From an uncultured archaeon (GTDB lineage Archaea; Aenigmatarchaeota; Aenigmatarchaeia; Aenigmatarchaeales; Aenigmatarchaeaceae), in NCBI GenBank assembly GCA_964348065.1, contig CAYGBE010000214.1, positions 66,572 through 130,571 on the forward strand: a DNA stretch of 64,000 bases. The letters run 5' to 3'. The translations under genes and the position numbers were made by a program. How positions within the stretch are numbered: position 1 is the stretch's first letter; each line of letters opens with the position of its first letter. The notes under the pieces were generated by a model, which worked only from the letters and a program-made list of their open reading frames with translations, was not told the origin of the DNA and ran no database searches. Shown here piece by piece: positions 1 to 64,000 of the stretch.

Positions 1-32
1 TAAGTTTTTAACAGGAAAATATAGATGGTAAT

Positions 33-677
33 ATGAAAAATATATTCACAATAACAGCAGTTATAACTATAATAGTTTTTTTAGTTGGAGTGTATGTAGG
101 ATTTGTTCTTGACAGCATGAGGGTTGAAGAGGTTAAAAGCAGAATTACAGAAATAGATAATTTATGGAATGATGTAAGGCTCATGCAATCTTATATTGAA
201 GAATTCTCTAACAAAACAGAATATTGTGATTTTCTTTTAGATGAGAACTTAAAAATAGGAGACAAAATTTATGAAGAGGGTTTAAAAGTTGAAGAATATG
301 AAATGACTAATAGGTTTGCTCCTTTCTTTGTTTTAGAAAAGAAAAGATATGCTTTACTGGACTTACAGTTTTGGTTAAATAGTATAGAATTAAAAAAATC
401 ATGTAATGGAAATTATTCAACAGTCATATATTTTTATTCTCAATATAATAAAACTATAGAACAGGGGTTCCAAGATAGAGTGTTATGGGATTTAAAACAA
501 AAATGTGGACCCCAGATTATTTACATAACATTTCCAGTTGATATGGATATATCTACAATAGGGATGGTTAAAAGAATCTATAATATTGAAAAAACACCTT
601 CTATTTTAATTAATGAGACCCTTTTGTTAGAGAGCCCTATAACAATGAGAGAATTAGAAAAACATGTTAAATGTTAG
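33..677 (+). CDS. hypothetical membrane-anchored protein
   Basis: 214-aa ORF with an N-terminal hydrophobic helix (ITAVITIIVFLVGVYVGFVL) followed by a soluble domain. No family recognised by eye. Tail-to-tail 4-nt overlap with the next ORF. Confidence 0.4.
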   Translation: MKNIFTITAVITIIVFLVGVYVGFVLDSMRVEEVKSRITEIDNLWNDVRLMQSYIEEFSNKTEYCDFLLDENLKIGDKIYEEGLKVEEYEMTNRFAPFFVLEKKRYALLDLQFWLNSIELKKSCNGNYSTVIYFYSQYNKTIEQGFQDRVLWDLKQKCGPQIIYITFPVDMDISTIGMVKRIYNIEKTPSILINETLLLESPITMRELEKHVKC

Positions 678-1291
678 TCTTCCATTAAAACTAAAAGCAT
701 TTTGTCAACAGCCAAATCTAAATCAGTATACTTTCTATTGATTTCAGAAAAATCTTTACCTTGAACTATTATAAGATTATTATTAACTATCACAGATGTT
801 TGGTTAGCATGAGAAGGACCTAATAATAAAATAACTGGTTCTACAGAAGTTGGAACTAAATCATCAGTTGAGTTTATAGGAAGTGATTTTAAACATAATG
901 ATTTATCATAATCAAGAAATGCTAAACAAGAACTTCCATCCACATCATTAAACTTTGCTACTTCTCCTGGAAGGTAATGCCTATAAATAATTTCTAATTT
1001 ATTTCCTATTTCAAAACTTGCTGCACCATAAAAAGCATTTTCAGTGTCATTAGGAAAATAAGCTATGTAAACCTTAAAAACATTTGGATTTAATAAAACG
1101 TCTTTAATTGCATCTTCATTAGGAAAAACAGGAGTTTTATTTGCTTCAAAAATATTTGCTCTAAAATGTCTTACATCACCCTCGTAATATAATGAATGAG
1201 TATCTTTAAAAAAATCTAAATCTTTTAATAGAAAGAAAAGAGCAATAATGATTATAATGATAAGTGGTATAATAATATAAATTTTTTTCAT
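674..1291 (-). CDS. hypothetical N-terminally anchored/secreted protein
   Basis: 205-aa ORF with an N-terminal hydrophobic segment (IYIIIPLIIIIIIALFFLL). No recognisable catalytic motif. Confidence 0.4.
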   Translation of the reverse strand: MKKIYIIIPLIIIIIIALFFLLKDLDFFKDTHSLYYEGDVRHFRANIFEANKTPVFPNEDAIKDVLLNPNVFKVYIAYFPNDTENAFYGAASFEIGNKLEIIYRHYLPGEVAKFNDVDGSSCLAFLDYDKSLCLKSLPINSTDDLVPTSVEPVILLLGPSHANQTSVIVNNNLIIVQGKDFSEINRKYTDLDLAVDKMLLVLMED

Positions 1292-1310
1292 ATTCTGTCC
1301 TCTGATTGTT

Positions 1311-1354
1311 GTGAAATAAAAAGAAAAAGAAAAAAAGGGGAACTGTATTCCCTT
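1311..1354 (-). terminator. putative terminator of the S-layer gene (short hairpin plus long T-run)
   Basis: Read on the minus strand just after the stop at 1367: GGGAA-TACAG-TTCCC hairpin followed by CTTTTTTTCTTTTTCTTTTT. Archaeal termination typically uses oligo-T tracts. Confidence 0.5.
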
Positions 1355-1366
1355 CTTATCTAGCTA

Positions 1367-4159
1367 TTAAGAATAGCTAGGTGTTGCAACTGTTCCTGTA
1401 ACTTCTGTAAAGGATGCCGCTTTTTGAGAGTTTGTAGCTCCTGGGAATCCTGTTTGGACAATTCTAGCTGCCAAATCTGTATCTTGCATTCTTGTACCAG
1501 CAATTACTAATACAGTTTTTCCTGATGCAAATGCGTCAGCAATTAATTGTATTCTTCCAAAGTCTCTTCCTGGCCAACCGGCACAACTATATGGGAATGA
1601 GCCGTCGGAAGCTAATTCTGCTACAAGAGTATTGATACAAGGTCCGCCAACCAATACCATATCATAGTTTGCTTTGTCTGAAGATGTTACTTCGCTGTCA
1701 AGTTTAACAACATCAGATGTAATTGGCAATATTACATCAGTTGTTACTTCGCCTCCAACACCACCACTTGATATTACACCTGTTGGTGTTATAAGATAAA
1801 GGTTTGCATATGTGAATACATCTGGATAACTTATTGTTGCAGAACCTCCGAGTGTTGTACTCAAGTGATCTGTTGTAGTACCGTATGTTGTCATACCCTT
1901 GTACTGTGTATTGGTTCCTAGAATTGCATGGTCTTGATAGTTTGTATCATCTGAGTATAGTGTAATGCCCGCATAAGGTCTTTTTGCTGTATCATCCCAC
2001 AATATTGGAGTGTACAACCAGTTGTGAGTTTGTCCACCTTGGTTTGCTTCTTGGACTAATACGAAACCTGGATTTGTCAATAATCCTGTAACACTTGTTC
2101 CAAGACCAACATTACAAGACGAAGCACCACAGTTCGCAACAATATCCAAGTAATTTGAATCTGAAGTGCCAGTAACATTGTTTATTGTGCTCAAACTAAT
2201 TTGACCGAGACTTGTTGCACCATTGTACAAATAATATGTACCAGTAGTATTTCCTATTATCAATGGTATCATACCGGCTTCCACTGCTACTTTTGCTCCG
2301 TTTGCAGGTGCACTGACTGTTTTATTTCCACTGTAGAAGTACAAACCACCTTGTCCTGTTGTTATTAACTTGGGTACAAGGTAAGAGTACTCATAGCCTG
2401 CTGTATTTGGATAGTAACTTGTATTGCCTGCTATAGCTCCATCACCATTCATATCAACGTTAATTGTTTTCACAGTTGCTGTTGGGTCTACCAAGTAGAC
2501 TTTGAAGGTGTTTCCATCAACTATCAAATCTGCAGTATCTCCTGTACCAAATTGTGTACCTGTTGCTGTTATTGTATTTCCTGCTTCATCTGTAAATGTA
2601 TATGTTTTTGTTGCGTTTGTAAATGCAGTAAATCGTAATACGTGAGAGAAACCTCCTTTGTTTATTACAAAATAATCTTGGTCAACTGCACTTATGTTCA
2701 TGTTTTCATCAAATGCAACATCTCTCCAGTTAGGAGATGTTGTAGGTGCTGAAGCCCATCTCCAGGTTTGTGAAGATGATGTACAGCTATCACAATATAA
2801 TGCAGCAAAGTTGTATTCAGTATCACCAGCGTTCTTATATTTCAAGTACATTGCATATCCAGAAGGTGACATTACTATATTTTGTCTGTTTGCCGCATCA
2901 GTTAAACCTGGAATTACACTGTTGAATTTTATATTAAAGGCACCTGACATTGGATCTGCTATTGATTCTCCCATAACTATCCACTTATTATCTTGTGGTG
3001 TGTGTGTTATGTACAACACTGACCAACCGTTTGCTTCAGATGAAACTATATCAGATCCTAATTGAGTTGCTGTTGTTGATCCTATTGTTACTGTTCCTGT
3101 TGTTGAACCTGAACCACTACCTCTTGTCAACTTAATTTTATCTGCACCAATTGCTATTTTTGCAAAGTCTGCTGCTCCAGTTTTTCCTTGGAAGACTTTT
3201 ATTGCAGCAATTGTTGTTTGTCCATCAGCCATAATTGTTGTTTGTCCTGCTCTTAAGGAGAATGCTTCTCCATTTATGTCTCCTATTGCAGTATAAACTG
3301 TTGTTGAACCTGAGGTTTCAGCAACAACTGATGATAAGGTTATTGTATAATCTAATCCATCAGATGTTATTGTTACTGGTGTTCCAGATTCTACAGTAAC
3401 AACATTTTTACCTCCAAGCAAAGTTATATCTTGAATGTAACCATTTGGAGTTGTACCTCCATGTGTACAATCAGATACAATGAAGTCTTTACCCATTATG
3501 TTTATTGTAGTTCCTTGAAGAACAGCTTGTAGGTTTGCTGTACTTGTTGCACTAGATAATGCAACTGGAGTTGAAAATGTTAATTTGTATGTCCAAAGTG
3601 CTTTAGTTGATGGTACTTTAAATGATAATCTTGGAGTATTTTCTGTTGTTGGTCTATCAAATACTACACTAGCAAAGTTTGTACCTGGATTAGATGTTCC
3701 TAAGTCAGTTTCTCCTAACAAATATATATATTGTTTATAATTGAAGGATCCACCTGTTGTTGATGAGAAGGTGCCTGATCCTAACAAAGATGGTATATCT
3801 GAAGCTGTCATAATTCCTTTTACACGTTGTGGGTTTGCATATGGTTCTAAAAATATACCACTTGTTGCTACTTTTGCTCCGCCTGTAACACTTTCTCCTG
3901 GAATTTCTGTTGTTACAGTTGAAGTTGTTTTAGCGTTTGCTGCCATGTTGACAGCCACGTCAAGAGCACCTGCAACATCTCCTGTTGCTGCACCTGCTCC
4001 AATTACAAATACAGGGAAACTAACTGTTGAATCTGTTACTGTTACCATGTCTGCAATTTTTCCTAATTCCGTTACACTTGTTGCCAATACTGGACCTGTT
4101 AATGCCAATCCTGTCATAAGCGCTGAACCTGCTATTGCAGCTAATTTTTTAAATTGCAT
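1367..4159 (-). CDS. S-layer-type surface (glyco)protein, 930 aa
   Basis: Sec-type signal (MQFKKLAAIAGSALMTGLALTGPVLA). Very T/S/G/N-rich with many N-x-S/T sequons. Cys occurs sparsely, with a group in the C-terminal domain. The motif there (MVLVGGPCINTLVAEL...VLVIAGTRMQDTDLAARIV) resembles the LVGGPxxN motif I recall from methanogen S-layer proteins (from memory). Strong GGAGG Shine-Dalgarno (SD) sequence and a T-run terminator are present. Confidence 0.7.
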   Translation of the reverse strand: MQFKKLAAIAGSALMTGLALTGPVLATSVTELGKIADMVTVTDSTVSFPVFVIGAGAATGDVAGALDVAVNMAANAKTTSTVTTEIPGESVTGGAKVATSGIFLEPYANPQRVKGIMTASDIPSLLGSGTFSSTTGGSFNYKQYIYLLGETDLGTSNPGTNFASVVFDRPTTENTPRLSFKVPSTKALWTYKLTFSTPVALSSATSTANLQAVLQGTTINIMGKDFIVSDCTHGGTTPNGYIQDITLLGGKNVVTVESGTPVTITSDGLDYTITLSSVVAETSGSTTVYTAIGDINGEAFSLRAGQTTIMADGQTTIAAIKVFQGKTGAADFAKIAIGADKIKLTRGSGSGSTTGTVTIGSTTATQLGSDIVSSEANGWSVLYITHTPQDNKWIVMGESIADPMSGAFNIKFNSVIPGLTDAANRQNIVMSPSGYAMYLKYKNAGDTEYNFAALYCDSCTSSSQTWRWASAPTTSPNWRDVAFDENMNISAVDQDYFVINKGGFSHVLRFTAFTNATKTYTFTDEAGNTITATGTQFGTGDTADLIVDGNTFKVYLVDPTATVKTINVDMNGDGAIAGNTSYYPNTAGYEYSYLVPKLITTGQGGLYFYSGNKTVSAPANGAKVAVEAGMIPLIIGNTTGTYYLYNGATSLGQISLSTINNVTGTSDSNYLDIVANCGASSCNVGLGTSVTGLLTNPGFVLVQEANQGGQTHNWLYTPILWDDTAKRPYAGITLYSDDTNYQDHAILGTNTQYKGMTTYGTTTDHLSTTLGGSATISYPDVFTYANLYLITPTGVISSGGVGGEVTTDVILPITSDVVKLDSEVTSSDKANYDMVLVGGPCINTLVAELASDGSFPYSCAGWPGRDFGRIQLIADAFASGKTVLVIAGTRMQDTDLAARIVQTGFPGATNSQKAASFTEVTGTVATPSYS

Positions 4160-4330
4160 TTTTTATTCCTCCTCACTTATATAAAATTTTTTTTACGCGG
4201 TGTATGCGCTTTCTTGGCGCCAAAATGCGCTTGCGCGCCAAAAAGATTATTACTTCTAGTAAATTCTGGCACCAATTTTGATAAGAATTATTGTATAAAA
4301 CTAGGATATATAAACTTCTAGAAACTGTTT
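4160..4330 (-). promoter_or_regulatory. S-layer gene upstream region: SD, TATA-like boxes and a GC-rich palindromic leader element (4195-4241)
   Basis: Minus strand reads ...GTTTATATATCC...(about 60 nt)...TTTTTGGCGCGCAAGCGCATTTTGGCGCCAAGAAAGCGCATACACCGCG-A8-TTTTATATAA-GTGAGGAGG-AATAAAAA-ATG. GGAGG lies at 4168-4172. TTGGCGCCAA is a perfect palindrome. Confidence 0.5.
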
Positions 4331-4414
4331 TCTATACTATTAGTTATTGTTTCCGAATATATTTTGAAATTAAAATAAGAATTTTTGTACATTCTAATTG
4401 TTTCTAAAGGCTTT

Positions 4415-5311
4415 TTAGGTCTTCTTTTCAATATTCCTCTCTATATAGACTTTGTTTTTTCTGCCAATTCGTTCAAGTCTTACAAGGCCCCTTTCTTTCA
4501 AACTATTAAGAACTTTTGATACTTTTGCCTTAGAATAACCACTATCTTTAACAATTATTTTTTGATTAACACCATCACCATGCTTAATAATTGTATTATA
4601 AATTATTTTTTCATCTTTTTTTAATACAGGTAAAATTATTTTTACAGTTTTTTGTTTCCAATAAAAATTATAGAAGAATAAAATACCTACAAATACTATA
4701 ATAATAATTACTATAAAAAATTGAAATGGAAATTCTGATATAATAATATTTCCACCTCCAATTTTTTCAAAGGCTACAGAAACATCAACTCTTTCTTCTT
4801 TTTTCAAATCATTTAATTGCCAATTAATAATTGTTCTTCTTCCATCTGATCCTATTAAAGCATCTTGTGGACTATAAGAATTTTCTACAGGTTCTCTTAG
4901 GCCAGTTCCTTCTGGCAATTTAAGTAATATTGGAATATTTACAACATCATCTATCATTTTAAACGAATCTGTAAATAAAAAATAACTATCTCGTTTACTA
5001 ACTTTTTGTTCAGAATCATAACTTATAATAACAACAGTTCTGTTTGAAGCCTCCATAATACAAACCACATCTGTTTCTAACATTTCTGTTTGAATTCTGC
5101 AATCTGCAACAGAATTAACTTTAACATTATCGGGAGAACCAAGGGATATAGTAAAATTGTGTGTTTGGTGTTCTACAAAAATTAAGGTTAATTTATAATT
5201 AACACTATTGTTTTCAAAAATTTCTGCTGTAACCCAATACTGATACATTTCTTGTGAGAGACATGGAACTGAAAATAAAATAAAGAATATTAAAATCAAA
5301 ATTTTTTTCAT
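4415..5311 (-). CDS. membrane-spanning winged-helix transcriptional regulator (COG2512-like architecture)
   Basis: Signal peptide (MKKILILIFFILFSVPCLSQ), ~170-aa outside domain and one TM helix (FFIVIIIIVFVGILFFYNFYW). C-terminal MarR/wHTH-like segment (GVNQKIIVKDSGYSKAKVSKVLNSLKERGLVRLERIGRKNKVYI). Confidence 0.6.
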   Translation of the reverse strand: MKKILILIFFILFSVPCLSQEMYQYWVTAEIFENNSVNYKLTLIFVEHQTHNFTISLGSPDNVKVNSVADCRIQTEMLETDVVCIMEASNRTVVIISYDSEQKVSKRDSYFLFTDSFKMIDDVVNIPILLKLPEGTGLREPVENSYSPQDALIGSDGRRTIINWQLNDLKKEERVDVSVAFEKIGGGNIIISEFPFQFFIVIIIIVFVGILFFYNFYWKQKTVKIILPVLKKDEKIIYNTIIKHGDGVNQKIIVKDSGYSKAKVSKVLNSLKERGLVRLERIGRKNKVYIERNIEKKT

Positions 5312-5315
5312 TTTA

Positions 5316-5753
5316 TCACTCTTTAACCTTCATGAAAACTATCCCGCCAGCTCCGGATGCTGCAATTCTATGCATCATTTGTGAAATTGAATTTAAGATT
5401 GCCTGAGCTTCTCCAACATTTAAATTGAATTTTTCTGGTTCTAATATTTCTATTGCAGACGGTCCATACTCAATAGCAATTTGAGCAAGGTTATCAAACT
5501 TTTTAGATACTAAATTAATTTCACTAGTTATTGAGTAACCAACTTCAACATTTTTAATTGGTTTTTCAACTTTCTTTGCTTCTCCAAAACTTTTTTTATA
5601 AACTTTCACTCTTTCATCGTTATCAAGTTTTTTAATCAAAGATTCTAATGCATCCTTTGCCACACTCTCATTTATGGCCAGAGCCTCGAAAACAATCCAA
5701 GATCTGAACCATCCGTCTCTGACTTTTTCATTAGCTTCTTCCTCAGTTATCAT
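5316..5753 (-). CDS. hypothetical cytoplasmic protein
   Basis: 145-aa ORF with no TM segment and no recognisable motif. Tightly packed (4-nt gap) with the downstream regulator gene. Confidence 0.4.
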   Translation of the reverse strand: MITEEEANEKVRDGWFRSWIVFEALAINESVAKDALESLIKKLDNDERVKVYKKSFGEAKKVEKPIKNVEVGYSITSEINLVSKKFDNLAQIAIEYGPSAIEILEPEKFNLNVGEAQAILNSISQMMHRIAASGAGGIVFMKVKE

Positions 5754-5783
5754 AGAATTATTTTCTTTCTTAAACCTTTAAAT

Positions 5784-6821
5784 TTATTTCCAAAGGCCCT
5801 CAGGTATCCATTTTTCGCCTGAAATGGATATTTTTTCTCCACAATGAAAACATGTTAAATCCTTTTTCAAAAAAGATTTTTTAACACCCAAGATCGTTCT
5901 TTCAATAACAGGATTACCACAATTATTACAATAAGTGTTTTCTAACTCATGATTATGAACATTTCCTAAATAAACATACTTTAATCCTTGTTTTTTTGCT
6001 ATTTCATAGGCCTTTTCCATTGTTTTAAGAGGTGTTCTGGGCAGATCTGTTAATTTAAAAGTTGGAAAGAATTGAATTAGGTGAAGAGGAGTTTCATTAC
6101 CTAAATTTTCGATTATCCATTTACAAAGTTTTTTAACATCATTCAAATTATCTCCAAGTTTAGGGACTATTAAATCTGTTATTTCAATGTAAATCTTGTT
6201 TTTCTTGTAAGCTAATAGGGCATCAAATATTGGATCCACAGAAGGAACGCTTGAGAATTCATTATAAAATTTTGTATTTGCAGAACCTTTAAAATCAACA
6301 ACAGCTGCATCTAAGTATTTTGATATTTCTTTTATTGCTTCTGGAGAAGTATAACCGTTTGTAACAAACATGTTGTACAATCCATTCTTTTTAGCTAATT
6401 TTGCAGTATCATAAGAAAATTCATAAAATATTGTTGGTTCCACATATGTGTAAGAAAAACCCTGAACATTATATTTTTTTGCTAAATCAATTAATTGCTC
6501 AGAAGTATAATCTTCACCAATAACATGTGTCCACTCTTGTGATATTCCATAATTACAACAAAACTTACATCTAAAATTACAACCAACTGAAGAAATTGAT
6601 AAAGTTTTAGAACCTGGAGCAAACATGTATAATGGTTTTTTCTCTATAGGATCTACTGCCACTGATACTAGTTTTCCATAAACAAGAGAATATAATTTAC
6701 CTTTTATGTTTTTTCTAACCTTACAAAAGCCTACTTGTTTTTCTGGTATAATACAGTTTCTAGCACATAAACCACATTTAACAGCGTTTTTAACTTGTTT
6801 ATAGAACATAGCTTCTTTCAT
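5784..6821 (-). CDS. radical SAM enzyme, AmmeMemoRadiSam/PflA-activase-like
   Basis: CxxxCxxC cluster motif (CNFRCKFCCN). N-terminal Cys-rich segment (KCGLCARNCIIPEKQVGFCKVRKN) and C-terminal CNNCG...CFHCG are typical of the AmmeMemoRadiSam radical SAM family. Confidence 0.75.
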   Translation of the reverse strand: MKEAMFYKQVKNAVKCGLCARNCIIPEKQVGFCKVRKNIKGKLYSLVYGKLVSVAVDPIEKKPLYMFAPGSKTLSISSVGCNFRCKFCCNYGISQEWTHVIGEDYTSEQLIDLAKKYNVQGFSYTYVEPTIFYEFSYDTAKLAKKNGLYNMFVTNGYTSPEAIKEISKYLDAAVVDFKGSANTKFYNEFSSVPSVDPIFDALLAYKKNKIYIEITDLIVPKLGDNLNDVKKLCKWIIENLGNETPLHLIQFFPTFKLTDLPRTPLKTMEKAYEIAKKQGLKYVYLGNVHNHELENTYCNNCGNPVIERTILGVKKSFLKKDLTCFHCGEKISISGEKWIPEGLWK

Positions 6822-6859
6822 AATAACTTATATAATTTTCAAATATTTTATAGTATTAT

Positions 6860-6934
6860 GCCTCAGTAGCTCAGTCTGGTTAGAGCGACTGTCTCGTAAA
6901 CAGTAGGTCGCAGGTTCAAATCCTGCCTGAGGCT
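6860..6934 (+). tRNA. tRNA-Thr (anticodon CGU)
   Basis: Hand-folded cloverleaf: GCCTCAG/CTGAGGC acceptor, GCTC..GAGC D-arm, ACTGT-CTCGTAA-ACAGT anticodon arm, GCAGG-TTCAAAT-CCTGC T-arm. Confidence 0.9.
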
Positions 6935-7042
6935 TTTAGTGATTGAATGAAACAAACAAAGATTCTTTGGTCTATTTATTGTATCTTAACTTACCTCACT
7001 TTTAAAAAGATTTAAATAGATGCGCTTTAAAAATCATATAAA

Positions 7043-7351
7043 GTGAAAAGAATGGAGTGGATAACGTTTGTTAAAAAAGAAAATGTAAATAAAGCTGAAG
7101 AAAAATTAAGAAGTGATTTTGATATAGCAGCCAAACAAAGTATAACAGTAAGAGATGCAAAATCTTTGGATATGGAAAAAGATGGAAGTTTCTTTTTAAT
7201 TGATGGAACAGAAGATGGAGTAGAAAAATGTAAAGAACTGATAAATGAGTTTGTTGAAGAAATTAATGAAGAAGATCTGAAAAAAGCAAGAGAAAAGATT
7301 AAAGAAGAAGAAGATAAAGCAGCAGAAGCATTTGGCGGAATATTGGGATAA
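7043..7351 (+). CDS. hypothetical acidic protein with ribosomal-stalk-like C-terminal tail
   Basis: 102-aa ORF with a GTG start (alternative ATG at 7052). The C-terminus is KIKEEEDKAAEAFGGILG. Confidence 0.45.
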   Translation: MKRMEWITFVKKENVNKAEEKLRSDFDIAAKQSITVRDAKSLDMEKDGSFFLIDGTEDGVEKCKELINEFVEEINEEDLKKAREKIKEEEDKAAEAFGGILG

Positions 7352-7353
7352 AA

Positions 7354-7611
7354 ATGATGGCTATATTTACATTAGGAGCAGATGAAATAAGAGTAAGACA
7401 AATGGAAGAAATAGCTGATGCTTGGGGTTTTGCTGGAAAATATTCAAGTATAGAAAAACTTTTGGATGATGCTAAAAAAAAGAAATTTGATTCTGTTTTA
7501 GTTATAGACCATGAAGCTTTGGAAGATGAAGCCAAAATAGAGCTTAATGCGCTTGGTATTGAAATAATTGGCTTTAAAGATAAGAAAGTCTTGGAAAAAA
7601 AGATCTTTTAA
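7354..7611 (+). CDS. hypothetical small protein
   Basis: 85-aa ORF lying 2 nt after the previous stop. No motif recognised. Confidence 0.4.
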   Translation: MMAIFTLGADEIRVRQMEEIADAWGFAGKYSSIEKLLDDAKKKKFDSVLVIDHEALEDEAKIELNALGIEIIGFKDKKVLEKKIF

Positions 7612-7640
7612 TAAATAATTTCTTAACAATTAATTTTTGT

Positions 7641-7712
7641 GCGCCGATAGTCTAATGGTTAGGACATCAGCTTCCCAAGCTGACGATTCGGGTTCGAATC
7701 CCGGTCGGCGCA
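7641..7712 (+). tRNA. tRNA-Gly (anticodon CCC)
   Basis: GCGCCGA/TCGGCGC acceptor, TCAGC-TTCCCAA-GCTGA anticodon arm, TCGGG-TTCGAAT-CCCGG T-arm. Confidence 0.9.
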
Positions 7713-7716
7713 TCAT
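7693..7716 (+). repeat. direct repeat copy 1 (T-loop to 3' end of tRNA-Gly plus 4 nt)
   Basis: TTCGAATCCCGGTCGGCGCATCAT is repeated exactly at 8006-8029. Confidence 0.9.
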
Positions 7717-7788
7717 GTTCTTGACCGGGATGAGGTCTAGACCTAATAAAAAACATGGTATTTAAATCAAGAATTTTAAATTAATTAT

Positions 7789-7968
7789 ATGACTTATTGT
7801 GCTATAAACCCTATTTTAGTGTTAATACCATCAATAATTATTCCATTAATTGTTATTTATCTTATTAAGAAGCTTTCTTTAGTTACTAAAATAATTTTAT
7901 TTATATTCTTATTTGGAGCCATCTCTGTTTATCTCGCATTTTTTAGTCCATGGTTATGTAATGTCTAA
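7789..7968 (+). CDS. possible 59-aa two-helix membrane micro-protein inside the repeat-bounded insert
   Basis: ATG..TAA ORF below the track cutoff: MTYCAINPILVLIPSIIIPLIVIYLIKKLSLVTKIILFIFLFGAISVYLAFFSPWLCNV. Two hydrophobic helices; no SD seen. Confidence 0.3.
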   Translation: MTYCAINPILVLIPSIIIPLIVIYLIKKLSLVTKIILFIFLFGAISVYLAFFSPWLCNV

Positions 7969-8005
7969 AGGAAGAGGGTTAAGGGAGAAACGTAGTTTCT
8001 CCTTA

Positions 8006-8029
8006 TTCGAATCCCGGTCGGCGCATCAT
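8006..8029 (+). repeat. direct repeat copy 2 (orphan tRNA-Gly 3' fragment)
   Basis: Exact 24-nt copy of 7693-7716, preceded by a hairpin GGAGAAAC-GTA-GTTTCTCC (7984-8002). No 5' tRNA half lies upstream. Confidence 0.9.
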
Positions 8030-8058
8030 TTTATTTAAAAGAAAACAAACAATTTAGT

Positions 8059-8535
8059 ATGGCTGAACAGACTTATTTAATATTCAACCCAACAAGATTA
8101 GCATATTTTCTCTGGTACTTTTTTTCAATAATTATGATAATTCTTGGTATTTTATTGTTCTTTGATATTATACCGATTTCATCTTTTATTCCGAATTATA
8201 ATATTTATTTTTTGATTTTTCTTGTTGCTGTTGGAATTATTTTAATGGGAATTGCTGAAATTTTAAGAAAAACTGATAAATATGCAATAACAAATTTCAG
8301 AATTATAGAAAAAAGGGGTATAATAAACATTAAAGAAGATTCAATTTACTGGGAAAAGGTAGCCAATTATTCTTTAAATCAAAATTTGTTTGACAGAATT
8401 TTTAGAGTTGGTACAATAAAATTGTGGAGTATGGGTGGTGGAGGAGAAGGTATGAATCCTGAAGTAACAGTCAAAAAAGCTCCACACGTCAAAAAAATAA
8501 GATTTCTTTTAGACAAACTAATACAAAGAAAATAA
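8059..8535 (+). CDS. membrane protein with bacterial-type PH (bPH_2/YdbS-like) domain
   Basis: Two N-terminal TM helices, then a YAITNFRIIEKRGIINIKEDSIYWEKVANYSLNQNLFDRIFRVGTIKL pattern typical of bPH_2 domains. Confidence 0.55.
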   Translation: MAEQTYLIFNPTRLAYFLWYFFSIIMIILGILLFFDIIPISSFIPNYNIYFLIFLVAVGIILMGIAEILRKTDKYAITNFRIIEKRGIINIKEDSIYWEKVANYSLNQNLFDRIFRVGTIKLWSMGGGGEGMNPEVTVKKAPHVKKIRFLLDKLIQRK

Positions 8536-8572
8536 TTCTTATAAATATTTGTTATTTTAATTAAAATAAGAT

Positions 8573-8645
8573 GGGCCAGTGGTCTAGTGGCTATGACGCT
8601 ACCTTGACAAGGTAGAGGTCGCAGGTTCGAGTCCTGCCTGGCCCA
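8573..8645 (+). tRNA. tRNA-Val (anticodon GAC)
   Basis: GGGCCAG/CTGGCCC acceptor, CTACC-TTGACAA-GGTAG anticodon arm, GCAGG-TTCGAGT-CCTGC T-arm. Confidence 0.9.
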
Positions 8646-8658
8646 CTAAGGTGAAAAA

Positions 8659-9120
8659 ATGAAAGCTTGGAAAATTATAGTTGCAGGAATTATAATTGCA
8701 ATAATAGCTCAAATCATTCATACAATTGAGGCATATGCTACAATGGATTTTTACATGGACCCGAATCTTTGTGATTTTGATCCAACCACAGGAGAACTTG
8801 GAGTTTGTGTGTGGAGTAATATAATGATGCCAACAGCAGGACCACCACCAACTGAATTTTACTATTATTCAATTGTGTTTGCAGTAATAACAGGAATAAT
8901 ATATGCTCTAGTTTATGCAATGATTAAAAATAGTATACCAGGAAAAATCCCTAAAAAGGGTTTGTACTTTGGTTTTCTATTATTCTTACTAGGAATACCA
9001 CATTTTCTAACAATGTACTTACTAATTAACTTACCATCGTTGTTGTTAGTCTACTGGGTAATATCAGGTCTTATAGTTAATCTAATTAACGGAGTTATTA
9101 TTGCTTACATAGTTAAATAG
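8659..9120 (+). CDS. hypothetical polytopic membrane protein
   Basis: 153-aa ORF with about 4 hydrophobic helices. No motif recognised. Confidence 0.45.
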   Translation: MKAWKIIVAGIIIAIIAQIIHTIEAYATMDFYMDPNLCDFDPTTGELGVCVWSNIMMPTAGPPPTEFYYYSIVFAVITGIIYALVYAMIKNSIPGKIPKKGLYFGFLLFLLGIPHFLTMYLLINLPSLLLVYWVISGLIVNLINGVIIAYIVK

Positions 9121-9128
9121 TGTTTTAA

Positions 9129-10391
9129 ATGAAAATCTTTGCAGACTTACATTTACATAGTCATTACAGCAGAGCAACTTCTAATAAAATGAACATAGAA
9201 AATCTGGAAAAATATGCAAAAATTAAGGGTTTAAATCTTTTAGGAACTGGAGACTTTACACATCCTATTTGGTTAGACGAGTTAAAAAGAAGTTTAACAC
9301 AAGTTGAAAACACTGGTTTGTTCCAATTCAAAAACAGGGATATTTTTTTCATGCTTCAAGCAGAAGTTTCAAATATTTACAGACAAGATGAAAAAACAAG
9401 AAAAATTCATAATATTATTCTAGCTCCTAGTTTTGAGATTGTAGACCAAATAAATGATTTTCTTAAAAATTATGGCAGTTTGGGAAGCGATGGAAGACCT
9501 ATGCTAACTAAGATTAATTGTGCAGAAATGACAGAATATTTGATTAACGTTTCTAAACATGTAGTAATAATACCAGCTCATATATGGACTCCTTGGTTTT
9601 CTTTGTTTGGAAGCAAATCTGGTTTTGATTCAATAGAAAATTGTTTTAAAGAACAGACAAAACACATATTTGCTTTAGAAACTGGTCTTTCTAGTGATCC
9701 TGCAATGAATTGGAGACTGTCTTCACTAGATAGATTTACTTTGGTTTCAAATAGTGATAGCCACAGTCCTTGGCCTAACAGATTAGGCAGAGAGTTGAAT
9801 GTTTTTGACACTAAAATGAAATACGAAGAAATAATAAAAACTATAAAAGAAAAGAGTCCTAAAAAATTCCTTTATACTATTGAAGTTGATCCTGCTTATG
9901 GCAAGTATCATTGGGATGGTCATAGAAACTGTAATGTTTGTTTGAGTCCTAAAGAATCAAAAAAATATGAGGATATTTGTCCTGTTTGTGGAAACCCATT
10001 AACCATAGGTGTGGAACATAGAGTCGAAGAACTGGCAGATAGAAATCAAGGGTTTGTTCCAAAAAATTCTATTCCTTTTAAAAATCTACTTCCTTTATCA
10101 GAATTAATAGCAAATGTTTATAATACTCAAGCTTTTTCTAAGAAAGTTTGGAATGAGTCCACAAAACTAATAAAAGAATTTGAGTCTGAATTAAATGTTT
10201 TATTAGATGCTAACAAAGAAAAACTAAGGCTCTTAGTTAATGAAAAACTTGTTGATTTAATAATAAAAAATAGAGAAAACAAGATAAAGGTCCAACCTGG
10301 GTATGACGGGGTTTATGGAAAGTTAATATTAGAGGGTGATGCTTCTATTAAACAACCTCAAAAAAGAATTGACAGTTATATTAAAAAATAA
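9129..10391 (+). CDS. endonuclease Q (PHP-domain, deaminated-base endonuclease) homolog
   Basis: N-terminal PHP motif ADLHLHSHYSRATS, then PAHIWTPWFS and SNSDSHSPWPNRLGRE. Zn-finger GKYHWDGHRNC...CPVCG. Length and motif order match Pyrococcus EndoQ as I recall it. Confidence 0.8.
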   Translation: MKIFADLHLHSHYSRATSNKMNIENLEKYAKIKGLNLLGTGDFTHPIWLDELKRSLTQVENTGLFQFKNRDIFFMLQAEVSNIYRQDEKTRKIHNIILAPSFEIVDQINDFLKNYGSLGSDGRPMLTKINCAEMTEYLINVSKHVVIIPAHIWTPWFSLFGSKSGFDSIENCFKEQTKHIFALETGLSSDPAMNWRLSSLDRFTLVSNSDSHSPWPNRLGRELNVFDTKMKYEEIIKTIKEKSPKKFLYTIEVDPAYGKYHWDGHRNCNVCLSPKESKKYEDICPVCGNPLTIGVEHRVEELADRNQGFVPKNSIPFKNLLPLSELIANVYNTQAFSKKVWNESTKLIKEFESELNVLLDANKEKLRLLVNEKLVDLIIKNRENKIKVQPGYDGVYGKLILEGDASIKQPQKRIDSYIKK

Positions 10392-10401
10392 TAAAAATGG
10401 G

Positions 10402-10427
10402 AGTAGAGAAATGCTTCTCTACTTTTC
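10402..10427. terminator. putative bidirectional terminator between convergent genes
   Basis: AGTAGAGAA-ATGC-TTCTCTACT hairpin followed by TTTT, located between the stops at 10391 (+) and 10442 (-). Confidence 0.45.
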
Positions 10428-10441
10428 AAAACAGTAAACAA

Positions 10442-11392
10442 TTACCTACCTGTGACCACAACGCTAGCTGTCCTTTCAGTAAAGTATCCATAGTCTGCTG
10501 TTACTGTAATTGGGAAACTTTGGAATGTTGCTGGTGGTGTTATTGTAATGTCACATGATAATGTTATGTCTTTTCCTCCAATCAGTTCTTGAACTCCTGT
10601 ACATTCATTAGACAAGTCTGTGCCAGCTAAATTAACACCAATGTCAACTCTGTTTATTTGATCTGTTGTTAAATTAAGGTTATCTGGGTTAGTTGTACTA
10701 TAATCAATTGTATCATCTGAATATAGTACACCGCCACCTGCATTACCAACCTTTACTATTAGTGTAAATGAATTTTCAGTGTCGTACAAAACTACTGGGT
10801 CTTGAGTCACATATGCCATTACAGATACTGGGCCTGCTGATGCGCTCCAAGTTGCTTTGTTTAATGTTGTACCAGCTGCTTTTGCTGCATCCCACTCAGC
10901 TTGTGAATAAACCCAAATATTTCCTGTAACTTTTGTCTGATAGTCATAATAAACTCTTCCTATGAAGAGATAATTGTTTTGTTCACCTTTTGAAATATTT
11001 GGTGCTGTTAGAGACCACGTAATCATTTTTTCGGTTGCTGGAACATCTCCAACTATATCAGCTGGTTTCATTTCTGTATTAAATTTCCTTATCAAGGTAT
11101 CGCCTGTAGTCCAGAATATTGTGTCGTCGCCAGCAGGTTCCAAGGCTGAACCTGTTAAGTATACTAATGATTCAGCATCTGGAACTGAGTGACCTCCTTT
11201 GTTGGTGACTGTTACCATTATCCTGTTTGTTTGTCCTCCGTAAACTGCTGTCTGATCTGAAGAAAAGTCTGTCATAACTAGTCCTGTACCTCCAAGGAAT
11301 GTAATTGGTTGTTGAAATATATTTGTTATTGGACCTGCGCAACCTGCTATAAAAAGTGTAGCCAGCGTAGCTAACAAAATCTCTTTTTTCAT
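10442..11392 (-). CDS. secreted lipobox protein, double beta-sandwich module (cluster paralog F)
   Basis: Signal plus lipobox (LFIAGC). Homologous along its whole length to 11593-12672: VTNKGGHSVPDAESLVYLTGS vs VENKGGTNVPDGDAVVYLTGS; FIGRVYYDYQT..GNIWVYS vs FIARVYHEYET..GNVWIYS; TTDQINRVD vs TTEQINRVD. Has its own TATA (CTATATATATAC) and an AGGTGA SD. Confidence 0.6.
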   Translation of the reverse strand: MKKEILLATLATLFIAGCAGPITNIFQQPITFLGGTGLVMTDFSSDQTAVYGGQTNRIMVTVTNKGGHSVPDAESLVYLTGSALEPAGDDTIFWTTGDTLIRKFNTEMKPADIVGDVPATEKMITWSLTAPNISKGEQNNYLFIGRVYYDYQTKVTGNIWVYSQAEWDAAKAAGTTLNKATWSASAGPVSVMAYVTQDPVVLYDTENSFTLIVKVGNAGGGVLYSDDTIDYSTTNPDNLNLTTDQINRVDIGVNLAGTDLSNECTGVQELIGGKDITLSCDITITPPATFQSFPITVTADYGYFTERTASVVVTGR

Positions 11393-11592
11393 TTAAAAAT
11401 CACCTTTTATTTCTTATCATAAAATTGTAAGCCGTATATATATAGATTTAGGTTTATGGAGAAATATATTGTTTACACTACGAAAAATTTACAATTTAGA
11501 AAGGATATTATCTAAATAATGATGATTCTATTAACTATTATAAAAAATAGAAAAAACTAGAACTGAAAAAAGGAAATCAATGGGTTAGTTGA

Positions 11593-12672
11593 TTAAGCAC
11601 AGCCTCCGGCACCATCACAAGTTTCTGGATCAGTACAATCATCTTTAGGATCTTCTCCCTCTGCTACATATTCACAGTCACCAGCAACACATTCTTCACA
11701 TGCTGGACAATCATCATCTGTAGTACATTCTGCTGCTGTTTCTCTTCCCTGAAGTGTTACAATAGTTGTTCTTTCAGTATAATATCCATAAGACACTGAC
11801 ACGCCTAAATCATAGGAAGCTAGACTTGGTATACTACCGGGTATTGTTACCTCGCAAACCAAAGTTGTATCTTTTCCTGCTATTAATTCTTGGGCACCTT
11901 CACAACCACTTCCAACTTCAAGTGTACCAGCGCCAACCTCTACATCAACCCTGTTTATTTGTTCTGTTGTTAATGAAACACTTCTACTTTCTCCAGTATA
12001 CGTTAAAATGTCTGGAGCATAAATTGTTCCTGCTCCAAGATTTGATAGTTTTACATACAATGTAAATGAGCTATCAGTACCATATATGATAACAGGGTCA
12101 GGAGACACGGAAACTTCAATACCTACTGGACCTCTTGTATAAGTAAAAGATGGTCTATACAATGCTCTTCCAGCAGTTCTTGCTGCTTCTGCTTCAGTTT
12201 CAGAATAAATCCAAACATTACCATTTGCAGTTGTCTCATATTCATGATAAACTCTTGCTATGAATGTGTCTTGTCTTGTTTGACCTGGAGTAAGAGCTGG
12301 TGCTTCTAATGACTTAGTAAATCTTTTGGAATCTGCTGGAATTTGTCTTACAACATCTGTTGCTTTCATATCTTGCTCAAAGTCCAAGTATTCAAATGAT
12401 CCTGCACCACTCCAACCAGCATAGTTTGAACCTGTTAAATAAACTACAGCATCTCCATCTGGAACATTAGTTCCTCCTTTGTTCTCAACATCCAACATGA
12501 GTCTGACTGAAGAACCACTAAATGCGGAAGATGGTTCTATTGAAAAACTGGTTATCTCTAGACCATTAGCTCCGCCTAATAACGGTGCTCCTCCGAAACC
12601 TGGTATTTCAATGCCTGCACAAGCTGCAACTAAAACCATTGCTAAAATTGAAATTAATATTTTAATTTTCAT
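11593..12672 (-). CDS. secreted lipobox protein, double beta-sandwich module plus Cys/acidic C-terminal tail (paralog E)
   Basis: Signal plus lipobox (VLVAAC). Same module as paralog F. Carries an extra 49-aa tail: ETAAECTTDDDCPACEECVAGDCEYVAEGEDPKDDCTDPETCDGAGGCA. Confidence 0.6.
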   Translation of the reverse strand: MKIKILISILAMVLVAACAGIEIPGFGGAPLLGGANGLEITSFSIEPSSAFSGSSVRLMLDVENKGGTNVPDGDAVVYLTGSNYAGWSGAGSFEYLDFEQDMKATDVVRQIPADSKRFTKSLEAPALTPGQTRQDTFIARVYHEYETTANGNVWIYSETEAEAARTAGRALYRPSFTYTRGPVGIEVSVSPDPVIIYGTDSSFTLYVKLSNLGAGTIYAPDILTYTGESRSVSLTTEQINRVDVEVGAGTLEVGSGCEGAQELIAGKDTTLVCEVTIPGSIPSLASYDLGVSVSYGYYTERTTIVTLQGRETAAECTTDDDCPACEECVAGDCEYVAEGEDPKDDCTDPETCDGAGGCA

Positions 12673-12777
12673 GATTTCACTGATATAAAATTGTTAAGTA
12701 CGTATTTATAATTGTTGGTCAAATTACCACTGGTGTTGGCCTAGACCTGGTCCTGAAGAAGAAGTTGATCTTTCAAC

Positions 12778-13656
12778 TTAACCGCCTGCTATTATTGATA
12801 TGGGTATAGTATTGTAAATTTTGTATGTGTAATCAATATCCATGCTAAAGGGTTGAACGTCCATCACAGCTGGTGATGAAGTATCAAAAGTACATATAGA
12901 TGAAACTGATCTTCCTTTTATGAATTTTAAATAATTACTCCAAGGCTGTCTTAAACTCCCTGATTCATAATCTTCACAACTTAAAGATAACATATTGCTT
13001 GGAACTGTTAAACCAATAACTATGTTCTCAAAAAAACCGTTTCCTCTATTATGATAATTAATATCCATACCATATCCTGATAGATCTGCTAAAAATGGTT
13101 GTGGTTCAGAAAATGTTAGAAAAATATTTAACGGGCCTTGGGGAGAACTAGATGTAATGGAAATTCCTCCAAGTGTTCCTTCTATTTCTCTTCGTTCGTA
13201 TTCAGCTGCTGATAAAACTGCTATATCTTGGTGCAATGTGTTGTGAGCAGCATAAGACACAACGAATTTTATTTGACACAGTTTATCTATATCTGATCCT
13301 TTTGCTGTCCATCTCCAAGTCCATGTACAACTTTCATTTGGTTTTAATATTGTGTCTTTACAATCACGGGGAGTAGCCATTTTAAAATTTCCACTGTCTT
13401 CAATACAAGGATGGTCATAAACATCAAAATTAATACCTGTTAAATCATAAGATTGTTTGTTTCTTAATTCAAAAAATACTTTAAAATCTCTTCCTCCTCT
13501 AATTTGTGAACTAAGTGCTTCTACTTTTACAAAAATATCTGGATTTGACAAATCACTAATAACAGTTTCTAATTGTTGAGAAACAAATGGGATATTAGGT
13601 AGAGATGAACATAAGGAAATTAAAACTATAGGTAGTAAAAGTAGCAAATATTTCAT
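12778..13656 (-). CDS. secreted protein, divergent member of the same module family (paralog C)
   Basis: Signal with Cys (VLISLCSS). Shares landmark order with paralogs D/E/F: FFELRNKQ..., VVSYAAHN..DIAVLSAAEYE, GPLNIFL, NRGNG, SSICTF, MDIDYTYKIY. Confidence 0.5.
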   Translation of the reverse strand: MKYLLLLLPIVLISLCSSLPNIPFVSQQLETVISDLSNPDIFVKVEALSSQIRGGRDFKVFFELRNKQSYDLTGINFDVYDHPCIEDSGNFKMATPRDCKDTILKPNESCTWTWRWTAKGSDIDKLCQIKFVVSYAAHNTLHQDIAVLSAAEYERREIEGTLGGISITSSSPQGPLNIFLTFSEPQPFLADLSGYGMDINYHNRGNGFFENIVIGLTVPSNMLSLSCEDYESGSLRQPWSNYLKFIKGRSVSSICTFDTSSPAVMDVQPFSMDIDYTYKIYNTIPISIIAGG

Positions 13657-13684
13657 AAAAATTATTAGATTTTGGTAAATAAAT

Positions 13685-14629
13685 CTATGGTACTATTTTA
13701 ACGTTAACTTCTCCTGTTGAATAATAATCATAATCAATTGATGCTGTTATAAAATACGTTCTCTCAGGAATACCTTCAGGTAAGCTACGTGTTTTAATAC
13801 CAATACATCTTACTTCAAGTGATTTTTTATTTATTATAGGAATATCATCATTATTTCTGAAGGTACTTGAATCGCCTACGCGTGAAAAATATGGACATCT
13901 TGCACTACTCAAATCAAACTCAGAAGGAAATGTTATTGTAAATGTTTCGCTCAAAATTTCACTTAATAAGCCAGTTCCTTTGTTTTCAACTGTCACATAA
14001 ACTGGCAAAGGATAACCAGTATCTTTTACAGGCAAACTTGTTCCAAAATCAAAATAAATTTTTAGAGGCCCTCTTCCAACGTTTATAGTAGGTTTAAAGG
14101 ATCGTGCTGTTCCTGCTCTTTGCAATTCTTCTAAATGAGCTTCACTAATTACAAGAACATCAATTTCAGTTGTTGCGTTATAAGGAAAATCAAATTTAAA
14201 TCTTATAGGACAGGTTAAACTTATAGCTGCAATTTCCTCTGCTGAAGGAGCTTTAAAAGTCCATATAACTAATCTTGTTTCTTGGGGGAAAAAATCACCA
14301 CCTGGAAAAACTGCAGATGTTCCGATGGTATAAGCCCCTGTTATGGGGGGTTCTCCTTCTATAGGATCACACAAACCAGTGTCATAAAGATTATAATCTA
14401 CAGGAACCTTTATGAATTCATCTTGATTTAAAAGTTCAAAAAAAACTGAAAACTCATCATTTACACGAACAGTTGTTGAAGGTAAAACAGTTACATTAGT
14501 TATTGAAATTACATCAGATGGTAATTCAACAACCGTGGGTCCTTGACTAGCAAATATATTAAGAAATGGTATTCTTGAACAACCTGAAACTAATAAAATT
14601 AATATTAAACTTAAAAACAGTTTTTTCAT
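13685..14629 (-). CDS. secreted lipobox protein, same module family (paralog D)
   Basis: Signal plus lipobox (LLVSGC). Landmarks: FFELLNQDEF, FDFPYNATTEIDVLVISEAHLEELQRAGT, GRGPLKIYF, VENKGTGLL, LEVRCIGI, ASIDYDYYSTGEVNVKI. Confidence 0.55.
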   Translation of the reverse strand: MKKLFLSLILILLVSGCSRIPFLNIFASQGPTVVELPSDVISITNVTVLPSTTVRVNDEFSVFFELLNQDEFIKVPVDYNLYDTGLCDPIEGEPPITGAYTIGTSAVFPGGDFFPQETRLVIWTFKAPSAEEIAAISLTCPIRFKFDFPYNATTEIDVLVISEAHLEELQRAGTARSFKPTINVGRGPLKIYFDFGTSLPVKDTGYPLPVYVTVENKGTGLLSEILSETFTITFPSEFDLSSARCPYFSRVGDSSTFRNNDDIPIINKKSLEVRCIGIKTRSLPEGIPERTYFITASIDYDYYSTGEVNVKIVP

Positions 14630-14667
14630 GTTATCATTTTAATATTCTATTTTTAAACTTAAAGGTT

Positions 14668-17427
14668 TTATTGTGGAGGTGCATTTGCAACTTGTAAAAT
14701 TTGTGTTGATGTTTTTACATAAGTATAATCTGCTAACCCTATAATTAAATTGGTTTGTCTTTCAATAACTGAAGATACGTCTCTCGGTTCTATGAAAAAT
14801 GAAATTCTTTTAAATTCACGGTTTTCCACCAAAGTTTCACTATGTTCACACACTATAGCATTATAAGTTTTTCCATCAATACTTCGAGAACCAATAGCAC
14901 CACAACCAGGATCAAAACTTGTACGTATAGTAGTTGGTGTTCCCAATTCTATTGGAACAAGAACTGTAAAAGTTACATCCTCTATATTACCGGTGCCCTC
15001 ATTTAAAATTGATGCAATAACAATAGAAGGCTCAGTGTCTCTTATTGGTTGTCTTGGTATATACAATGTTGCTTTAACAGGACCTCCAGTATATCTTGAA
15101 TATAATTCATGCAACACAACTTGTCTATTTTCAAGCAAGGTTATGTAAGTCGGAGTATCTATGACTTCAATTGGTAAAGACACATTAACTTTGTAATCAT
15201 AAGTTGTATTGACTCTTACTCTGATCATATGACCCGAATAATCATATAGTATTGCTGTTATGTTACCATATTCATCGTACACATATTCTTCAGTTCTTAA
15301 GTCAACTCCACTATTTACCCATCCATAGTCTTCATATATAAATGTAGATAGTTTGACTTCGTTTGGGTAAATAGTACCGTCCCATTCGCATGTAGCCACA
15401 TGATCTGATTCGATCGCATCAGATCTACCACTACATGTCATTCTGGCAAAATCACCAATTAGTACTTCCTCTCCCAAAGTTACTGGATCTTGCCAACTTG
15501 TCCAAACTTCCAACTCCAAATAATCTGATTCAAATTCACCTTGATTAGTAAGTTCTATTGTGCCTGTCATAGGTTCAGTTGGTTCTAAAACTCCGGGTAA
15601 TGATGGGAACAACTCAAATCTAGTTAACTCTATAGATAGAGGTGAGCCTCCTTCATCAACAATACTTGCTCCTGCTTGTTGTTGTTGTAACTGTATTAGA
15701 TAATATTGTTGGGGATTTGTTATTAATAGCCAAACATCTCCTAATCCAAATTGGGCTTGCGACCAAGCAGTACTCAATGGAGCTAGATAAGTTTCACCAA
15801 AAGACAGAACATAGGGCCACCAGTATCCAAAAACTGCTTGACCCACATAACCTGTATAAATGCTTGAAAATGTAAACATTGCAATGAAAATCATTAAAAC
15901 TCCTATACCTGGTCTTCCTTCTGGACCTGTTGACAAACCAGTAACAAACGAGAGGAACCAAACTGCAACAAACATCATTTGAGACATAGTCCATGTCCAA
16001 GCAGTTCCTGTCATTGTAAAGAAAAGGGATGCAATCATTAAAACTATAAACAAAGCATATCCAATTGGACTGTCTTGTAACTTGCTGATTTTACCTATTT
16101 CCACTGTGATCCTACCTGCTTCTTGTGCTGATTTTGATCTTGGAAAATTAACAAAAAATGCTGCAGCCATGAGCGCCAAAGCTAAATTAACATTATTAAA
16201 CAAGCCACCTGCTCTAAAAACAAACCAGAATAAAAATGCTATATATGCACCGAGTAACATTTTGGCCCATGCTTCTATAATCTTATAAGGTTGGCTGACT
16301 CTATAGGCTGATGGCATTGGCAAGTAAAATATGAAAGCAAGTATCAAAGTTAATACCATATTAATCATAGAAAATTGTAAAAGTATAAAAGCAAAAGCAA
16401 ATATTTTTGCACCTGCTTTTGGGAATAACAAAGCAGCCTTTCCACTGTCAAAAGGTTGATCAGGGCCAATAGACCTAAGAACATCACGCTCTCCAGGAAG
16501 CAAAATATAAGCTGGAACAAATGCCATTAAAGCAATTGCCAAATAATTAAATGCTATTGGAAAACCTAAATATTGAGGGATGAATAAGGATAGTATTCCA
16601 GCTATTTCAACCATGAAAACTGTATAAATTTTATAACCAACTTTTTTCCCAGTTACATATCTTAATTTTTTCGTTGCTATTCTTTGTTCTTGAATATATG
16701 TTTCTTCTTGATAAGGATTAGGTAAACCACATCCATCAGGTGGATTTGGACAATGTTTTAATTCATAATCATAAACTGTTCCACAACGTTCACAAATAAC
16801 AGGATGTCGACCAGTTCCTTTTACAAAAGTTCTTTTAATAGCGCCAGGAGCCTTTTTTATCGATCTTTTAGTACCACCAGCCATAGCAGGAACAGCTTTT
16901 TCAGCGGTTTCTAGAGAACGTTGCATAAAATTTGTAAGAGATGTGGGAATACCTCCTTTAATAGAACTTGGTACAAATTTAGGTGCTCCTTTATGAACAA
17001 CTTTTTTATAAGCTTCTTTTAGACTATGAGTTTTCCTCCAATGATTTTCATAATCTTTCATGGATTGAAATGTTTTAGTACAATCAGGACATTTAACATA
17101 TGGTCTTAGTTCTGTAATTTTTTTATGTTTATCAAAATACTTTTCTGTAACGCTTATAGATTTACTAATAGCATCATCAAGTGGGTATCCGATATCTCTA
17201 TATCTGTTTATAAGTCTTACGATGTTTGCAGAGACTTCATTACCACTTGCGGCATCTTTTCTAATTTCATTGTAAATCACTGTAGCATGTTCCATTCGCA
17301 TTTTAATTTCATCTTTACGTTGTTTTTCTTTGGTTTTAGCTTCTCTTTTAGTTCTTCCCTTTCTTTTCAATGTTTCCCCTGATAAAAAATCTGCTAGTCC
17401 ACCTACAAACCTTTCCATTATACCCAT
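14668..17427 (-). CDS. 919-aa polytopic membrane protein: cytoplasmic C2H2 finger plus zinc ribbon, ~9-10 TM helices, C-terminal ectodomain with the cluster's beta-sandwich module
   Basis: No signal peptide. Basic N-terminus with CPDCTKTFQSMKDYENHWRKTH (C-x2-C-x12-H-x4-H) and CERCG...HCPNPPDGCG. Hydrophobic core spans roughly aa 270-560. Ectodomain landmarks: ELTNQGEFES, TTYDYKVNVSLPIEVI, GGPVKATLYI, ILNEGTGNI, NAIVCEH, GLADYTYVKTSTQI. Confidence 0.6.
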   Translation of the reverse strand: MGIMERFVGGLADFLSGETLKRKGRTKREAKTKEKQRKDEIKMRMEHATVIYNEIRKDAASGNEVSANIVRLINRYRDIGYPLDDAISKSISVTEKYFDKHKKITELRPYVKCPDCTKTFQSMKDYENHWRKTHSLKEAYKKVVHKGAPKFVPSSIKGGIPTSLTNFMQRSLETAEKAVPAMAGGTKRSIKKAPGAIKRTFVKGTGRHPVICERCGTVYDYELKHCPNPPDGCGLPNPYQEETYIQEQRIATKKLRYVTGKKVGYKIYTVFMVEIAGILSLFIPQYLGFPIAFNYLAIALMAFVPAYILLPGERDVLRSIGPDQPFDSGKAALLFPKAGAKIFAFAFILLQFSMINMVLTLILAFIFYLPMPSAYRVSQPYKIIEAWAKMLLGAYIAFLFWFVFRAGGLFNNVNLALALMAAAFFVNFPRSKSAQEAGRITVEIGKISKLQDSPIGYALFIVLMIASLFFTMTGTAWTWTMSQMMFVAVWFLSFVTGLSTGPEGRPGIGVLMIFIAMFTFSSIYTGYVGQAVFGYWWPYVLSFGETYLAPLSTAWSQAQFGLGDVWLLITNPQQYYLIQLQQQQAGASIVDEGGSPLSIELTRFELFPSLPGVLEPTEPMTGTIELTNQGEFESDYLELEVWTSWQDPVTLGEEVLIGDFARMTCSGRSDAIESDHVATCEWDGTIYPNEVKLSTFIYEDYGWVNSGVDLRTEEYVYDEYGNITAILYDYSGHMIRVRVNTTYDYKVNVSLPIEVIDTPTYITLLENRQVVLHELYSRYTGGPVKATLYIPRQPIRDTEPSIVIASILNEGTGNIEDVTFTVLVPIELGTPTTIRTSFDPGCGAIGSRSIDGKTYNAIVCEHSETLVENREFKRISFFIEPRDVSSVIERQTNLIIGLADYTYVKTSTQILQVANAPPQ

Positions 17428-17481
17428 TAAAACAACCTCTATTTTCTATAAACTAAATGTGAAAATCGATATATTAAATTA

Positions 17482-18267
17482 TCATCCAAAGAACAGAATT
17501 ATCTCAGCAGAAGAAACTTCATACCTTGTGTTGGGTTCTGTAGAAAATTTAATTGTATTGTTCCCAGCTTTAAGAGTATTGGTAGAAAAGTCTGTGTAAA
17601 TAGTTGTTACACCACTATAAATCTTAACATCGTTTACCATAACATCAAGCTTACCAGGTCCCTCTCTATCAGCATAAACAATGATTCTTGCCCTATTCAA
17701 GTAATTTTTTTCTTTATCAGTTAAATCAAAAGTAAAACTTTTAGCTCTTTCACCAGTATAATCAACAACCACATCTAAATCAAAAATATAAACAGTTGGA
17801 GCCCATAATCTCCATCCAGAACTTTCTGCACCTATTTCTAATATATTATTTCTTTCTAGAATACTATTATCAAAACCAATTAGTATTTCTCCAACAGGAG
17901 GATGATCTCTATAAACCTCCTTTTCATTAATTAAAATCACTAATTTACCATAATAGTTTGCATTCCAAACTTTAAGTTTTAAAAATGAATCAAAAACCTC
18001 TTCAATATCAGAAACTTGAAAACCTATTCTTTTCTCATCTACAGCAAAAATACCATTAGAAACTTCTCCACCAACATGGCTTGCTGTTTCTTCACCAGTT
18101 GTATAAAAAACATTAAAACTATGGAACTCTATTGTTCTGTCAGCAGGCAAACCAATACGAGTAGTTGTGCTAGAAGGACCAAAAATAAAGCCACCTCCTC
18201 CAAAAACTAGCAAAAGTCCGATTAAACAAATGATTCCTATTACCAAAATGGGAAGGAAGTCTGGCAT
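17482..18267 (-). CDS. single-pass membrane protein with an internally duplicated extracellular domain (first gene of the cluster)
   Basis: N-terminal TM (LPILVIGIICLIGLLLVF). Two similar halves: GKLVILINEKEVY...ERNNILEIGAES and GKLDVMVNDVKIY...KAGNNTIKFSTE. Confidence 0.5.
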   Translation of the reverse strand: MPDFLPILVIGIICLIGLLLVFGGGGFIFGPSSTTTRIGLPADRTIEFHSFNVFYTTGEETASHVGGEVSNGIFAVDEKRIGFQVSDIEEVFDSFLKLKVWNANYYGKLVILINEKEVYRDHPPVGEILIGFDNSILERNNILEIGAESSGWRLWAPTVYIFDLDVVVDYTGERAKSFTFDLTDKEKNYLNRARIIVYADREGPGKLDVMVNDVKIYSGVTTIYTDFSTNTLKAGNNTIKFSTEPNTRYEVSSAEIILFFG

Positions 18268-18304
18268 AGTTGATATTTAAACCCATAAGAATAAAAATAT
18301 TCTC

Positions 18305-19321
18305 ATGCGCTCAAGATTTGATTTAAAGCACGATATAGCAAAAATAACACCAAATTCAAAAGAGGACTTATTCATATTAAAAGAAGTCATAACTCCTGGA
18401 TGTTTTGTTACTGCAAAGTCTCCTAGAAGTATTAAAATAAGAAGAGAAGGAGAGCTGATAAGAGCAAAAAAGGGAAGAAAAGAAGTAATAATGAAAATTG
18501 AAGTTGAGAAAATTGAGTTAAAAGATAATTTAAGACTAACTGGAAAGATTTTAGAAGCTCCTGAAAAAGTGGAAAGAGGATATCACACAATAGAAGTTGA
18601 GCCCAACAAGTTTTTGAGAATAGAAAAAGAATGGAAGTCCTGGGAAGTTGATAGAGTCAAATCTGCCGAAAGAAAACCAGAACCAGTTTTAATATGTATT
18701 TTAGATGAAGATGAAGCTGATTTTTATTTTTTGAAAACAAGATATAAACATCTATTTAATTTAACTTCTAAAGCAAGTGGAAAAAGGTTTGATGCTAAAA
18801 AAGCTGAAAAACAAATAAAGGAATATTATGATAAAATATTGAATGAATTGAAAAAAAGGTCTAAAACAGTCAAAAAAATTGTGATTGCTGGTCCTGGATT
18901 TGCAAGAGAGAACTTACAAAATTTGATTAAACAAAGGGAAAAGGATTTGTTAGATAAATTAATGATGGAATTCACGTATCAAACAGGAAATTTGGGTTTA
19001 CAAGAACTGTTGAAAAAAGGTTTAATAGAAAAAATAACTAAGTACAGTAGAATTTCTCAAGAAACAAAAGCTGTTGAAAAATTGTTAGAAGCAATTAATA
19101 AAAATAGAAAAGCTGTTTATGGTTTGGAAAAAACCAAAGAAGCCTTAGAAAACGGTTTAATTGATTTTCTTTTAGTTTCTGATATTAAGATTAGAGAATT
19201 TGAAGAATTGTTAGATTTATCAGACAAAATGAAATGTAAAATAATGATTATTAATTCTGAACATGCTGCTGGAGAAAAACTAATTGGATTGGGTGGAATA
19301 GCAGGATTACTAAAATATTAA
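18305..19321 (+). CDS. pelA: protein pelota (Dom34 homolog, no-go/non-stop mRNA surveillance)
   Basis: 338 aa. The N-terminal Sm-like domain pattern (KITPNSKEDLFILKEVITPGCFV...), eRF1-like central and C-terminal domains, and overall length fit archaeal pelota. Confidence 0.8.
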   Translation: MRSRFDLKHDIAKITPNSKEDLFILKEVITPGCFVTAKSPRSIKIRREGELIRAKKGRKEVIMKIEVEKIELKDNLRLTGKILEAPEKVERGYHTIEVEPNKFLRIEKEWKSWEVDRVKSAERKPEPVLICILDEDEADFYFLKTRYKHLFNLTSKASGKRFDAKKAEKQIKEYYDKILNELKKRSKTVKKIVIAGPGFARENLQNLIKQREKDLLDKLMMEFTYQTGNLGLQELLKKGLIEKITKYSRISQETKAVEKLLEAINKNRKAVYGLEKTKEALENGLIDFLLVSDIKIREFEELLDLSDKMKCKIMIINSEHAAGEKLIGLGGIAGLLKY

Positions 19322-19331
19322 AGGATAAGGA

Positions 19332-19700
19332 TTATTTTTTACGTCCTCTTCCACTGCCGCCACATCTTCCGTATTGCGTACAATCTCCTGGATTTGACCA
19401 TGAACATGTGTACCAACTTTTAGTGCATATCAATGTGTCTCCTGAACATGAAGAATAATAACCGCTTGGACATGAATACGATGTTGTTACATTCGCATAG
19501 CTTATACAATGTAGAGAACCCTCTGGATAACAATTAGCAAACCATGTGTCACCAGGACATGTGTATGTTCTTGTATCTTCACACTTCCACCTATAACCAG
19601 TATATTGACCCGCAGAGCTTAAACCAAAGGAATACCAAAGAGCAACTACAATCACTATTATTACTAAAACGATTATAGCATACAAAATTGTTTTGTTCAT
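19332..19700 (-). CDS. small secreted Cys-rich protein (14 Cys in ~90 aa)
   Basis: N-terminal anchor MNKTILYAIIVLVIIVIVVALWY, shared with 22175-23140. Mature part is rich in C/Y/W/S/T/G and ends GGSGRGRKK. Confidence 0.5.
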   Translation of the reverse strand: MNKTILYAIIVLVIIVIVVALWYSFGLSSAGQYTGYRWKCEDTRTYTCPGDTWFANCYPEGSLHCISYANVTTSYSCPSGYYSSCSGDTLICTKSWYTCSWSNPGDCTQYGRCGGSGRGRKK

Positions 19701-19748
19701 GTAAAAAATTTACAATATTTTAAATATAAACTTTTCTATAATCTAAAC

Positions 19749-20504
19749 ATGATTGACAAGCTTTTAAGAGCTAAATTAATTGAGAAAAAACCTTGGTATG
19801 GAATTATATTAGGATTTCTTTTTGCGAGTTTAGGAATAATATTTGCATTTCTTATTTTTAAGACAGAACCTTCTTTTCCTGCAGTTTTTCTAACAACATT
19901 GGCTGCAGCCCCTTTAATTGTTAAATTAATTAAAAGTGAAAAAAAGGAAAAAAACATATTAAGAAGACATGAAAAAATAATTGGGGTTTATTTTTATTTG
20001 TTTTTTGGAATGACAATTGCATTTGCCTTGTTTAATGCATTTTTACCAGTTGAGATTTCAAATTCTATTTTTAGTGAACAATTAAACAAATTTTCTGCAG
20101 GATATTTTACAGAACAAACTCAACTATTTTTTGAAATAGTTTTAAACAATCTTGGTTTGGTTCTATTCTTTTTCTTATTATCTTTATTTTATGGTTCAGG
20201 TTCAATGTTTCTTTTAGCTTGGAACTCTTCTATACTTGGAGTAATGTGGGGCAACATATTGAAAATTTCACTTTATATGATGGATCCGTTTAATTTTGTT
20301 AGAAATGTTTTTTTCATATTTCCTTTCTTGTTACCCGAAATTGAAGCTTACTTTTTAGCTTCAATAGCCGGGGGTATAGTTTCTGTGAATTTAGAGAACA
20401 AGAAAAAATTAGAAACTGCAATGAATGATTCTTTGTTATTCTTAATATTGTCTATAGTTCTGATAATAGTTGCTGGAGTTATAGAAGTTGTTTTGATTTC
20501 ATAA
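19749..20504 (+). CDS. SpoIIM-like (DUF95) integral membrane protein
   Basis: About 6 TM helices. NNLGLVLFFFLLSLFYGSGSMFLLAWNSSILG and FPFLLPEIEAYFLASIAGG resemble the stage II sporulation protein M family pattern. Confidence 0.5.
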   Translation: MIDKLLRAKLIEKKPWYGIILGFLFASLGIIFAFLIFKTEPSFPAVFLTTLAAAPLIVKLIKSEKKEKNILRRHEKIIGVYFYLFFGMTIAFALFNAFLPVEISNSIFSEQLNKFSAGYFTEQTQLFFEIVLNNLGLVLFFFLLSLFYGSGSMFLLAWNSSILGVMWGNILKISLYMMDPFNFVRNVFFIFPFLLPEIEAYFLASIAGGIVSVNLENKKKLETAMNDSLLFLILSIVLIIVAGVIEVVLIS

Positions 20505-21356
20505 TTAAGTAATTGTTATTGATGAATTTGTTGAATGTATTATATCACCACTTTTACCATTGGTTGTTATTGTAAAATTACCTAACACAGTATTTAATGC
20601 AGTTGTAACAGTTAACAAAGATGCTGCAAATCCTCCTGAAGTAATATTAACTGGATTTGGAGAATAAGAACACATGGCTCCAGTTGCACAATTAGAAGTA
20701 TACAAATTAACTAAACCTGTAAAATTATTAAGTGAAGTTATATTAATTGCAAATGTAGCTTTCTGTTCAAAAACTTTTTTATGAGTAGGTATTGATTCCA
20801 TTGAAAAATCTTTCATGCAAGTCTGATTAAATGCACATCTTGTTTCCACATCACAATATTGTGGTTCGCATTTTCTAGTCAAGTACATTTGAGAAGTACA
20901 AGATCCACCACAACCTCGATTAACCCATTCTGTACAAACACAATATTTAGGTTTAACAGTTAGATAATAGGTTATGGTTTTTTCAATATCAAAACCAACT
21001 GCAAAAATATTTATTATATAAGTTCCTGTTGGTGTTAATTCTGTTGGCGTAATATTTAATTGTGAAGTATAAGTCGGATTAGCATTTTTTATTGATAAAG
21101 AGCAGGTTGTATGTTTTGGACAATTTGAAACATTTAATTCAACAGGTCCAGTTTTTTCTAAATCAGAAAAAACTATGACTGTAGAAATTATAGAATTTTC
21201 TTGACTAACTTCTCCTTCATCTGAATCTAAATGAATACTAAAATCAAATGGTTTTTGAATAACTTGAAGTAAGAATTCCAAAAAGAACCATCCAGCAAAA
21301 AATATTAGAAAAATGATTAATAAAGATATTACTTGTAAAAATGTTTTCTTTTTCAT
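20505..21356 (-). CDS. secreted surface protein with two Ig-like modules flanking a Cys-rich linker
   Basis: N-terminal anchor. Modules SNCPKHTTCSLS...LTPTGTYIINIFAVG and SNCATGAMCSYSP...VLGNFTITTNGKSG. Linker is KYCVCTEWVNRGCGGSCTSQMYLTRKCEPQYCDVETRCAFNQTC. Confidence 0.5.
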   Translation of the reverse strand: MKKKTFLQVISLLIIFLIFFAGWFFLEFLLQVIQKPFDFSIHLDSDEGEVSQENSIISTVIVFSDLEKTGPVELNVSNCPKHTTCSLSIKNANPTYTSQLNITPTELTPTGTYIINIFAVGFDIEKTITYYLTVKPKYCVCTEWVNRGCGGSCTSQMYLTRKCEPQYCDVETRCAFNQTCMKDFSMESIPTHKKVFEQKATFAINITSLNNFTGLVNLYTSNCATGAMCSYSPNPVNITSGGFAASLLTVTTALNTVLGNFTITTNGKSGDIIHSTNSSITIT

Positions 21357-21386
21357 AAATAATTTTTATAATAATTAGATAATAAA

Positions 21387-21459
21387 TGGACCCGTCGGGA
21401 CTTGAACCCGAAACCTCCACCATGCCAAGGTGGCGATCTTCCAATTGATCTACAGGCCC
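21387..21459 (-). tRNA. tRNA-Ala (anticodon GGC)
   Basis: The reverse complement folds as GGGCCTG..CGGGTCC with the G3:U70 Ala identity pair. Anticodon arm is CCACC-TTGGCAT-GGTGG. Confidence 0.9.
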
Positions 21460-21467
21460 ATAAATAG

Positions 21468-21540
21468 TGGGCCAGGGGAGATTCGAACTCCCGACCTCCA
21501 CGGTGTAAGCGTGGCGTCATAACCACTAGACCACCGGCCC
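21468..21540 (-). tRNA. tRNA-Val (anticodon UAC)
   Basis: Reverse complement: GGGCCGG..CTGGCCC acceptor, CCACG-CTTACAC-CGTGG anticodon arm, GGGAG-TTCGAAT-CTCCC T-arm. Confidence 0.9.
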
Positions 21541-21588
21541 ATAAAGAACATTAAAACTTATAACATATAAAAAATTAACTAAAATAAT

Positions 21589-22152
21589 ATGTGTATGAAA
21601 CTTACAAGAAAATTTTATTCAAGAAACACAAAAACAGTTGCAAAAGAATTATTAGGAAAAATTCTAATTAATGGAAAATGTAAAGGAAAAATAGTTGAAA
21701 CTGAAGCCTATTTAGGAAAAAATGATCCTGGATCTGCTGGTTGCAGAAAAATTAAAAATATTCCTAAAGCATTGTTGAAACCGCCGGGACATGCTTTTGT
21801 TTATTTTACTTATGGAAATCATTGGATGTTTAATGTTGTTACTGAAAAAGAAGGTGTGCCAGGAGCTGTTTTAATAAGGGCTGTAGAACCTTTAAGTGGA
21901 ATTGAAATAATGAAAAGAAGAAGAAAAATAAAAGATATTAAGAGTCTTACTAACGGACCTGGTAAATTAACAAAAGCTTTTGGTATTGATAAAAAACATA
22001 ATGAATTAGATTTAACAAAAGGTAATCTGTTTTTAGAAAATTCTAATGAAAAATTTAAAATTGTTACAACAACTAGAATTGGTCTTTCTAAAGGTCAGGA
22101 AAAATTATTAAGATTTTATATCAAAAATAATGAATTTGTTTCAAAAAAATAA
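21589..22152 (+). CDS. mpg: DNA-3-methyladenine glycosylase (MPG/AAG family)
   Basis: FYSRNTKTVAKELLGKIL, VETEAYLGKNDPGSAG, PGHAFVYFTYGNHWMFNVV, AVLIRAVEP and NGPGKLTKAFGI are classic MPG-family motifs. Confidence 0.85.
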   Translation: MCMKLTRKFYSRNTKTVAKELLGKILINGKCKGKIVETEAYLGKNDPGSAGCRKIKNIPKALLKPPGHAFVYFTYGNHWMFNVVTEKEGVPGAVLIRAVEPLSGIEIMKRRRKIKDIKSLTNGPGKLTKAFGIDKKHNELDLTKGNLFLENSNEKFKIVTTTRIGLSKGQEKLLRFYIKNNEFVSKK

Positions 22153-22174
22153 AAGAAAAAAGGTAAAAATAAGT

Positions 22175-23140
22175 TTAAATTGGAACTTCAAGGCTAATTG
22201 TTTTTTCTTGGTGTTGATATACTGTATCTTCTTTGAAATCAACTGTTGAATTTAAAAATACATTTGCAGTATTTGTAATGCCTGAAGTATCTATGTCCAT
22301 TAAGCCGAAAACTGTGTTATCTTGTAATGTTCGTGTAGATCTGATAGTTAAGGTAAAGATTTCATAAAATCCTGTAAACAAAGGTGTTGTAGGCGTTACT
22401 ATAACGAAAAGACCTGAGGTTTCATTTCCAATAAAACCTGTTGCATTAAGTAATACCCTGTAATCTTTAGTAGCAGTATTATGCGGAACGCATTTACATT
22501 CAGTATCACATAGACCTGGACATGCTGAATCATCTGTCCCATCACACTGTTCTCCACACTCTGCTATATTGTTTCCACACTCTACTCTTCTGCTGCAATC
22601 AGCAGTGCACCCAGGATATGGGTTACAATCTAAATTATTACCATCATCACATACTTCTCCAGATTCTAAAATAGCGTTTCCACAAATTGCAGATGGCAAA
22701 GAATTAACTGTTAATGTATAAGTTGTGCTCCTTCTCCTACCTCCACCAGCTCCATTTATGGTTATCAGATGAGAACCTAAAGGTGTTGCCTCACTAGTTT
22801 CAATTGTTAATGTAGAAGAGAAAGTTGGTTTTCCACTTCCAGGATTTAAACTACATGTTGTATATACAGGACAATTTTCTGTGTATAATACAACGCTTTT
22901 TGATTTACCTTTTAACAGAGCTGCTGTTATTGTAGATGTTATAGAATGGCCTTGAGTTACTGTTCCGCTACTTGGATTTGCTGATAAACTGAAATCAAAT
23001 TTGCCACTGTCTCCCCCATTAGGTGGTTTTCCTGGTATTCCTCCCTTAAATGCACCTACTGGAGTTGTAAAACTCCACATGACCACTACAAACACTAGAA
23101 CAACCAGAACAGTTATTGAATATAAAATTGTTTTGTTCAT
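22175..23140 (-). CDS. secreted surface protein: Ig-like module plus two Myxococcus-type cysteine-rich repeats
   Basis: MNKTILY anchor. Module ENCPVYTTCSLNP...ATPLGSHLITINGAGG. Repeats CGNAILESGEVCDDGNNLDCNPYPGCTADC and CGNNIAECGEQCDGTDDSACPGLCDTEC match the CGNGxxExGExCDDGN pattern. Confidence 0.6.
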   Translation of the reverse strand: MNKTILYSITVLVVLVFVVVMWSFTTPVGAFKGGIPGKPPNGGDSGKFDFSLSANPSSGTVTQGHSITSTITAALLKGKSKSVVLYTENCPVYTTCSLNPGSGKPTFSSTLTIETSEATPLGSHLITINGAGGGRRRSTTYTLTVNSLPSAICGNAILESGEVCDDGNNLDCNPYPGCTADCSRRVECGNNIAECGEQCDGTDDSACPGLCDTECKCVPHNTATKDYRVLLNATGFIGNETSGLFVIVTPTTPLFTGFYEIFTLTIRSTRTLQDNTVFGLMDIDTSGITNTANVFLNSTVDFKEDTVYQHQEKTISLEVPI

Positions 23141-23179
23141 GTTATGTATATTAAAAAATTGGCTTATAAAAATAAGTAG

Positions 23180-23294
23180 TGGGCGAGGAGAGATTTGAAC
23201 TCTCGACCACTAGTTTCTACAGAACGTAGCCACAAAAAATGACTAAGCGTCATTTTATAAGACTAGCGCTCTAACCAGACTGAGCTACCCGCCC
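23180..23294 (-). tRNA. tRNA-Ile (anticodon UAU) with a 40-nt intron at 37/38
   Basis: Reverse complement: GGGCGGG-TA-GCTC..GAGC-G-CTAGT-CTTATA[40-nt intron]A-ACTAG-TGGTC-GAGAG-TTCAAAT-CTCTC-CTCGCCC-A. Total 115 nt, 75 nt mature. Confidence 0.8.
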
Positions 23295-23335
23295 AATATA
23301 GATTATTCTTAATATTATAATTTAAAAATCTTTAG

Positions 23336-24040
23336 TTAAAGGTATTTCAATATTTCTCTTAAATCTTTTTTATCTATTATAACATCACATTCTTTTTTTA
23401 ATTCATCTCTAGCATTAAAAGCAATTGGCAAACCTACTTTCTTTGCTAGATAAATATCATTAACTCCATCGCCAACAAGAGCACATTCTTCTGATTTTAA
23501 ATTTAAACTTGAAATCAAAGCATTAAAAATATGAACCTTTCCTTCATAATCAAAAGGTAAAATCAACCAATCTTTTAATTTATTGTTTTCAAAAATCAAA
23601 GAACAAGAAACAATAACAAAATCTATTTTAAGCTCTTTTCTAGCTCTAGCTCCAAGCTCATAAAAACTGCCGCTTATTATAGCTGTAAGTATGTTTTTCT
23701 TTTTTAATTTTTCTAATGTTTCTTTTGCTCCTTTCATTAATGGTAAACTGTTAATTACACCAAAAAATTTTTCCTTTGTAAGTCCATAATTCTTAAAAAC
23801 AGTAAGTGCTTCATTTGGCCATTCCATATAAGTTTTATGTCCACCGATTGCCCATTTTTTCATAAGTCTTTCATTTTCTTTTTGAGCATTTAATTTATTA
23901 TAAATAACGCCCCATGTGCTTGCAGCAACTTTTTTACGTGTTTCAAAATATCCAACATCAAAAAGTACATTATCCATATCAAATACGACTAGTTTTATTG
24001 GCATACCATCACAATTATTATAAACTTTATTATTTAACAA
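23336..24040 (-). CDS. HAD-superfamily hydrolase (phosphoserine-phosphatase-like, subfamily IB)
   Basis: Motif I VVFDMDNVLFD; motif III/IV K...GDGVNDIYLAKKVGLPIAFNA. Confidence 0.7.
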   Translation of the reverse strand: MLNNKVYNNCDGMPIKLVVFDMDNVLFDVGYFETRKKVAASTWGVIYNKLNAQKENERLMKKWAIGGHKTYMEWPNEALTVFKNYGLTKEKFFGVINSLPLMKGAKETLEKLKKKNILTAIISGSFYELGARARKELKIDFVIVSCSLIFENNKLKDWLILPFDYEGKVHIFNALISSLNLKSEECALVGDGVNDIYLAKKVGLPIAFNARDELKKECDVIIDKKDLREILKYL

Positions 24041-24046
24041 TTAAAT

Positions 24047-24940
24047 ATGTTAAACTTAAGACAAGAAGTTCAAGGATTTTTAGAAAAAAGCGATTATGTT
24101 ACTTGCGAGTATAAAGGTTGTTTTGATATAGCAGCCAAAAAAGATGTCTTATTATTACTAAAAATCTTACTAAACATTGATAGTTTTCAAAGAGAACAAG
24201 CTAAAAACCTTAAAATCATATCAAATAATCTTGATGCTCATCCTTTTTTAATAGGAATTCAAACTAACAGAGAAAAACTACAAAAAGGAATAGTTTATGA
24301 AAGATATGAAACACCAACTGTTTCTCTAAAAACATTTGAAGATCTAATAGTTAATTCAATATTTCCTAGAATTTATAGAGACAAAGGAGGAATGTATGTA
24401 GAAATTGATTCTGCAATATTAAGAGAAATAAGAAAGAAAAAAGGTTTAACTCAAAGAGAATTAGCAGAAGCTGTTGGAATAAATAAAAAAGTTATTTATG
24501 AACATGAGAAAAAACAGTTAAGAATGTTACTAGAAATTGCTGAAAAAATAGAAAGAACCCTTAATCAAAAAATAATAAAATCAATAGAAGTTTTCAAAAA
24601 ATACGAAGAACATGGACATCCTGAAGATTCTATAGAAAGAGGAGTTAAAAAACATTTAGAAAAATTAGGATTTAAAACTGACTTTGTAAAACAAGCTCCT
24701 TTAGATGTTTTTGCTAAAGAAAAATCATTAGTTTTATCAGATGTGGAAATAAACAGAAGAAAAATGATAAAACATGCTGCAAGTTTAAAAGATTTTATAA
24801 ATGTGGTAAAAAAACCTGCTGTTCTTATAACTGAAAAGGCTAAAGACGAAGAAATAAAAGGAATACCTGTAATTGAAAGAAAGAAGTTAAAAGAAATGGA
24901 TAAAAAAGAATTGATTAAAAAGGCTAAAGAATCTATTTAA
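24047..24940 (+). CDS. archaeal HTH (XRE-type) transcriptional regulator, COG1395-like
   Basis: Central HTH_3 segment LREIRKKKGLTQRELAEAVGINKKVIYEHEKKQ. Length and flanking domains fit the 'putative HTH-type transcriptional regulatory protein' family conserved in archaea. Confidence 0.6.
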   Translation: MLNLRQEVQGFLEKSDYVTCEYKGCFDIAAKKDVLLLLKILLNIDSFQREQAKNLKIISNNLDAHPFLIGIQTNREKLQKGIVYERYETPTVSLKTFEDLIVNSIFPRIYRDKGGMYVEIDSAILREIRKKKGLTQRELAEAVGINKKVIYEHEKKQLRMLLEIAEKIERTLNQKIIKSIEVFKKYEEHGHPEDSIERGVKKHLEKLGFKTDFVKQAPLDVFAKEKSLVLSDVEINRRKMIKHAASLKDFINVVKKPAVLITEKAKDEEIKGIPVIERKKLKEMDKKELIKKAKESI

Positions 24941-25007
24941 TTTTTCTTAAATTTTAATCTTGAAAGACTTTTAAATAATATTAAATATCATTTTCATATG
25001 TGAAATT

Positions 25008-25838
25008 ATGGCTTTAATAGATTACTTTACCCCAATGAAAATAATAGAAGCCATATTAGTAATTATAGTGGCATATGCGATTTCAAAACTGTTTGAAAGA
25101 ATTCTTATTAAACCTCTAGAGAAAATGGGTAAAAAAAGAAGTGTTTTAATACCATTGAAAAGGCTAATATCAATAATAATATACATAATTGCACTTATTC
25201 TGATTCTTTTGATTTTCAATGTTAATATAACAGCTGCTATTGCTGGTTTAGGCGTCGGGGCAATAATAATAGGTTTTGGTTTACAAGATATAGTTTCAAA
25301 TTGGATTGCGGGGGTAATAATAACTACTGGAAGGATTTATGCTATTGATGATGTTATTAAGATAGGTGATATAACAGGTATTGTGAAAGATGTAAATCTT
25401 AGATCAACCATACTTACAACCTATGATAGAAATGATGTTATTATTCCCAATTCTACAATTATAAAAGAAAAAGTAATAAATCTAACCAGTGGAAAAAATG
25501 AATCTGTATCTTCAATTGTTTTTCTTATAGATTATACTTCCAGCATAAAAGAAGCCAAAAAAATAATAGAGAATATACTAAAAAAAGATGAAAACGTAGT
25601 AGTTGATGAAAAAAGGAAAAGAGAAATAAGATTTGTTGTAAGAAGCAAAGAATGGACAACAGAAATGGAAATCTTATTTTGGATAAATAAACCTAAAAAC
25701 GAAGAATTCATTAAATCAAGAATTACAGAAGCTATTAAAAAACAATTTGAAAAAGAAAATATATTACCACCAATTCCAGGATTCTTAAGAAAGAATTATT
25801 TAGAATCTAAAATAAAATCTAGAAAAAAAAGAAAATAG
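25008..25838 (+). CDS. mscS: small-conductance mechanosensitive channel (MscS family)
   Basis: 3 TM helices, then GLQDIVSNWIAGVIITTGRIYAIDDVIKIGDITGIVKDVNLRSTILTTYDRNDVIIPNS, the MscS pore-helix/beta-domain signature. Confidence 0.8.
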   Translation: MALIDYFTPMKIIEAILVIIVAYAISKLFERILIKPLEKMGKKRSVLIPLKRLISIIIYIIALILILLIFNVNITAAIAGLGVGAIIIGFGLQDIVSNWIAGVIITTGRIYAIDDVIKIGDITGIVKDVNLRSTILTTYDRNDVIIPNSTIIKEKVINLTSGKNESVSSIVFLIDYTSSIKEAKKIIENILKKDENVVVDEKRKREIRFVVRSKEWTTEMEILFWINKPKNEEFIKSRITEAIKKQFEKENILPPIPGFLRKNYLESKIKSRKKRK

Positions 25839-25913
25839 CCTAATTATCAAAAAACTTATAAAAATTCAATTAACTTTAAAAAAGTCTATTAAGTATAGTT
25901 TCTTGGTGTTTTA

Positions 25914-26198
25914 GTGGGTATGATTAAAGAATTTATGAATTTTATGAGAAAGCAAAATGTTGTAGCAGTTGCAATAGGTTTAGTAATAGGTTTTGCAGCA
26001 AAAACTTTGATAGATGCACTGGTAGCAGATTTAATAAGTCCTTTGTACACTCCATATTTAGGGTTAGGCACTGAAGCAACAGTAACAATAGGTTTATCAG
26101 TCTTTAAAATCGGTCATTTTATAGAAGCTTTAATCAGTTTTATAGTGATTTTATTTGTAGCATTCATGATAGGAAAGAGCATGGGAAAAAAGTTATAA
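25914..26198 (+). CDS. mscL: large-conductance mechanosensitive channel (MscL-like)
   Basis: MIKEFMNFMRKQNVVAVAIGLVIGFAAKTLIDALVADLISP matches the MscL N-terminus/TM1 pattern, and a second TM follows. The track start is GTG 25914; ATG at 25920 is equally plausible. Confidence 0.65.
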   Translation: MGMIKEFMNFMRKQNVVAVAIGLVIGFAAKTLIDALVADLISPLYTPYLGLGTEATVTIGLSVFKIGHFIEALISFIVILFVAFMIGKSMGKKL

Positions 26199-26234
26199 TT
26201 TAAATCCCTTTTCATTTTCTTATTCTTAACCATT

Positions 26235-26290
26235 AAGCTTAAATATACTTGCATACACATATTTTTTATCATACTATTTATGAGGTGATA
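26235..26290 (+). promoter_or_regulatory. thermosome promoter/SD region
   Basis: TATA-like TTAAATATA (26239-26247) and GAGGTGA (26282-26288) 6 nt before the ATG. Confidence 0.4.
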
Positions 26291-26294
26291 TAAA

Positions 26295-27935
26295 ATGACT
26301 AATGGACAAGCTCAGATGGGAGGACAGCCAATATTGGTTCTACCTGAAGGAACTTTGAGAACTTTAGGTAAAGGCGCTCAACATACTAACATAGCTGCAG
26401 CAAAAGCTGTTGCAGATGCTGTAAGAACAACTTTAGGTCCTAAGGGTATGGACAAAATGTTGGTTGATCGTCTAGGAGATATTGTAATAACAAATGATGG
26501 TGTAACTATTCTAGAAGAAATGCAAATAGAACACCCTGCTGCAAAAATGCTTGTAGAAGTTGCAAAAACGCAAAATGAAGAAGTTGGAGATGGGACAACA
26601 ACTGCAGCTGTTTTAGCAGGAGAATTGTTAAAAAAAGCAGAAGATCTTTTAGATCAAAACATACACCCAACAGTTATTACAAGAGGTTACAAACTTGCAA
26701 GAGAAAGATCATTAAAAGTTCTTGACAAAATCTCTGAAACAATAGAAGTTGATGATATGGAAGATTTAGTAAAAATAGCAATAACATCAATGACAGGAAA
26801 AAGTGCAGAAAGAGCTTCAGAGCATTTAGCAAAAGTTGTTGTAGAAGCAGTTAGAACTGTTTTAGAAAACAAAGAAGTTGACAAAGAAAATATTAAACTC
26901 GAGAAAAAACATGGTGGTTCAGCAGAAGATACAGAGTTAATAAAAGGTGTAATAATTGATAAAGAAGTTGTTCACCCAGCAATGCCTAAAAAATTAAAAT
27001 ATGCAAAAATTGCTTTGTTAGACTCTTCTTTAGAAATCGAAAAAACAGAAACGGATGCACAAATACAAATAACATCTCCAGATCAATTGCAAAAATTCTT
27101 AGAACAGGAAGAAAAGATATTAAAAGACATGGTTAACAAAGTTGCTTTGTCAGGATGCAATGTTTTATTCTGTCAAAAAGGAATAGATGATGTAGCTCAG
27201 CATTACTTAGCCAAAAAAGGCATTTTAACAGCTAGAAGAGTTAAGAAATCTGACATGGAAAAATTGTCAAGAGCAACTGGCGGAAATATAGTTTCAAATA
27301 TCTCAGATTTATCTGAAGATGATCTGGGAGGAGCAGGAGTTGTTGAAGAAAAGAAAATTTCTGGAGAAGAAATGATATTTGTTAGAGACTGTAAAAATCC
27401 AAAAGCAGTTTCAATATTAATCAGAGCTGGAACAGAACACGTTGTTGACGAAGTAGAAAGAGCAATTGAAGATGCAATTGGAGCAGTTGGTTCAGCCTTA
27501 GAAATTGGTAAAATAGTTGCTGGTGGTGGAGCACCAGAAGAAGCTGTTGCAAAGGATTTAAGAGAATTTGCTCAAAGTTATTCTGGGAGAGAACAACTAG
27601 CAATTTTAGCTTTTGCAGATGCAATGGAAATAATACCAAGAACATTAGCAGAAAATGCTGGATTAGACCCAATAGACATGTTAGTTGAACTAAGATCTGC
27701 ACATGAAGACGAAAAGAATACTCATGGAATAGATGTTTCTTTAGGAAAAATAGTTAACATGAAAGCAAAGGGTGTTATTGAACCATTGAAAATAAAAACA
27801 CAAGCAATAAAATCTGCTGCAGAAGCTTCTGAAATGATACTAAGAATAGATGACATAATATCAGCAGGAAAACTTGAGAAAGGTGGAGCACCTCCAATGC
27901 CTCCAGGCATGCCAGGTGGTATGGGAGGATACTAA
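26295..27935 (+). CDS. ths: thermosome subunit (group II chaperonin)
   Basis: [47 protein letters not shown] and a GGM-type tail [11 protein letters not shown]. Confidence 0.95.
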
Positions 27936-28005
27936 TCTCCCCATTTTTTCTTTTTCTAAACTTTTATATACTGGTTTTTACACAATTTACTTAGGAGGTT
28001 AATAT

Positions 28006-28455
28006 ATGAAAGGAATATCAACAATATTGGCAATGATTTTGATTGTTATTATAGTTGTGGCATTGATAGGTCTAACTTATACCTTCGCAGTTGGATTGTT
28101 CGGCACAGCAACAGGTGGTGCTACTGAACAAACAGCAACTGTTACAGAAAGATTACAAAAAAGTGGTACTATTGTTTCATCATCTTGTGATAAGAATATA
28201 GTATCTGAACAAAGAAACTTTACAGTAACAATTAAAAACACGGGAACATTACCAATAAAGGCTAATGAAATCGCATTTTTCCAAGATGACGTAAGAGTAA
28301 CTGATTTTGATAAACCACTTACAGATCTTCTAGCAGGTGCACTTGAAACATATGAACTTGTAAACTCTACAGAAGCTGATGATGCAAGTCATATAATAAA
28401 ACTTTCAGTACCAGCAGGTGAAGTTACCTATTCATCAACTTGTTCATCATCTTAA
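28006..28455 (+). CDS. archaeal type IV pilin (class III signal peptide)
   Basis: MKG/ISTILAMILIVIIVVALIGLTYTF N-terminus (prepilin-peptidase site after G, hydrophobic helix). GGAGGT SD. Small beta-rich C-domain. Confidence 0.75.
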   Translation: MKGISTILAMILIVIIVVALIGLTYTFAVGLFGTATGGATEQTATVTERLQKSGTIVSSSCDKNIVSEQRNFTVTIKNTGTLPIKANEIAFFQDDVRVTDFDKPLTDLLAGALETYELVNSTEADDASHIIKLSVPAGEVTYSSTCSSS

Positions 28456-28497
28456 TAAAGAACATTTATATATAGTAGCTACAGCCAAACTATAGTT

Positions 28498-29028
28498 ATG
28501 CCAGAAGAAGATGTAAGTTATGAAATAATACCAGTAACACCTATCAAAAAGCTGCAGGAAAGAATAGAAAGAATAGAATCAACAGGAACCTCGCCACAAT
28601 TGCAGAATTTGATAAATCAGATAATAGAATTAATAAAAAATAATCAGAAAATTGTAAATGATGTTATTCAGGCAAATGTAGAGCTAAAAAATGAACTTTC
28701 TAGATTGCCTTCAAAGATTGATGATCTGTTAGCTACTATAAATAATTTTATTTCTTTAGTAGAGGCTGCTGCAAGCGAAGAAGTAGCACCAGCTACACAG
28801 CCTCAAGTTCAACAACCTAGTCCTGATGTTTTTAAGCCAATAATTGAGGAATTAAAGAAAATTTCTGATCAGAACAAAAATCTCGTGGAAAGCAACAAAA
28901 CTGTTCTTGAAGAATTAAAGAAAGCAGATAGGAGAGCTAAAGCCAGAGGAACACCAGTCTCAGCATTATTATCTACTTATCCCCTAAGAAGGGATTTGAA
29001 AAAAGACATAAGAAAAGTTGAGCAGTAA
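28498..29028 (+). CDS. hypothetical coiled-coil protein embedded in the pilin array
   Basis: 176 aa with no TM or signal and heptad-like Q/N/E/L-rich helices. The stop overlaps the next pilin start (TAATG). Confidence 0.45.
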   Translation: MPEEDVSYEIIPVTPIKKLQERIERIESTGTSPQLQNLINQIIELIKNNQKIVNDVIQANVELKNELSRLPSKIDDLLATINNFISLVEAAASEEVAPATQPQVQQPSPDVFKPIIEELKKISDQNKNLVESNKTVLEELKKADRRAKARGTPVSALLSTYPLRRDLKKDIRKVEQ

Positions 29029-29462
29029 TGAAAGGTGTAAGTGCAATAATTGCAATAATTCTAATATTAATGATAGTTGTGGCTTTGGCTGCTCTAACAT
29101 ACACTTGGTTTACTGGAATATTTGGAAGCTTAACTACAAGCGCTTCTAATGCAACAACAACAGCCACAACAGCACTAGGAATGAAATTTGAAATAGAAAG
29201 GGCAAAATTTTATGATACACCATATAATCATGTTAATGCTACTATCAGAAACAAAGGAACTCTAGATATTGACCCAAGCAAATTTGGAATTTATATTGAT
29301 GGTAGCCTTTCTCCTGAATATACTTATCCCTATAGCAAAATATCTCCAGCAGATAGCATAGATATATTAATTAATAACACAACCTCAGCAGCATGTTCAA
29401 ACAAAGTATTAAAAATAACTATTGAAACTGGTCTTGAAGACTATAGAACAATTACTTGTTGA
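29028..29462 (+). CDS. archaeal type IV pilin (class III signal peptide)
   Basis: MKG/VSAIIAIILILMIVVALAALTYTWF. Stop is TGA immediately followed by TAG. Confidence 0.75.
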   Translation: MKGVSAIIAIILILMIVVALAALTYTWFTGIFGSLTTSASNATTTATTALGMKFEIERAKFYDTPYNHVNATIRNKGTLDIDPSKFGIYIDGSLSPEYTYPYSKISPADSIDILINNTTSAACSNKVLKITIETGLEDYRTITC

Positions 29463-29467
29463 TAGAA

Positions 29468-29902
29468 GTGAAAGGTGTAAGTGCAATAATTGCAATAATT
29501 CTAATAATAATGATAGTTGTGGCTTTGGCTGCTCTAGCTTATCCATGGATTGTTGAGATGTTTGGTATTTTAGTTGGAACTACAAAAAGCTCAACAGATA
29601 CCTCAACCAATGTTATGGGAACTGAATTTAAAATAGAAGTAGCAAAAAATATTACAGGTCTTAGTAATTGTTGTAATGTATCTGTTACTATAAAAAATAT
29701 AGGAACGAGCATAATAGGCCTGACAAAAATAGCTGCTTACGTAGATTATGAGAAACAAACCATATACAATCAAATAAATTTAGGAAATTTGGCTTCTGAT
29801 AATGTAGTAACATTTAATATTTCTGCAAATGAAGATCCAAAAGGCAAAAAATTAAAAATAGTGACTAATATTGGCATAGAAAAAACAACGACAATTACTT
29901 AA
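29468..29902 (+). CDS. archaeal type IV pilin (class III signal; GTG start preferred over track ATG 29456)
   Basis: From GTG 29468 the first 70 nt are 67/70 identical to the start of the preceding pilin gene, giving (M)KG/VSAIIAIILIIMIVVALAALAYPW. The ATG at 29456 would add an atypical MLIE prefix. Confidence 0.7.
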   Translation: MKGVSAIIAIILIIMIVVALAALAYPWIVEMFGILVGTTKSSTDTSTNVMGTEFKIEVAKNITGLSNCCNVSVTIKNIGTSIIGLTKIAAYVDYEKQTIYNQINLGNLASDNVVTFNISANEDPKGKKLKIVTNIGIEKTTTIT

Positions 29903-29925
29903 TAAAATAAAAACAATTAAGTATC

Positions 29926-30438
29926 ATGAAAGGACAATCAGAAATATTGGTTTTTGTTCTTCTTTTTTTATTAAGCGTTGGACTATTTACAGTAGCTGTC
30001 TTTTGGGGCAAAGATATTTTTCAGCAAAATGTTGATATAACAAAAGTTTCTGCAGCAGAAGAGTTTATGAAAGAAATTGATTATGCTATTCAAAGTTTAA
30101 TAAAATTTGGTGGGTATTGGGAAGAAGATTATAAAGTAGATGGGCCAATAACATTAGTTGATAGTAAAACTATTGAAGTTAGAACAGTTATTCCTTCTGG
30201 AATGCCAATACCAGATTATTGGGTTAATATATCTTCTGATTCCTCTTATTATATAAGAGAAATGCTGGATGGAGATGTTCTTAGAGTTCAATTGGTTTAT
30301 CCTGAAAATGAATATAAAGTTGAGTTTTTTACTGAAGGTCCAACCTTAGCAAAACCAAAAAAAGTTAGAATCGAAAAAAATTCTACAACTATTGAAAACA
30401 ATAAAGGAACAATCAAAATAAGAGTAACCTTTATATAA
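29926..30438 (+). CDS. pilin-like protein (class III signal)
   Basis: MKG/QSEILVFVLLFLLSVGLFTVAVFW N-terminus. Confidence 0.6.
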   Translation: MKGQSEILVFVLLFLLSVGLFTVAVFWGKDIFQQNVDITKVSAAEEFMKEIDYAIQSLIKFGGYWEEDYKVDGPITLVDSKTIEVRTVIPSGMPIPDYWVNISSDSSYYIREMLDGDVLRVQLVYPENEYKVEFFTEGPTLAKPKKVRIEKNSTTIENNKGTIKIRVTFI

Positions 30439-30446
30439 TATTTTTT

Positions 30447-30863
30447 ATGAAAGGACAGTATCTTACTGTTGAGTACATACTTTTTTTCATAATTGGAATT
30501 GTTATGGTAATTTCTGTTTATTTCATATTTTCAAACATAAATAAATTGTCTGAAAGAGGTACATTAAAATCCCAACTTGAAGCTGTGGGAGAAAAAATAA
30601 GAGGAACTATTGTAAATATATTAGAAGTTTCCATTTCAACAGAAAGTGAAATAAGTTATAATTTGTCTATACCTTCAAGATTATCAACATGTGTATACAC
30701 AATAGAAGTTAACGATGATTTGTATCTAAATTGCACTCATGATGTTAGTATTGGTGTTACTTTAAGCTTGTATAATCTTAATATTACAACAGAAAATATT
30801 ATATATAGTACAAAGGGTCGTGTTGAAATAGATGCTTATTATAATGAGGTTCGATTAAGATGA
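30447..30863 (+). CDS. pilin-like protein (class III signal)
   Basis: MKG/QYLTVEYILFFIIGIVMVISVYFIF N-terminus. The stop overlaps the ATPase start (ATGA). Confidence 0.6.
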   Translation: MKGQYLTVEYILFFIIGIVMVISVYFIFSNINKLSERGTLKSQLEAVGEKIRGTIVNILEVSISTESEISYNLSIPSRLSTCVYTIEVNDDLYLNCTHDVSIGVTLSLYNLNITTENIIYSTKGRVEIDAYYNEVRLR

Positions 30864-32680
30864 AGAAGAAAACAAGAACCATAAAACTTAAAGGTAAATT
30901 AAAATTAAGTAGGGTTTTTCGAAAAGCTGTTAGAGGTTATAGAATTCTTAGAGCAAAGATGTTAATAAAACCTGGAATAAAAATGGGGAAAAAAGGAATT
31001 TCAAGAGGAGTTTCAAGAGGGTCTCCTCGTATAGAAGGTCCTATAGTATTAGGTGGTGGAGCTGCTACTCTTCCTGTAAAGATTAGTGAAATAAAGGCTG
31101 AGAAATTTATAATTGAAGAAGGAGAAGAAACTGAAGGAATTCCAATAATAAGTGATGTTGAACCAATGACAATAGAAGGTCCTGGAATCATTTTAAAGGA
31201 TATAAATGTTTTTTACGATCTTATAAAGTATGACTCTAAGGTTTTTGCATCTGTGAACATAAAGTGGTCTGATGCTCATTCTTCTTTAATTTATCAAGTT
31301 TTTGAACCGAAATTAACACGTGAGGAAAGGAATCTGTTGAACAAAATAAAAACAATGCTCATAGAAAAACTAGATGTTGACTTTACAACATTAAGAAAAG
31401 GTGAAGCCAGAAATTTTTTGGTTAAAAGATTTGAAGAAATGTTATCATCATTATCACTTGATGTTTCTGAAAATAAGAAAAAGGAGTTCTTATATTATAT
31501 TGAAAGAGACTTTATAGGTCTAGGAAAAATAGAACCCTTAATGAAGGATCCTAATTTAGAAGACATATCTTGTGATGGTGTAGGAGTCCCATTGTATGTA
31601 TACCATAGAAATCCTGTAATAGGAAGTGTTAAAACAAATATATTCTTTGAAACAGGTGAAGAACTTGATATTTTTGTAAATAAACTTTCACAAAGATGTG
31701 GAAAGAGTATTTCAGTTGCTCAACCACTTACTGGTGGAACTTTACCAGATGGTTCTAGAATACAAGCAACTTTAGGAACTGATATAGCAAGAAAAGGAAG
31801 TAATTTTACTATTAGAAAGTTTAGTGAAAGGCCTTTAACACCTGTAAATTTATTAAATCTTAAAACACTTAATACTAAAATTGCTGCATATTTATGGTTT
31901 TGTGTAGAATATGGTAGGAGTATTTTAATTACTGGAGGTGTTGCTACAGGAAAAACAACTCTTCTAAATGCTATGTCTCTATTCATTAAACCAGAACTAA
32001 AAATTGTATCAATAGAAGATACGGCTGAACTGGTTCTTCCACACCCTCATTGGGTTCCTAGTGTTGCTAGACTACCAATGGCAGAAATAGGAAGGAAAAA
32101 AGTAGGAGAAGTAGATCTTTTTGATTTATTAAAAGAATCATTAAGACAAAGACCAGATTACTTAATAGTAGGAGAGGTTAGAGGAAAAGAAGCTTATGTT
32201 TTATTTCAGCAAATAGCCACTGGTCATAGCTCTTTATCAACAATACACGCAGACTCTATGGAAAGATTAATAGATAGATTAACAACACCACCAATTAGTC
32301 TTCCAGCAAATCTTATAGAAGCCTTAGATATAATTATTTTCCTGGTTAGAATAAAATATGGCCAAACATACGTAAGAAGAATAAGAAGTATTTTTGAAAT
32401 ACTTGGTTTTGACAAAAAAAAGAACTTTCCTATTGTAAATGAAGTGTTTAAATGGAATCCGACAACTGACAGCTATGAAGAGGTAAATCCTTCTGTTGTT
32501 TTAAAAAGAATTTCTCAGCAATTTGGAATCAAACAAGAATATTTGCAACATGAAATATCTGATAGAATAAAGGTTTTAAAATGGATGGTTGAAAAAAATA
32601 TAGAAGATTATAGAGACGTAGCAAAAATTTCAAAACTCTATTATACAAGATCAGAAGAATTGTTAGAAGCTATAACATAG
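30860..32680 (+). CDS. type IV pilus/archaellum-family assembly ATPase (FlaI/GspE/VirB11 superfamily)
   Basis: Walker A GGVATGKTTLLNAM, Walker B/Asp box KIVSIEDTAEL, and RQRPDYLIVGEVRGKEA, HSSLSTIHA. Has a ~100-aa Lys/Arg/Gly-rich N-terminal extension, so the true start may be internal. Confidence 0.85.
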   Translation: MKKKTRTIKLKGKLKLSRVFRKAVRGYRILRAKMLIKPGIKMGKKGISRGVSRGSPRIEGPIVLGGGAATLPVKISEIKAEKFIIEEGEETEGIPIISDVEPMTIEGPGIILKDINVFYDLIKYDSKVFASVNIKWSDAHSSLIYQVFEPKLTREERNLLNKIKTMLIEKLDVDFTTLRKGEARNFLVKRFEEMLSSLSLDVSENKKKEFLYYIERDFIGLGKIEPLMKDPNLEDISCDGVGVPLYVYHRNPVIGSVKTNIFFETGEELDIFVNKLSQRCGKSISVAQPLTGGTLPDGSRIQATLGTDIARKGSNFTIRKFSERPLTPVNLLNLKTLNTKIAAYLWFCVEYGRSILITGGVATGKTTLLNAMSLFIKPELKIVSIEDTAELVLPHPHWVPSVARLPMAEIGRKKVGEVDLFDLLKESLRQRPDYLIVGEVRGKEAYVLFQQIATGHSSLSTIHADSMERLIDRLTTPPISLPANLIEALDIIIFLVRIKYGQTYVRRIRSIFEILGFDKKKNFPIVNEVFKWNPTTDSYEEVNPSVVLKRISQQFGIKQEYLQHEISDRIKVLKWMVEKNIEDYRDVAKISKLYYTRSEELLEAIT

Positions 32681-32688
32681 ATGATTTC

Positions 32689-33570
32689 ATGACTATCTGG
32701 AAAATACTCAAAGACCTATCATTTAAATTCTTCAAACACAGCTTAGATCCTTTTGTTGACCTATTTGAAAGCATAAAACCTGATTTATTAAAGGCTGATA
32801 TAGGTCTAACTTTATTAGAATATGTTTATGTAATGTTTTTCTCAGTTCTTTTGTTCTTTGTTATAGAATTTCCTATTGTTACAATAATAACAAGTTTTCT
32901 TTTACAAGACATATTATTAGCATTTTTGTTTTCATTTACTTTGAATATTGTTATTACTCTTATTGTTTTCTTTATTTTTTACACGTATCCTAGCATGATT
33001 GCAACAAAAAGAAAAAGAGATATTGAGTCTGCCTTACCATTTGCAACAACTTACATGGCAACAGTGGCAAATTCAGGAGCTCCGCCTGTAACAATGTTTA
33101 AAGTTATTTCACAATTTGGAGAATATGGTGAAGTTTCTAAGGAAATGAGAAAAATTTATAGGGATATAGAGGTGTTTGGCATGGATCTGATAGGCGCTTT
33201 AAGAAAAACTGCTAATAGAACACCGTCTGAAGAATTAAAAGAATTGTTATGGGGATTGGACACTGTTTTAACAAGTGGTGGTAATCTTAGTGATTTTTTA
33301 CATGAAAAATCTAGGCTTTTTATAGCAGAGTATGGAAGAAGATTACAACAATACTCTAGAACTTTGTCTATTTTAATAGAGATTTACTTGACTTTAATCT
33401 TGGTAGGATCTGTATTTTTTGTAATTATAACTGCCTTAATGTCATTATTGGGTGGGGGAGGAATGAGTAGTTATTTGTCGTTTATACAGTTTTTAGTTAT
33501 TTTTATAGTTTTACCATTTGTGTCTGTTGGTTTTATAGTTTTAATAAAATCCATAGCTCCAGCAGCGTGA
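32689..33570 (+). CDS. pilus platform membrane protein, FlaJ/TadC-type (T2SS-F domain), half 1
   Basis: ALPFATTYMATVANSGAPPVTMFKVIS...GMDLIGALRKTANRTPSEELKELLWGLDTVLTSGGNLSDFL, flanked by TM helices. Confidence 0.75.
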   Translation: MTIWKILKDLSFKFFKHSLDPFVDLFESIKPDLLKADIGLTLLEYVYVMFFSVLLFFVIEFPIVTIITSFLLQDILLAFLFSFTLNIVITLIVFFIFYTYPSMIATKRKRDIESALPFATTYMATVANSGAPPVTMFKVISQFGEYGEVSKEMRKIYRDIEVFGMDLIGALRKTANRTPSEELKELLWGLDTVLTSGGNLSDFLHEKSRLFIAEYGRRLQQYSRTLSILIEIYLTLILVGSVFFVIITALMSLLGGGGMSSYLSFIQFLVIFIVLPFVSVGFIVLIKSIAPAA

Positions 33571-33574
33571 TAAA

Positions 33575-34516
33575 ATGAAAAAAAAGGAAAAAAAATTCAA
33601 ATTTAAAATAAAATTCATACCAATAATAATAGCAGCAGTATTAGTTTTAGTGAGCATGTTTTTCTATGAAAATATTGGCCTAATGGGAAATCTTATTCTT
33701 TTAGCAGTTGTAGTAGGAGTTGTTCCTTATGCATTTTTATCGTATTTTGAATACCAAAAAATAAAATCAATGGAAGATCAACTGCCCTTGTTTTTGTTAG
33801 ACCTTTCTGAAGGTCAAAAAATAGGAATGACATTACCAGAAGCATTAAAACAAGTAGTAAAAACTGATTATGGAAAATTAACAGAAGAAATTAAAAAAAT
33901 TAATTATCAGTTATCTTGGGGTACGCCCACACAAGAAGTTATGAATAATTTTGCTCTTAGAACAAAAAAATCTAACTTAATAGGAAGGGTAGTTAGAATC
34001 ATAAATGAAGCTTATAGTTCTGGGGGTGATATTGCTAGAACAATGGAAGCTACAGCATCTGATATAACTGCAATAAAAGAGGCTGAAAAAGAAAGAAGAG
34101 CTGTTACATTTCAACACATGATGATAATGTATGCTATTTATTTCATATTTATTGGAATAGTTATTGGTCTTTCTCAAACTTTAATACCATTAATGGAACT
34201 AGACGTTGAATCAAGTGAAATAACAGGCGAAATGATGACTTTTAGTGACCCTTGTGAAATTTGTGTAAATAATCCAGATATTTATTGCATAAATTGTTCA
34301 GTTTTTTCAGTTGTTTGCCAAATGTTTGGAATTGAAAAAAGTTGTTATTATTATGCACTATTTCTTTTAATGGCTATAGTTCAAGGTATATTTTCTGGAT
34401 TAGTAGCAGGACAAATTGGAGAGGGGTCTGTAACTGCTGGTCTAAAACATAGCTCAATAATGACAATATCTGGTTTTGGTATAATATTATTCTTGCTAAA
34501 AGCTGGAGTGATTTAA
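33575..34516 (+). CDS. pilus platform membrane protein, FlaJ/TadC-type, half 2 (with Cys-rich loop)
   Basis: QLPLFLLDLSEGQKIGMTLPEALKQV...WGTPTQEVMNNFALRT...SSGGDIARTME plus TM helices. Extra loop is DPCEICVNNPDIYCINCSVFSVVCQMFGIEKSC. Confidence 0.7.
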   Translation: MKKKEKKFKFKIKFIPIIIAAVLVLVSMFFYENIGLMGNLILLAVVVGVVPYAFLSYFEYQKIKSMEDQLPLFLLDLSEGQKIGMTLPEALKQVVKTDYGKLTEEIKKINYQLSWGTPTQEVMNNFALRTKKSNLIGRVVRIINEAYSSGGDIARTMEATASDITAIKEAEKERRAVTFQHMMIMYAIYFIFIGIVIGLSQTLIPLMELDVESSEITGEMMTFSDPCEICVNNPDIYCINCSVFSVVCQMFGIEKSCYYYALFLLMAIVQGIFSGLVAGQIGEGSVTAGLKHSSIMTISGFGIILFLLKAGVI

Positions 34517-35547
34517 TGCAAGGGCAAACAAGAATAGAATTTATTTTTGCTGTTATAATATTTACACTAATAATTTTTCAAATTGTAACTCAAATAAATA
34601 ATACTTTTTCTAGCATCAATAAAGATTATGAAATCGACAGCCTAAAAGTACGGGCTTTAAACACGCTTATAACTCTTGTAGAAACAGGAGATGTGGAAAA
34701 ACACTATAAAGTTCCTATTCCAGTCGATGTAATGTTGGTTAATGATGTATCAGGCAGTATGGATGATGGTTGTGTTTGTGATAATGTAGACGCTTGTACT
34801 AATTGTGTTGGTCCTTGTGGTATATGTGATGCAAAAAATGCTTCAAAAATCTTTGTAGATGAGTTGAATTCTACAAATGATCGATCTGGGCTTGTTGCAT
34901 TCAATGCTTCAGCTCATGTTCTTCAAAGTTTAACATATAATAAACAAGATGTTAAAGACGCCATAGATGCTTTGAGAACAAGTAGTAGCACTGCAATAGG
35001 TGATGGTATTGATAATGCAACAGAAGAATTAATGAATAATGGTAGGTCTAATGCAGAGTGGGTACAAATTTTATTAACTGATGGGCAACACAACAGAGGT
35101 CAAGAACCTGAACCTGCAGCACAGGAAGCTGCAAACAACAACATAGTAATATATACTGTTGGACTTGGTGATGAAAGCAATTTTAATGTAACTTTATTAG
35201 GAATAATAGCTTCTATGACTGGTGGAAAATATTATCATGTTCCAGACAGTAGTCAATTAGTAGAAATATACGAAGAAATAGCTTTTGAAATAAAATCTGA
35301 AAAAATAGCGGTTGGATTAATAGCAGAAAAACCCTATAGGATTTCGGAAATAAAAATAGGAGATATAAGTCAAGATTGTGATATTTTGGATATTTTTGAA
35401 CTTGAAACTTATAGATTAAGGGTCTATAATTCAACAGATTTATTATTATTTTGTGGAACCGAAACCTTAAGACCCCCAAAGGTAGTAGTTAGCAAGAAGG
35501 TTTTTATTGGAAATAATTTAGGAAATGTAACATTGGAGTTGTGGTAA
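34516..35547 (+). CDS. pilin-like von Willebrand factor A (vWA) domain protein
   Basis: Class III-like N-terminus MQG/QTRIEFIFAVIIFTLIIF (Glu at +5). MIDAS motif DVSGSM...TAIGDG...LLTDGQHN. 6-Cys insertion directly after DxSxS. Confidence 0.75.
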   Translation: MQGQTRIEFIFAVIIFTLIIFQIVTQINNTFSSINKDYEIDSLKVRALNTLITLVETGDVEKHYKVPIPVDVMLVNDVSGSMDDGCVCDNVDACTNCVGPCGICDAKNASKIFVDELNSTNDRSGLVAFNASAHVLQSLTYNKQDVKDAIDALRTSSSTAIGDGIDNATEELMNNGRSNAEWVQILLTDGQHNRGQEPEPAAQEAANNNIVIYTVGLGDESNFNVTLLGIIASMTGGKYYHVPDSSQLVEIYEEIAFEIKSEKIAVGLIAEKPYRISEIKIGDISQDCDILDIFELETYRLRVYNSTDLLLFCGTETLRPPKVVVSKKVFIGNNLGNVTLELW

Positions 35548-35548
35548 A

Positions 35549-36757
35549 GTGAAGGGTTTTATTTATTTGTTAGAAATATCAATTGCATTAATATTAATTT
35601 TAGTGGTTTTAGGAACTGTTTCTAGTTACGAAGTAAAAGAAAGCTGGGAAAGAACAGATTTAATTGGAATAGCTGATAATATGGTGAGATTGATAAAAAA
35701 CGAGCATATTTTAGATATTTTAAGTGGCAATTTAAGCTTGATTGAAACTTTAATTCCCCCAAATGTTGATTTTGGGTTAAAAGTTAAAGCTACTCCCAAA
35801 CAAAACATAAGTGTTGGTTGTGTTGATGGAACAAGTTTTAGTTATGTAAACGGACTTTTAACAGATGCTTTTGTCAATAATTATTGGATAAATTTTAGTG
35901 TTGGACAATTTGACATAGAAACCTTGAATTATATTCCCTTATATTATGATGTTATTGTATTTGTCAATTATACAGGATATAATAGTAGAAAATCTAATAT
36001 TACAGATTATTTAGATAATGGTGGCGTTATAATAGGAATAAACGCAACTGAAAATACAGCAAATACTGATTTTATGGACATTTTTGGTTTAAGTTCTATT
36101 GTTTCTAGTGTTGGTAATTTTCATTTTACAGAGTATGGGCCAGAACAAGATGAAATTGAAAAATATTTCTTAGGTTTAGGTTTTGATATAATTACTGATT
36201 TTACTATAGATAGTAAAAAATGGGGAAATTGGTATATTTGGGAAGAAACTAGAACAGTAAACATTACATCTTTTAAAACAGTTGATATAGAAAGCAAAAG
36301 ACCTAGTGAAACAGAGCTTACAAACATACCAGAAGGTGGTTTTTTCACTTTAGAAAACCCCATTGATAACACAAACTATACATTCAAAGTTAAAAAAGTT
36401 TTTTGGAGTGATTTTGTAATAATTCAAGCAATGAATACGTCTTTTATTTTTCAAGATTTTTCTGAAGAAGGCGGGGCACCTTCTAAAGACGTAATAGGAA
36501 AATTTAATATTATAGCCAAATCTGGTGATGATGCAGAAATGACTTCTAACAACACTGCAATCTGGATTTCAGATTTTCCAGAAAGTGATGAATATAGAGT
36601 CTTAGTAAAGGCTGCTATTGCTTCAAGAGTAAAAGAATGGACATTAAAAGAACCTGATTTAACAAAAGAATACGTTGCTGTTTCCTCATTCTTTCCTTTA
36701 TGTTGTGATATGCCTGAAACAGTTGAATTGGCCTTTTATTTGTGGTATAAAATATGA
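35549..36757 (+). CDS. large pilin-like protein (class III signal, 402 aa)
   Basis: GTG start. (M)KG/FIYLLEISIALILILVVLGTV N-terminus followed by a ~370-aa N-glycosylation-sequon-rich domain. Confidence 0.55.
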   Translation: MKGFIYLLEISIALILILVVLGTVSSYEVKESWERTDLIGIADNMVRLIKNEHILDILSGNLSLIETLIPPNVDFGLKVKATPKQNISVGCVDGTSFSYVNGLLTDAFVNNYWINFSVGQFDIETLNYIPLYYDVIVFVNYTGYNSRKSNITDYLDNGGVIIGINATENTANTDFMDIFGLSSIVSSVGNFHFTEYGPEQDEIEKYFLGLGFDIITDFTIDSKKWGNWYIWEETRTVNITSFKTVDIESKRPSETELTNIPEGGFFTLENPIDNTNYTFKVKKVFWSDFVIIQAMNTSFIFQDFSEEGGAPSKDVIGKFNIIAKSGDDAEMTSNNTAIWISDFPESDEYRVLVKAAIASRVKEWTLKEPDLTKEYVAVSSFFPLCCDMPETVELAFYLWYKI

Positions 36758-37398
36758 AATTCTGCTTTTTATGTGGCAAAAAAACTGAAAATCTGATAAA
36801 AGGATATTGTGAAGAATGCTACAATAAAAAGTTCAAATTAATAGAAATTCCTGAAGAAATCAATGTTACAATATGTTCTAAATGTAATAAAATAAAGGAA
36901 AAAAACAAGTGGAAAGACATAGAAATTGACGGTTTCCTAAGAAATAAAATAAAAATTCTTGGAAAAAATGTTAAAATAAGATTTGAGAAAAATGATGTTT
37001 TAAGAATTTATGTCAAAGGTTTTTTAGAAGGTTCTAAAACCCTTAAAGAAGAGACTTATGAATTAAAACTGAAAATAAATAAAGAAGTTTGTCTTAATTG
37101 CTCTAGAAAATATGGAGATTATCATGAAGCTGTATTGCAAATAAGAGGAAATTTAACAAATGACGATTTTAATTCAATAGATGACCTTGTTTTAATGAAA
37201 AAAGGGTTTTATAAAATAAAAGAAGTTAAAGGTGGTTATGATCTTCTCATAGGTAGCAAAGCTTTAAGTGAAAAAATCACAGATTTCTTAAGAAAAAAAT
37301 ATAAAACTGAAATAAAAAAGAGTTATAAGCTTGTTACAAGCAAAGATGGTAAAGATATTTATAGGAATATCATTTTAATAAAAATACTAAGTGATTAA
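36754..37398 (+). CDS. NMD3-family protein (archaeal homolog of the 60S export/biogenesis adaptor)
   Basis: Paired zinc motifs CFLCG...CEECY, CSKCNK, CLNCSRKYGDYHEAVLQIRG at the N-terminus, as in NMD3 N-domains. Start overlaps the previous stop (ATGA). Confidence 0.6.
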   Translation: MKFCFLCGKKTENLIKGYCEECYNKKFKLIEIPEEINVTICSKCNKIKEKNKWKDIEIDGFLRNKIKILGKNVKIRFEKNDVLRIYVKGFLEGSKTLKEETYELKLKINKEVCLNCSRKYGDYHEAVLQIRGNLTNDDFNSIDDLVLMKKGFYKIKEVKGGYDLLIGSKALSEKITDFLRKKYKTEIKKSYKLVTSKDGKDIYRNIILIKILSD

Positions 37399-37710
37399 AT
37401 GGCCAAAGGAACAGAAGAAGAGATAATAAGAGTAAGAGTACCAAGAAATGATGAAACAATAGGTCTTGTAACAGCTCTACTTGGAGGAGGAAGAGTAGAA
37501 GCTAAGTGTGACGACGGTTTTACAAGAATTTGCAGGATTCCTGGCAAAATAAAAAGGAGATTGTGGATTAAACCTGGAAATTTAATCTTAGTTAAGCCCT
37601 GGAGCGTTCAAAAAGAAGAAAGGGCAGATGTTCTTTGGCTATACAGCAGAGCTCAGGCCCATTGGCTTAAGAGAAAAGGCTTTGTAAAAAATATTTCTCC
37701 AGAAGTCTAA
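37399..37710 (+). CDS. eif1a: translation initiation factor aIF-1A
   Basis: IGLVTALLGGGRVEAKCDDGFTRICRIPGKIKRRLWIKPGNLILVKPW...ADVLWLY is the eIF1A OB-fold signature. Confidence 0.9.
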   Translation: MAKGTEEEIIRVRVPRNDETIGLVTALLGGGRVEAKCDDGFTRICRIPGKIKRRLWIKPGNLILVKPWSVQKEERADVLWLYSRAQAHWLKRKGFVKNISPEV

Positions 37711-37864
37711 AAAATTCGAGTTTTGTTTGATGTATACCAAAGGAAAAAAATGTGTTAAAAGAAATTTTATTTTTTTATTATTAGACTTGTACGTTTTGAA
37801 AATTAAGTTAGATTTTTATATTAATTAAATTATAATAAACATAAGTAATCAAGGGTGAGGGAAA

Positions 37865-38164
37865 ATGCCAAAGATAGTTTACGAGTATCCTGATGAAGAA
37901 AGACTAGAAGTTCTAGTTCTTGCTAATTCTCCATGCACTCCTAGCGAGCTTTTGAGAATTGAAAAAATACCTGTTAAGCCAAACACCTTAGAAACCTTAA
38001 AGAAAAAACTGGACTGGCTAGTAAACCAGGGAAAATTAAAAAAGAAAAGAGTTGCCCAAGGAAATGTTTACTGGCATATGAGCATTGAAAATTATAAGAA
38101 AAAAACTTTGATGAGAGCTACTGAAGAATTGGTTAGAACTGATGGAAAATTCGACGAATCATGA
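37865..38164 (+). CDS. hypothetical small protein (possible winged helix)
   Basis: 99 aa with a GGTGAGGG SD. LDWLVNQGKLKKKRVAQGNVYW resembles a wHTH wing. Confidence 0.4.
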   Translation: MPKIVYEYPDEERLEVLVLANSPCTPSELLRIEKIPVKPNTLETLKKKLDWLVNQGKLKKKRVAQGNVYWHMSIENYKKKTLMRATEELVRTDGKFDES

Positions 38165-38641
38165 ACTTGCTTCTTGTAAAAACCCATAAACTTTAGAGTG
38201 TTTTGATCCTCTTATTATCATTTTTATTGCTTGTCTGGCAATATTCATTTGTTCATAATTTCCTATTACACAAACTGTTTTTCCGTATACAGAAACTGAG
38301 CAACCGCTAAAATTTTCTATTAATCTTCTTGTTTTTCCCTTAGTTCCTATTAATCTAGCCTTTATTACCTTTGTTTTTTTATCAGTAAATCCTGTTAATT
38401 TTATTATTTCTAAAGATTCGTTTTCATTTAGCAATCTAAAGGCTTTTTCAGGGGAAAACCCTCTTGCAATTGCTTTTACAATGGTTTTTGCTTGAAATAA
38501 TTCTAGTCCTTCGCCTTCTATTAAAGCAGAATTTTCTTCAAAAGATAGTTTAATTTTTAAAGAACTTTCAAGTTTTTTTACTGTTTTTTGATCCTTTACA
38601 ACCTTTATTCTTTCTTTGGGAACTAATACAGTTTCTATGAT
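38159..38641 (-). CDS. two-KH-domain RNA-binding protein (Dim2/Pno1-like); 5' end extended beyond the track ORF, no canonical start codon
   Basis: The track ORF starts at an internal TTG (38434). The same frame stays open up to 38674 and encodes the first KH domain (IIETVLVPKERIKVVKDQKTVKKLE...ALIEGEGLELFQAKTIVKAIARGFSPEKAFRLLNENESLEII). The second KH is RLIGTKGKTRRLIENFSGCSVSVYGKTVCVIG. Confidence 0.7.
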   Translation of the reverse strand: MIETVLVPKERIKVVKDQKTVKKLESSLKIKLSFEENSALIEGEGLELFQAKTIVKAIARGFSPEKAFRLLNENESLEIIKLTGFTDKKTKVIKARLIGTKGKTRRLIENFSGCSVSVYGKTVCVIGNYEQMNIARQAIKMIIRGSKHSKVYGFLQEASS

Positions 38642-38670
38642 AAAATCACCTAATAGAATATTATTGTTAA

Positions 38671-39246
38671 TTATTTATTTTTTCCTAATGTTTCTATCCA
38701 AGAACTTAATTCTTTTATGAATTTCTGTCTATATTCTTGAGCGTCTAGAGGAAGTCCTCTAATTAGAGCCTCTTTTAATTTAGATGAATCTTCCCCTATT
38801 TTAACAGGAATCATTCCAGCTGTATTATAATTTGCTGTAGAAAACCCTAGTTCTTCTAATTCTTTAGGCCAAGTAATATCAAGATTTCTCCACTCTCCAT
38901 TTTTTACTTGTAAAAAATTATGATAATCCCTAATACCATTAGACTTAACAACAATTTCTCTTAATTTCTCTGGAACAGTCACATTAAATTTATTTAACCA
39001 ATCTAAATCAAAAATAACTTCAATCAGAACTTCTCTAACAACATGATCAGTTTTTTTAGTAATAAGTTCTTTCAAAAGATCATGTTTTCCTGAGCAGGTT
39101 CCCTTCTTCTCTCTATAAACATCTTCTCCACGTCTGCTTCCTATTGCCCCATAAGTTATTTGTCTAACACCTTCTGCTAACTGTGAAATAATGTCCCCTT
39201 TAGGATCTCTTACATACTCTTCGAACGCTTTATCTAAATAGTCCAT
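38671..39246 (-). CDS. hypothetical protein
   Basis: 191-aa ORF with no TM. No family recognised by eye. Confidence 0.4.
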   Translation of the reverse strand: MDYLDKAFEEYVRDPKGDIISQLAEGVRQITYGAIGSRRGEDVYREKKGTCSGKHDLLKELITKKTDHVVREVLIEVIFDLDWLNKFNVTVPEKLREIVVKSNGIRDYHNFLQVKNGEWRNLDITWPKELEELGFSTANYNTAGMIPVKIGEDSSKLKEALIRGLPLDAQEYRQKFIKELSSWIETLGKNK

Positions 39247-39297
39247 AATTTTAGTTTAAACAGAAAGTTTTTTAAATGCTTCTAAATCAAAGAGAAT

Positions 39298-40035
39298 TTA
39301 AATTATAGTCATCTTCTTTTGTTGATCTGTGGTTATTTTTAATTTGAAGTTTTTATCAATGTAAAAATCTATTTCGCTTCTTACTCCAAATTTATTTCTT
39401 AAATATACACCGGGCTCAATTGTATAACCAGTATTAAGTTTTATTCTGTTTCTACTGTTTCTAGCTAAATTAGTTCCTTTTCCATGGTCAGAATAAAAAC
39501 CTAGAACATGTCCTGTTTTATGTAAAAAGAATTTTCCATAACCTTTTGAAGATATATAAGATCTGACAACCCTGTCTATTTGTTTGCCTTTAGGTAGTTT
39601 TCTTTTTATTAATTGATTTTTAATAAATGATAAAGCATTATCCCTTGCATTTAGAACAGTATAAAAGATTTCTTTGATATTTTTAAATGGTTTTTCTATA
39701 GAACACATCCAAGTTACATCAGCAAAAGTTGCATTTGTCTTTTTTAATTTAGCCCATAAATCAATCATTATCAAGCTATTTTTCTTTATTTTAATTGCTT
39801 TATTCTTTTTCGGAAAGTAATGTGGTTTAGACGTATTCTTATCTATTGATACTATTGGAGGCTGATCGGTTTTTAGCTTATTTTCTCTAAATTTTTCTAG
39901 AATGAACTGTTGGATATCATAATCTGTTAGTTTGAATTTATTTTTTCTAATGTGTTTTATAGTCTGTTCTTTAATTTTACATAAAATTTTAGCAGCTTTA
40001 ATGTGATTTTTTAATGCTTGTTGATTCCAACTCAT
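39298..40035 (-). CDS. M24-family metallopeptidase (Xaa-Pro peptidase-like catalytic domain only)
   Basis: Pita-bread fold ligand order D (IMIDLW), D (ADVTW), H (HKTGHVLG), E (YTIEPG), E (RSEIDF). Confidence 0.6.
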   Translation of the reverse strand: MSWNQQALKNHIKAAKILCKIKEQTIKHIRKNKFKLTDYDIQQFILEKFRENKLKTDQPPIVSIDKNTSKPHYFPKKNKAIKIKKNSLIMIDLWAKLKKTNATFADVTWMCSIEKPFKNIKEIFYTVLNARDNALSFIKNQLIKRKLPKGKQIDRVVRSYISSKGYGKFFLHKTGHVLGFYSDHGKGTNLARNSRNRIKLNTGYTIEPGVYLRNKFGVRSEIDFYIDKNFKLKITTDQQKKMTII

Positions 40036-40067
40036 AACATTAGAATATGTAAATCAGGGCTTAATAA

Positions 40068-40832
40068 TTAACTTATTCTTCCTTCAGCTATTTTAGCCAA
40101 ATTCTTTAAGAATTCATAATCACTTTCAATTCCTTCTACTATAAGAACTTCAGCAACGTCCCATTTAGTAAAGCAAATTGTATAAATATTTTCTTTTAAG
40201 CCCCCAAAATCTACAACAGTAACATTATATGCTATGCTTAAATCTCCTATAAAGGGATCAGAAAGCTCAGAAATAGACAATATTTTTTTGTTAGTATTTT
40301 CATAAAATCTTCCTAATCGATAAGTTTGTTTAGCAGCTTCAAAACTAAAACTCATGTTAATAGCACTGTTAACAAGAGGATAAACACCAATGAATTGCTT
40401 GACATTAATTTCATCAGAAAAGAAGCTAACATTATAACCCTTTTTAAACCCAAGATCTCTTTCAATTTTAGTAACTTCTTCTTTAAATCTTATGCTTGTT
40501 TCTATGATTGCCCATCTTTTAGATGGTAAATCAGAAGTCTGTAAAGCCATTTCAGAAGGCTCTTTTGAAGCCATTTGAGGAACTCCACAAGCCCTTGTTT
40601 CTTCAGGTTTATCGTCAATTGTACCACAATCATTTTTATCTATACATTCTCTGTTTTGAACTCCAATTTCAGAATTTATTCTTTCACAATCTGACCAAAA
40701 ACCACAATCCCAATCTGTCGTACATTCTGGTTCAAAAGTTTCATTTGCTATAATCTCTCCTGTTGGAGTTCCTTCAATGCAGCCTGCAACAAGGACTACA
40801 AAAATAATAGACAATTGTATAACTTTTCTCAT
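40068..40832 (-). CDS. secreted lipobox protein, hypothetical
   Basis: Signal plus lipobox (VLVAGC). Cys-containing N-terminal segment (ECTTDWDCGFWSDCERI...CIDKNDCG), then a ~170-aa domain. Confidence 0.45.
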   Translation of the reverse strand: MRKVIQLSIIFVVLVAGCIEGTPTGEIIANETFEPECTTDWDCGFWSDCERINSEIGVQNRECIDKNDCGTIDDKPEETRACGVPQMASKEPSEMALQTSDLPSKRWAIIETSIRFKEEVTKIERDLGFKKGYNVSFFSDEINVKQFIGVYPLVNSAINMSFSFEAAKQTYRLGRFYENTNKKILSISELSDPFIGDLSIAYNVTVVDFGGLKENIYTICFTKWDVAEVLIVEGIESDYEFLKNLAKIAEGRIS

Positions 40833-41100
40833 GTTAAAAATATGGAAACATAATGATTTAAATACTTTTTAAAATAAACGACATTAGTCTATTAGAAAAA
40901 TTAAGTATTATTTCAAGTTTTGAATATTGATTTACCTATACCACAGGCAAAATTCTTGGCAAAATCATACAATAGTTTTTTAGAACTCAATTTAGCTTTA
41001 ATACAACTTAACTTATATAAATTTCGAACTTAATTTCTATTAAAGAATAATAATAAGATATAAGAAGAACAACACTTATTATTGTGCTTATCAAAAGCTG

Positions 41101-42729
41101 ATGCTTATGTCAAATACTGGATTAACTGCAGAAATTCTGTCAAAAAATCTTAAGGCAATATCTGTAGCCGAATTTTTCGAAAAGAATAGGCACTTGCTAG
41201 GTTATGAGAACACCACTAAGGCAATGCTTACAGTTGTAAAGGAATTAGTAGATAATTCTATAGATGCTTGTGAAGAAGCAGCAATTTTGCCAAATATTAA
41301 GGTTTCTGTAAAGCAATCAGGAGAAAATAAATTTATAATAAAGGTTGAAGACAATGGGCCAGGAATTGTAGAAGATAAGCTTCCCTTTGCTTTTGGAAAG
41401 CTTTTATATGGAAGTAAATTTCACAGACTTAGACAATCAAGGGGAACTCAAGGCATAGGTGTAAGTGGAGCTATATTATATTCACAATTAACAAGTGGAA
41501 AACCAATAAAAATAACATCAAGCATTGGAAAAAGATATATTAGCGATATAGAGCTTATGATTGATGTTACTAGAAATGAACCTCATGTAATTTCTAGTAA
41601 AAGAGAAAAAAATCCTGAAAAATGGCATGGTGTTAAAGTTGAAATGGAAATTGAAGGAAGATATATTGAAAAAGGCCAATCAATACCAGAATATCTTAAA
41701 GAAACTGCAATAATGAACCCTTATACAAGAATAATTTATCAAGGACCCAATGGTAAGGTTACATTTCCAAGAGCTGTGCACAAGTTACCAAGAAGACCTA
41801 AAGAAATAAAACCTCATCCTTATGGTGTAGAATTAGGAATTTTAAGAAGAATGGTTGAAACAACCAAAGCAAAAAACATTGTTAGCTTTCTAAAAGCAGA
41901 TTTTTCAAGAGTAGGAAAAACATCTGCGTTGCAAATGTGCAAATTAGCTAAAATTAATCCTAAAAAAAAGCCCCGCTCATTAGATTATAATGATGTTACA
42001 AGATTGCACAAGGCAATGCAAACAGTAAAACTTGTTTCTCCGCCTACTAATTGTTTATCTCAATTAGGAGAGGAAACAATAACAAAAGGTTTAGAAAAAG
42101 AAATAAAAGGAGAACATTTTGTAGCAATTACAAGATCTCCATCTGTTTACAAAGGAAGACCCTTTGCTGTTGAAGTTGGAATGGCTTATGGTGGAGAATT
42201 AAATCCCAATAAAACAGGTGATCTTCTTAGATTTGCTAATAAGGTTCCATTATTGTATCACCAAGGAGATTGTGCAATTACACAAGCAGTTAAAGAAGTT
42301 GATTGGAGAAGATATGGCTTACGACAATCTTCTGGTTCTTTACCAACATGACCTTTATTAATTTTAGTTCATTTTGCATCAGTTTGGGTTCCTTTTACTT
42401 CAGAAGGAAAACAAGCAATAGCAAGTTATCCTGACATAACAAAAGAAGTTAAACTAGCTTTGCAAGATGCAGGAAGAAAACTTAAGAAATACATAACTGG
42501 AAAAAGAAGAAGACATGAAATACAAATGAGAAGAAATCTATTTGAAAGATATATTCCTGAAGCAGCATTAGCAATTTCAAAAATATCTGATGTTCATAAA
42601 GTAAAAATTGAACATGGTTTAGAAAAAATGCTTAAAAAAGGCTTAAAAGAAGTTGATGGAGAAGCTGAAGAAGAGGTAGAATTAAATGAAGAGGAAACAG
42701 AAAAGATTAGAAGCAAAGAAAAATCTTAA
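41101..42729 (+). CDS. top6B: DNA topoisomerase VI subunit B, interrupted by one in-frame TGA (42349-42351)
   Basis: Bergerat ATPase motifs (ELVDNSIDA, EDNGPGI, GTQGIGVSGA). After ...SSGSLPT-TGA the same frame continues PLLILVHFASVWVPFTSEGKQAIASYPDITKEVKLALQDAGRKLKKY..., the conserved Top6B transducer segment. Total 543 codons, normal for Top6B. Confidence 0.8.
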
Positions 42730-43780
42730 AGATTTAGGCAAAAAATTAGTGAACGATATAAAAGTTCGTAGAAATCCGTCTCTAATTGTTCCTATAAGAG
42801 CTCTGTCTAATGTTATTTATGATACAAATACAAGATTAATAACTCTTGGAGATAAAACATCTAAAAGATACTTCTTTAATGTTGCTCATGTTAGAAAGTT
42901 CGTACAAACAGTAGAAGTTGCAGCAACTGCAAGAGAATTGTTAGATGTTAACAAGCATTTAAGTCTGAGAGAAGTTTTTTACAGAATTAAAAGAACAATA
43001 CCTGATACCAATATTAATATTGTAGATGATCAAAAAGAATCTAACAAAGCAATAGAAGATTTAGAACTAATAACTAATTGTTCTAGGGAACAATTGCATG
43101 TAAATGCAAATAAAATGGGTTCTGTTGCTGGAAATGTTGTTATAAAAGATAAGGGAGACACTGTTAATTGGTCAAAATTAGGATCAGGTGGGTGGTCCAT
43201 ACCCTCTAATGTTGAGGAAATTGAATTCAAAAAAGTAGATGCAAAATTCATAATATACATGGAAAAAGCAGCAGAGTGGGAAAGACTTCATGAAGATAAG
43301 GTATGGAAAAAATTAAATTGCATAATAACATCATCTCAAGGTCAAGCAACAAGAGGTGTAAGAAGATTATTACAAAGATTACATAATGAACATAACCTTC
43401 CTGTTTATGTTTTAGTTGATTTGGATCCTTGGGGGATATATATTTATTCTGTATTAAAATTCGGAAGTATTTCTTTAGCTCATATAAGTGAAAGATTAGC
43501 AATTCCTGATGCAAGATTTTTAGGTTTAACTCCTTACGATATAGAAGAATTTGGATTAAAAAGACATTTAATAAAGTTTAAAGACGTTGATATAAAAAGA
43601 TTAAATGATTTAACAAAATATGAATGGTTTAAAGATAAGAAAGAGTGGCAAAAGTTCTTTAACAAAATGAAAGAATTAAAAGGCAAAGTTGAATTAGCAG
43701 CTTTATCTTCTAAAGGTATTTCATTTATATCTGAAAAATATATTCCTGAAAAAATTAAGAAAAATGAGTGGTTAGATTAG
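42686..43780 (+). CDS. top6A: DNA topoisomerase VI subunit A (Spo11 homolog)
   Basis: LSLREVFYRIK carries the catalytic Tyr context. Toprim segment FIIYMEKAAEWERL...VLVDLDPWGIYIY. Overlaps the top6B 3' end by 44 nt. Confidence 0.9.
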   Translation: MKRKQKRLEAKKNLKDLGKKLVNDIKVRRNPSLIVPIRALSNVIYDTNTRLITLGDKTSKRYFFNVAHVRKFVQTVEVAATARELLDVNKHLSLREVFYRIKRTIPDTNINIVDDQKESNKAIEDLELITNCSREQLHVNANKMGSVAGNVVIKDKGDTVNWSKLGSGGWSIPSNVEEIEFKKVDAKFIIYMEKAAEWERLHEDKVWKKLNCIITSSQGQATRGVRRLLQRLHNEHNLPVYVLVDLDPWGIYIYSVLKFGSISLAHISERLAIPDARFLGLTPYDIEEFGLKRHLIKFKDVDIKRLNDLTKYEWFKDKKEWQKFFNKMKELKGKVELAALSSKGISFISEKYIPEKIKKNEWLD

Positions 43781-43913
43781 AAAAAGAATACTAAGATAAT
43801 ATGGTTTTTTGACAATAAAAAAATTTATATTCTGTAGTATATTGAAAGAAGTTTTAAAAATTACTAAAACGTAGTTTTGAAGGGTTCTTCTTCTCTCCCA
43901 AGGAGGAATAAAC

Positions 43914-44897
43914 ATGTTAGAAAAGTTAGTAGAAACCGGGGAGAGACATAAGTTAACAAACACAGAAGAATTAGCAATTGTTGCAAGAGTTGAAGCAGCT
44001 TTATTAAAAGGAGCAAGAGATTATTTCATAAAAAATGAATTTATAGAAGTAAATGCACCTCATATAACTAAAGCAACAGGAGCATGCGAAAACATAGACA
44101 CTTTATTTGGTTTAGAATATTTTGGAATTCAAGGATACCTTAGTCAAACACAACAATTATATCTTGAAGCAATGATACCACAATTAAAGAAAGTTTGGTG
44201 TGTTGGACCAAGTTTTAGAGCAGAACCAGATGCAGATGAAAGACATTTAACAGAGTTCCCACTAATAGAAATGGAATTTGAGGGGAATTTTGAAGAACTT
44301 TTGAGATATATAGAAGGTACAATCTGTAGTATGGTAGAAGAGGTTTTAAAGGAAGAAAAACATCTTAAAAAAATAGGAGTTAATACAGAGAGATTAAAGA
44401 AGATAAAAGCACCATTCGGAAGAATGACATATGATGAAGCAATAAAAAAAGTTGGACTAAAATGGGGTAGTGATCTAAAAAGCAAGCATGAAAAGATGTT
44501 AGTAGAAATGAATGGAAACCAACCTTTGTTTATAACACACTTTCCTAAACCAATAAAGTTCTTTAACATGAGAGAAAACGATTTCAGATCTGAAATTGTT
44601 AATAGCACAGACTTAATTTTGCCCATAAGTGGGGAAGCAGTCGGAGCAGCAGAAAGAGAACATAGACATGATAAGCTTAAAGAAAGATTAGAAGCGTCAG
44701 AAATGATGAAAAAGTTAATTGAAAGGGGCGGGGGAGTAAAAGATTTTCAGTGGTATTTAGATTGTGTAAAAACAAATGGAATAAAATTACATTCTGGTTG
44801 TGGAATTGGATTAAACAGAGTTACACAATTTATTTTAGGGGCAAATGATATAAGAAAATGTTCTGTGTTTCCACTAAATTCACAAACAATGATGTAA
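43914..44897 (+). CDS. class II aaRS catalytic-core paralog without anticodon-binding domain (AsnRS-like asparagine synthetase A type)
   Basis: Motif 2 GPSFRAEPDADERHLTEFPLIEMEF and motif 3 GCGIGLNRVTQFILG. Only 327 aa with no N-terminal OB fold. Confidence 0.55.
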   Translation: MLEKLVETGERHKLTNTEELAIVARVEAALLKGARDYFIKNEFIEVNAPHITKATGACENIDTLFGLEYFGIQGYLSQTQQLYLEAMIPQLKKVWCVGPSFRAEPDADERHLTEFPLIEMEFEGNFEELLRYIEGTICSMVEEVLKEEKHLKKIGVNTERLKKIKAPFGRMTYDEAIKKVGLKWGSDLKSKHEKMLVEMNGNQPLFITHFPKPIKFFNMRENDFRSEIVNSTDLILPISGEAVGAAEREHRHDKLKERLEASEMMKKLIERGGGVKDFQWYLDCVKTNGIKLHSGCGIGLNRVTQFILGANDIRKCSVFPLNSQTMM

Positions 44898-45168
44898 AAA
44901 TTAGTTATCTAAGCGTTGTAAAAGAAGTTTGAACACAAAAAGAATCAAAAAATATAATTTATGTAATAAAATGAATAGAAAAAAAAGAATTGTAAAATAA
45001 TAAAAGAAAATGATAATTTAATAGAATTTTTTATTTAATTTTATTAAAAAATTGTTTTTTCTAAAAAATTGCAAAAAAAAGAAAAGTTTAAATATCATTA
45101 AATATTAAATTTAATTACGAATAATAATAAAAATTGTTCGTAATTTTAATTAAATGAGGTGTAAAAAA

Positions 45169-45246
45169 ATGGCTGCAAGAAGAAGAAGAGCAAAGAAAAA
45201 GACAAAAAAGAAAGCAACAAGAAAAAGAAGAAGAAGAAGAAGATAG
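45169..45246 (+). CDS. rpl41e: 25-aa Arg/Lys micro-ORF, candidate ribosomal protein eL41
   Basis: MAARRRRAKKKTKKKATRKRRRRRR preceded by a GAGGTG SD 7 nt upstream. Same length and composition as eL41 (25 aa, almost all R/K). Confidence 0.45.
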   Translation: MAARRRRAKKKTKKKATRKRRRRRR

Positions 45247-45404
45247 TTTTGGGACAGTGACCTGAGACAACGATGATGGTCTTTTTATATTTTTGTAATT
45301 TTCCCTTTTTTTCTTATTATTTAATAACTAATTCTAAGTTATTTACAACGTTTCTTAGAATATTTAAAAAGATTTATATAGAATAATCATTTATCAATTT
45401 GTAT

Positions 45405-45478
45405 GGGAAGGTAGCTCAGCCTGGGAGAGCGCACGGCTGAAGACCGTGCTGTCGTGGGTTCAAATCCCACCCTTCCCA
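45405..45478 (+). tRNA. tRNA-Phe (anticodon GAA)
   Basis: GGGAAGG/CCTTCCC acceptor, CACGG-CTGAAGA-CCGTG anticodon arm, GTGGG-TTCAAAT-CCCAC T-arm. Confidence 0.9.
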
Positions 45479-45559
45479 TATAATATAATTCTTTCTTACT
45501 GTTTCTATCAATTAACACTACAAAAGAATAAAAGTGTAATATTGTGAATTATTATTGGA

Positions 45560-45895
45560 ATGGGAAGAATTTCGGGTCCAAGTGAGAGTTTTTTAAGATC
45601 AAGAGTAAGAAACACAATTTTATATTTAGAGAAGTCTGTATGGGTACCTCCAGAAATACGGAATGATAAAAGATATAGTTGTATAGGACTTGAAAGAAAA
45701 GTTCATAAGGCTTTAGACATGCTAGGAGTAGAAGAGTGGATGCAAAGAAGATATTTCAGACTTCTGAGCAGATTAGATGACAGAAAAGTTCTAGATATGA
45801 ACAAAGCTGTAGTTTTAACTGCAATAGAAGAATTTGAAAGACTGGAAGCTCACAAATATTGTTTATTATCTAAAAGAAGAAAATGGAAAAAATAA
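45560..45895 (+). CDS. hypothetical basic protein
   Basis: 111-aa ORF. No motif recognised. Confidence 0.35.
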   Translation: MGRISGPSESFLRSRVRNTILYLEKSVWVPPEIRNDKRYSCIGLERKVHKALDMLGVEEWMQRRYFRLLSRLDDRKVLDMNKAVVLTAIEEFERLEAHKYCLLSKRRKWKK

Positions 45896-45929
45896 TCATT
45901 TTTTTAACCTTTAAAACCTAAATTTAATC

Positions 45930-46478
45930 ATGTTTCTTAGGATAGTTCCCGTAGGTACTTTACCTGGGAGAATTGTTGAAATAGTTAAAAGCGAATTAGA
46001 GAATTTAAACATAAAATGTAGGATAATGCCTAAATTAGAAGTTCCACAAAACGCTTTCAACCGTTGGAGAAAACAATATAATGCTGAAATAGTTATGGGT
46101 TCTCTTTCTAAAGCATCAGAAGTAAAATTCATTGACAAAAGTATTCCTAGTTTAATGATAACAGATGTAGATTTGTATTATGGGGGATTAAATTTTGTTT
46201 TTGGATTAGAAGATCCTACAAAAAGTTGTGCTATTGTTTCTTTGGCTAGACTAAGACCTGAGTTCTATGATGAAAGATCCAACAGAAGTCTTTTAGAAGA
46301 AAGAGTTGCTAAAGAAGTTATACATGAAATAGGACATTACTTGGGTTTAGACCATTGTATTAATATAAATTGTGTTATGAGTTTTTCACCTTCTGTTTAT
46401 GATGTTGATAAGAAAACTAAGAGATTTTGTGAAAATTGTAAGGTTAAATTAATGGCTAAGGGAATAAGTTTAGGGTGA
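45930..46478 (+). CDS. amzA: archaemetzincin (zinc metallopeptidase AmzA family)
   Basis: HEIGHYLGLDHCININCVM...FCENC matches the HExxHxxGxxxCxxxxCxM...CxxC archaemetzincin signature. Confidence 0.85.
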   Translation: MFLRIVPVGTLPGRIVEIVKSELENLNIKCRIMPKLEVPQNAFNRWRKQYNAEIVMGSLSKASEVKFIDKSIPSLMITDVDLYYGGLNFVFGLEDPTKSCAIVSLARLRPEFYDERSNRSLLEERVAKEVIHEIGHYLGLDHCININCVMSFSPSVYDVDKKTKRFCENCKVKLMAKGISLG

Positions 46479-46482
46479 AAAT

Positions 46483-47049
46483 TTGGATATTAAAGAAGAA
46501 TCTAGAAAATTAGCTATAGAATTTAGTGAAAAATACGGAATACCGTCTTTTGAAGGCACAGAAGTAGCTGTTAAAAAAGGTTTGGAAATGGCGAAAAAAT
46601 TAGGAGCCGATGAAAGAATCGTAACTGTGAGTTGTTATTTAATGGACAATGGACTTGGTGAAGCTCGTAAAAGGGGAAATATGAAGGAACATGTTAAAAT
46701 TAGTATAGAAAACGCTAAGAACTTTTTAGAAAGATTTGATTTATCAAAAGAAGATAAGAAAAAAATAATTAATTCTATAGAAGCTCATCATGGGGAAATA
46801 AAACATATTTGTATAGAAAGTGAAATTGTAAAAAATGCAGATAATTTTAGATTTCTAGACTTAAAACGCTTTATTGGAGAAATTTATGAGGGATCTAACA
46901 AGGGAATGAGTCTTAAAGAAATAATAAAATTTTTAAATAGAAAAGTTGAAGAAAAACATAATCTTGTGACATTAGACGTATGTAGAGAAGAAGCAGAAGA
47001 AAATTATAAGATAATAAAAAATCTCTTAGATAGAGTGAATTTAAGGTAA
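46483..47049 (+). CDS. HD-domain phosphohydrolase
   Basis: TTG start. Helical HD-fold pattern with ...IEAHHGE... and NADNFRFLD. Confidence 0.5.
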   Translation: MDIKEESRKLAIEFSEKYGIPSFEGTEVAVKKGLEMAKKLGADERIVTVSCYLMDNGLGEARKRGNMKEHVKISIENAKNFLERFDLSKEDKKKIINSIEAHHGEIKHICIESEIVKNADNFRFLDLKRFIGEIYEGSNKGMSLKEIIKFLNRKVEEKHNLVTLDVCREEAEENYKIIKNLLDRVNLR

Positions 47050-47053
47050 AAAA

Positions 47054-47941
47054 ATGGAAAAAATAGAAAAAGTTCTAGAAGAACTAGTAAAATTATTTAG
47101 AAAATGGGGAATTGGTACTAATGATTTCTTTTTAGCAGGTAGATATGCGTATGTTTTACTAGGTTATCCTATAAGAATCAGAAAAGGTCATTTAAATATA
47201 AATGTAAATAAAAACAAGTTATCTTGGAAAATTGATGAGCTTGTTGAAGCCATGCCTCCAAAAGATTCTAAAGAACTAGATGATTATCATGAATTCATTA
47301 AATTAACAGGATTTGAATTTGATATAGTTCCGATGAATGAAAATGATACAGCAAAACTTATAAAAGAAACAATTATCCATAATCTTCCAAATGGCAATAA
47401 AATAAGAGTAATAAAACACTTAGCTAATATAAAATATTTTGACCACGTAATTAATCATGCTATCAAAAAAGGTAATATAGAAAAGGCTAGAAGATTAGTT
47501 GGGGAAATAGATGGTCGTAAAAAAGTTTTTATTGAAAAAAATAATAGAGATGCTGCCAACTTTTGTGATATTTTATTAAAAAAATACAGTTATCTGAGAG
47601 AAGAAATGGCTCTTATTAATAACAATGAAGTTAGAGGAAATGTTGCCTATAAAGGAAATGTTAAAGGTTTTGCAAGAGTTATTCTGGATCCAGATGATGC
47701 ATCATCTTTAAAAAATAATGAAATTTTAGTAACAAAAATGACATCTCCTAAGTTTACAATTTTTATTTCTAGGGCAAAAGCAATTGTGACAGATGAAGGT
47801 GGGACACTTTGTCATGCTTCTATCATAGCAAGAGAGCATGGCATCCCTTGTATAACTGGCACCAAATTTGCAACTAAGATTTTTAAAACAGGAGATCAAT
47901 TAGAAATTGATGGAGATATAGGGATAGTTAAAAAGATTTAA
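47054..47941 (+). CDS. protein with C-terminal PEP-utilising-enzyme mobile (phosphohistidine swivel) domain
   Basis: GNVKGFARVI...ILVTKMTSPKFTIFISRAKAIVTDEGGTLCHASIIAREHGIPCITG matches the swivel-domain pattern including the His. The N-terminal ~190 aa is unassigned. Confidence 0.6.
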   Translation: MEKIEKVLEELVKLFRKWGIGTNDFFLAGRYAYVLLGYPIRIRKGHLNINVNKNKLSWKIDELVEAMPPKDSKELDDYHEFIKLTGFEFDIVPMNENDTAKLIKETIIHNLPNGNKIRVIKHLANIKYFDHVINHAIKKGNIEKARRLVGEIDGRKKVFIEKNNRDAANFCDILLKKYSYLREEMALINNNEVRGNVAYKGNVKGFARVILDPDDASSLKNNEILVTKMTSPKFTIFISRAKAIVTDEGGTLCHASIIAREHGIPCITGTKFATKIFKTGDQLEIDGDIGIVKKI

Positions 47942-47972
47942 TTTTTAAATAGAGTAAATATATAGTGATTAT

Positions 47973-48509
47973 ATGATAAAGGCTGAACTTCAAGAGGACA
48001 AAGTAATAATTTGGGACAAGAAAGATGCTAAAGATATATTTGGAAGTGGATGGTTTGGAGAGTTATTAGAAGATAGATTAGAATTGGCTTTAGTTGAGGC
48101 TGCCCTATTACTAGAAAGAAAGAGAATTGAAATAAAAGAAGACAAGAAAAAAATAACTTTCAAGAAACTCTTTAAACATGCTAAAAAAATAGACAAAAGA
48201 TTTCACATAAGATATACTGTTTACAAAAACCTAAGAGAAAGGGGATTACCAGTAAGAACTGGTTTTAAGTTTGGTTGTGATTTTAGAGTTTATGAAAGGG
48301 GAGTAAAACCAATTAAAAAGGGTCCAAAAGCACCACATGAACACACAAAATGGATAGTTTTTTGTATTTCCGAGGACTACACTTGCTCCTTCCAAGAATT
48401 ATCAAGAGCAGTTAGATTGGCACATAATATTAGATCAAACATGCTTTGGGCTGTTGTTGATAATGAAGGGGATGTAACATACTATAGTGTTACTTACATG
48501 AGCCTATAG
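47973..48509 (+). CDS. endA: tRNA-splicing endonuclease (EndA)
   Basis: YTVYKNLRERGLPVRTGFKFGCDFRVYERG...HTKWIVFCISED...LSRAVRLAHNIRSNMLWAVVD carries the catalytic Y/H/K context. 178 aa is the homotetramer-type size. Confidence 0.85.
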   Translation: MIKAELQEDKVIIWDKKDAKDIFGSGWFGELLEDRLELALVEAALLLERKRIEIKEDKKKITFKKLFKHAKKIDKRFHIRYTVYKNLRERGLPVRTGFKFGCDFRVYERGVKPIKKGPKAPHEHTKWIVFCISEDYTCSFQELSRAVRLAHNIRSNMLWAVVDNEGDVTYYSVTYMSL

Positions 48510-48520
48510 GAGGTTTTAAA

Positions 48521-49660
48521 ATGTTTATAAAAGACATAATGACAAAAAAATTTATTTCTATAAATCCTGAAGCAAATCTAACAAAATTGATTTCTTTAAT
48601 TGAAAAATACCATTTTAGACAAATTTTAGTATGTGAAAGAAAAAAACTAAAGGGTATTATTTATTCTAAAGATTTGGCAAAAAAAGGAATTAGAAGTCCT
48701 GAAAAAACAAAAGTTAGCTCACTTATGAAATTTCCACCACCAACACTTTCTCCTCAAGGCAAAATAAATGAAGCTGCAAAACTAATGATAAAAACAGGCT
48801 TAAGAGCATTACCTGTTATTGAAAATAAAAAGGTAGTTGGAATAGTTTCTATGCTTGATATAATTAAAGCGGCTTCAAAAATGAAAGAATTCAGGCAAAC
48901 AACAGCAGAAAGTATAATGTCTATTCCAGAACTAATAACTATTGATGATGATATAGGAAGGGCAAGAGTCCTAATGCGAGAAAAAAACATATCCAGACTT
49001 CCTGTTATTGATGAAAATAAAAAATTATGTGGGATTGTGACAATTTTTGATTTGCTAAAGGCTGTTAAGCCTAAAGATAGAATAGATTTTTACTCTATGG
49101 CTGCTGAAAAAGAAACATTAATGAAAATACCTGTTTCAACTATTTTAAATAGTTCTCCATTAGTTGTTGAAAGAACTGCAACCTTAAATGAAATTGTAAA
49201 TTTGATGGGCAAACATAAGAAAGACGGAGTTATTGTGGAACAAAATAAATTTCCAGTTGGTGTAATAGCAGCAAAAGATTTATTAGAATTTTATGTTTCT
49301 GGTTTAGAACAAAAAGGCATTTATTATGATATTGTTGGCCTGGTAGATGAAGACGAATTCATAGTTGCAACAGTAGACAGAATGATTAGAGACACTATAC
49401 AAAAAGTATCTAAAATTTATAAACCACAACATTTCTTCTTACATATAAAAAGATATGATAAAACAGGAAAAGTAAAATATTCGATAAGAACTAGGCTTTT
49501 AACCAATACTGGAACTTTTGTAAGCAAAGCCCATGCTTGGGACTTAAGAACTGCTGCTGATAGGGCATTAGAAAAGTTACAACGTATAATATTTAAAGAA
49601 AAACAAGTGGGAAAAGATAGAATAAGAGAAAGATTAAGATTTAAAAAACTAACAAGATAA
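48521..49660 (+). CDS. four-CBS-domain protein with HPF/RaiA-like C-terminal domain
   Basis: Four CBS repeats (e.g. VKDIMTKKFISI, LPVIENKKVVGIVSMLDII, LPVIDENKKLCGIVTIFDLL, DGVIVEQNKFPVGVIAAKDLL). The last ~110 aa is FIVATVDRMIRDTIQKVSKIY..HFFLHIKRYDKTGKVKYSIRTRLLTNTGTFVSKAHAWDLRTAADRALEKLQRIIFKEK, which follows the beta-alpha-beta-beta-beta-alpha pattern of ribosome hibernation factors. Confidence 0.55.
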   Translation: MFIKDIMTKKFISINPEANLTKLISLIEKYHFRQILVCERKKLKGIIYSKDLAKKGIRSPEKTKVSSLMKFPPPTLSPQGKINEAAKLMIKTGLRALPVIENKKVVGIVSMLDIIKAASKMKEFRQTTAESIMSIPELITIDDDIGRARVLMREKNISRLPVIDENKKLCGIVTIFDLLKAVKPKDRIDFYSMAAEKETLMKIPVSTILNSSPLVVERTATLNEIVNLMGKHKKDGVIVEQNKFPVGVIAAKDLLEFYVSGLEQKGIYYDIVGLVDEDEFIVATVDRMIRDTIQKVSKIYKPQHFFLHIKRYDKTGKVKYSIRTRLLTNTGTFVSKAHAWDLRTAADRALEKLQRIIFKEKQVGKDRIRERLRFKKLTR

Positions 49661-49679
49661 TATGTTATTGGTGAGTTAA

Positions 49680-49811
49680 ATCCAAACCTACTGTGATCGT
49701 TGCAAGAAAACAGTTAAGCAAGTTGGTAGATTAACTAATGTCAAATGGAAGGGCGTTAACTTAAAATTATGTAAAAATTGTAGAAAAAGATTAAAAATCA
49801 GGGTTAGGTAA
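49680..49811 (+). CDS. possible 43-aa zinc-ribbon micro-protein (no canonical start)
   Basis: Open frame IQTYCDRCKKTVKQVGRLTNVKWKGVNLKLCKNCRKRLKIRVR (CxxC-x21-CxxC) between convergent genes. The frame opens directly after a TAA with ATC and contains no ATG/GTG/TTG. Confidence 0.25.
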   Translation: MQTYCDRCKKTVKQVGRLTNVKWKGVNLKLCKNCRKRLKIRVR

Positions 49812-50432
49812 TCACAACCACTCATCTTCCCATTTTCTGAATTCTCTTTCACTAATATTTGCTTTAGGTTTTTTCTTTATTCTAGTTTCTCCGTATTTTT
49901 TTCTCAAATAAAGACCGTATATTACACCAAAAGCTAAGCCAAACAAATGAGCTGCGTATGCAATATTGCTAATTGGTACAAAAAAACCTAAAAGATCAAA
50001 AATAGCCCATAGAGATACAGCAACTACTAGTGGCATTGGAACTCCTAAACCCATGTAAACAGTCATTCTAGGTCTTAGCACAGCTAATGTTCCAAAAATT
50101 CCATAAATTGCTCCAGAAGCTCCTAGTGAGGCATTATAAAATATAAAACTTCCTATTCCGCCTATTATTCCTGAAATAAAGAAAACGAGCAAAAATTTCT
50201 TTCCACCTATTATTTTTTCTAAAACAGAGCCAAACAAAGCTAAGGCAAACATATTATAAAATATATGCATAAAATCTCCGTGAAGAAAAATATAAGTTAT
50301 AATTGTCCATGGTTTAAATAAAAAATTTGAAGAAATTAAAAATTCTTCTGTTATCCAAGGAAAAGTAAGTTGTAAAATAAAAACTATTACACAAATTATA
50401 ACAAGTTTAAATGCATACCAATTATATTTCAT
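49812..50432 (-). CDS. rhomboid-family intramembrane serine protease
   Basis: HGDFMHIFYNM, GASGAIYGIFG (catalytic Ser) and AHLFGLAFG (catalytic His), with 6 TM helices. Confidence 0.85.
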   Translation of the reverse strand: MKYNWYAFKLVIICVIVFILQLTFPWITEEFLISSNFLFKPWTIITYIFLHGDFMHIFYNMFALALFGSVLEKIIGGKKFLLVFFISGIIGGIGSFIFYNASLGASGAIYGIFGTLAVLRPRMTVYMGLGVPMPLVVAVSLWAIFDLLGFFVPISNIAYAAHLFGLAFGVIYGLYLRKKYGETRIKKKPKANISEREFRKWEDEWL

Positions 50433-50459
50433 TTAACTGCCTGTTGAAGTAGTGAACAC

Positions 50460-51944
50460 CTAAGAAAATATATTTTTATAAATAATTTTAACCAAATCTT
50501 CAATTTTTGCTCTATCTTGTTTTGTAGTGTCTCTGTATCTCAATGTAACAGTATTATTTTCCATAGTATCATAATCAATTGTTATACCAAAAGGTATTCC
50601 AGCTTCATCTGCTCTTGCATATCTTCTTCCTATAGAACCTTTATCATCATAAAAAACATCAAAATATTTATTTAATAACTCAAAAATTTTCTTAGCTTTT
50701 TCTTGCAAACCATCTTTATTAACTAAAGGAAAGACTCCAACAGAATAAGGAGCTATGGCTGGAGGAAATGCAAACCATTCCCAACCCCTATCTTTACCAT
50801 CTCTATAACAATAAAGCAAAATACCGTAAATTGGTCTTTCAATTCCAAAAGAAGGCTCAACAACATGTGGCACAACTTTAGTTCCATCATCTAATGCTAC
50901 TGATAGGTCAACACCAGACATTTTCATATGATTTTTTAAATCATGATCTGTTCTGTAAGCATTACCAACTGTTTCTTTCCATCCAAAATCAAATTTTATT
51001 TCTAAATCAAAATTTCCTTTTGAATAATGTGGTGTTTCTTCAGGTAACATGTGTCTAAACCTAATTGCTTCAGGTGGTAATCCTAATAATTGAAAGAATA
51101 TAGTCTCTTTGGCCAAAAAATAAGCTAAACTCTGATTGGGAACTATTCCATTTTTAACAGCTTCTTTTGCTGTTAAAACTATTTCTTTTGAATTCGTTTT
51201 TTGGGCTTCTCTTGTTAAAATTCTTAATTTAACATCTTTTATTTTTTCAAATTTTGGATGTTTATCTATTTCTTTAGGGTCTACAAACCATTCAATTTCC
51301 ATTTGATTAAAGGCTCTTAATCTAAATAAAAACTGTCTTGGAGATATTTCATTTCTAAAAGAAGAACCAACTTGCGCAACTCCAAAAGGTAGTTTTGCTC
51401 GGGTTGCAACTAATATTCTTTTAAAGTTAGTAAAAATACCTTGGGCTGTTTCAGGTCTTAAATATGCTATCTCATTTTCTGTTGGCGAGAGAAAGGTTTT
51501 GAGCATTAGATTGAATATTTTTACTTTTGATAAATCTCCTTTGCATTTAGGGCACTCTATGTTTTTTTCTTCGATTATTTTGGTCAACTCTTCGGTTTTT
51601 TTACCTTCAACAAATTCTTTAGTTGTTTCTTCGATCAGGTTATCGGCCCTAAAAATGCTATTACATTTTTTACACTGAGTAACAGGATCTATAAAGCTTT
51701 TTAAATGACCAGAAGCTTCAAAAACTTTTTCAGGTTGAATTATGCTTGTTTCAATTTCAAAAATATTATCTGGTTTTACAAAAAAGTTTCTCCACCTCTC
51801 AATTAGCTTTCTTTTTAATAACAAACCTAGGGGTCCATAATCAAACATCCCGCTTGTACCACCATAAATCTCAGAAGACTGCCAAAAAAAACCCCTTCTT
51901 TTAGCTAAATCAATGAAACTTTTAGCATTTTTATTCTTTTCCAT
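50460..51944 (-). CDS. glyS: glycine--tRNA ligase (archaeal/eukaryotic-type homodimeric GlyRS)
   Basis: RRGFFWQSSEIYGGTSGMFDYGPLG, YLRPETAQGIF, FRNEISPR and SFGIERP motifs. Confidence 0.9.
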   Translation of the reverse strand: MEKNKNAKSFIDLAKRRGFFWQSSEIYGGTSGMFDYGPLGLLLKRKLIERWRNFFVKPDNIFEIETSIIQPEKVFEASGHLKSFIDPVTQCKKCNSIFRADNLIEETTKEFVEGKKTEELTKIIEEKNIECPKCKGDLSKVKIFNLMLKTFLSPTENEIAYLRPETAQGIFTNFKRILVATRAKLPFGVAQVGSSFRNEISPRQFLFRLRAFNQMEIEWFVDPKEIDKHPKFEKIKDVKLRILTREAQKTNSKEIVLTAKEAVKNGIVPNQSLAYFLAKETIFFQLLGLPPEAIRFRHMLPEETPHYSKGNFDLEIKFDFGWKETVGNAYRTDHDLKNHMKMSGVDLSVALDDGTKVVPHVVEPSFGIERPIYGILLYCYRDGKDRGWEWFAFPPAIAPYSVGVFPLVNKDGLQEKAKKIFELLNKYFDVFYDDKGSIGRRYARADEAGIPFGITIDYDTMENNTVTLRYRDTTKQDRAKIEDLVKIIYKNIFS

Positions 51945-51996
51945 AATAACCCTTTGTTAGTTCAAATATAAATAAAATCTGTATGAAATATTTTAT

Positions 51997-52809
51997 ATGA
52001 GTGATTCTATTTTTATAAACACTGTAGCCTTGGAACAGGCTTATATTCCTAGACTTTTGCCTTATAGGGAAGAACAACACAAATATTTGGCAGAATGTAT
52101 AAAGCCTTTGTTTAAGAGAAGAGCTGGGACAAATTTATTAATAGCAGGAACTCCAGGAATAGGCAAAACTGCTTGCACTAGATTTGTTCTTAGAAAGTTG
52201 ATGGAAAATACTGATAATATAATGCCTATTTACATAAATTGTTGGAAAAGGGATACAAGCTCTAAAATAATAAATGAAATGGCTAAATTAATGGGCATAA
52301 GAACTATGGAAAAAATATCTTCTGATGAGTTATTTGATAGGATTTTATTAAGATTTAACAAATATGCTGGCGTTGCTTTTGCTTTTGATGAAATTGATAA
52401 AGTTAAGGATTTTGATTTTCTTTACAGAATACTAGAAGACGTTTCTCATAAAACAGTTTTCCTTATTACTAATGTAAGTGAATGGGTAGCTAAATTAGAT
52501 AGAAGATTGATATCAAGATTATTGCTAGACAGAGTAGAATTTAAACCGTACAATTTTGAAGAAACAAGAGGAATTTTATATGAAAGGAGAAAGCATGCCT
52601 TTATTCCAAATGCTTGGGATTACGACGCATTTGAATTGATTGTAAAAAAGACCTTTGCTTCTAAAGATGTGAGAGTTGGTTTGTTTTTAATGAAAATTGC
52701 AGGAGAAAATGCTGAAAATAGAGGTTCTGAGAAAATAGAAGTTAAAGATGTGGAAAAAGCATTAAAGAAACTTGAAGATATGCCAAAAGATATAGGAAGT
52801 TTTATTTAG
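51997..52809 (+). CDS. cdc6: Orc1/Cdc6-family AAA+ protein lacking the C-terminal winged-helix domain
   Basis: YIPRLLPYREEQHKYL, Walker A GTPGIGKT, Walker B AFAFDEID, sensor/lid SKDVRVGLFLMKIAGENAE. Ends at 270 aa, where a WH domain normally begins. Confidence 0.7.
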   Translation: MSDSIFINTVALEQAYIPRLLPYREEQHKYLAECIKPLFKRRAGTNLLIAGTPGIGKTACTRFVLRKLMENTDNIMPIYINCWKRDTSSKIINEMAKLMGIRTMEKISSDELFDRILLRFNKYAGVAFAFDEIDKVKDFDFLYRILEDVSHKTVFLITNVSEWVAKLDRRLISRLLLDRVEFKPYNFEETRGILYERRKHAFIPNAWDYDAFELIVKKTFASKDVRVGLFLMKIAGENAENRGSEKIEVKDVEKALKKLEDMPKDIGSFI

Positions 52810-52959
52810 TAAAGCTCAGTTTTATAAATCTTTGACATTAATAGTATTTAGGCGATTACATGGAATGGGATCTACTCCAATTTGTTTAGTAGATTTTGCT
52901 AGTTCTAAGAAGGTTAAAAATAAGACCAGAGAAAGTTATCTATTAGTTAAGGTGGGTAT

Positions 52960-54078
52960 ATGAAAGATGAAAAAATGATTGTAACTCCATGGGAGGTTAA
53001 AGGCGAAATAGATTATGATAAATTAATAAAGGACTTTGGATTGAGTTTGATAGATGAAAAACTATACAAGAAATTAGGCAAACATGTAGGCAATAATCTA
53101 TTCTTAAGAAGAAAAATATTTTTTGCACACAGAGATCTAGAATTTATTTTTAAAGAATTTGAAAAAGGCAATAAATTTTATTTATATAATGGTAGAGGTC
53201 CTTCTGGACATACCCATCTAGGTCATTTAATAACATTTTTATTTGCAAAACAATTGCAAGATGCTTTTGATGTTAAATATTTGATTCAATTAACAGACGA
53301 TGAAAAATTCTTGTTTAAGGACGATCTTAATCTAGAAGATGTTGACAAATTTACATACGAAAATACTTTAGATTTAATAGCACTTGATATGAATCCTGAA
53401 AAAACCAAGATAATTTCAAACTTAAAATATGCAAAAACTATGTATAGACAAGCCTTAAGAGTTGCCAAAAAACTAACTTTTTCAACAGCAAAGGCTGTTT
53501 TCGGTTTTACTAATGATACAAATGTTGGTTCAATATTCTTCACAAGCATGCAATCTGTTCCTGCATTTATAGAATCTGTAAAACGGGGAAAGAAAATACC
53601 TTGCTTGATTCCTCATGCAATTGACCAAGACCCACATTTTAGGGTTGCAAGAGATGTTCTACCAAAATTAGGATACTATAAGCCAGCTTCTATTCAATGT
53701 AAATTCCTTCCTGGCCTAGGAAAAGGAGGAAAAATGTCAGCAAGTGAACCAGACACAGCAATATTCACCATTGATACTCCAAAAGATATTGAAAGAAAAG
53801 TTATGAATGCCTTTACAGGTGGAAGAGATACAGTAGAAGAGCAAAGAAAACTAGGAGGTGAACCTGAAATTTGTCCTGTTTATCAGTATTATTATTTCTT
53901 ATTTGAGAAAAATGATGAAGAATTGAAAAAAAGATATGAAAAGTGCAAAAGGGGTAAGGTTTTATGCGGTGATTGTAAAAAAGAACTTGCCAAAAGAATT
54001 AAAAAGTTTTTAGCAGAGCATCAGAAAAAAAGAGAGAAAGCCAAAGAAGTTATAGACAAGTTTTTGTTAGTTGATTAA
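52960..54078 (+). CDS. trpS: tryptophan--tRNA ligase (archaeal/eukaryotic type)
   Basis: VTPWEVKGEIDYDKLIKDFG, class I HIGH-like GHTHLGHL and KMSAS loop. Confidence 0.85.
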   Translation: MKDEKMIVTPWEVKGEIDYDKLIKDFGLSLIDEKLYKKLGKHVGNNLFLRRKIFFAHRDLEFIFKEFEKGNKFYLYNGRGPSGHTHLGHLITFLFAKQLQDAFDVKYLIQLTDDEKFLFKDDLNLEDVDKFTYENTLDLIALDMNPEKTKIISNLKYAKTMYRQALRVAKKLTFSTAKAVFGFTNDTNVGSIFFTSMQSVPAFIESVKRGKKIPCLIPHAIDQDPHFRVARDVLPKLGYYKPASIQCKFLPGLGKGGKMSASEPDTAIFTIDTPKDIERKVMNAFTGGRDTVEEQRKLGGEPEICPVYQYYYFLFEKNDEELKKRYEKCKRGKVLCGDCKKELAKRIKKFLAEHQKKREKAKEVIDKFLLVD

Positions 54079-55375
54079 AATGTATAAGTTGACAGACGAA
54101 GGAAAAGATTATCTAAAAAATGGATTACCAGAAAAACAATTAATTAAAACAATAGAAAATGAAAAAACTTTAGAAGAAATTTCTAAGTTTCCTAAATCAC
54201 AAATAGCAATAGGTTGGGCAAAGAAAAACAATTGGGTTACAATTGAAAATAATACTGTTAAAATAACTGAAAATGGAAAAAAAGCAATAGAAGAAAAAAA
54301 TGAAACAGAAAATGCTTTAGAAGAAATTGATAAAAAAGGTGAAACAAAAGAAGAATTGATAAAAGTTCTTTTAAGCAGAAATTTAATTGAAGAGATAAAA
54401 GAAGTTAAAAAGAAAAAGAAATCTTTTTGGAAGAGAGTATTTGGTGGGGAAAAGAAAAAAGGAGAAATAAAAGGAGAAATAGCAGAATTAACACCTGATT
54501 TAATAAAATCTGGTGAATGGAAAAACAAAACATTTAGAAAATATGATGTTAGTGCTCCTGCTCCCAAAATTTATCCTGGAAAAAAACAACCTTATGTTCA
54601 ATTTCTAGAAGATTTAAAAGAAAGATTAATAGGAATGGGCTTTCAAGAAATGGGAGGTCCATTTGTTGAAACTTCTTTTTGGAATTGTGATGCTTTATTT
54701 ATTCCACAGGATCACCCTGCAAAAAGTCTTCATGATTTATTTTACATGAAAAATCCTAGCAAAGGAAAATTACCTGATGAAAATCTAATAGCAAAAGTTA
54801 AAGCCACACATGAAGGAGGATGGATAACTGAAAGTTCTGGTTGGGGAGGTACTTGGAACAAAGAAGACGCAACAAAATTAGTTTTAAGATCTCATACAAC
54901 AGCTGTGTCTGCAAGAACATTATTTAAAAATAAAGATAAACCTGGAAAATATTTTACAATAAATAGAAATTTTAGACCAGACGTTATTGATGCAAAACAT
55001 CTTATGGAATTTAATCAATGTGAAGGTATTGTTATTGGTGAAAAATTAACGTTCAGACATTTATTAGGATTTTTGAAAGAAATTGCAGAAGCAATTGGAA
55101 TGAAAGAAATCAAATTCAAACCAAGTTTCTTCCCTTATACTGAACCAAGCGTAGAAGGATATGTTAAACATCCCACTCTCGGATGGATGGAAGTCTTACC
55201 TGCTGGATTATTAAGACCAGAAGTATTAAAGCCCTTAGGTGTGGATAAATCTCAGGTTTTAGCCTGGGGTATTGGTATTGGTAGATTGGCTATGGCTAAA
55301 CTTGGTATAAATGATATTAGAATGTTATTTTCAGAAGATTTAGAATGGTTAAGGAAAACTCCTTTGGTGAGATGA
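54071..55375 (+). CDS. pheS: phenylalanine--tRNA ligase alpha subunit
   Basis: Class II motifs: LRSHTTAVSAR, FRPDVIDAKHLMEFNQCEG, GIGIGRLAM. Overlaps trpS by 8 nt. Confidence 0.9.
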   Translation: MIKMYKLTDEGKDYLKNGLPEKQLIKTIENEKTLEEISKFPKSQIAIGWAKKNNWVTIENNTVKITENGKKAIEEKNETENALEEIDKKGETKEELIKVLLSRNLIEEIKEVKKKKKSFWKRVFGGEKKKGEIKGEIAELTPDLIKSGEWKNKTFRKYDVSAPAPKIYPGKKQPYVQFLEDLKERLIGMGFQEMGGPFVETSFWNCDALFIPQDHPAKSLHDLFYMKNPSKGKLPDENLIAKVKATHEGGWITESSGWGGTWNKEDATKLVLRSHTTAVSARTLFKNKDKPGKYFTINRNFRPDVIDAKHLMEFNQCEGIVIGEKLTFRHLLGFLKEIAEAIGMKEIKFKPSFFPYTEPSVEGYVKHPTLGWMEVLPAGLLRPEVLKPLGVDKSQVLAWGIGIGRLAMAKLGINDIRMLFSEDLEWLRKTPLVR

Positions 55376-56986
55376 ATGGTTGTAATAGAAATTGAAAAAA
55401 AGGATTTGCTTGAACTAATAGGAAAGCAATTAACAGACAAAGAAATAGAAGATACATTGTTTTCAATAAAAATTGAAGCAAAGATTAATGAAAATAAAAT
55501 TGAGTGTGAATTAAATCCTGACAGACCTGACATGTTTTCTGTTGAAGGAATAGCAAGAGAAATGAAAGGAACTCTAGGAATTGAAACTGGTGTTAAAGAA
55601 TATAATGTTGCTGATTCTGGTATTGTATTAAAGAAACAAAAAGCTGAAGTTAGACCTTGTATAGCATGCGGAATAATAAAAGATGTTGTTCTTTCAGATT
55701 ATTTGGTAAAAAGTTTGATGCAAGTTCAGGAAAAATTGCATATGACCATAGGAAGAAACAGAAGAAAAGTTGCAATTGGTGTTCATGATTTTGACAAAAT
55801 AGTTCCTCCTTTAGTTTACAAAGATGTTATTGATGAAAAATTTGTTCCATTGGGAAAAACAGAAGAAATGAACATAAAAGAAATATTAGAAAAACATCCA
55901 AAGGGTGTAGATTATGCTCATTTAGTTAAAGAAACGTATCCTCTTATTTATGATAAACAAGGTGTCATAAGTTTTCCACCAATTATAAACTCTGAAAGAA
56001 CAAAAGTTACTGAAAATACAAGAAATCTTTTCATTGATGTTACTGGAACTGATGAAAAAACTGTAGAACAAGTATTAAACATTTTGTGCTGTAACATTGT
56101 TGAAAGATGTGGAAAAATATTTAGTTTAAAGGTTAGCAATAAAATGACTCCACAATTAAAACCTAATGAAATAAGTATGAATGTAGATGAGATAGACAGT
56201 ATACTTGGAATAGGATTAAGTGAAAATGAGATAGCAGAATCTTTAGAAAAAATGAGATATTATGTTAAAAGAATGAAAGGTGGAAAATTAATGCTTGGTG
56301 TACCTGCTTATCGTTCTGATATTCTTCACAAAATTGATATTATAGAAGATGTTGCTGTTGGTTATGGTTATAATAATATAAAACCTATTTTACCAAAAGT
56401 TGCAACAATCGGACATCAGTCTGAATTAGAAAAATTCTCCAGAAAAATAAGAGAATTAATGATTGGTTTGGGATTTCAGGAAGTTTTAAGTTTTGTTTTA
56501 ACGAATAAAGAAAACAATTTTGATAAAATGAATGTAGAAGGCGAATGTGTAGAAATTTTAAACCCAGCATCTATTGAATATAACATATGTAGAAGTTGGT
56601 TGTTGCCAAACATGATGAAAATTTTAGCTTCAAACAAACATAGAGAATATCCCCAGAAAATTTTCGAAATTGGAGATTGTGTTTGTATAGATGAAAATCA
56701 AGAAACTAAAACTAAACAAATCAGAAAACTGGCTGTAGTTTTTTCTTATGACAATGCTAACCTAACAGAAATGAAATCTATTGTAGAAGCTGTTTTAAAA
56801 TCCTTAGACTATAAATATGAAATCAAAGAATACGACCATCCAAGTTTTATGGAAGCTAGATGTGGAGAAATATTAGTTAATGGGAATGAAGTGGGAATTT
56901 TTGGAGAAATTCACCCACAAATTTTAGAAAATTGGAAATTAGAAAAGCCTGTAATGGGTTTTGGAATGAAAATTGATTACATATAA
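55376..56986 (+). CDS. pheT: phenylalanine--tRNA ligase beta subunit (archaeal type)
   Basis: Starts immediately after the pheS stop. B3_4/B5 domain patterns (NPDRPDMFSVEGIAREM, VAIGVHDFDKI, YRSDILHKIDIIEDVAVGYGYNNI). Confidence 0.9.
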   Translation: MVVIEIEKKDLLELIGKQLTDKEIEDTLFSIKIEAKINENKIECELNPDRPDMFSVEGIAREMKGTLGIETGVKEYNVADSGIVLKKQKAEVRPCIACGIIKDVVLSDYLVKSLMQVQEKLHMTIGRNRRKVAIGVHDFDKIVPPLVYKDVIDEKFVPLGKTEEMNIKEILEKHPKGVDYAHLVKETYPLIYDKQGVISFPPIINSERTKVTENTRNLFIDVTGTDEKTVEQVLNILCCNIVERCGKIFSLKVSNKMTPQLKPNEISMNVDEIDSILGIGLSENEIAESLEKMRYYVKRMKGGKLMLGVPAYRSDILHKIDIIEDVAVGYGYNNIKPILPKVATIGHQSELEKFSRKIRELMIGLGFQEVLSFVLTNKENNFDKMNVEGECVEILNPASIEYNICRSWLLPNMMKILASNKHREYPQKIFEIGDCVCIDENQETKTKQIRKLAVVFSYDNANLTEMKSIVEAVLKSLDYKYEIKEYDHPSFMEARCGEILVNGNEVGIFGEIHPQILENWKLEKPVMGFGMKIDYI

Positions 56987-56994
56987 ATTTTACT

Positions 56995-58695
56995 TTAACT
57001 ATTTTTTTGTAGTGCGGCTTTAACTAATTTAAAAAACATTGGTGAAGCTTTTAAAGGTCTTGATTTAAATTCAGGATGAGATTGTGTTGCAATAAAACAA
57101 GGATGATTTTTTATTTCCATGAACTCCATCAAAACTCCATCTGGTGATCTTCCAGAAAATATTAGACCACTTTTTTCTAGAATTTCAATAAATTTGGGAT
57201 TAACTTCATATCTGTGCCTATGTCTTTCAGAAATTTTATTTTTATTATAAAGGTTTTTTATTAAACTGTCATCTTTTAGTATAGCAGGATAGGCTCCCAA
57301 TCTCATTGTTGCTCCATATTTTGATTTCCTGATTAATTTAACTTGTTCTGGAATAAAATCTATTACTGGAAAAGATGTATTAGCATCAAACTCTGTTGAA
57401 TTTGCTTTATCTAAACCACAAACATTTCTTGCAAACTCTATTACTGCTAGTTGCATCCCCAAACACAAACCTAGAAAAGGAATTTTATTTTCTCTAGCAT
57501 ATTGTATAGCTTTTATTTTACCTTCAATTCCTCTTTTTCCAAAACCACCAGGAACAATTAAACCATCTATATCTTTTAATATGTCTCTAATGTTTTTTTC
57601 AGAATCAAAATCAGAAGATTCTATCCACTTTATTTTTACTTTTGTTCCTAAATAAGGTCCTGCATGCTCCAGTGCTTTTAAAATACTTATGTAAGAATCA
57701 TGAACAAATGTATATTTACCAACTATACCAATTGTAATTTCCTTTTCTCTGTTTCTTATTTTGTCTACATAATCTTCCCAATCTGAAAAGTTTATTTCAG
57801 TTTTAACGTTTTTTGATTTTATATTTAAAATTTCAAAAACAGATTTATCTAAACCTTTTTCTCTTAGTGAAAGGGGGATTTCATAAACATTTGATATGTC
57901 ATATAAATTGTGTATTCTTTTTACAGGAACATCTGAATAAATGCTTATTTTTTCCATTACATTTTTTCCAATAGGAGCTTCTGATCTGCATATTATTATA
58001 TCTGGTTGTATGCCCAGTTCCTTAAGCTTTCTTATGCCAAGTTGAGCAGGTTTGCTTTTAAATTCTCCTAAAGATTTTGGTTTAATAATATAGGTTACAT
58101 TAATAAAACACACATTGTCTTTACCTTCTTCATATCTCAACTCTCTGGTGGCTTCTATAAAATAAGAATTTTCCAAATCACCAACAGTTCCTCCTACTTC
58201 CACCAAAACTACGTCTGCATCAGTTTTAACAGCCAAATCTCTTAAGAAATTTTTAATTTCTCCAGTAACATGTGGGATAAACTGAACATCCCTACCAAGA
58301 TATTTTCCAGCTCTTTCTTTGTCTATTATTATTTTAAAGATTTTTCCAGCAGTTAGATAGTTTTCGTTTGCTAAATCTCTGTTTAGAAATCTTTCATAAG
58401 ATCCTAAATCAAGATCACACTCTGTTCCATCGTCTAAAACAAACACCTCACCATGTCTATAAGGGTTTAATGTTCCTGCATCATAATTCAAGTAACCATC
58501 AAATTTTATTGGAGAAACTTTTAACCCATGACAAGTTAAAAGAGTAGCTAAACAGCTAGAAAAGGTTCCTTTGCCAACACCAGACATTACACTTCCTGTT
58601 ATTATTATGTATTTTGTTTTTCCAATTTGGTAATTTTTTGGGAAAGAACTATAGAATTCATGTTCTACTGAACTATCAGAAGGTTTTGGGCGCAT
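56995..58695 (-). CDS. pyrG: CTP synthase
   Basis: KYIIITGSVMSGVGKG, EVGGTVGDLE, GLCLGMQ (GATase Cys) and HRHRYEVN. Confidence 0.9.
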   Translation of the reverse strand: MRPKPSDSSVEHEFYSSFPKNYQIGKTKYIIITGSVMSGVGKGTFSSCLATLLTCHGLKVSPIKFDGYLNYDAGTLNPYRHGEVFVLDDGTECDLDLGSYERFLNRDLANENYLTAGKIFKIIIDKERAGKYLGRDVQFIPHVTGEIKNFLRDLAVKTDADVVLVEVGGTVGDLENSYFIEATRELRYEEGKDNVCFINVTYIIKPKSLGEFKSKPAQLGIRKLKELGIQPDIIICRSEAPIGKNVMEKISIYSDVPVKRIHNLYDISNVYEIPLSLREKGLDKSVFEILNIKSKNVKTEINFSDWEDYVDKIRNREKEITIGIVGKYTFVHDSYISILKALEHAGPYLGTKVKIKWIESSDFDSEKNIRDILKDIDGLIVPGGFGKRGIEGKIKAIQYARENKIPFLGLCLGMQLAVIEFARNVCGLDKANSTEFDANTSFPVIDFIPEQVKLIRKSKYGATMRLGAYPAILKDDSLIKNLYNKNKISERHRHRYEVNPKFIEILEKSGLIFSGRSPDGVLMEFMEIKNHPCFIATQSHPEFKSRPLKASPMFFKLVKAALQKNS

Positions 58696-58736
58696 ACTAT
58701 ATTATGGTTTTTGAAATTTTAAAGTTTTTGTTTTGA

Positions 58737-59507
58737 TTATCTTAACCAAAAAGTTAGCCTTTCAAACCAGCTTTTTTCCTTTCTTTTCTTTTCAGTAAAA
58801 GGCTCGCCCAATATCTTAGCTGCTAGTTTTCTAAATGCTCTGGATGCTCTGCTTCTTGGTTTGTGGTGAACAACAGGTCTTTTCTTTTTTATTGATTTAG
58901 GAACTGATGAATCTTCTGGAACCACAGTTAATATAGGCACATCTAGCATTGATTTTATTTCAGAAAGGGGCATTTCATGTTTTCTACCTTTAACCCTGTT
59001 TATAACAACTCCCAAAACTTTTGTTCCTTTTTCTTCTGCTAGTTTTATTGTTTTTAGAGCATCTGTAACAGAAGGCAGATCAGGATTAGTTACCACTACC
59101 AATTCATCAGCCAATCTCATGGCAGTTAATGCTTCTTTTCCCAAACCTGCAGCAGAATCAACTATTATTATATCAGCACTTCCTAAGAGATTTAACAAAG
59201 CACCTTCTAATTTTTCTATTTTTGTATCTTTTACTGATTCGGCTGACAAAGAAGCAGGAACAACTCTCATTCCAGTTGAATGCTCATAAATTGCAGCCTC
59301 TATAGGAGTTTTTCTTTTTAAAACATCGTGTAAAGTTATTGGATAAAATGGTATTCCTAAGTGTAAACTTAAATTTGGAGTAGTAACATTTCCATCAATA
59401 ACAATAACATTTTTACCTTTTTTTACCAAGGCTGCCCCTAAGTTGGAAACTGTAGTTGTTTTTCCGACTCCACCTTTGCCTGAAATCACAGATATAACCC
59501 TAGCCAT
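58737..59507 (-). CDS. minD: MinD/ParA-family P-loop ATPase (archaeal MinD-like)
   Basis: Deviant Walker A SGKGGVGKTT. C-terminal amphipathic tail SWFERLTFWLR. Confidence 0.8.
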   Translation of the reverse strand: MARVISVISGKGGVGKTTTVSNLGAALVKKGKNVIVIDGNVTTPNLSLHLGIPFYPITLHDVLKRKTPIEAAIYEHSTGMRVVPASLSAESVKDTKIEKLEGALLNLLGSADIIIVDSAAGLGKEALTAMRLADELVVVTNPDLPSVTDALKTIKLAEEKGTKVLGVVINRVKGRKHEMPLSEIKSMLDVPILTVVPEDSSVPKSIKKKRPVVHHKPRSRASRAFRKLAAKILGEPFTEKKRKEKSWFERLTFWLR

Positions 59508-59541
59508 ATGAAAATAATTTGTTTGACAAGAATAAAAAGTT

Positions 59542-59997
59542 TTAATTTAATACAATAATTTCTACAACAGATTCAGTTGGTTTATGTCCTTTAAATAAGC
59601 CAAACTCATTGTGTTGTGGTTCATTTTTAACAAGAACGTTGAGACTTATATTTTCAACTCCTGTGAAATTTTCAATTTCTACAAAACTTTCTCCAGATGC
59701 TACGGCATAAGTATCTTCTTTATTAGGTGAAAATCCTGCTTCAGATAATGCATCTTTTAATATTTGATAAGGACTTTTATTCCTATATAAAGCATACTTA
59801 CCAGAATCTTCAAAAATTGGTTCTAATTCTATTTGATCTAATTTTCCTAAAATTTGGTCTAATTTTTCTTTAGTCTTCTGATTATTTGAATATAGTTCGG
59901 GTGCTTTTTCTAATTGTGGAAGACTATCTAAATGTTTGAACAAATATGATGTACGAACTAAACGCTCAGTTTTTAAATTGTAATCTATTTTAAACAT
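59542..59997 (-). CDS. hypothetical protein (start trimmed to Met 59997)
   Basis: The track ORF runs to 60075 but its first 26 codons lie inside or next to the tRNA-Arg gene. MFKIDYNL... is the first Met clear of the tRNA. Confidence 0.4.
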   Translation of the reverse strand: MFKIDYNLKTERLVRTSYLFKHLDSLPQLEKAPELYSNNQKTKEKLDQILGKLDQIELEPIFEDSGKYALYRNKSPYQILKDALSEAGFSPNKEDTYAVASGESFVEIENFTGVENISLNVLVKNEPQHNEFGLFKGHKPTESVVEIIVLN

Positions 59998-60031
59998 AAA
60001 AAGAATAAAATAGCTAAAGCTTATAAAAAGG

Positions 60032-60141
60032 TGCCCTCGACGGGATTTGAACCCGCGACTTCCTGATTTCTTCATCTTGTTTCAGAACTTCTAAGTCCGA
60101 CTTAGAAGTCAGGCGCTCTATCCAAACTGAGCTACGAGGGC
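60032..60141 (-). tRNA. tRNA-Arg (anticodon UCU) with a 35-nt intron at 37/38
   Basis: Reverse complement: GCCCTCG-TA-GCTC..GAGC-G-CCTGA-CTTCTA[35-nt intron]A-TCAGG-AAGTC-GCGGG-TTCAAAT-CCCGT-CGAGGGC-A. The intron segment GACTTAGAAGT is complementary to the anticodon loop/stem. Confidence 0.85.
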
Positions 60142-60190
60142 ATAATGATTTTATTTATTAATATGATTTATAAATATAATACTGATAGCT

Positions 60191-60742
60191 ATGAATCGAG
60201 AAGAAGCCCTAGAATTAGTAAAAGAAAATGTAAACAAAGAAAATCTGATAAAACATATGCTTGCAGTGGAAGCTATAATGAAAGGTTGTGCAGAATATCT
60301 AGGAGAAGACAAAGAAAAGTGGGATTTAGTTGGTTTATTACATGATATTGATTTTGGAGTAACAGAAAATAATCCAGAAAAACATGCACTATTAGCTGAA
60401 GATATTCTAAAAGATAAAGTAAGCGAAGAAATAATAAGAGCAATAAAATCTCATAATTTTGAGCATACAAACGTTCAACCTGAAAATAAAATGGAACACA
60501 CATTAATAGCAGCAGATGCAATATCTGGATTAATAATAGCAGCTGCATTGATTATTCCTTCAAAAAAATTGGCAGATGTTAAAGTAAAAAGTATTAAAAA
60601 GAAATTTAAACAAAAAGATTTTGCAAGAAATTGTAATAGAGAAAAAATATTATATTGTGAAAAAATAGATATTCCTAGGGAAAAGTTTTTTGAAATATCA
60701 TTAAAATCACTACAAGAAATATCAGATGAATTGGGATTATAA
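60191..60742 (+). CDS. HD/HDIG-domain phosphohydrolase
   Basis: HMLAVEAIM...GLLHDIDF carries the H...HD signature. 183 aa. Confidence 0.6.
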   Translation: MNREEALELVKENVNKENLIKHMLAVEAIMKGCAEYLGEDKEKWDLVGLLHDIDFGVTENNPEKHALLAEDILKDKVSEEIIRAIKSHNFEHTNVQPENKMEHTLIAADAISGLIIAAALIIPSKKLADVKVKSIKKKFKQKDFARNCNREKILYCEKIDIPREKFFEISLKSLQEISDELGL

Positions 60743-63462
60743 TGAAATTCGAAGATATTGAAAATAAATGGCAGAAAAAATGGGAAGAATTAAAAATGTT
60801 TGAAGCTGAACCTAGTGAGAAAAATAAATTTTTCATGGTTTTTGCTTATCCAACTGTGTCTGGAACCCTACATGTTGGTCATGCAAGATCTTACGTTCTT
60901 CCTGATGTTATTGCAAGATATAAAAGAATGAGAGGTTTTAATGTTTTCTTTCCTATTGGATTTCATGCAACTGGTGTTCATTGTAAAACTATTTTAAAAG
61001 AAGTAGCAGAAGATTTGAGTAACGCAAAAAGATATGGAATTGAACCCAAAGACGCTTCTAAATTTAAAAATCCTTTGGATGTAGATAAATATCTTGAAAA
61101 ATTCATGATAAAATCATTTAAAAGATTTGGTTTGTCATTAGATTTTAGAACAGCTGTTTGCACAATTGATCCACATTACAACAAATTCATTCAATGGCAA
61201 TTCAAGAAATTAAGAAATGCTAATTATCTTATTCAAAAAGATTATAGACTGGCCTGGTGCCCTGATTGTAACAATCCTGTTAGTTTGGATTCTGCAGAAA
61301 TGGATATAAGAGAATGGAAAGGAGCACAAATAAAAGATTATATTATAATTAAATTTAGAATCGGAGATGTTGTCGTACCCACAGGTACGCTAAGGCCTGA
61401 AACTGTTTTTGGCGTCACAAACATTTGGGTTAATCCAAATGAAAGATATGTAAGAGCCAAAGTTGATAATGAAAAATGGATTATATCTGAAAAAACTGTT
61501 GAAAAATTAAAACATCTTGAAAAAAATGTTGAAATCGAAGAAGAAATTGCAGGACAAGATTTGTTAAATACTAAAGTTGTAAATCCTGCAAACAATAAAG
61601 AAATTCCAATTCTTGCTGGAGAGTTTGTTGATGCAGATGAAGCAACTGGAGTTGTTATGAGTGTTCCTTCTCATGATCCATTTGATTATATTTATGTTAA
61701 GAAAATTGCTCCTAATTTAGAAACAGTACAAGTTGTTGAAGTAAAAGGTTTGGGCAAAGATCCAGCTAGTGATATTCTAGAAAAATTCAATATAAAATAT
61801 CCTAGTGATCCCAAAGTTGAAGATGCAACAAAAGAATTGTATAAAATCGAGTGGAATCAAGGTAAAATAATTGCTTCCATTCCTAATTTTGGGGGAATGA
61901 ATGTTCCTAGAGCAAAAAAAGAAATAGAAAATTGGTTAAAGAAAAATGGAAATGCTGATATGATATATGAATTGTCTGTTAAGCCTATTCATTGTAGATG
62001 CGGTTCGGAAGTTGTTGTAAAACTTGTTAAAGGACAGTGGTTTATTGATTATGGAGATTTGAAATGGAAAGATTCAGCTAAAAAATGTATAGAGAAAATG
62101 AATATTTATCCTTCTCAATATAAAAAAGAACTTCCTGATATAATTGATTGGTTAGAAGCAAGGCCTGCTGTAAGAAAAAGAGGTTTAGGAACTGAATTCC
62201 CATTTGAAGATGGTTGGATTATAGAAGCTCTTTCAGACTCAACAATTTATATGTCATTTTATATTATTTCAAAATATTTTAATGCAAATAAAATTAATTT
62301 AGATGATTTAACAGACGAATTCTTTGATTATGTTTTTCTAGGAGAAGGTGAACCTAAAAAAGAAATTTGGAAACAAATAAGAAAAGAATTTGAATATTGG
62401 TATCCTTTAGATTTAAACACTGGTGGAAAGGAACACAAATCAGCTCACTTTCCTTTATTCATATTTAATCATGTTGCAATATTTCCTGAAAAGAATTGGC
62501 CAAAAGGAATTTTTGTTAATTGGCACTTGATTGCTTATGGAAAAAAACTTTCAAAACATTTAGGTAATGTTGTTTTCTGGAATGATGCAATTAAAATGTA
62601 CGGAGCTGACACATTAAGGCTTTACATGAGTCATGGATCAAACCAATGGGAAGATTTTGATTGGAAAAATGAAGAATGCACAGTTTATAAAAAACATTTA
62701 GAAGGTTTTATTAAAGTTATAAATGAGATTATAAAAAGTAAACCTAAAAAAAGTAAAGAAGTAATTGACAAATGGATGGAATCAAGACTAAACAGAACAA
62801 TACAAGAAGTAACAAGTGCTATGGAAAAGAATGAAATTAAAAAAGCAATCAACTCTGCTTTCTTTTCAATAATAAATGAAATAAATTGGTATAAGAAAAG
62901 AACTGAAAATTATAATCCTGAAATTGTTTCAAGGTGGTTAAAAATTTTATCTCCATTTATTCCTCATGTTTGTGAAGAACTTTGGAATAAAATTGGAAAT
63001 AAACAATCGATTTTATTAGAAGAATGGTCAACTGTTGATACAAAAGCAATTAATATGAGAATTGAATCTGGAGAAGAATTAATAAAGAATTTGTTAAAAG
63101 ATATTAATGAAGTTAAAAGATTATCTAAAATTGAAAGTCCAAAAAAAGTAACTTTGTTTGTTGCACCTGCTTGGAAACATGAAGTATTTGATGCTGCTAT
63201 ACAAGAAATTGAATTAAAAGAAATTATCAAAAATTATAAGGGAAAAGAGAAAGAAGTTTCTGATTACTATAAAAAATTAGTTAAGAAAAAACCATTAGAA
63301 GAAAAATTCTTGAAAGGTCGAGAATTAAAATATCTAACAGATGCTAAAGAATTTTTAGAAAAAGAAATAAATTGTGAAATTGAAATTATTTCTGCTGAAA
63401 AAATCGATCATCCTAAAGCTTTGATTGCAGAACCTGAAAAACCTGGGATATTTATTGAGTAA
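60742..63462 (+). CDS. leuS: leucine--tRNA ligase (archaeal type)
   Basis: YPTVSGTLHVGHARSY (HIGH), KLSKHLGN (KMSKS-like), CP1 editing-domain insertion, 906 aa. Confidence 0.9.
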   Translation: MKFEDIENKWQKKWEELKMFEAEPSEKNKFFMVFAYPTVSGTLHVGHARSYVLPDVIARYKRMRGFNVFFPIGFHATGVHCKTILKEVAEDLSNAKRYGIEPKDASKFKNPLDVDKYLEKFMIKSFKRFGLSLDFRTAVCTIDPHYNKFIQWQFKKLRNANYLIQKDYRLAWCPDCNNPVSLDSAEMDIREWKGAQIKDYIIIKFRIGDVVVPTGTLRPETVFGVTNIWVNPNERYVRAKVDNEKWIISEKTVEKLKHLEKNVEIEEEIAGQDLLNTKVVNPANNKEIPILAGEFVDADEATGVVMSVPSHDPFDYIYVKKIAPNLETVQVVEVKGLGKDPASDILEKFNIKYPSDPKVEDATKELYKIEWNQGKIIASIPNFGGMNVPRAKKEIENWLKKNGNADMIYELSVKPIHCRCGSEVVVKLVKGQWFIDYGDLKWKDSAKKCIEKMNIYPSQYKKELPDIIDWLEARPAVRKRGLGTEFPFEDGWIIEALSDSTIYMSFYIISKYFNANKINLDDLTDEFFDYVFLGEGEPKKEIWKQIRKEFEYWYPLDLNTGGKEHKSAHFPLFIFNHVAIFPEKNWPKGIFVNWHLIAYGKKLSKHLGNVVFWNDAIKMYGADTLRLYMSHGSNQWEDFDWKNEECTVYKKHLEGFIKVINEIIKSKPKKSKEVIDKWMESRLNRTIQEVTSAMEKNEIKKAINSAFFSIINEINWYKKRTENYNPEIVSRWLKILSPFIPHVCEELWNKIGNKQSILLEEWSTVDTKAINMRIESGEELIKNLLKDINEVKRLSKIESPKKVTLFVAPAWKHEVFDAAIQEIELKEIIKNYKGKEKEVSDYYKKLVKKKPLEEKFLKGRELKYLTDAKEFLEKEINCEIEIISAEKIDHPKALIAEPEKPGIFIE

Positions 63463-63516
63463 TTACAACCTTCTGTAGTAAAATAAAATTAATTAGAATT
63501 ATTTTCTATAATCTTC

Positions 63517-63954
63517 ATGAAGAAAATAACAATAGTGTTTTTCATAATTCTTGTAATAGGTTTCTTAATTTCAAATTATATTGAATATTATAAAGATTAT
63601 ATTGTTTCTGGTGTTATTGATGGTGATACTTTTAAGACTAAAGATGGAAAAACTATCAGATTAATTGGAATTAATGCTCCTGAAACTGGAGAAAAATGTT
63701 ATGAAGAAGCTAAAAATAAATTAAAAGAATTCATTTACAGGAAAAAAATAAGATTGGAAAGGGATGTTAAGAGTAGAGATGATTATGGAAGACTATTAAG
63801 ATATGTTTATGTTGATGATTTGTTCGTAAATTCTGAGATGATAAGATTGGGTTTGGCTAAATTCGAAGAAATCGAACCTAATGAAAAATATTCTGAATTA
63901 TTTTTAGATTTAGAAAATAAAGCTAGAAAAGCAAGAAGATGTATTTGGGAGTAA
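63517..63954 (+). CDS. membrane-anchored staphylococcal-nuclease-like thermonuclease
   Basis: N-terminal TM, then VIDGDTFKTKDGKTIRLIGINAPE...RDDYGRLLRYVYVDD..VNSEMIRLGLA (SNase fold motifs). Confidence 0.8.
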   Translation: MKKITIVFFIILVIGFLISNYIEYYKDYIVSGVIDGDTFKTKDGKTIRLIGINAPETGEKCYEEAKNKLKEFIYRKKIRLERDVKSRDDYGRLLRYVYVDDLFVNSEMIRLGLAKFEEIEPNEKYSELFLDLENKARKARRCIWE

Positions 63955-64000
63955 TTTATTTCAAATATTTATCAAACCACTCTATTGTTAATTTAATTGC

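Follow-up and report, generated by a model that had tools for sequence, protein, structure and literature searches.

Little is known of how DPANN archaea build their envelopes or attach themselves to partner cells, and we know of no cultured member of the Aenigmarchaeota. The minor-pilin sets of type IV pili are an example of paralog-built hetero-oligomers encoded by ordered gene sets. Lipoproteins and AliA are widespread and are reported to be prevalent in DPANN archaea (PMC12462473). Ig-like proteins have been recorded as 'predicted S-layer proteins with Ig-like domain' (Makarova et al. 2015, PMC5898192), and a predicted secretion system linked to arCOG01314 combines a MoxR ATPase, a vWA protein, the arCOG01314 membrane protein and Ig-like S-layer-like proteins (PMC5898192).

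The cluster analyzed here lies in a 64-kb window (the whole stretch of DNA that was analyzed, 64,000 nucleotides) and consists of six consecutive minus-strand ORFs, A to F, at 10442-18267. Their coordinates and the gaps of 54, 38, 28, 105 and 200 nt (A-B, B-C, C-D, D-E and E-F, respectively), as first read in an earlier note, match the ORF list exactly. Homologs are labelled as Aenigmarchaeota MAGs, so the organism is a DPANN archaeon, tiny and of symbiotic type, in keeping with the DPANN-like episymbiont that the note had suggested. The features of the cluster are listed below.

18268-18304, no strand: spacer of 37 nt between the divergent genes A and pelota, with two AT-rich TATA-like boxes (read directly)
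17482-18267, minus strand: gene A, 261 aa, single-pass
14668-17427, minus strand: gene B, 919 aa, polytopic
16648-17427, minus strand: cytoplasmic N-terminal region of B (aa 1-260), with a C2H2 finger, a zinc ribbon and predicted long helices
15661-16647, minus strand: polytopic core of B (aa 261-589), with 9 predicted TM helices (hydropathy peaks)
14668-15660, minus strand: ectodomain of B (aa 590-919, ~330 aa), the module of C-F without the acidic helix
13685-14629, minus strand: gene C, 314 aa, lipobox protein (LLVSGC) with the two-sandwich module
12778-13656, minus strand: gene D, 292 aa, signal peptide, conserved Cys in a non-canonical box (LISLC), two-sandwich module
12673-12777, minus strand: D-E spacer, with TTATAAATA ~35 nt upstream of the E start (read directly)
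11593-12672, minus strand: gene E, 359 aa, lipobox protein (LVAAC), two-sandwich module plus a 50-aa Cys-rich acidic C-terminal tail
11393-11592, minus strand: E-F spacer, T-tracts 3' of E, followed by a TATA-like box and, ahead of F, a GGTG Shine-Dalgarno-like site (read directly)
10442-11392, minus strand: gene F, 316 aa, lipobox protein (FIAGC), closest paralog E (40% identity)

Each TATA-like box in the A/pelota spacer lies ~27 nt from its own ATG; both boxes may act as promoters, and the A and pelota transcripts are probably leaderless. The two longest gaps had been said to carry signals of their own, and direct reading located TTATAAATA in the D-E spacer and TATATATATA and AAGGTGA before F in the E-F spacer, which is the longest of the cluster in every locus compared. 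TTATAAATA is a putative promoter, and the E-F spacer may combine terminator and promoter roles.

None of the six proteins matched Pfam or NCBIfam at the curated cut-off, and no match for A-F was found in PADLOC or PHROGs. PDB searches with sequence profiles of A, B and E/F were empty, no relatives were found on viral contigs (IMG/VR) and no published description of the cluster was found; the gene set thus agrees with its earlier description as no characterised archaeal system. Several candidates were considered and rejected. The arCOG01314-linked system was excluded by the absence of MoxR, vWA and arCOG01314 genes in or beside the cluster, and an archaeosortase/PGF-CTERM system, which pairs a polytopic enzyme bearing a Cys/Arg/His triad with substrates that end in a PGF motif and a TM helix, by the absence of an Exosortase_EpsH match, of Cys and His among the broadly conserved residues of the B core and of a hydrophobic tail in C-F. 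A type IV pilus or archaellum was rejected for want of a T2SSE ATPase, a T2SSF platform and class III signal peptides in the cluster, such genes lying instead in a separate locus at 28006-37398, an S-layer protein for want of an S_layer_N or S_layer_C (PF05123/PF05124) match in A-F, and an anti-phage defence or phage-derived module by the PADLOC, PHROGs and IMG/VR results. The set resembles minor-pilin sets in its diverged paralogs, present in one copy each and in fixed order beside a membrane component, but class III signal peptides are lacking in A-F, and neither an ATPase nor a PilC-type platform is encoded in the cluster.

The ordered landmarks that had been pointed out in the four secreted proteins and the B ectodomain line up in a joint alignment: N-x-G, Y-x-Y, an acidic helix (in C-F only, not in the B ectodomain), GP[VL], a second N-x-G-x-G, a Cys and a terminal Y-x-Y. 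Family profiles of the B ectodomain matched those of C (98.8%, E 1e-16) and D (95.6%) in hhalign comparisons; C and D matched at 99.5-99.8%, D and F at 96-98%, E and F at 100%, and the joint CD and EF profiles at 97.8% (E 1e-12), all unchanged after signal peptides had been stripped. Distant B members matched the C-family HMM directly, down to E 6e-12. Single-sequence BLAST detected E~F, C~D and C~F only. At profile-profile probabilities of 96-99.5%, the modules form a chain, B ectodomain~C~D~E/F, in which neighbouring genes resemble each other most, the pattern that an interacting module would leave if duplicated step by step. Judged from these profiles, genes C-F carry diverged copies, arrayed in tandem, of the external domain of B.

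The AlphaFold2 model of E (pLDDT 85.5) consists of a beta-sandwich (38-157), the acidic helix as linker (158-167) and a second beta-sandwich (175-308), which, with the profile homology across the B ectodomain and C-F, supports the double beta-sandwich module proposed from the sequence. The 50-aa tail of E is disordered in the model and missing from most orthologs. Foldseek searches with the E and F folds returned Ig-like, MG, FnIII and DUF11 domains as generic tandems only (TM-score ~0.2), including generic adhesin-type matches to clumping factor, DUF11 and RbmA. As to the CARDB-like strand of the earlier note, E and F matched CARDB (PF07705) with 20.2 and 18.0 bits, below the Pfam gathering cut-off of 22.7 bits, and C, D and B had no match. 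Weak CARDB matches (E<=0.01) occurred in 26 of the 71 E/F-family members, and one homolog (P0058) has a precomputed PF07705 match. Like CARDB/DUF11 surface proteins, C-F are secreted and surface-located, the E model has the Ig-like sandwich fold, and the sub-threshold matches of E and F cover the N-terminal half of the first beta-sandwich. Unlike them, the module is here a fixed two-domain unit with an acidic linking helix, a Cys pair and terminal Y-x-Y hairpins. Each protein has a single copy of it, and it is linked to a polytopic partner in which the module is also present.

All four secreted proteins had been described with a Cys at the predicted cleavage site and three with lipobox-like motifs. 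The Cys is indeed invariant across the C-F families, and the boxes of C (VSGC), E (VAAC) and F (IAGC) fit the canonical [LVI][ASTVI][GAS]C; D (ISLC) fails at position -1 and keeps the Cys, and its ortholog at locus L019 has a canonical VSGC. In these respects C, E and F resemble archaeal lipobox lipoproteins of the AliA/AliB pathway (PMC12462473), from which the -SLC box of D departs, and the lipidation of C-F is a prediction. No AliA homolog was found within the 64-kb window or in the 10-kb flanks of close relatives. In a distant B subfamily (B2), the B gene lies tail-to-tail with an AliA_AliB (PF01889) gene in three loci (L022, L024 and L025), and in L021, which is arranged differently, such a gene is found 3.5 kb downstream. 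As the three loci share their entire ThrRS-ADK-B-AliA-pilus synteny, they count as one observation. The pathway would account for the anchoring of C-F, not for the job of the cluster.

The same observations bear on the idea that B is a lipoprotein-handling factor for maturation, sorting or retention, with C-F as its clients and not its structural partners. Four lipobox proteins follow B, AliA_AliB genes adjoin or lie near B2, and to our knowledge the bacterial lipoprotein signal peptidase has no recognised homolog in archaea. We regard this role as quite improbable, however: lipoproteins and AliA have a wide distribution but the B family occurs solely in Aenigmarchaeota-type MAGs, the B TM core shows no Asp, Glu, His, Ser or Cys that is broadly conserved, the tail-to-tail arrangement amounts to a single observation, and AliA is absent from the window and the 10-kb flanks of close relatives.

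About a dozen MAG loci of Aenigmarchaeota, at 30-67% identity, share the A-B-C-D-E-F order, with one copy per gene, one-to-one orthologs and short spacers across relatives, so that the neighbourhood, whose restriction to this genome had been named as grounds for refutation, is conserved outside it. C orthologs directly follow B in all loci that reach that far. In L019 and L023, two distant loci (~30% identity), both the A-B pair and lipobox paralogs are still present, and A-B persists in L021. The full set is not obligatory, since the related locus L014 lacks F, and B has no C-F beside it in L021, L022, L024 and L025. In some relatives C-D or D-E overlap by 4 nt, which suggests co-translation. 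The flanking genes (pelota, EndoQ-like and bPH) are also syntenic in close relatives, so part of the neighbourhood conservation reflects lineage relatedness and not selection on the cluster, and among close relatives order conservation alone is weak evidence.

These flanks suit a reading in which no complex exists and C-F are unconnected lipoproteins of the cell surface, either adhesins or binding proteins, and tandem duplicates of the B ectodomain that sit beside B only by lineage-wide synteny. Such proteins would also fit the faster evolution of the cluster (30-67% identity between relatives vs 56-86% for pelota), although a complex fits it as well, and they would fit F, whose promoter-like and SD-like signals are its own and which L014 lacks, and the generic Ig-like adhesin-type folds that alone matched E and F. 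Adhesin families usually vary in copy number, whereas the four paralogs here keep strict one-to-one orthology and an unchanged order even at ~30% identity (L019 and L023), with no lineage-specific expansion or loss except that of F in L014, and some of the genes overlap by 4 nt. On balance we consider independent surface proteins unlikely, if a serious competitor.

The B family comprises 329 cluster representatives, all homologs being confined to Aenigmarchaeota-type MAGs. The cytoplasmic zinc-finger region, ~9-10 TM helices and ectodomain first ascribed to B were recovered as a C2H2 finger plus a zinc ribbon, 9 TM helices and an ectodomain of ~330 aa. With 17 K+R on the predicted inner loops and 1 on the predicted outer loops, B should be oriented N-in and C-out, its ectodomain outside. 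Signature residues of the core (Y368, FF424-425, P429, R505-P506, G509, FG533-534 and W537-P538 among 104 family members) include an invariant FGYWWP motif just after TM9. The broadly conserved residues of the TM core are aromatic, Gly or Pro, plus R505 and K/R at 389; the polar residues with the highest conservation fall in predicted cytoplasmic loops, and the external loops are very short (2-6 residues). No Pfam family was found for the core in 45 family members scanned, and the AlphaFold2 model of full B is of low confidence (pLDDT 44), with beta-strand content in the ectodomain. Two distant members carry fused C-terminal SLT or glucosaminidase (murein hydrolase) domains, from which it follows that the C-terminus works outside the cell, at a glycan wall. 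Walls of this kind are not made by these archaea themselves.

A polytopic N-terminal part followed by a beta-rich external part, with a Trp-rich motif after the last TM helix, is also the layout of AglB/STT3 and other GT-C enzymes, and FGYWWP recalls the WWDYG of STT3/AglB. B could then be a very diverged GT-C glycosyltransferase (AglB- or YfhO-like) with C-F as substrates or accessory subunits, and the STT3/AglB soluble domain is among the generic Foldseek matches for E, at a TM-score of only ~0.2. Neither B nor 45 other family members matched STT3 (PF02516), PMT or YfhO in Pfam, the 104-sequence B profile matched nothing in the PDB at E<=10 (AglB, PglB and STT3 included), B has 9 TM helices and not 13, its motif is FGYWWP and not WWDYG, its short external loops hold no conserved acidic residue, and its cytoplasmic zinc-finger extension is a further difference. 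An AglB/STT3 identity was therefore rejected, and the GT-C reading as a whole is highly improbable and close to refuted.

The N-terminal region of B opens with an amphipathic-looking MGIxxR start. Its C2H2 finger (Cx2Cx12Hx4H, aa 112-134, nt 17026-17094) matches Pfam zf-C2H2 weakly (E 0.017), while other family members reach E 3e-14 and also match Zn_Ribbon_1 and DZR; the zinc ribbon (CxxC...CP, aa 212-235, nt 16723-16794) has a weak Pfam Zn-ribbon match, and C212, C215 and C226 are conserved among B orthologs. Five loci (L005, L007, L008, L010 and L018) have an additional gene inserted between A and B, for an optional cytoplasmic protein, X, that shares a MGIFDRIK-type N-terminus with B. Zinc motifs across the family, conserved polar residues on cytoplasmic loops and the presence of X would suit a membrane-tethered sensor or regulator in which C-F are co-receptors that help the external module of B to sense an envelope or host signal, the zinc region binding nucleic acid or a partner. 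Yet this region is the least conserved part of B, varying and aligning poorly across orthologs and being short or absent in some (e.g. L006 and L007), and a tethered regulator needs no nine TM helices; we hold this role decidedly improbable.

Orthologs of A (n=14-16) always lie directly upstream of B. The protein has a conserved N-terminus (MPDFxPVL...FGGG), one hydrophobic segment (aa 1-33) and two homologous ~100-aa beta-rich repeats. The internal duplication claimed for it was recovered (hhalign 96.7%, E 3e-10), whereas its placement in an ectodomain was not, the charge bias around the TM helix being weak or ambiguous. PF14683 (CBM-like) was matched in 6 of 14 members, with a best E of 5e-5, below the cut-off, so the repeats appear weakly similar to lectin/CBM-like domains; the A profile had no match in the PDB.

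Conserved across the lineage and with no characterised match, the set is a good candidate for a new cell-surface structure, its function being a proposal. We tentatively favour an Aenigmarchaeota-specific envelope complex, encoded by A-F and built from B and its lipid-anchored paralogs, whose assembly and function we infer and to which we give slightly less than an even chance. C-F would be lipid-anchored via their Cys by an AliA-type pathway, stand on Gly/Pro-rich tethers of 15-20 residues and associate with the homologous B ectodomain, so that five related modules would make up a hetero-oligomer in the space that separates membrane and S-layer, and A would be an accessory partner. For docking in the cytoplasm, B may offer its conserved loops on that side and its zinc-binding N-terminus, and the job may be structural or adhesive, as an envelope scaffold or a cell-cell contact site. 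A catalytic role is unlikely, because no acidic, His or Cys residue is broadly conserved in the B TM core. We counted in favour of this complex the homology of the five modules, the two-sandwich fold, the invariant lipobox Cys, the external B ectodomain, the one-to-one ordered orthologs, the short spacers and 4-nt overlaps, the persistence of A-B and lipobox paralogs in distant loci, the closest similarity between neighbouring genes, the reported prevalence of lipoproteins and AliA in DPANN archaea, the murein hydrolase fusions of B, the nearby S-layer gene and the aromatic, Gly and Pro residues (plus R505 and K/R 389) conserved in the B TM core; against it we counted the syntenic flanks, the losses of F and C-F, the faster evolution, the ambiguous charge bias of A and the lack of AliA in the window. 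A bolder form, rather improbable in our estimate, is an undescribed trans-envelope apparatus in which B nucleates a hetero-oligomer of its own module, the four lipid-anchored paralogs and a lectin-like A as a site of host contact or penetration, the B-murein hydrolase fusions being armed against a walled host. Among the ideas of the earlier note, nucleation by B, trans-envelope coupling through the zinc-finger region and a role in host contact are possible features of such an assembly.

As a lineage-wide, single-copy, fixed-order set of a membrane anchor and four predicted lipid-anchored copies of its outer domain, the cluster is a concrete and testable surface-structure candidate and a natural case of a complex apparently built via stepwise duplication of one module. 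Its lipobox proteins, with AliA in the sister subfamily, connect it with archaeal lipoproteins, a field opened recently; should its products prove to be only unrelated surface proteins, the gain would be limited to three new protein families to be named (the A family, the B core and the two-sandwich module). The S-layer gene referred to above encodes an S_layer_C protein at 1367-4159, 6 kb from the cluster, and a separate type IV pilus-like locus lies in the same window at 28006-37398.

The six consecutive minus-strand genes that an earlier note had read from the sequence as a candidate undescribed surface apparatus were recovered in the ORF listing with exactly the same coordinates, and are designated A to F here.

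Genes of the cluster (ORF listing) and its two flanks, with positions in the window
17482-18267, minus strand: A, 261 aa
14668-17427, minus strand: B, 919 aa
13685-14629, minus strand: C, 314 aa
12778-13656, minus strand: D, 292 aa
11593-12672, minus strand: E, 359 aa
10442-11392, minus strand: F, 316 aa
18305-19321, divergent from the cluster: pelota gene, flank on the A side
9129-10391, convergent with the cluster: EndoQ-like PHP gene, flank on the F side

The spacers from A to F are 54, 38, 28, 105 and 200 nt long, and the composition of the cluster (G+C 0.32-0.35 vs about 0.30 window-wide) gives no pointer to foreign DNA. Read directly, the A/pelota spacer (37 nt) contains two TATA-like boxes at a distance of about 27 nt from the respective ATG, which suggests leaderless divergent transcripts; a TATA-like box is also present in the D-E spacer, and in the E-F spacer T-tracts precede another such box and a GGTG site. 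Promoter and terminator roles would fit these signals. Orthologs of the EndoQ-like flank gene contain PF27218 (MJ0043_C), and in L006, one of the related metagenome or MAG loci compared with the window, this gene (12037-14397, minus strand) encodes 786 aa with a LAGLIDADG_3 domain, a probable intein insertion. Next to pelota, a gene (19332-19700, minus strand) encodes a Cys-rich protein of 122 aa with a single TM helix. About 6 kb from the cluster lies a gene (1367-4159, minus strand) for a 930-aa protein with a Pfam S_layer_C match (PF05124, E 2e-17), the likely S-layer protein, and this gene was found in the same relative position in L006 and L008.

The five modules proposed from ordered landmark motifs, those of C, D, E, F and the C-terminal ectodomain of B (aa 590-919), were compared at several levels. 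Single-sequence comparison related E to F (40% identity, 3e-78), C to D (25%, 3e-14) and C to F (8e-6), and gave no match of B to C-F. For profile-profile comparison, family alignments of 13-19 orthologs per gene were built from the related loci.

Profile-profile comparison of the modules
B ectodomain and C: 98.8%, E 1e-16, 248 columns
B ectodomain and D: 95.5%, E 1e-8
C and D: 99.8%, E 2e-29
C or D and E or F: 96-98%, E 4e-9 to 6e-13
E and F: 100%, E 9e-104

As similar signal peptides might inflate these scores, the comparison was repeated on the mature parts only, giving 98.8% for the B ectodomain and C, 99.5% for C and D, 96.3% for D and F, and 97.8% (E 1e-12, 253 columns) for merged C and D vs E and F. 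The C-family HMM was also matched directly by distant B proteins (to E 6e-12), and the landmark motifs co-align in the joint alignment. The AlphaFold2 model of E (71 sequences, pLDDT 85.5) consists of a beta-sandwich (38-157), the acidic helix (158-167) and a second beta-sandwich (175-308), which confirms the double beta-sandwich module; when its two domains were set against each other to look for an old duplication, the outcome was 74% in C and 4% in E.

In each of C-F the signal peptide ends at a Cys, and no ortholog departs from it. The cleavage-site Cys put forward previously stands for all four proteins, with canonical lipoboxes in C, E and F and a non-canonical box (-SLC) in D. The public gene call for E (P0005, 301 aa) starts at Met59, so that signal peptide, lipobox Cys and the first strands are all missing from it; since the longer N-terminus is kept in all orthologs, the deposited start is probably too far downstream and the annotation truncated. 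At its other end E carries a Cys-rich acidic tail (residues 310-359, 10 Cys in 50 aa), disordered in the model. This tail, the 122-aa protein and Cys-rich insertions that certain B orthologs (e.g. P0003) have in their ectodomains may be small disulfide or metal-binding modules. Elsewhere in the window, the first 21 residues of a 254-aa ORF (40068-40832, minus strand) match the signal-peptide/lipobox part of the F-family HMM (E 7e-4); its product is probably a further lipobox protein with no relation to the module. Protein A was found by profile-profile comparison to be unrelated to the module. Its N-terminus starts with a conserved MPDFxPVL and forms a single hydrophobic helix; the charge bias around this helix is weak or ambiguous, and the ectodomain noted earlier for A is therefore taken as putative. 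The helix is followed by two homologous repeats (hhalign 96.7%, E 3e-10), in agreement with the duplication noted earlier; distant orthologs have three repeats, and sub-threshold CBM-like matches occur in 6/14 members.

In the cytoplasmic N-terminus of B, aa 112-134 form a Cx2Cx12Hx4H finger and aa 212-235 a CxxC...CP ribbon. Pfam matches of these regions are weak in the window protein; their cysteines are conserved among orthologs, and other family members match zf-C2H2 (E 3e-14), Zn_Ribbon_1 and DZR. That B is a tethered sensor or regulator, a reading to which this region is relevant, is improbable in our estimate. By hydropathy analysis nine predicted TM segments fall within aa 265-525, and with the N-terminus inside, 17 K+R fall on predicted inside loops vs 1 on outside loops, which places the C-terminal domain of about 330 aa outside and bears out the proposed order of zinc-finger region, polytopic core and ectodomain. 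Among 104 family members the TM core has no invariant acidic, His or Cys residue; conservation falls on aromatic residues, Gly and Pro, as well as on R505/P506 and the basic position 389, and the conserved polar motifs SQPYK..EAW and GPEGRP lie on loops predicted to be cytoplasmic. Such a core, with its polar motifs on that side, argues for a scaffold or docking role over external catalysis. A diverged GT-C enzyme, for which the polytopic core might be considered, is given a very small probability, and the membership test for AglB/STT3 (GT-C) found no fit. No Pfam family was assigned to the core in 45 other members scanned. The AlphaFold2 model of B (4-sequence alignment, pLDDT 44) was left out of the fold search.

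The E/F family gave 74 word-index matches, all from metagenomes or MAGs and, where named, from Aenigmarchaeota. For B, word-index search returned 4 matches, and a 7-sequence alignment the same 4 proteins, so that exhaustive HMMER against 1.84 billion representatives was needed to reveal a family of 329 clusters at E<=1e-3 (126 at E<=1e-30), the named members being Aenigmarchaeota or 'Nanoarchaeota' MAGs. When the ORFs of 25 loci were classified by comparison with the window proteins, the complete A-B-C-D-E-F order was found in nine distinct loci; further loci end at contig edges and are colinear up to there, and L014 lacks F. Spacers are short across loci, with a frequent 4-nt overlap at C-D or D-E, and the longest is E-F in every locus. 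A-F share 30-67% identity with their window counterparts, whereas in the same loci pelota reaches 56-86% and the EndoQ-like protein 66-85%; A-F thus evolve faster than their housekeeping flanks, with one-to-one orthology kept. Because the flanks are conserved too, colinearity in close relatives partly reflects plain relatedness, and the distant L019, L021 and L023 provide stronger evidence that the set is conserved outside this genome. In L019 (27-32% identity), A and B are accompanied by two C-like genes and one each of the D-like and E/F-like kind, with SGC lipoboxes throughout; in L023 (25-43%) they are accompanied by three lipobox paralogs. Small toxin-antitoxin-type genes lie between the paralogs of L023 (NTP_transf_2, 14274-15434) and between pelota and A in L006 (DUF2683/ParE, 4119-4630), with gene order undisturbed in both. 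That the products are independent surface lipoproteins is the strongest of the rival readings, and one that we regard as unlikely.

In five related loci an optional gene, X, lies between A and B and encodes a cytoplasmic protein of 376-813 aa.

Positions of gene X
L005, 1519-2856
L007, 2973-4223
L008, 4049-5179
L010, 7288-9729
L018, 8358-9602

X starts with MG[IL]x[DN]R[IF][KR] in 4/5 loci (not L007), a start of the same kind as the B N-terminus (MGIMERF, MGIIDRIK), which may resemble the membrane-binding N-terminal helix of PspA/Vipp1. An AEE[VS][GC]H motif is conserved in X of L005, L007, L008 and L010. Pfam families were found neither in X nor in distant downstream proteins.

A distant subfamily, B2, was represented by six proteins of 1150-1350 aa (P0187, P0189, P0194, P0211, P0212 and P0215), two of them fused to a hydrolase domain. 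All six have the TM core and the module in common with window B, to which they are 22-26% identical.

Hydrolase fusions and AliA_AliB (PF01889) genes at B2 loci
L021, 10001-14008: P0212, C-terminal SLT transglycosylase domain, E 3e-19
L022, 10001-14044: P0215, C-terminal glucosaminidase domain, E 2e-14
L021, 17553-18407: AliA_AliB, convergent with the B2 gene
L022, 14921-15793: AliA_AliB, convergent with the B2 gene, then T2SSF/T2SSE pilus-like genes
L024, 13540-14391: AliA_AliB, convergent with the B2 gene, then T2SSF/T2SSE pilus-like genes
L025, 13915-14754: AliA_AliB, convergent with the B2 gene, then T2SSF/T2SSE pilus-like genes

Both domains are of murein-hydrolase type, and both are placed where an archaeal membrane protein ends outside the cell. 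Judged from these sequences, the C-terminus of B would act outside the cell and, in some lineages, on a murein-type wall, which these archaea are not known to make themselves. L021 has a pelota/A/B arrangement without C-F and the AliA_AliB gene 3.5 kb downstream, and the loci of P0215, P0194 and P0211 share a ThrRS-ADK-B arrangement in which B and AliA_AliB stand tail-to-tail or almost so and type IV pilus-like genes come next. Since these three loci amount to a single observation, just two arrangements speak for the AliA link, and no AliA gene was found in the window or close loci. Among DPANN both AliA and lipobox proteins are widespread (PMC12462473). A functional tie of the B family to lipoproteins is possible, and that B itself is a lipoprotein-handling factor we consider quite unlikely.

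Against Pfam and NCBIfam, A-F gave nothing at or above curated cut-offs. PADLOC and PHROGs gave no matches and IMG/VR no relatives on viral contigs; a defence or phage module and a provirus were rejected. PDB sequence-profile searches gave no match for E/F and A and only spurious TM proteins for B (E>=0.0015). Membership tests placed the cluster with neither archaeosortase/PGF-CTERM, pilus/archaellum, S-layer proteins nor the arCOG01314-linked system predicted in 2015 (PMC5898192), and an ABC transporter was likewise rejected. Foldseek of E (PDB and BFVD) returned alpha-2-macroglobulin MG, transglutaminase and integrin Ig-like domains, RbmA, the STT3 soluble domain, DUF11 and similar (TM-scores about 0.2, rmsd >14 Å over full-length alignments), a generic signature of tandem Ig-like domains that is uninformative on function. 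No description of the cluster was found in the accessible literature on Aenigmarchaeota lipoproteins, S-layer and cryo-ET, DPANN CARDB or arCOG02487. As had been suggested, the gene set is outside every known kind of system among those tested; it is new in the sense of unassigned, with a common Ig-like fold in its soluble module.

The six-protein architecture, five-module homology, lipobox conservation, predicted B topology and set conservation are supported by these results, and the earlier interpretation is borne out in part, as to novelty and conservation; the reading of A-F as an envelope complex is put forward tentatively, at somewhat less than even confidence. In such a complex C-F, lipid-anchored as their sequences suggest, would associate with the B ectodomain in a hetero-oligomer beneath the S-layer, with A as a possible accessory partner. 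A host-contact role is attractive on account of two distant hydrolase-fused proteins only, P0212 and P0215. Well-defined, testable and at phylum level, the cluster is a candidate for DPANN envelope biology, though there are many other conserved dark-matter clusters; we know of no culture of Aenigmarchaeota in which to test it.

Separate from the cluster, the window holds a type IV pilus-like locus (28006-37398, plus strand).

Annotated genes of the pilus-like locus
30860-32680, plus strand: T2SSE ATPase
32689-34516, plus strand: two T2SSF genes
34516-35547, plus strand: vWA protein

The locus also includes two unannotated ORFs and several small proteins, among them one that matches Arch_flagellin weakly and CARDB below threshold. 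Two long Rfam tRNA matches (110-115 nt; 23180-23294 and 60032-60141, both minus strand), neither reported by ARAGORN, are probably intron-containing tRNA genes.

Follow-up and report, generated by a model that had tools for sequence, protein, structure and literature searches.

Which kind of machine is encoded by the pilus-like gene locus at 28006–36757 of the analysed DNA (a stretch of 64 kb, below termed the window), and what is the role in it of a protein, here named X, that joins a pilin-like N-terminus to a vWA domain? The locus is probably a type IV pilus operon of the "Locus 1" type, passed on vertically in an Aenigmatarchaeota-like DPANN archaeon, a tiny organism of the symbiotic type, and gives a pilus with X as adhesin that works as proposed in the last section. 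The locus type itself was already known; what is new concerns the vWA protein.

Organization of the locus

Eleven ORFs were identified at 28006–36757, all on the + strand, with intergenic spacing of −7 to +42 nt and with several starts overlapping the preceding stop, in agreement with the co-oriented, tightly packed or overlapping genes of the initial annotation. The ORFs encode three PilA-like pilins, a coiled-coil protein, two minor pilins with Q at +1, an ATPase, two platform proteins, the vWA protein and a 402-aa protein (p402). Family matches confirmed the annotated type IV filament operon: its subunits have class III signals, it encodes a secretion ATPase, and its platform is split. The sequence was matched in DNA metagenome runs only. 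The 5′ part of the locus contains the following features, of which the first two were assigned putative roles from sequence:

27962–27970, +: promoter-like element TTTTATATA, upstream of pil1 and downstream of the thermosome gene's T-rich end
27994–27998, +: GGAGG Shine-Dalgarno (SD) sequence, upstream of pil1
28006–28455, +: pil1, PilA/UpsA-like pilin, 149 aa, MKG/ISTILA; UpsA 36.6 bits and Arch_flagellin 19.4 bits, each below cut-off
28465–28472, +: TTTATATA, a further TATA-like box, 25 nt ahead of the coiled-coil gene's ATG
28498–29028, +: coiled-coil protein, 176 aa, with the N-terminal motif YEIIPvTPIkkLe.R conserved in ortholog comparison
29028–29462, +: pil2, PilA-like pilin, 144 aa, MKG/VSAIIA; TIGR02537 22.2, Arch_flagellin 27.4 (below 29.5)
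29465–29902, +: pil3, PilA-like pilin, 145 aa, MKG/VSAIIA; TIGR02537 26

Both pil2 and pil3 exceed the cut-off of 20 of TIGR02537, the archaellin/pilin N-terminal domain model, and are paralogs in the proposed filament; the start of pil3 is most likely the GTG at 29465, which gives MKG/VSA, rather than the TTG at 29456. The candidate major pilins are of the PilA/archaellin type, about 145 aa in length and with a globular domain. Among them pil1, by virtue of a separate promoter-like element and a strong SD sequence, is the foremost candidate for the major subunit. At the TTTATATA box the main operon may begin as a leaderless transcript.

The coiled-coil protein, which gave only weak matches to coiled-coil families, has neither a signal peptide nor a TM segment and looks cytoplasmic. 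Its orthologs (26–71% identity) were found in the loci L001, L005, L009, L010, L011 and L013 of related genomes.

Class III signals and minor pilins

The remaining class III-like subunits flank the motor genes:

29926–30438, +: pil4, conserved minor pilin, 170 aa, MKG/QSEILV; orthologs at the same position in 8 loci, 20–78% identity
30447–30863, +: pil5, conserved minor pilin, 138 aa, MKG/QYLTVEY; orthologs in 8 loci, 25–70% identity
34516–35547, +: X, modular minor pilin with vWA domain, 343 aa, class III-like signal MQG/QTRIEF; PF00092 at 1e-22
35549–36757, +: p402, conserved class III-signal protein, 402 aa, MKG/FIYLLE; stop codon overlapping the NMD3 start

Neither pil4 nor p402 matched a Pfam family. 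The latter consists of an N-terminal helix, a flavodoxin-like α/β domain, β-sandwich domains and a C-terminal CCDMPE motif, with 10 N-glycosylation sequons and a pI of 4.4, which points to an extracellular protein, and a Foldseek search returned no informative structural match for it (best TM-score 0.27).

Three-residue leaders are the short extreme among such signals. In seven proteins of the locus (pil1–pil5, X and p402) a leader of this length is followed by a hydrophobic helix, which agrees with the signals annotated initially, while the FlaFind-type rule was not followed throughout: the K/R expected at −2 is missing from the signal of X, and pil5 fails a FlaFind-like regular expression at +2. 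Class III-like N-termini cluster in the locus more than by chance, as a six-frame pattern scan of all ORFs of at least 50 aa in the window gave 8 matches, 7 of them within the locus. Ortholog conservation, on which the initial annotation had made its reading of these N-termini depend, was found for G at −1, Q or F at +1, and the Glu positions.

As annotated, no prepilin peptidase was found among the multi-TM ORFs of the window. The description of the locus as "complete" is therefore unproven. The only membrane peptidase found in the window was a rhomboid at 49812–50432.

As large globular proteins, X and p402 cannot be packed into the body of a filament, and the locus might instead encode a surface-display machine resembling the bindosome, with a short membrane-anchored pseudofilament and with X and p402 tethered through their N-terminal helices as surface receptors or adhesins. 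Among NCBIfam models, that of the bindosome ATPase BasE ranks second for the ATPase, and class III-signal binding proteins have been proposed to functionalize archaeal T4F machineries commonly (PMC13705601). The BasE score is, however, 216 bits against a cut-off of 1000, substrate-binding-protein domains are not present, and the three PilA/archaellin-type pilins of the operon, with a promoter-like element of their own and a strong SD sequence, are what would be expected of a real filament. Display without a long pilus is considered unlikely, though the best placed of the alternatives, and the pilus reading is preferred.

A vWA module inserted into a minor pilin

The initial annotation of X as a pilin-like vWA protein with a MIDAS was borne out by the PF00092 match and by the five intact MIDAS residues (D77, S79, S81, T159 and D189), which are invariant in full-length homologs. 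In the AF2 model (pLDDT 89), an α1 helix (aa 2–57) is followed by the vWA domain (aa 70–259), with its fold supported by Foldseek (E 1e-13), and by a β domain (aa 262–342). The protein carries 8 N-glycosylation sequons along with 8 Cys, and its pI is 4.5.

34744–34827, +: MIDAS DxSxS and after it a Cys-rich loop with 7 Cys in the window copy, on the face of the vWA domain where ligand is bound

Within this loop C86 and C101 are invariant, whereas the length varies (2 to about 10 Cys), and the same loop is present in vWA modules on other pilin scaffolds.

Beyond what had been annotated, X is a modular minor pilin in which the vWA domain (aa about 66–262, nt 34711–35301) is an insertion between the α1 helix and a small C-terminal domain. 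The scaffold without the insert (N-terminal 58 aa and C-terminal 88 aa) aligned with short orthologs of 149–174 aa at an hhalign probability of 99.9 (E 3e-34). At the orthologous position, X carries vWA in the window, L005 and L010 and DUF2341 in L006 and L007, and the slot is empty in L001, L002 and L011–L013. A profile of the short form matched 1179 cluster representatives. Of the best 150, nearly all were 130–180 aa long; the rare long forms contained vWA, DUF2341 or LamG.

Proteins with vWA domains have been tied to regulation of archaeal T4P by Makarova et al., who cite bacterial TadG as a possible anchor, and the ArnAB structure (8S05) is among both the sequence and the fold matches of X; the protein might thus be a regulator, like the cytoplasmic ArnB of Sulfolobus, or a membrane anchor rather than an adhesin. 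This is very unlikely: the ArnB match is weak (29.7 bits), the class III-like helix, the sequons, the 8 Cys and the disulfide-type loop on the MIDAS face are extracellular features, the parts of X outside the vWA domain are homologous to a minor pilin, and the alternative DUF2341 or LamG lectin-type modules are binding, not regulatory, domains.

Assembly ATPase and platform

The motor is encoded by three consecutive genes:

30860–32680, +: assembly ATPase, 606 aa, afGspE/FlaI-type core, PF00437 at 1.8e-31
32689–33570, +: platN, N-terminal half of ArlJ/PilC/TadC, one T2SSF domain, ArlJ profile positions 7–248 of 555
33575–34516, +: platC, C-terminal platform half, one T2SSF domain, ArlJ/UpsF profile positions about 182–446 and 255–431

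At its N-terminus the ATPase is extended, ahead of the core, by about 130 aa with many K, R and G residues. Its closest solved relative is afGspE (2OAP; 379 bits, 40% identity), compared with 278 bits and 36% identity for SaFlaI, and it has a weak PilB3_C match. With the FlaI equivalog model (cut-off 550 bits) it scored 418 bits, close to the non-archaellar afGspE (428) and far from SaFlaI (674), which upholds the annotation of the locus as other than an archaellum. A small tree with the references available placed the DPANN ATPases in no named clade but in one of their own, with no resolved position relative to afGspE and FlaI. The ATPase is unlike that of the Woesearchaeota locus L003, which adjoins GQAALEF pilins (35% identity).

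The two platform proteins noted in the annotation are indeed separate, each with a T2SSF domain and matching the N- and C-terminal halves of ArlJ/UpsF, respectively. Archaellum accessory genes were likewise correctly annotated as lacking, since ArlH, ArlCDE and ArlX-type proteins had no match in the locus or among the subset of window ORFs scanned.

A reduced archaellum, i.e. a rotating motility filament, has in its favour that FlaI is the top NCBIfam model of the ATPase, that pil1–pil3 match Arch_flagellin, ArlF and ArlG weakly and that archaella occur in 167 Nanobdellati genomes (PMC13705601), but it is the least credible reading of all, as the ATPase stays below the FlaI cut-off, the ArlF/ArlG matches reach only 22–29 bits against 110, CheF is absent from the same ORFs along with the accessory proteins, the platform is split unlike ArlJ, and adhesin modules on subunits suit attachment, not swimming.

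Conservation in related genomes

Synteny of the operon extends to nine relatives, with thermosome on one side and NMD3/eIF1A on the other. The order coiled-coil protein, n PilA-like pilins, pil4, pil5, ATPase, platN, platC, X and p402 was found in L001, L005, L010, L011 and L013, partly in L002, L006, L007 and L012, and also in L009 in a different neighbourhood. Every orthologous locus has the same pilin set, which does not exceed published Epd and haloarchaeal sets (PMC4858521), so the set is not "unusually large" as first annotated. Identity to close relatives declines from the platform (82–87%, platN) and the ATPase (72–87%) to p402 (56–68%), X (about 49%) and pil1 (36%, with the L005 ortholog), a gradient that fits a conserved motor with fast-evolving, presumably exposed subunits.

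Relation to known systems

The type of the locus, which the initial annotation had missed, was described by Hamm et al. 2024 (PMC11291902) as Locus 1 of cluster-2 DPANN, present in Aenigmarchaeota as well as further DPANN lineages, and proteomics of Ca. Nanohaloarchaeum antarcticus detected several of its proteins. Shared with the window are Mpg and thermosome (GroEL) upstream, a coiled-coil protein, PilA- or "FlaF"-like small proteins, a CpaF-type ATPase and TadC platform genes. The coiled-coil protein corresponds to the "CCP" of Locus 1; such proteins were suggested to resemble viral attachment proteins, whereas that of the window, by its sequence, looks cytoplasmic. The p402 family, vWA, DUF2341 and other modular pilins are unmentioned in that report, and "von Willebrand" is absent from its full text.

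The initial label "Tad/Epd-like" fits in part. As in Methanococcus Epd ("system 1") and bacterial Tad (TadB and TadC), there are two platform genes; the G/Q...E signals of three minor pilins are like those of Epd, showing Q at +1 and a Glu close to +5; Epd loci include adhesin-like proteins, DUF2341 proteins among them; and bacterial TadG is pseudopilin-like with a vWA domain. In contrast to these systems, the locus lacks both an Epd/Flp-type major pilin of the short kind (about 70 aa) and an EppA peptidase, DUF2341 lies inserted within a small pilin in relatives and does not belong to a large separate adhesin, and the ATPase reaches only 159 bits on the TadA model. By the nearest ATPase, its N-terminal extension and the pilin length, the locus instead resembles clade 2 or "system 2" of Makarova (afGspE, Haloferax PilB-PilC with PilA; PMC4858521, PMC13705601), with PilA/archaellin-type pilins and with extra minor pilins and adhesin-like proteins in the locus. 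The window differs in the Epd-like G/Q signals of three minor pilins; its two platform genes contrast with the single gene of system 2 in PMC13705601, although many clade 2 loci have two according to Makarova.

For X, the closest parallels are Streptococcus sanguinis PilB (vWA) and PilC (ConA-like lectin), modular class III-signal pilins that are proven adhesins (PMC8179133), with a MIDAS in the vWA domain and lectin-type modules in sister proteins (PMC8179133, PMC9934059). A tip-located adhesin role was proposed for them, and the same module pair (vWA and LamG/ConA-like) recurs in the X scaffold family. In these bacterial pilins the module is grafted C-terminally by a short loop, whereas in X it is inserted between α1 and the C-terminal pilin domain and has the Cys-rich loop after DxSxS. 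The X scaffold belongs to archaeal machinery and has no sequence relationship to S. sanguinis pilins outside the vWA domain; an adhesin role of X is proposed by analogy.

Proposed mechanism and significance

In the proposed pilus, the three-residue leaders (M-K/Q-G) would be cut by a prepilin peptidase encoded elsewhere, and a hexameric afGspE-like ATPase on a heterodimeric platform of two half-size PilC/TadC proteins would power assembly of a PilA-like filament, with pil1 as the likely major subunit and the cytoplasmic coiled-coil protein as a putative motor accessory or scaffold. The non-PilA subunits pil4, pil5, X and p402 may form an initiation or tip complex comparable to bacterial minor-pilin complexes; the bulky ones could instead stay membrane-anchored. 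The inserted vWA domain would be exposed at the filament tip or cell surface, where its MIDAS would bind a ligand via a metal ion, so that the cell attaches to a host or to some other surface. We infer that X is an exchangeable tip adhesin: as its vWA module is swapped or missing in close relatives, the module is likely a determinant of what the cell sticks to.

Organization of the pilus locus

The locus at 28006-36757 consists of eleven ORFs in one orientation with intergenic gaps of -7 to +42 nt, and in seven of the products the N-terminus is M-[K/Q]-G with a strongly hydrophobic helix behind it. The features referred to here, with the N-termini divided by a slash after the glycine, are as follows.

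21589-22152, Mpg, upstream of the operon
26295-27935, thermosome, upstream of the operon
28006-36757, plus strand, type IV pilus operon, in the order:
pil1, class III-signal protein, MKG/IST
cc, 176-aa coiled-coil protein
pil2, class III-signal protein, MKG/VSA
pil3, class III-signal protein, KG/VSA
pil4, class III-signal protein, MKG/QSE
pil5, class III-signal protein, MKG/QYL
ATPase
platN and platC, platform proteins
34516-35547, plus strand, X, 343-aa vWA protein, MQG/QTRIEF
35549-36757, plus strand, p402, 402-aa class III-signal protein, MKG/FIYLLE
36754-37710, junction with NMD3, the start of which overlaps the p402 stop (ATGA); eIF1A directly after

Among the six-frame ORFs of at least 50 aa in the 64-kb window, seven of the eight matches to the class III-like pattern fell within the locus, and chance clustering of MKG ORFs was therefore ruled out. 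The sole class III-like N-terminus elsewhere in the window belongs to a 153-aa ORF (8659-9120) that starts with MKA/WKIIVAGIIIAIIAQ, has further hydrophobic segments and returned no Pfam match. Signal prediction and conservation, suggested as a check in the initial annotation, favoured the class III assignment: five of the seven candidates passed a FlaFind-like regular expression of our own, and the motifs of the locus proteins were kept across orthologs. The start of pil3 is very probably the GTG at 29465, 2 nt past the pil2 stop, which restores the common MKG leader. The 176-aa coiled-coil protein has a conserved N-terminal motif, and neither a signal peptide nor a transmembrane segment.

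Upstream of pil1 are a TATA-like TTTTATATA and a putative Shine-Dalgarno sequence, GGAGG, and a second TATA-like TTTATATA is located 25 nt ahead of the ATG of the coiled-coil gene; both TATA-like elements are putative promoters. The junction of the pilus genes with NMD3 was also kept in the related loci L005, L006, L007, L011 and others. On the basis of this conserved overlap, the operon may share a transcript with genes of translation and ribosome biogenesis, which in turn suggests that expression would be constitutive.

The window sequence was found in DNA metagenome runs only, and the organism reached a depth of about 5x in the metagenome contigs (runs X1-X4). Several more abundant relatives of 85-95% similarity co-occurred in these runs, mainly over the ATPase and platform genes, with far lower coverage by relatives over the vWA and p402 genes.

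ATPase and platform proteins

The ATPase (606 aa; PF00437 at 1.8e-31, 109.6 bits against a cut-off of 24.9) had its closest solved relative in 2OAP, the non-archaellar afGspE of Archaeoglobus (4e-112, 379 bits, 40% identity), compared with 278 bits and 36% identity for Sulfolobus FlaI. In a small tree with afGspE, SaFlaI and a bacterial outgroup as references, the DPANN ATPases formed a clade of their own (support 85/94), which grouped clearly with neither afGspE nor SaFlaI. With these few references, the ATPase phylogeny called for in the initial annotation gave a separate DPANN clade and no assignment to a named one. The window ATPase was 35% identical to that of locus L003, which accompanies GQAALEF pilins.

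Roughly 130 aa (30860-31250) extend the ATPase at its N-terminus, ahead of the conserved core. This extension is K/R/G-rich and of low complexity (MKKKTRTIKLKGKLKL...GRG-like); its length varies between orthologs, being about 230 aa in L001, and it is RGG-like in L005. The extension could be a system-specific interaction region, as discussed for non-archaellar ATPases in PMC13705601. The two platform genes encode one T2SSF domain apiece (62.9 and 59.6 bits, cut-off 25.2) and correspond to the N-half and C-half of ArlJ/UpsF. Of the archaeal type IV filament core as defined in PMC13705601, the locus contains a VirB11/GspE-type ATPase, a PilC/TadC/ArlJ platform, and class III-signal subunits.

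Pilins and comparison with known systems

The products of pil1-3 are PilA/archaellin-type pilins, and TIGR02537 scored over the cut-off in pil2 and pil3. Matches of pil1-3 to UpsA, Arch_flagellin and ArlF/G all remained under the cut-off (22-29 bits against 110 for ArlF/ArlG). The proteins that could serve as major pilins measure 144-149 aa and have a β-rich domain that gave CARDB-like matches. No prepilin peptidase (PibD/FlaK/EppA) was found among the multi-TM ORFs of the window, in agreement with the initial annotation, nor in the related loci.

In reference to the published archaeal classes, an afGspE-like ATPase with an N-terminal extension and PilA-type pilins are shared with system 2, whereas the two platform genes and the G/Q..E minor pilins are shared with system 1 (Epd). 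Unlike system 1, the locus contains neither a dedicated EppA nor a major pilin of the short, arCOG06620-like Epd type, which measures about 70 aa and lacks a globular domain. Judged from the sequences, the machinery is a mixture of system 2 and system 1 features. The earlier label "Tad/Epd-like" thus holds for the platform genes and minor pilins, and not for the major pilin or a peptidase in the locus; the ATPase is closer to afGspE than to FlaI.

Conservation of the locus

The nearest named genome was a Candidatus Aenigmatarchaeota MAG, the ATPase of which is 51% identical to that of the window. The order thermosome-cc-(PilA-like)-pil4-pil5-ATPase-platN-platC-X-p402-NMD3-eIF1A was common to L001, L005, L010, L011 and L013, and the operon gene order was partly visible in L002, L006, L007 and L012; L009 has the same operon architecture in a different neighbourhood. 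Identity to close relatives drops from the motor toward the exposed subunits, from 82-87% in the platform and 72-87% in the ATPase to 56-68% in p402, about 49% in X, and 36% in pil1.

According to Hamm et al. 2024, Locus 1 (Mpg, GroEL, coiled-coil protein, FlaF/PilA, CpaF, TadC) is kept across cluster-2 DPANN including Aenigmarchaeota (PMC11291902). The corresponding set was present in the window (Mpg, GroEL/thermosome, coiled-coil protein, PilA/FlaF-like, CpaF-type ATPase, TadC), in a comparison that covered these genes, and the locus type is therefore already known.

Genes for MscS-type and MscL-type mechanosensitive channels adjoin at 25008-26198, just upstream of the thermosome gene, where MscL was located in L005 too. 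At 41101-42686, Topo VI B is only 416 aa long (511-540 aa in relatives) and is followed by a gap of about 335 nt and then Topo VI A; the gene may be truncated, frameshifted or miscalled. The Topo VI B ortholog in L010 has an intein (1030 aa, PF14890).

Structure of the vWA protein X

Full-length homologs of X were 44-54% identical; they shared the N-terminus M-x-G-Q-T-R-I-E-F and, over some 85 aa at the C-terminus, a conserved block that closes with ..GN[IV]TLE[LM]W. The AF2 model (pLDDT 89) comprised a 56-residue α1 helix, a vWA domain (residues 70-259) and a small β-rich domain (262-342). The vWA domain was recognised by PF00092 at 1e-22, and its fold matched BatB, PTMP1 and other vWA structures in Foldseek with E-values of about 1e-13 to 1e-12. 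The MIDAS residues D77, S79, S81, T159 and D189 were invariant in 10 full-length homologs, and a Cys-rich loop of variable length, with invariant C86 and C101, directly follows the DxSxS motif. The putative vWA adhesin of the initial annotation was confirmed in its class III-like signal (MQG/QTRIEF, conserved), its pilin scaffold and its MIDAS-type vWA domain; its function as a filament-incorporated adhesin is predicted by analogy with bacterial modular pilins.

The scaffold of X (N-terminal 58 aa plus C-terminal 88 aa) aligned with short forms of the family at an hhalign probability of 99.9 (E-value 3e-34), which places the insertion between "..PPDW[DE]" and "[KR][IV]GL", i.e. at the boundary of α1 and the globular pilin domain. 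In terms of the modular type IV pilins defined by Raynaud et al. 2021, X has the class III signal, the pilin module and an extra defined domain, with the difference that the module is inserted in X and appended in theirs. X and p402 are rich in sequons, contain cysteines and have an acidic pI, which is consistent with exposure outside the cell.

Replacement and spread of the module

In L006 and L007, the closest relatives (ATPase 79-87% identical), the slot of X is occupied by a 471-aa protein with the same N- and C-terminal blocks and DUF2341 instead of vWA, and in more distant orthologous loci by a protein of 149-174 aa without a module. A search of 1.84 billion proteins with the profile of the short form returned 1179 cluster representatives. 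Nearly all of the best 150 of these were 130-180 aa long, and the few long forms among them had an inserted vWA, an inserted DUF2341, or a C-terminal LamG/ConA-like lectin domain. Since the DUF2341 form nested within the vWA forms both in the scaffold tree and in the ATPase tree, vWA was probably replaced once in the DUF2341 sub-lineage.

vWA modules with the same type of Cys-loop were present on two other class III scaffolds of DPANN pilus loci, an MKG/F.. type (P0014 in L008) and a PilA-type (P0017). Identity of the window module to each of these was 44-50%, both where the accompanying ATPases were 34% identical and where they were 72% identical, which indicates that the module is decoupled from the machine. 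L008 (7742-16567 in a 791-kb contig of GCA_964372485.1) is a different DPANN pilus operon with a CBS-domain protein, a split platform, Epd-like GQ..LEY pilins and an ATPase 34% identical to that of the window; its 519-aa vWA protein has a scaffold of the type MRHG/FVFSLD and thus carries the same Cys-loop vWA module on an unrelated scaffold. LamG/Laminin_G_3 lectin modules were identified on class III-signal proteins of related loci (L009 8259-9314; P0324, P0342), at the p402 position in L009 and otherwise as C-terminal appendages of the X scaffold.

The p402 family, of 74 members, is without a Pfam domain; M1, G3, F4, E9 and a C-terminal CCDMPE motif are invariant in it. The AF2 model (pLDDT 90.5) comprised an N-terminal helix, a flavodoxin-like α/β domain and β-sandwich domains. 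Foldseek against the PDB returned no meaningful neighbour (best TM 0.27), the weak matches being non-catalytic domains of GH42 β-galactosidase (E-value 5e-4, TM 0.27) and flavodoxin-like domains. A GATase-like enzyme was rejected for now, as the conserved residues include no Cys-His-Glu-type invariant set. Some homologs are longer, at 527-693 aa, and contain additional domains, which are inserted around a conserved "YFLGxGFD" block.

Proposed function and alternatives

A peptidase encoded elsewhere would clip the three-residue leaders, and the afGspE-like ATPase, working on a split platform that is presumably a heterodimer, would polymerise the PilA-like pilins. By analogy with bacterial minor-pilin complexes, the four conserved class III proteins outside the PilA type (pil4, pil5, X, p402), which lie on either side of the motor genes, would constitute an initiation or tip complex, in which X would present its module for metal-dependent binding. 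Our tentative proposal is that, in DPANN of the Aenigmatarchaeota type, these four proteins form a plug-in adhesin holder, the interchangeable modules of which might set host or surface attachment. As parts of the same proposal, X after "..PPDW" and p402 around "YFLGxGFD" are possible insertion hot spots, and the modules conceivably accepted there (Cys-loop vWA, DUF2341, LamG, others) might be exchanged and diversified independently of the motor.

The same proteins could build a short surface-display pseudofilament instead of a pilus, which we regard as improbable. A regulatory role of X would be in line with Makarova et al., who discussed archaeal vWA proteins as regulators only; given the class III signal and pilin module of X, this reading is highly doubtful, and an ArnB-like cytoplasmic regulator was considered and rejected. 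A reduced archaellum was rejected as barely credible, because with the FlaI equivalog model NF058587 the ATPase scored 418.1 bits, under the cut-off of 550 and near afGspE (427.9; genuine SaFlaI 674.2), and the accessory genes ArlH, ArlF/G, ArlCDE and ArlX were not found in the locus or among the window ORFs scanned, in line with the initial annotation as regards ArlC-H.

Returning to the adhesin-holder proposal, modular pilins are established in bacteria by PilB (vWA) and PilC (lectin) of S. sanguinis (PMC8179133), and TadG is a bacterial vWA pseudopilin. A full-text literature search, which was not exhaustive, found no description of an archaeal pilin with vWA or of a scaffold with exchangeable inserts, and X is therefore regarded as a new variant in an already known locus type. 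As the locus type is known, the finding is of use to specialists and not very surprising. It extends to archaea the modular-pilin principle documented so far in bacteria, with an insertion topology as opposed to a C-terminal graft.

The operon is probably central to the biology of the Aenigmatarchaeota-like lineage, since it was kept beside housekeeping genes throughout. To our knowledge, every DPANN archaeon in culture lives attached to a host cell, and few of the molecules behind host recognition have been identified; a variable, domain-swapping minor pilin is a concrete and testable candidate for the determinant of specificity. If the proposal is true, the system would represent a convergent parallel in archaea to the modular pilins of bacteria and to receptor-binding-protein swapping in phages, and the identity of the module would set to which host cell or surface the symbiont attaches.
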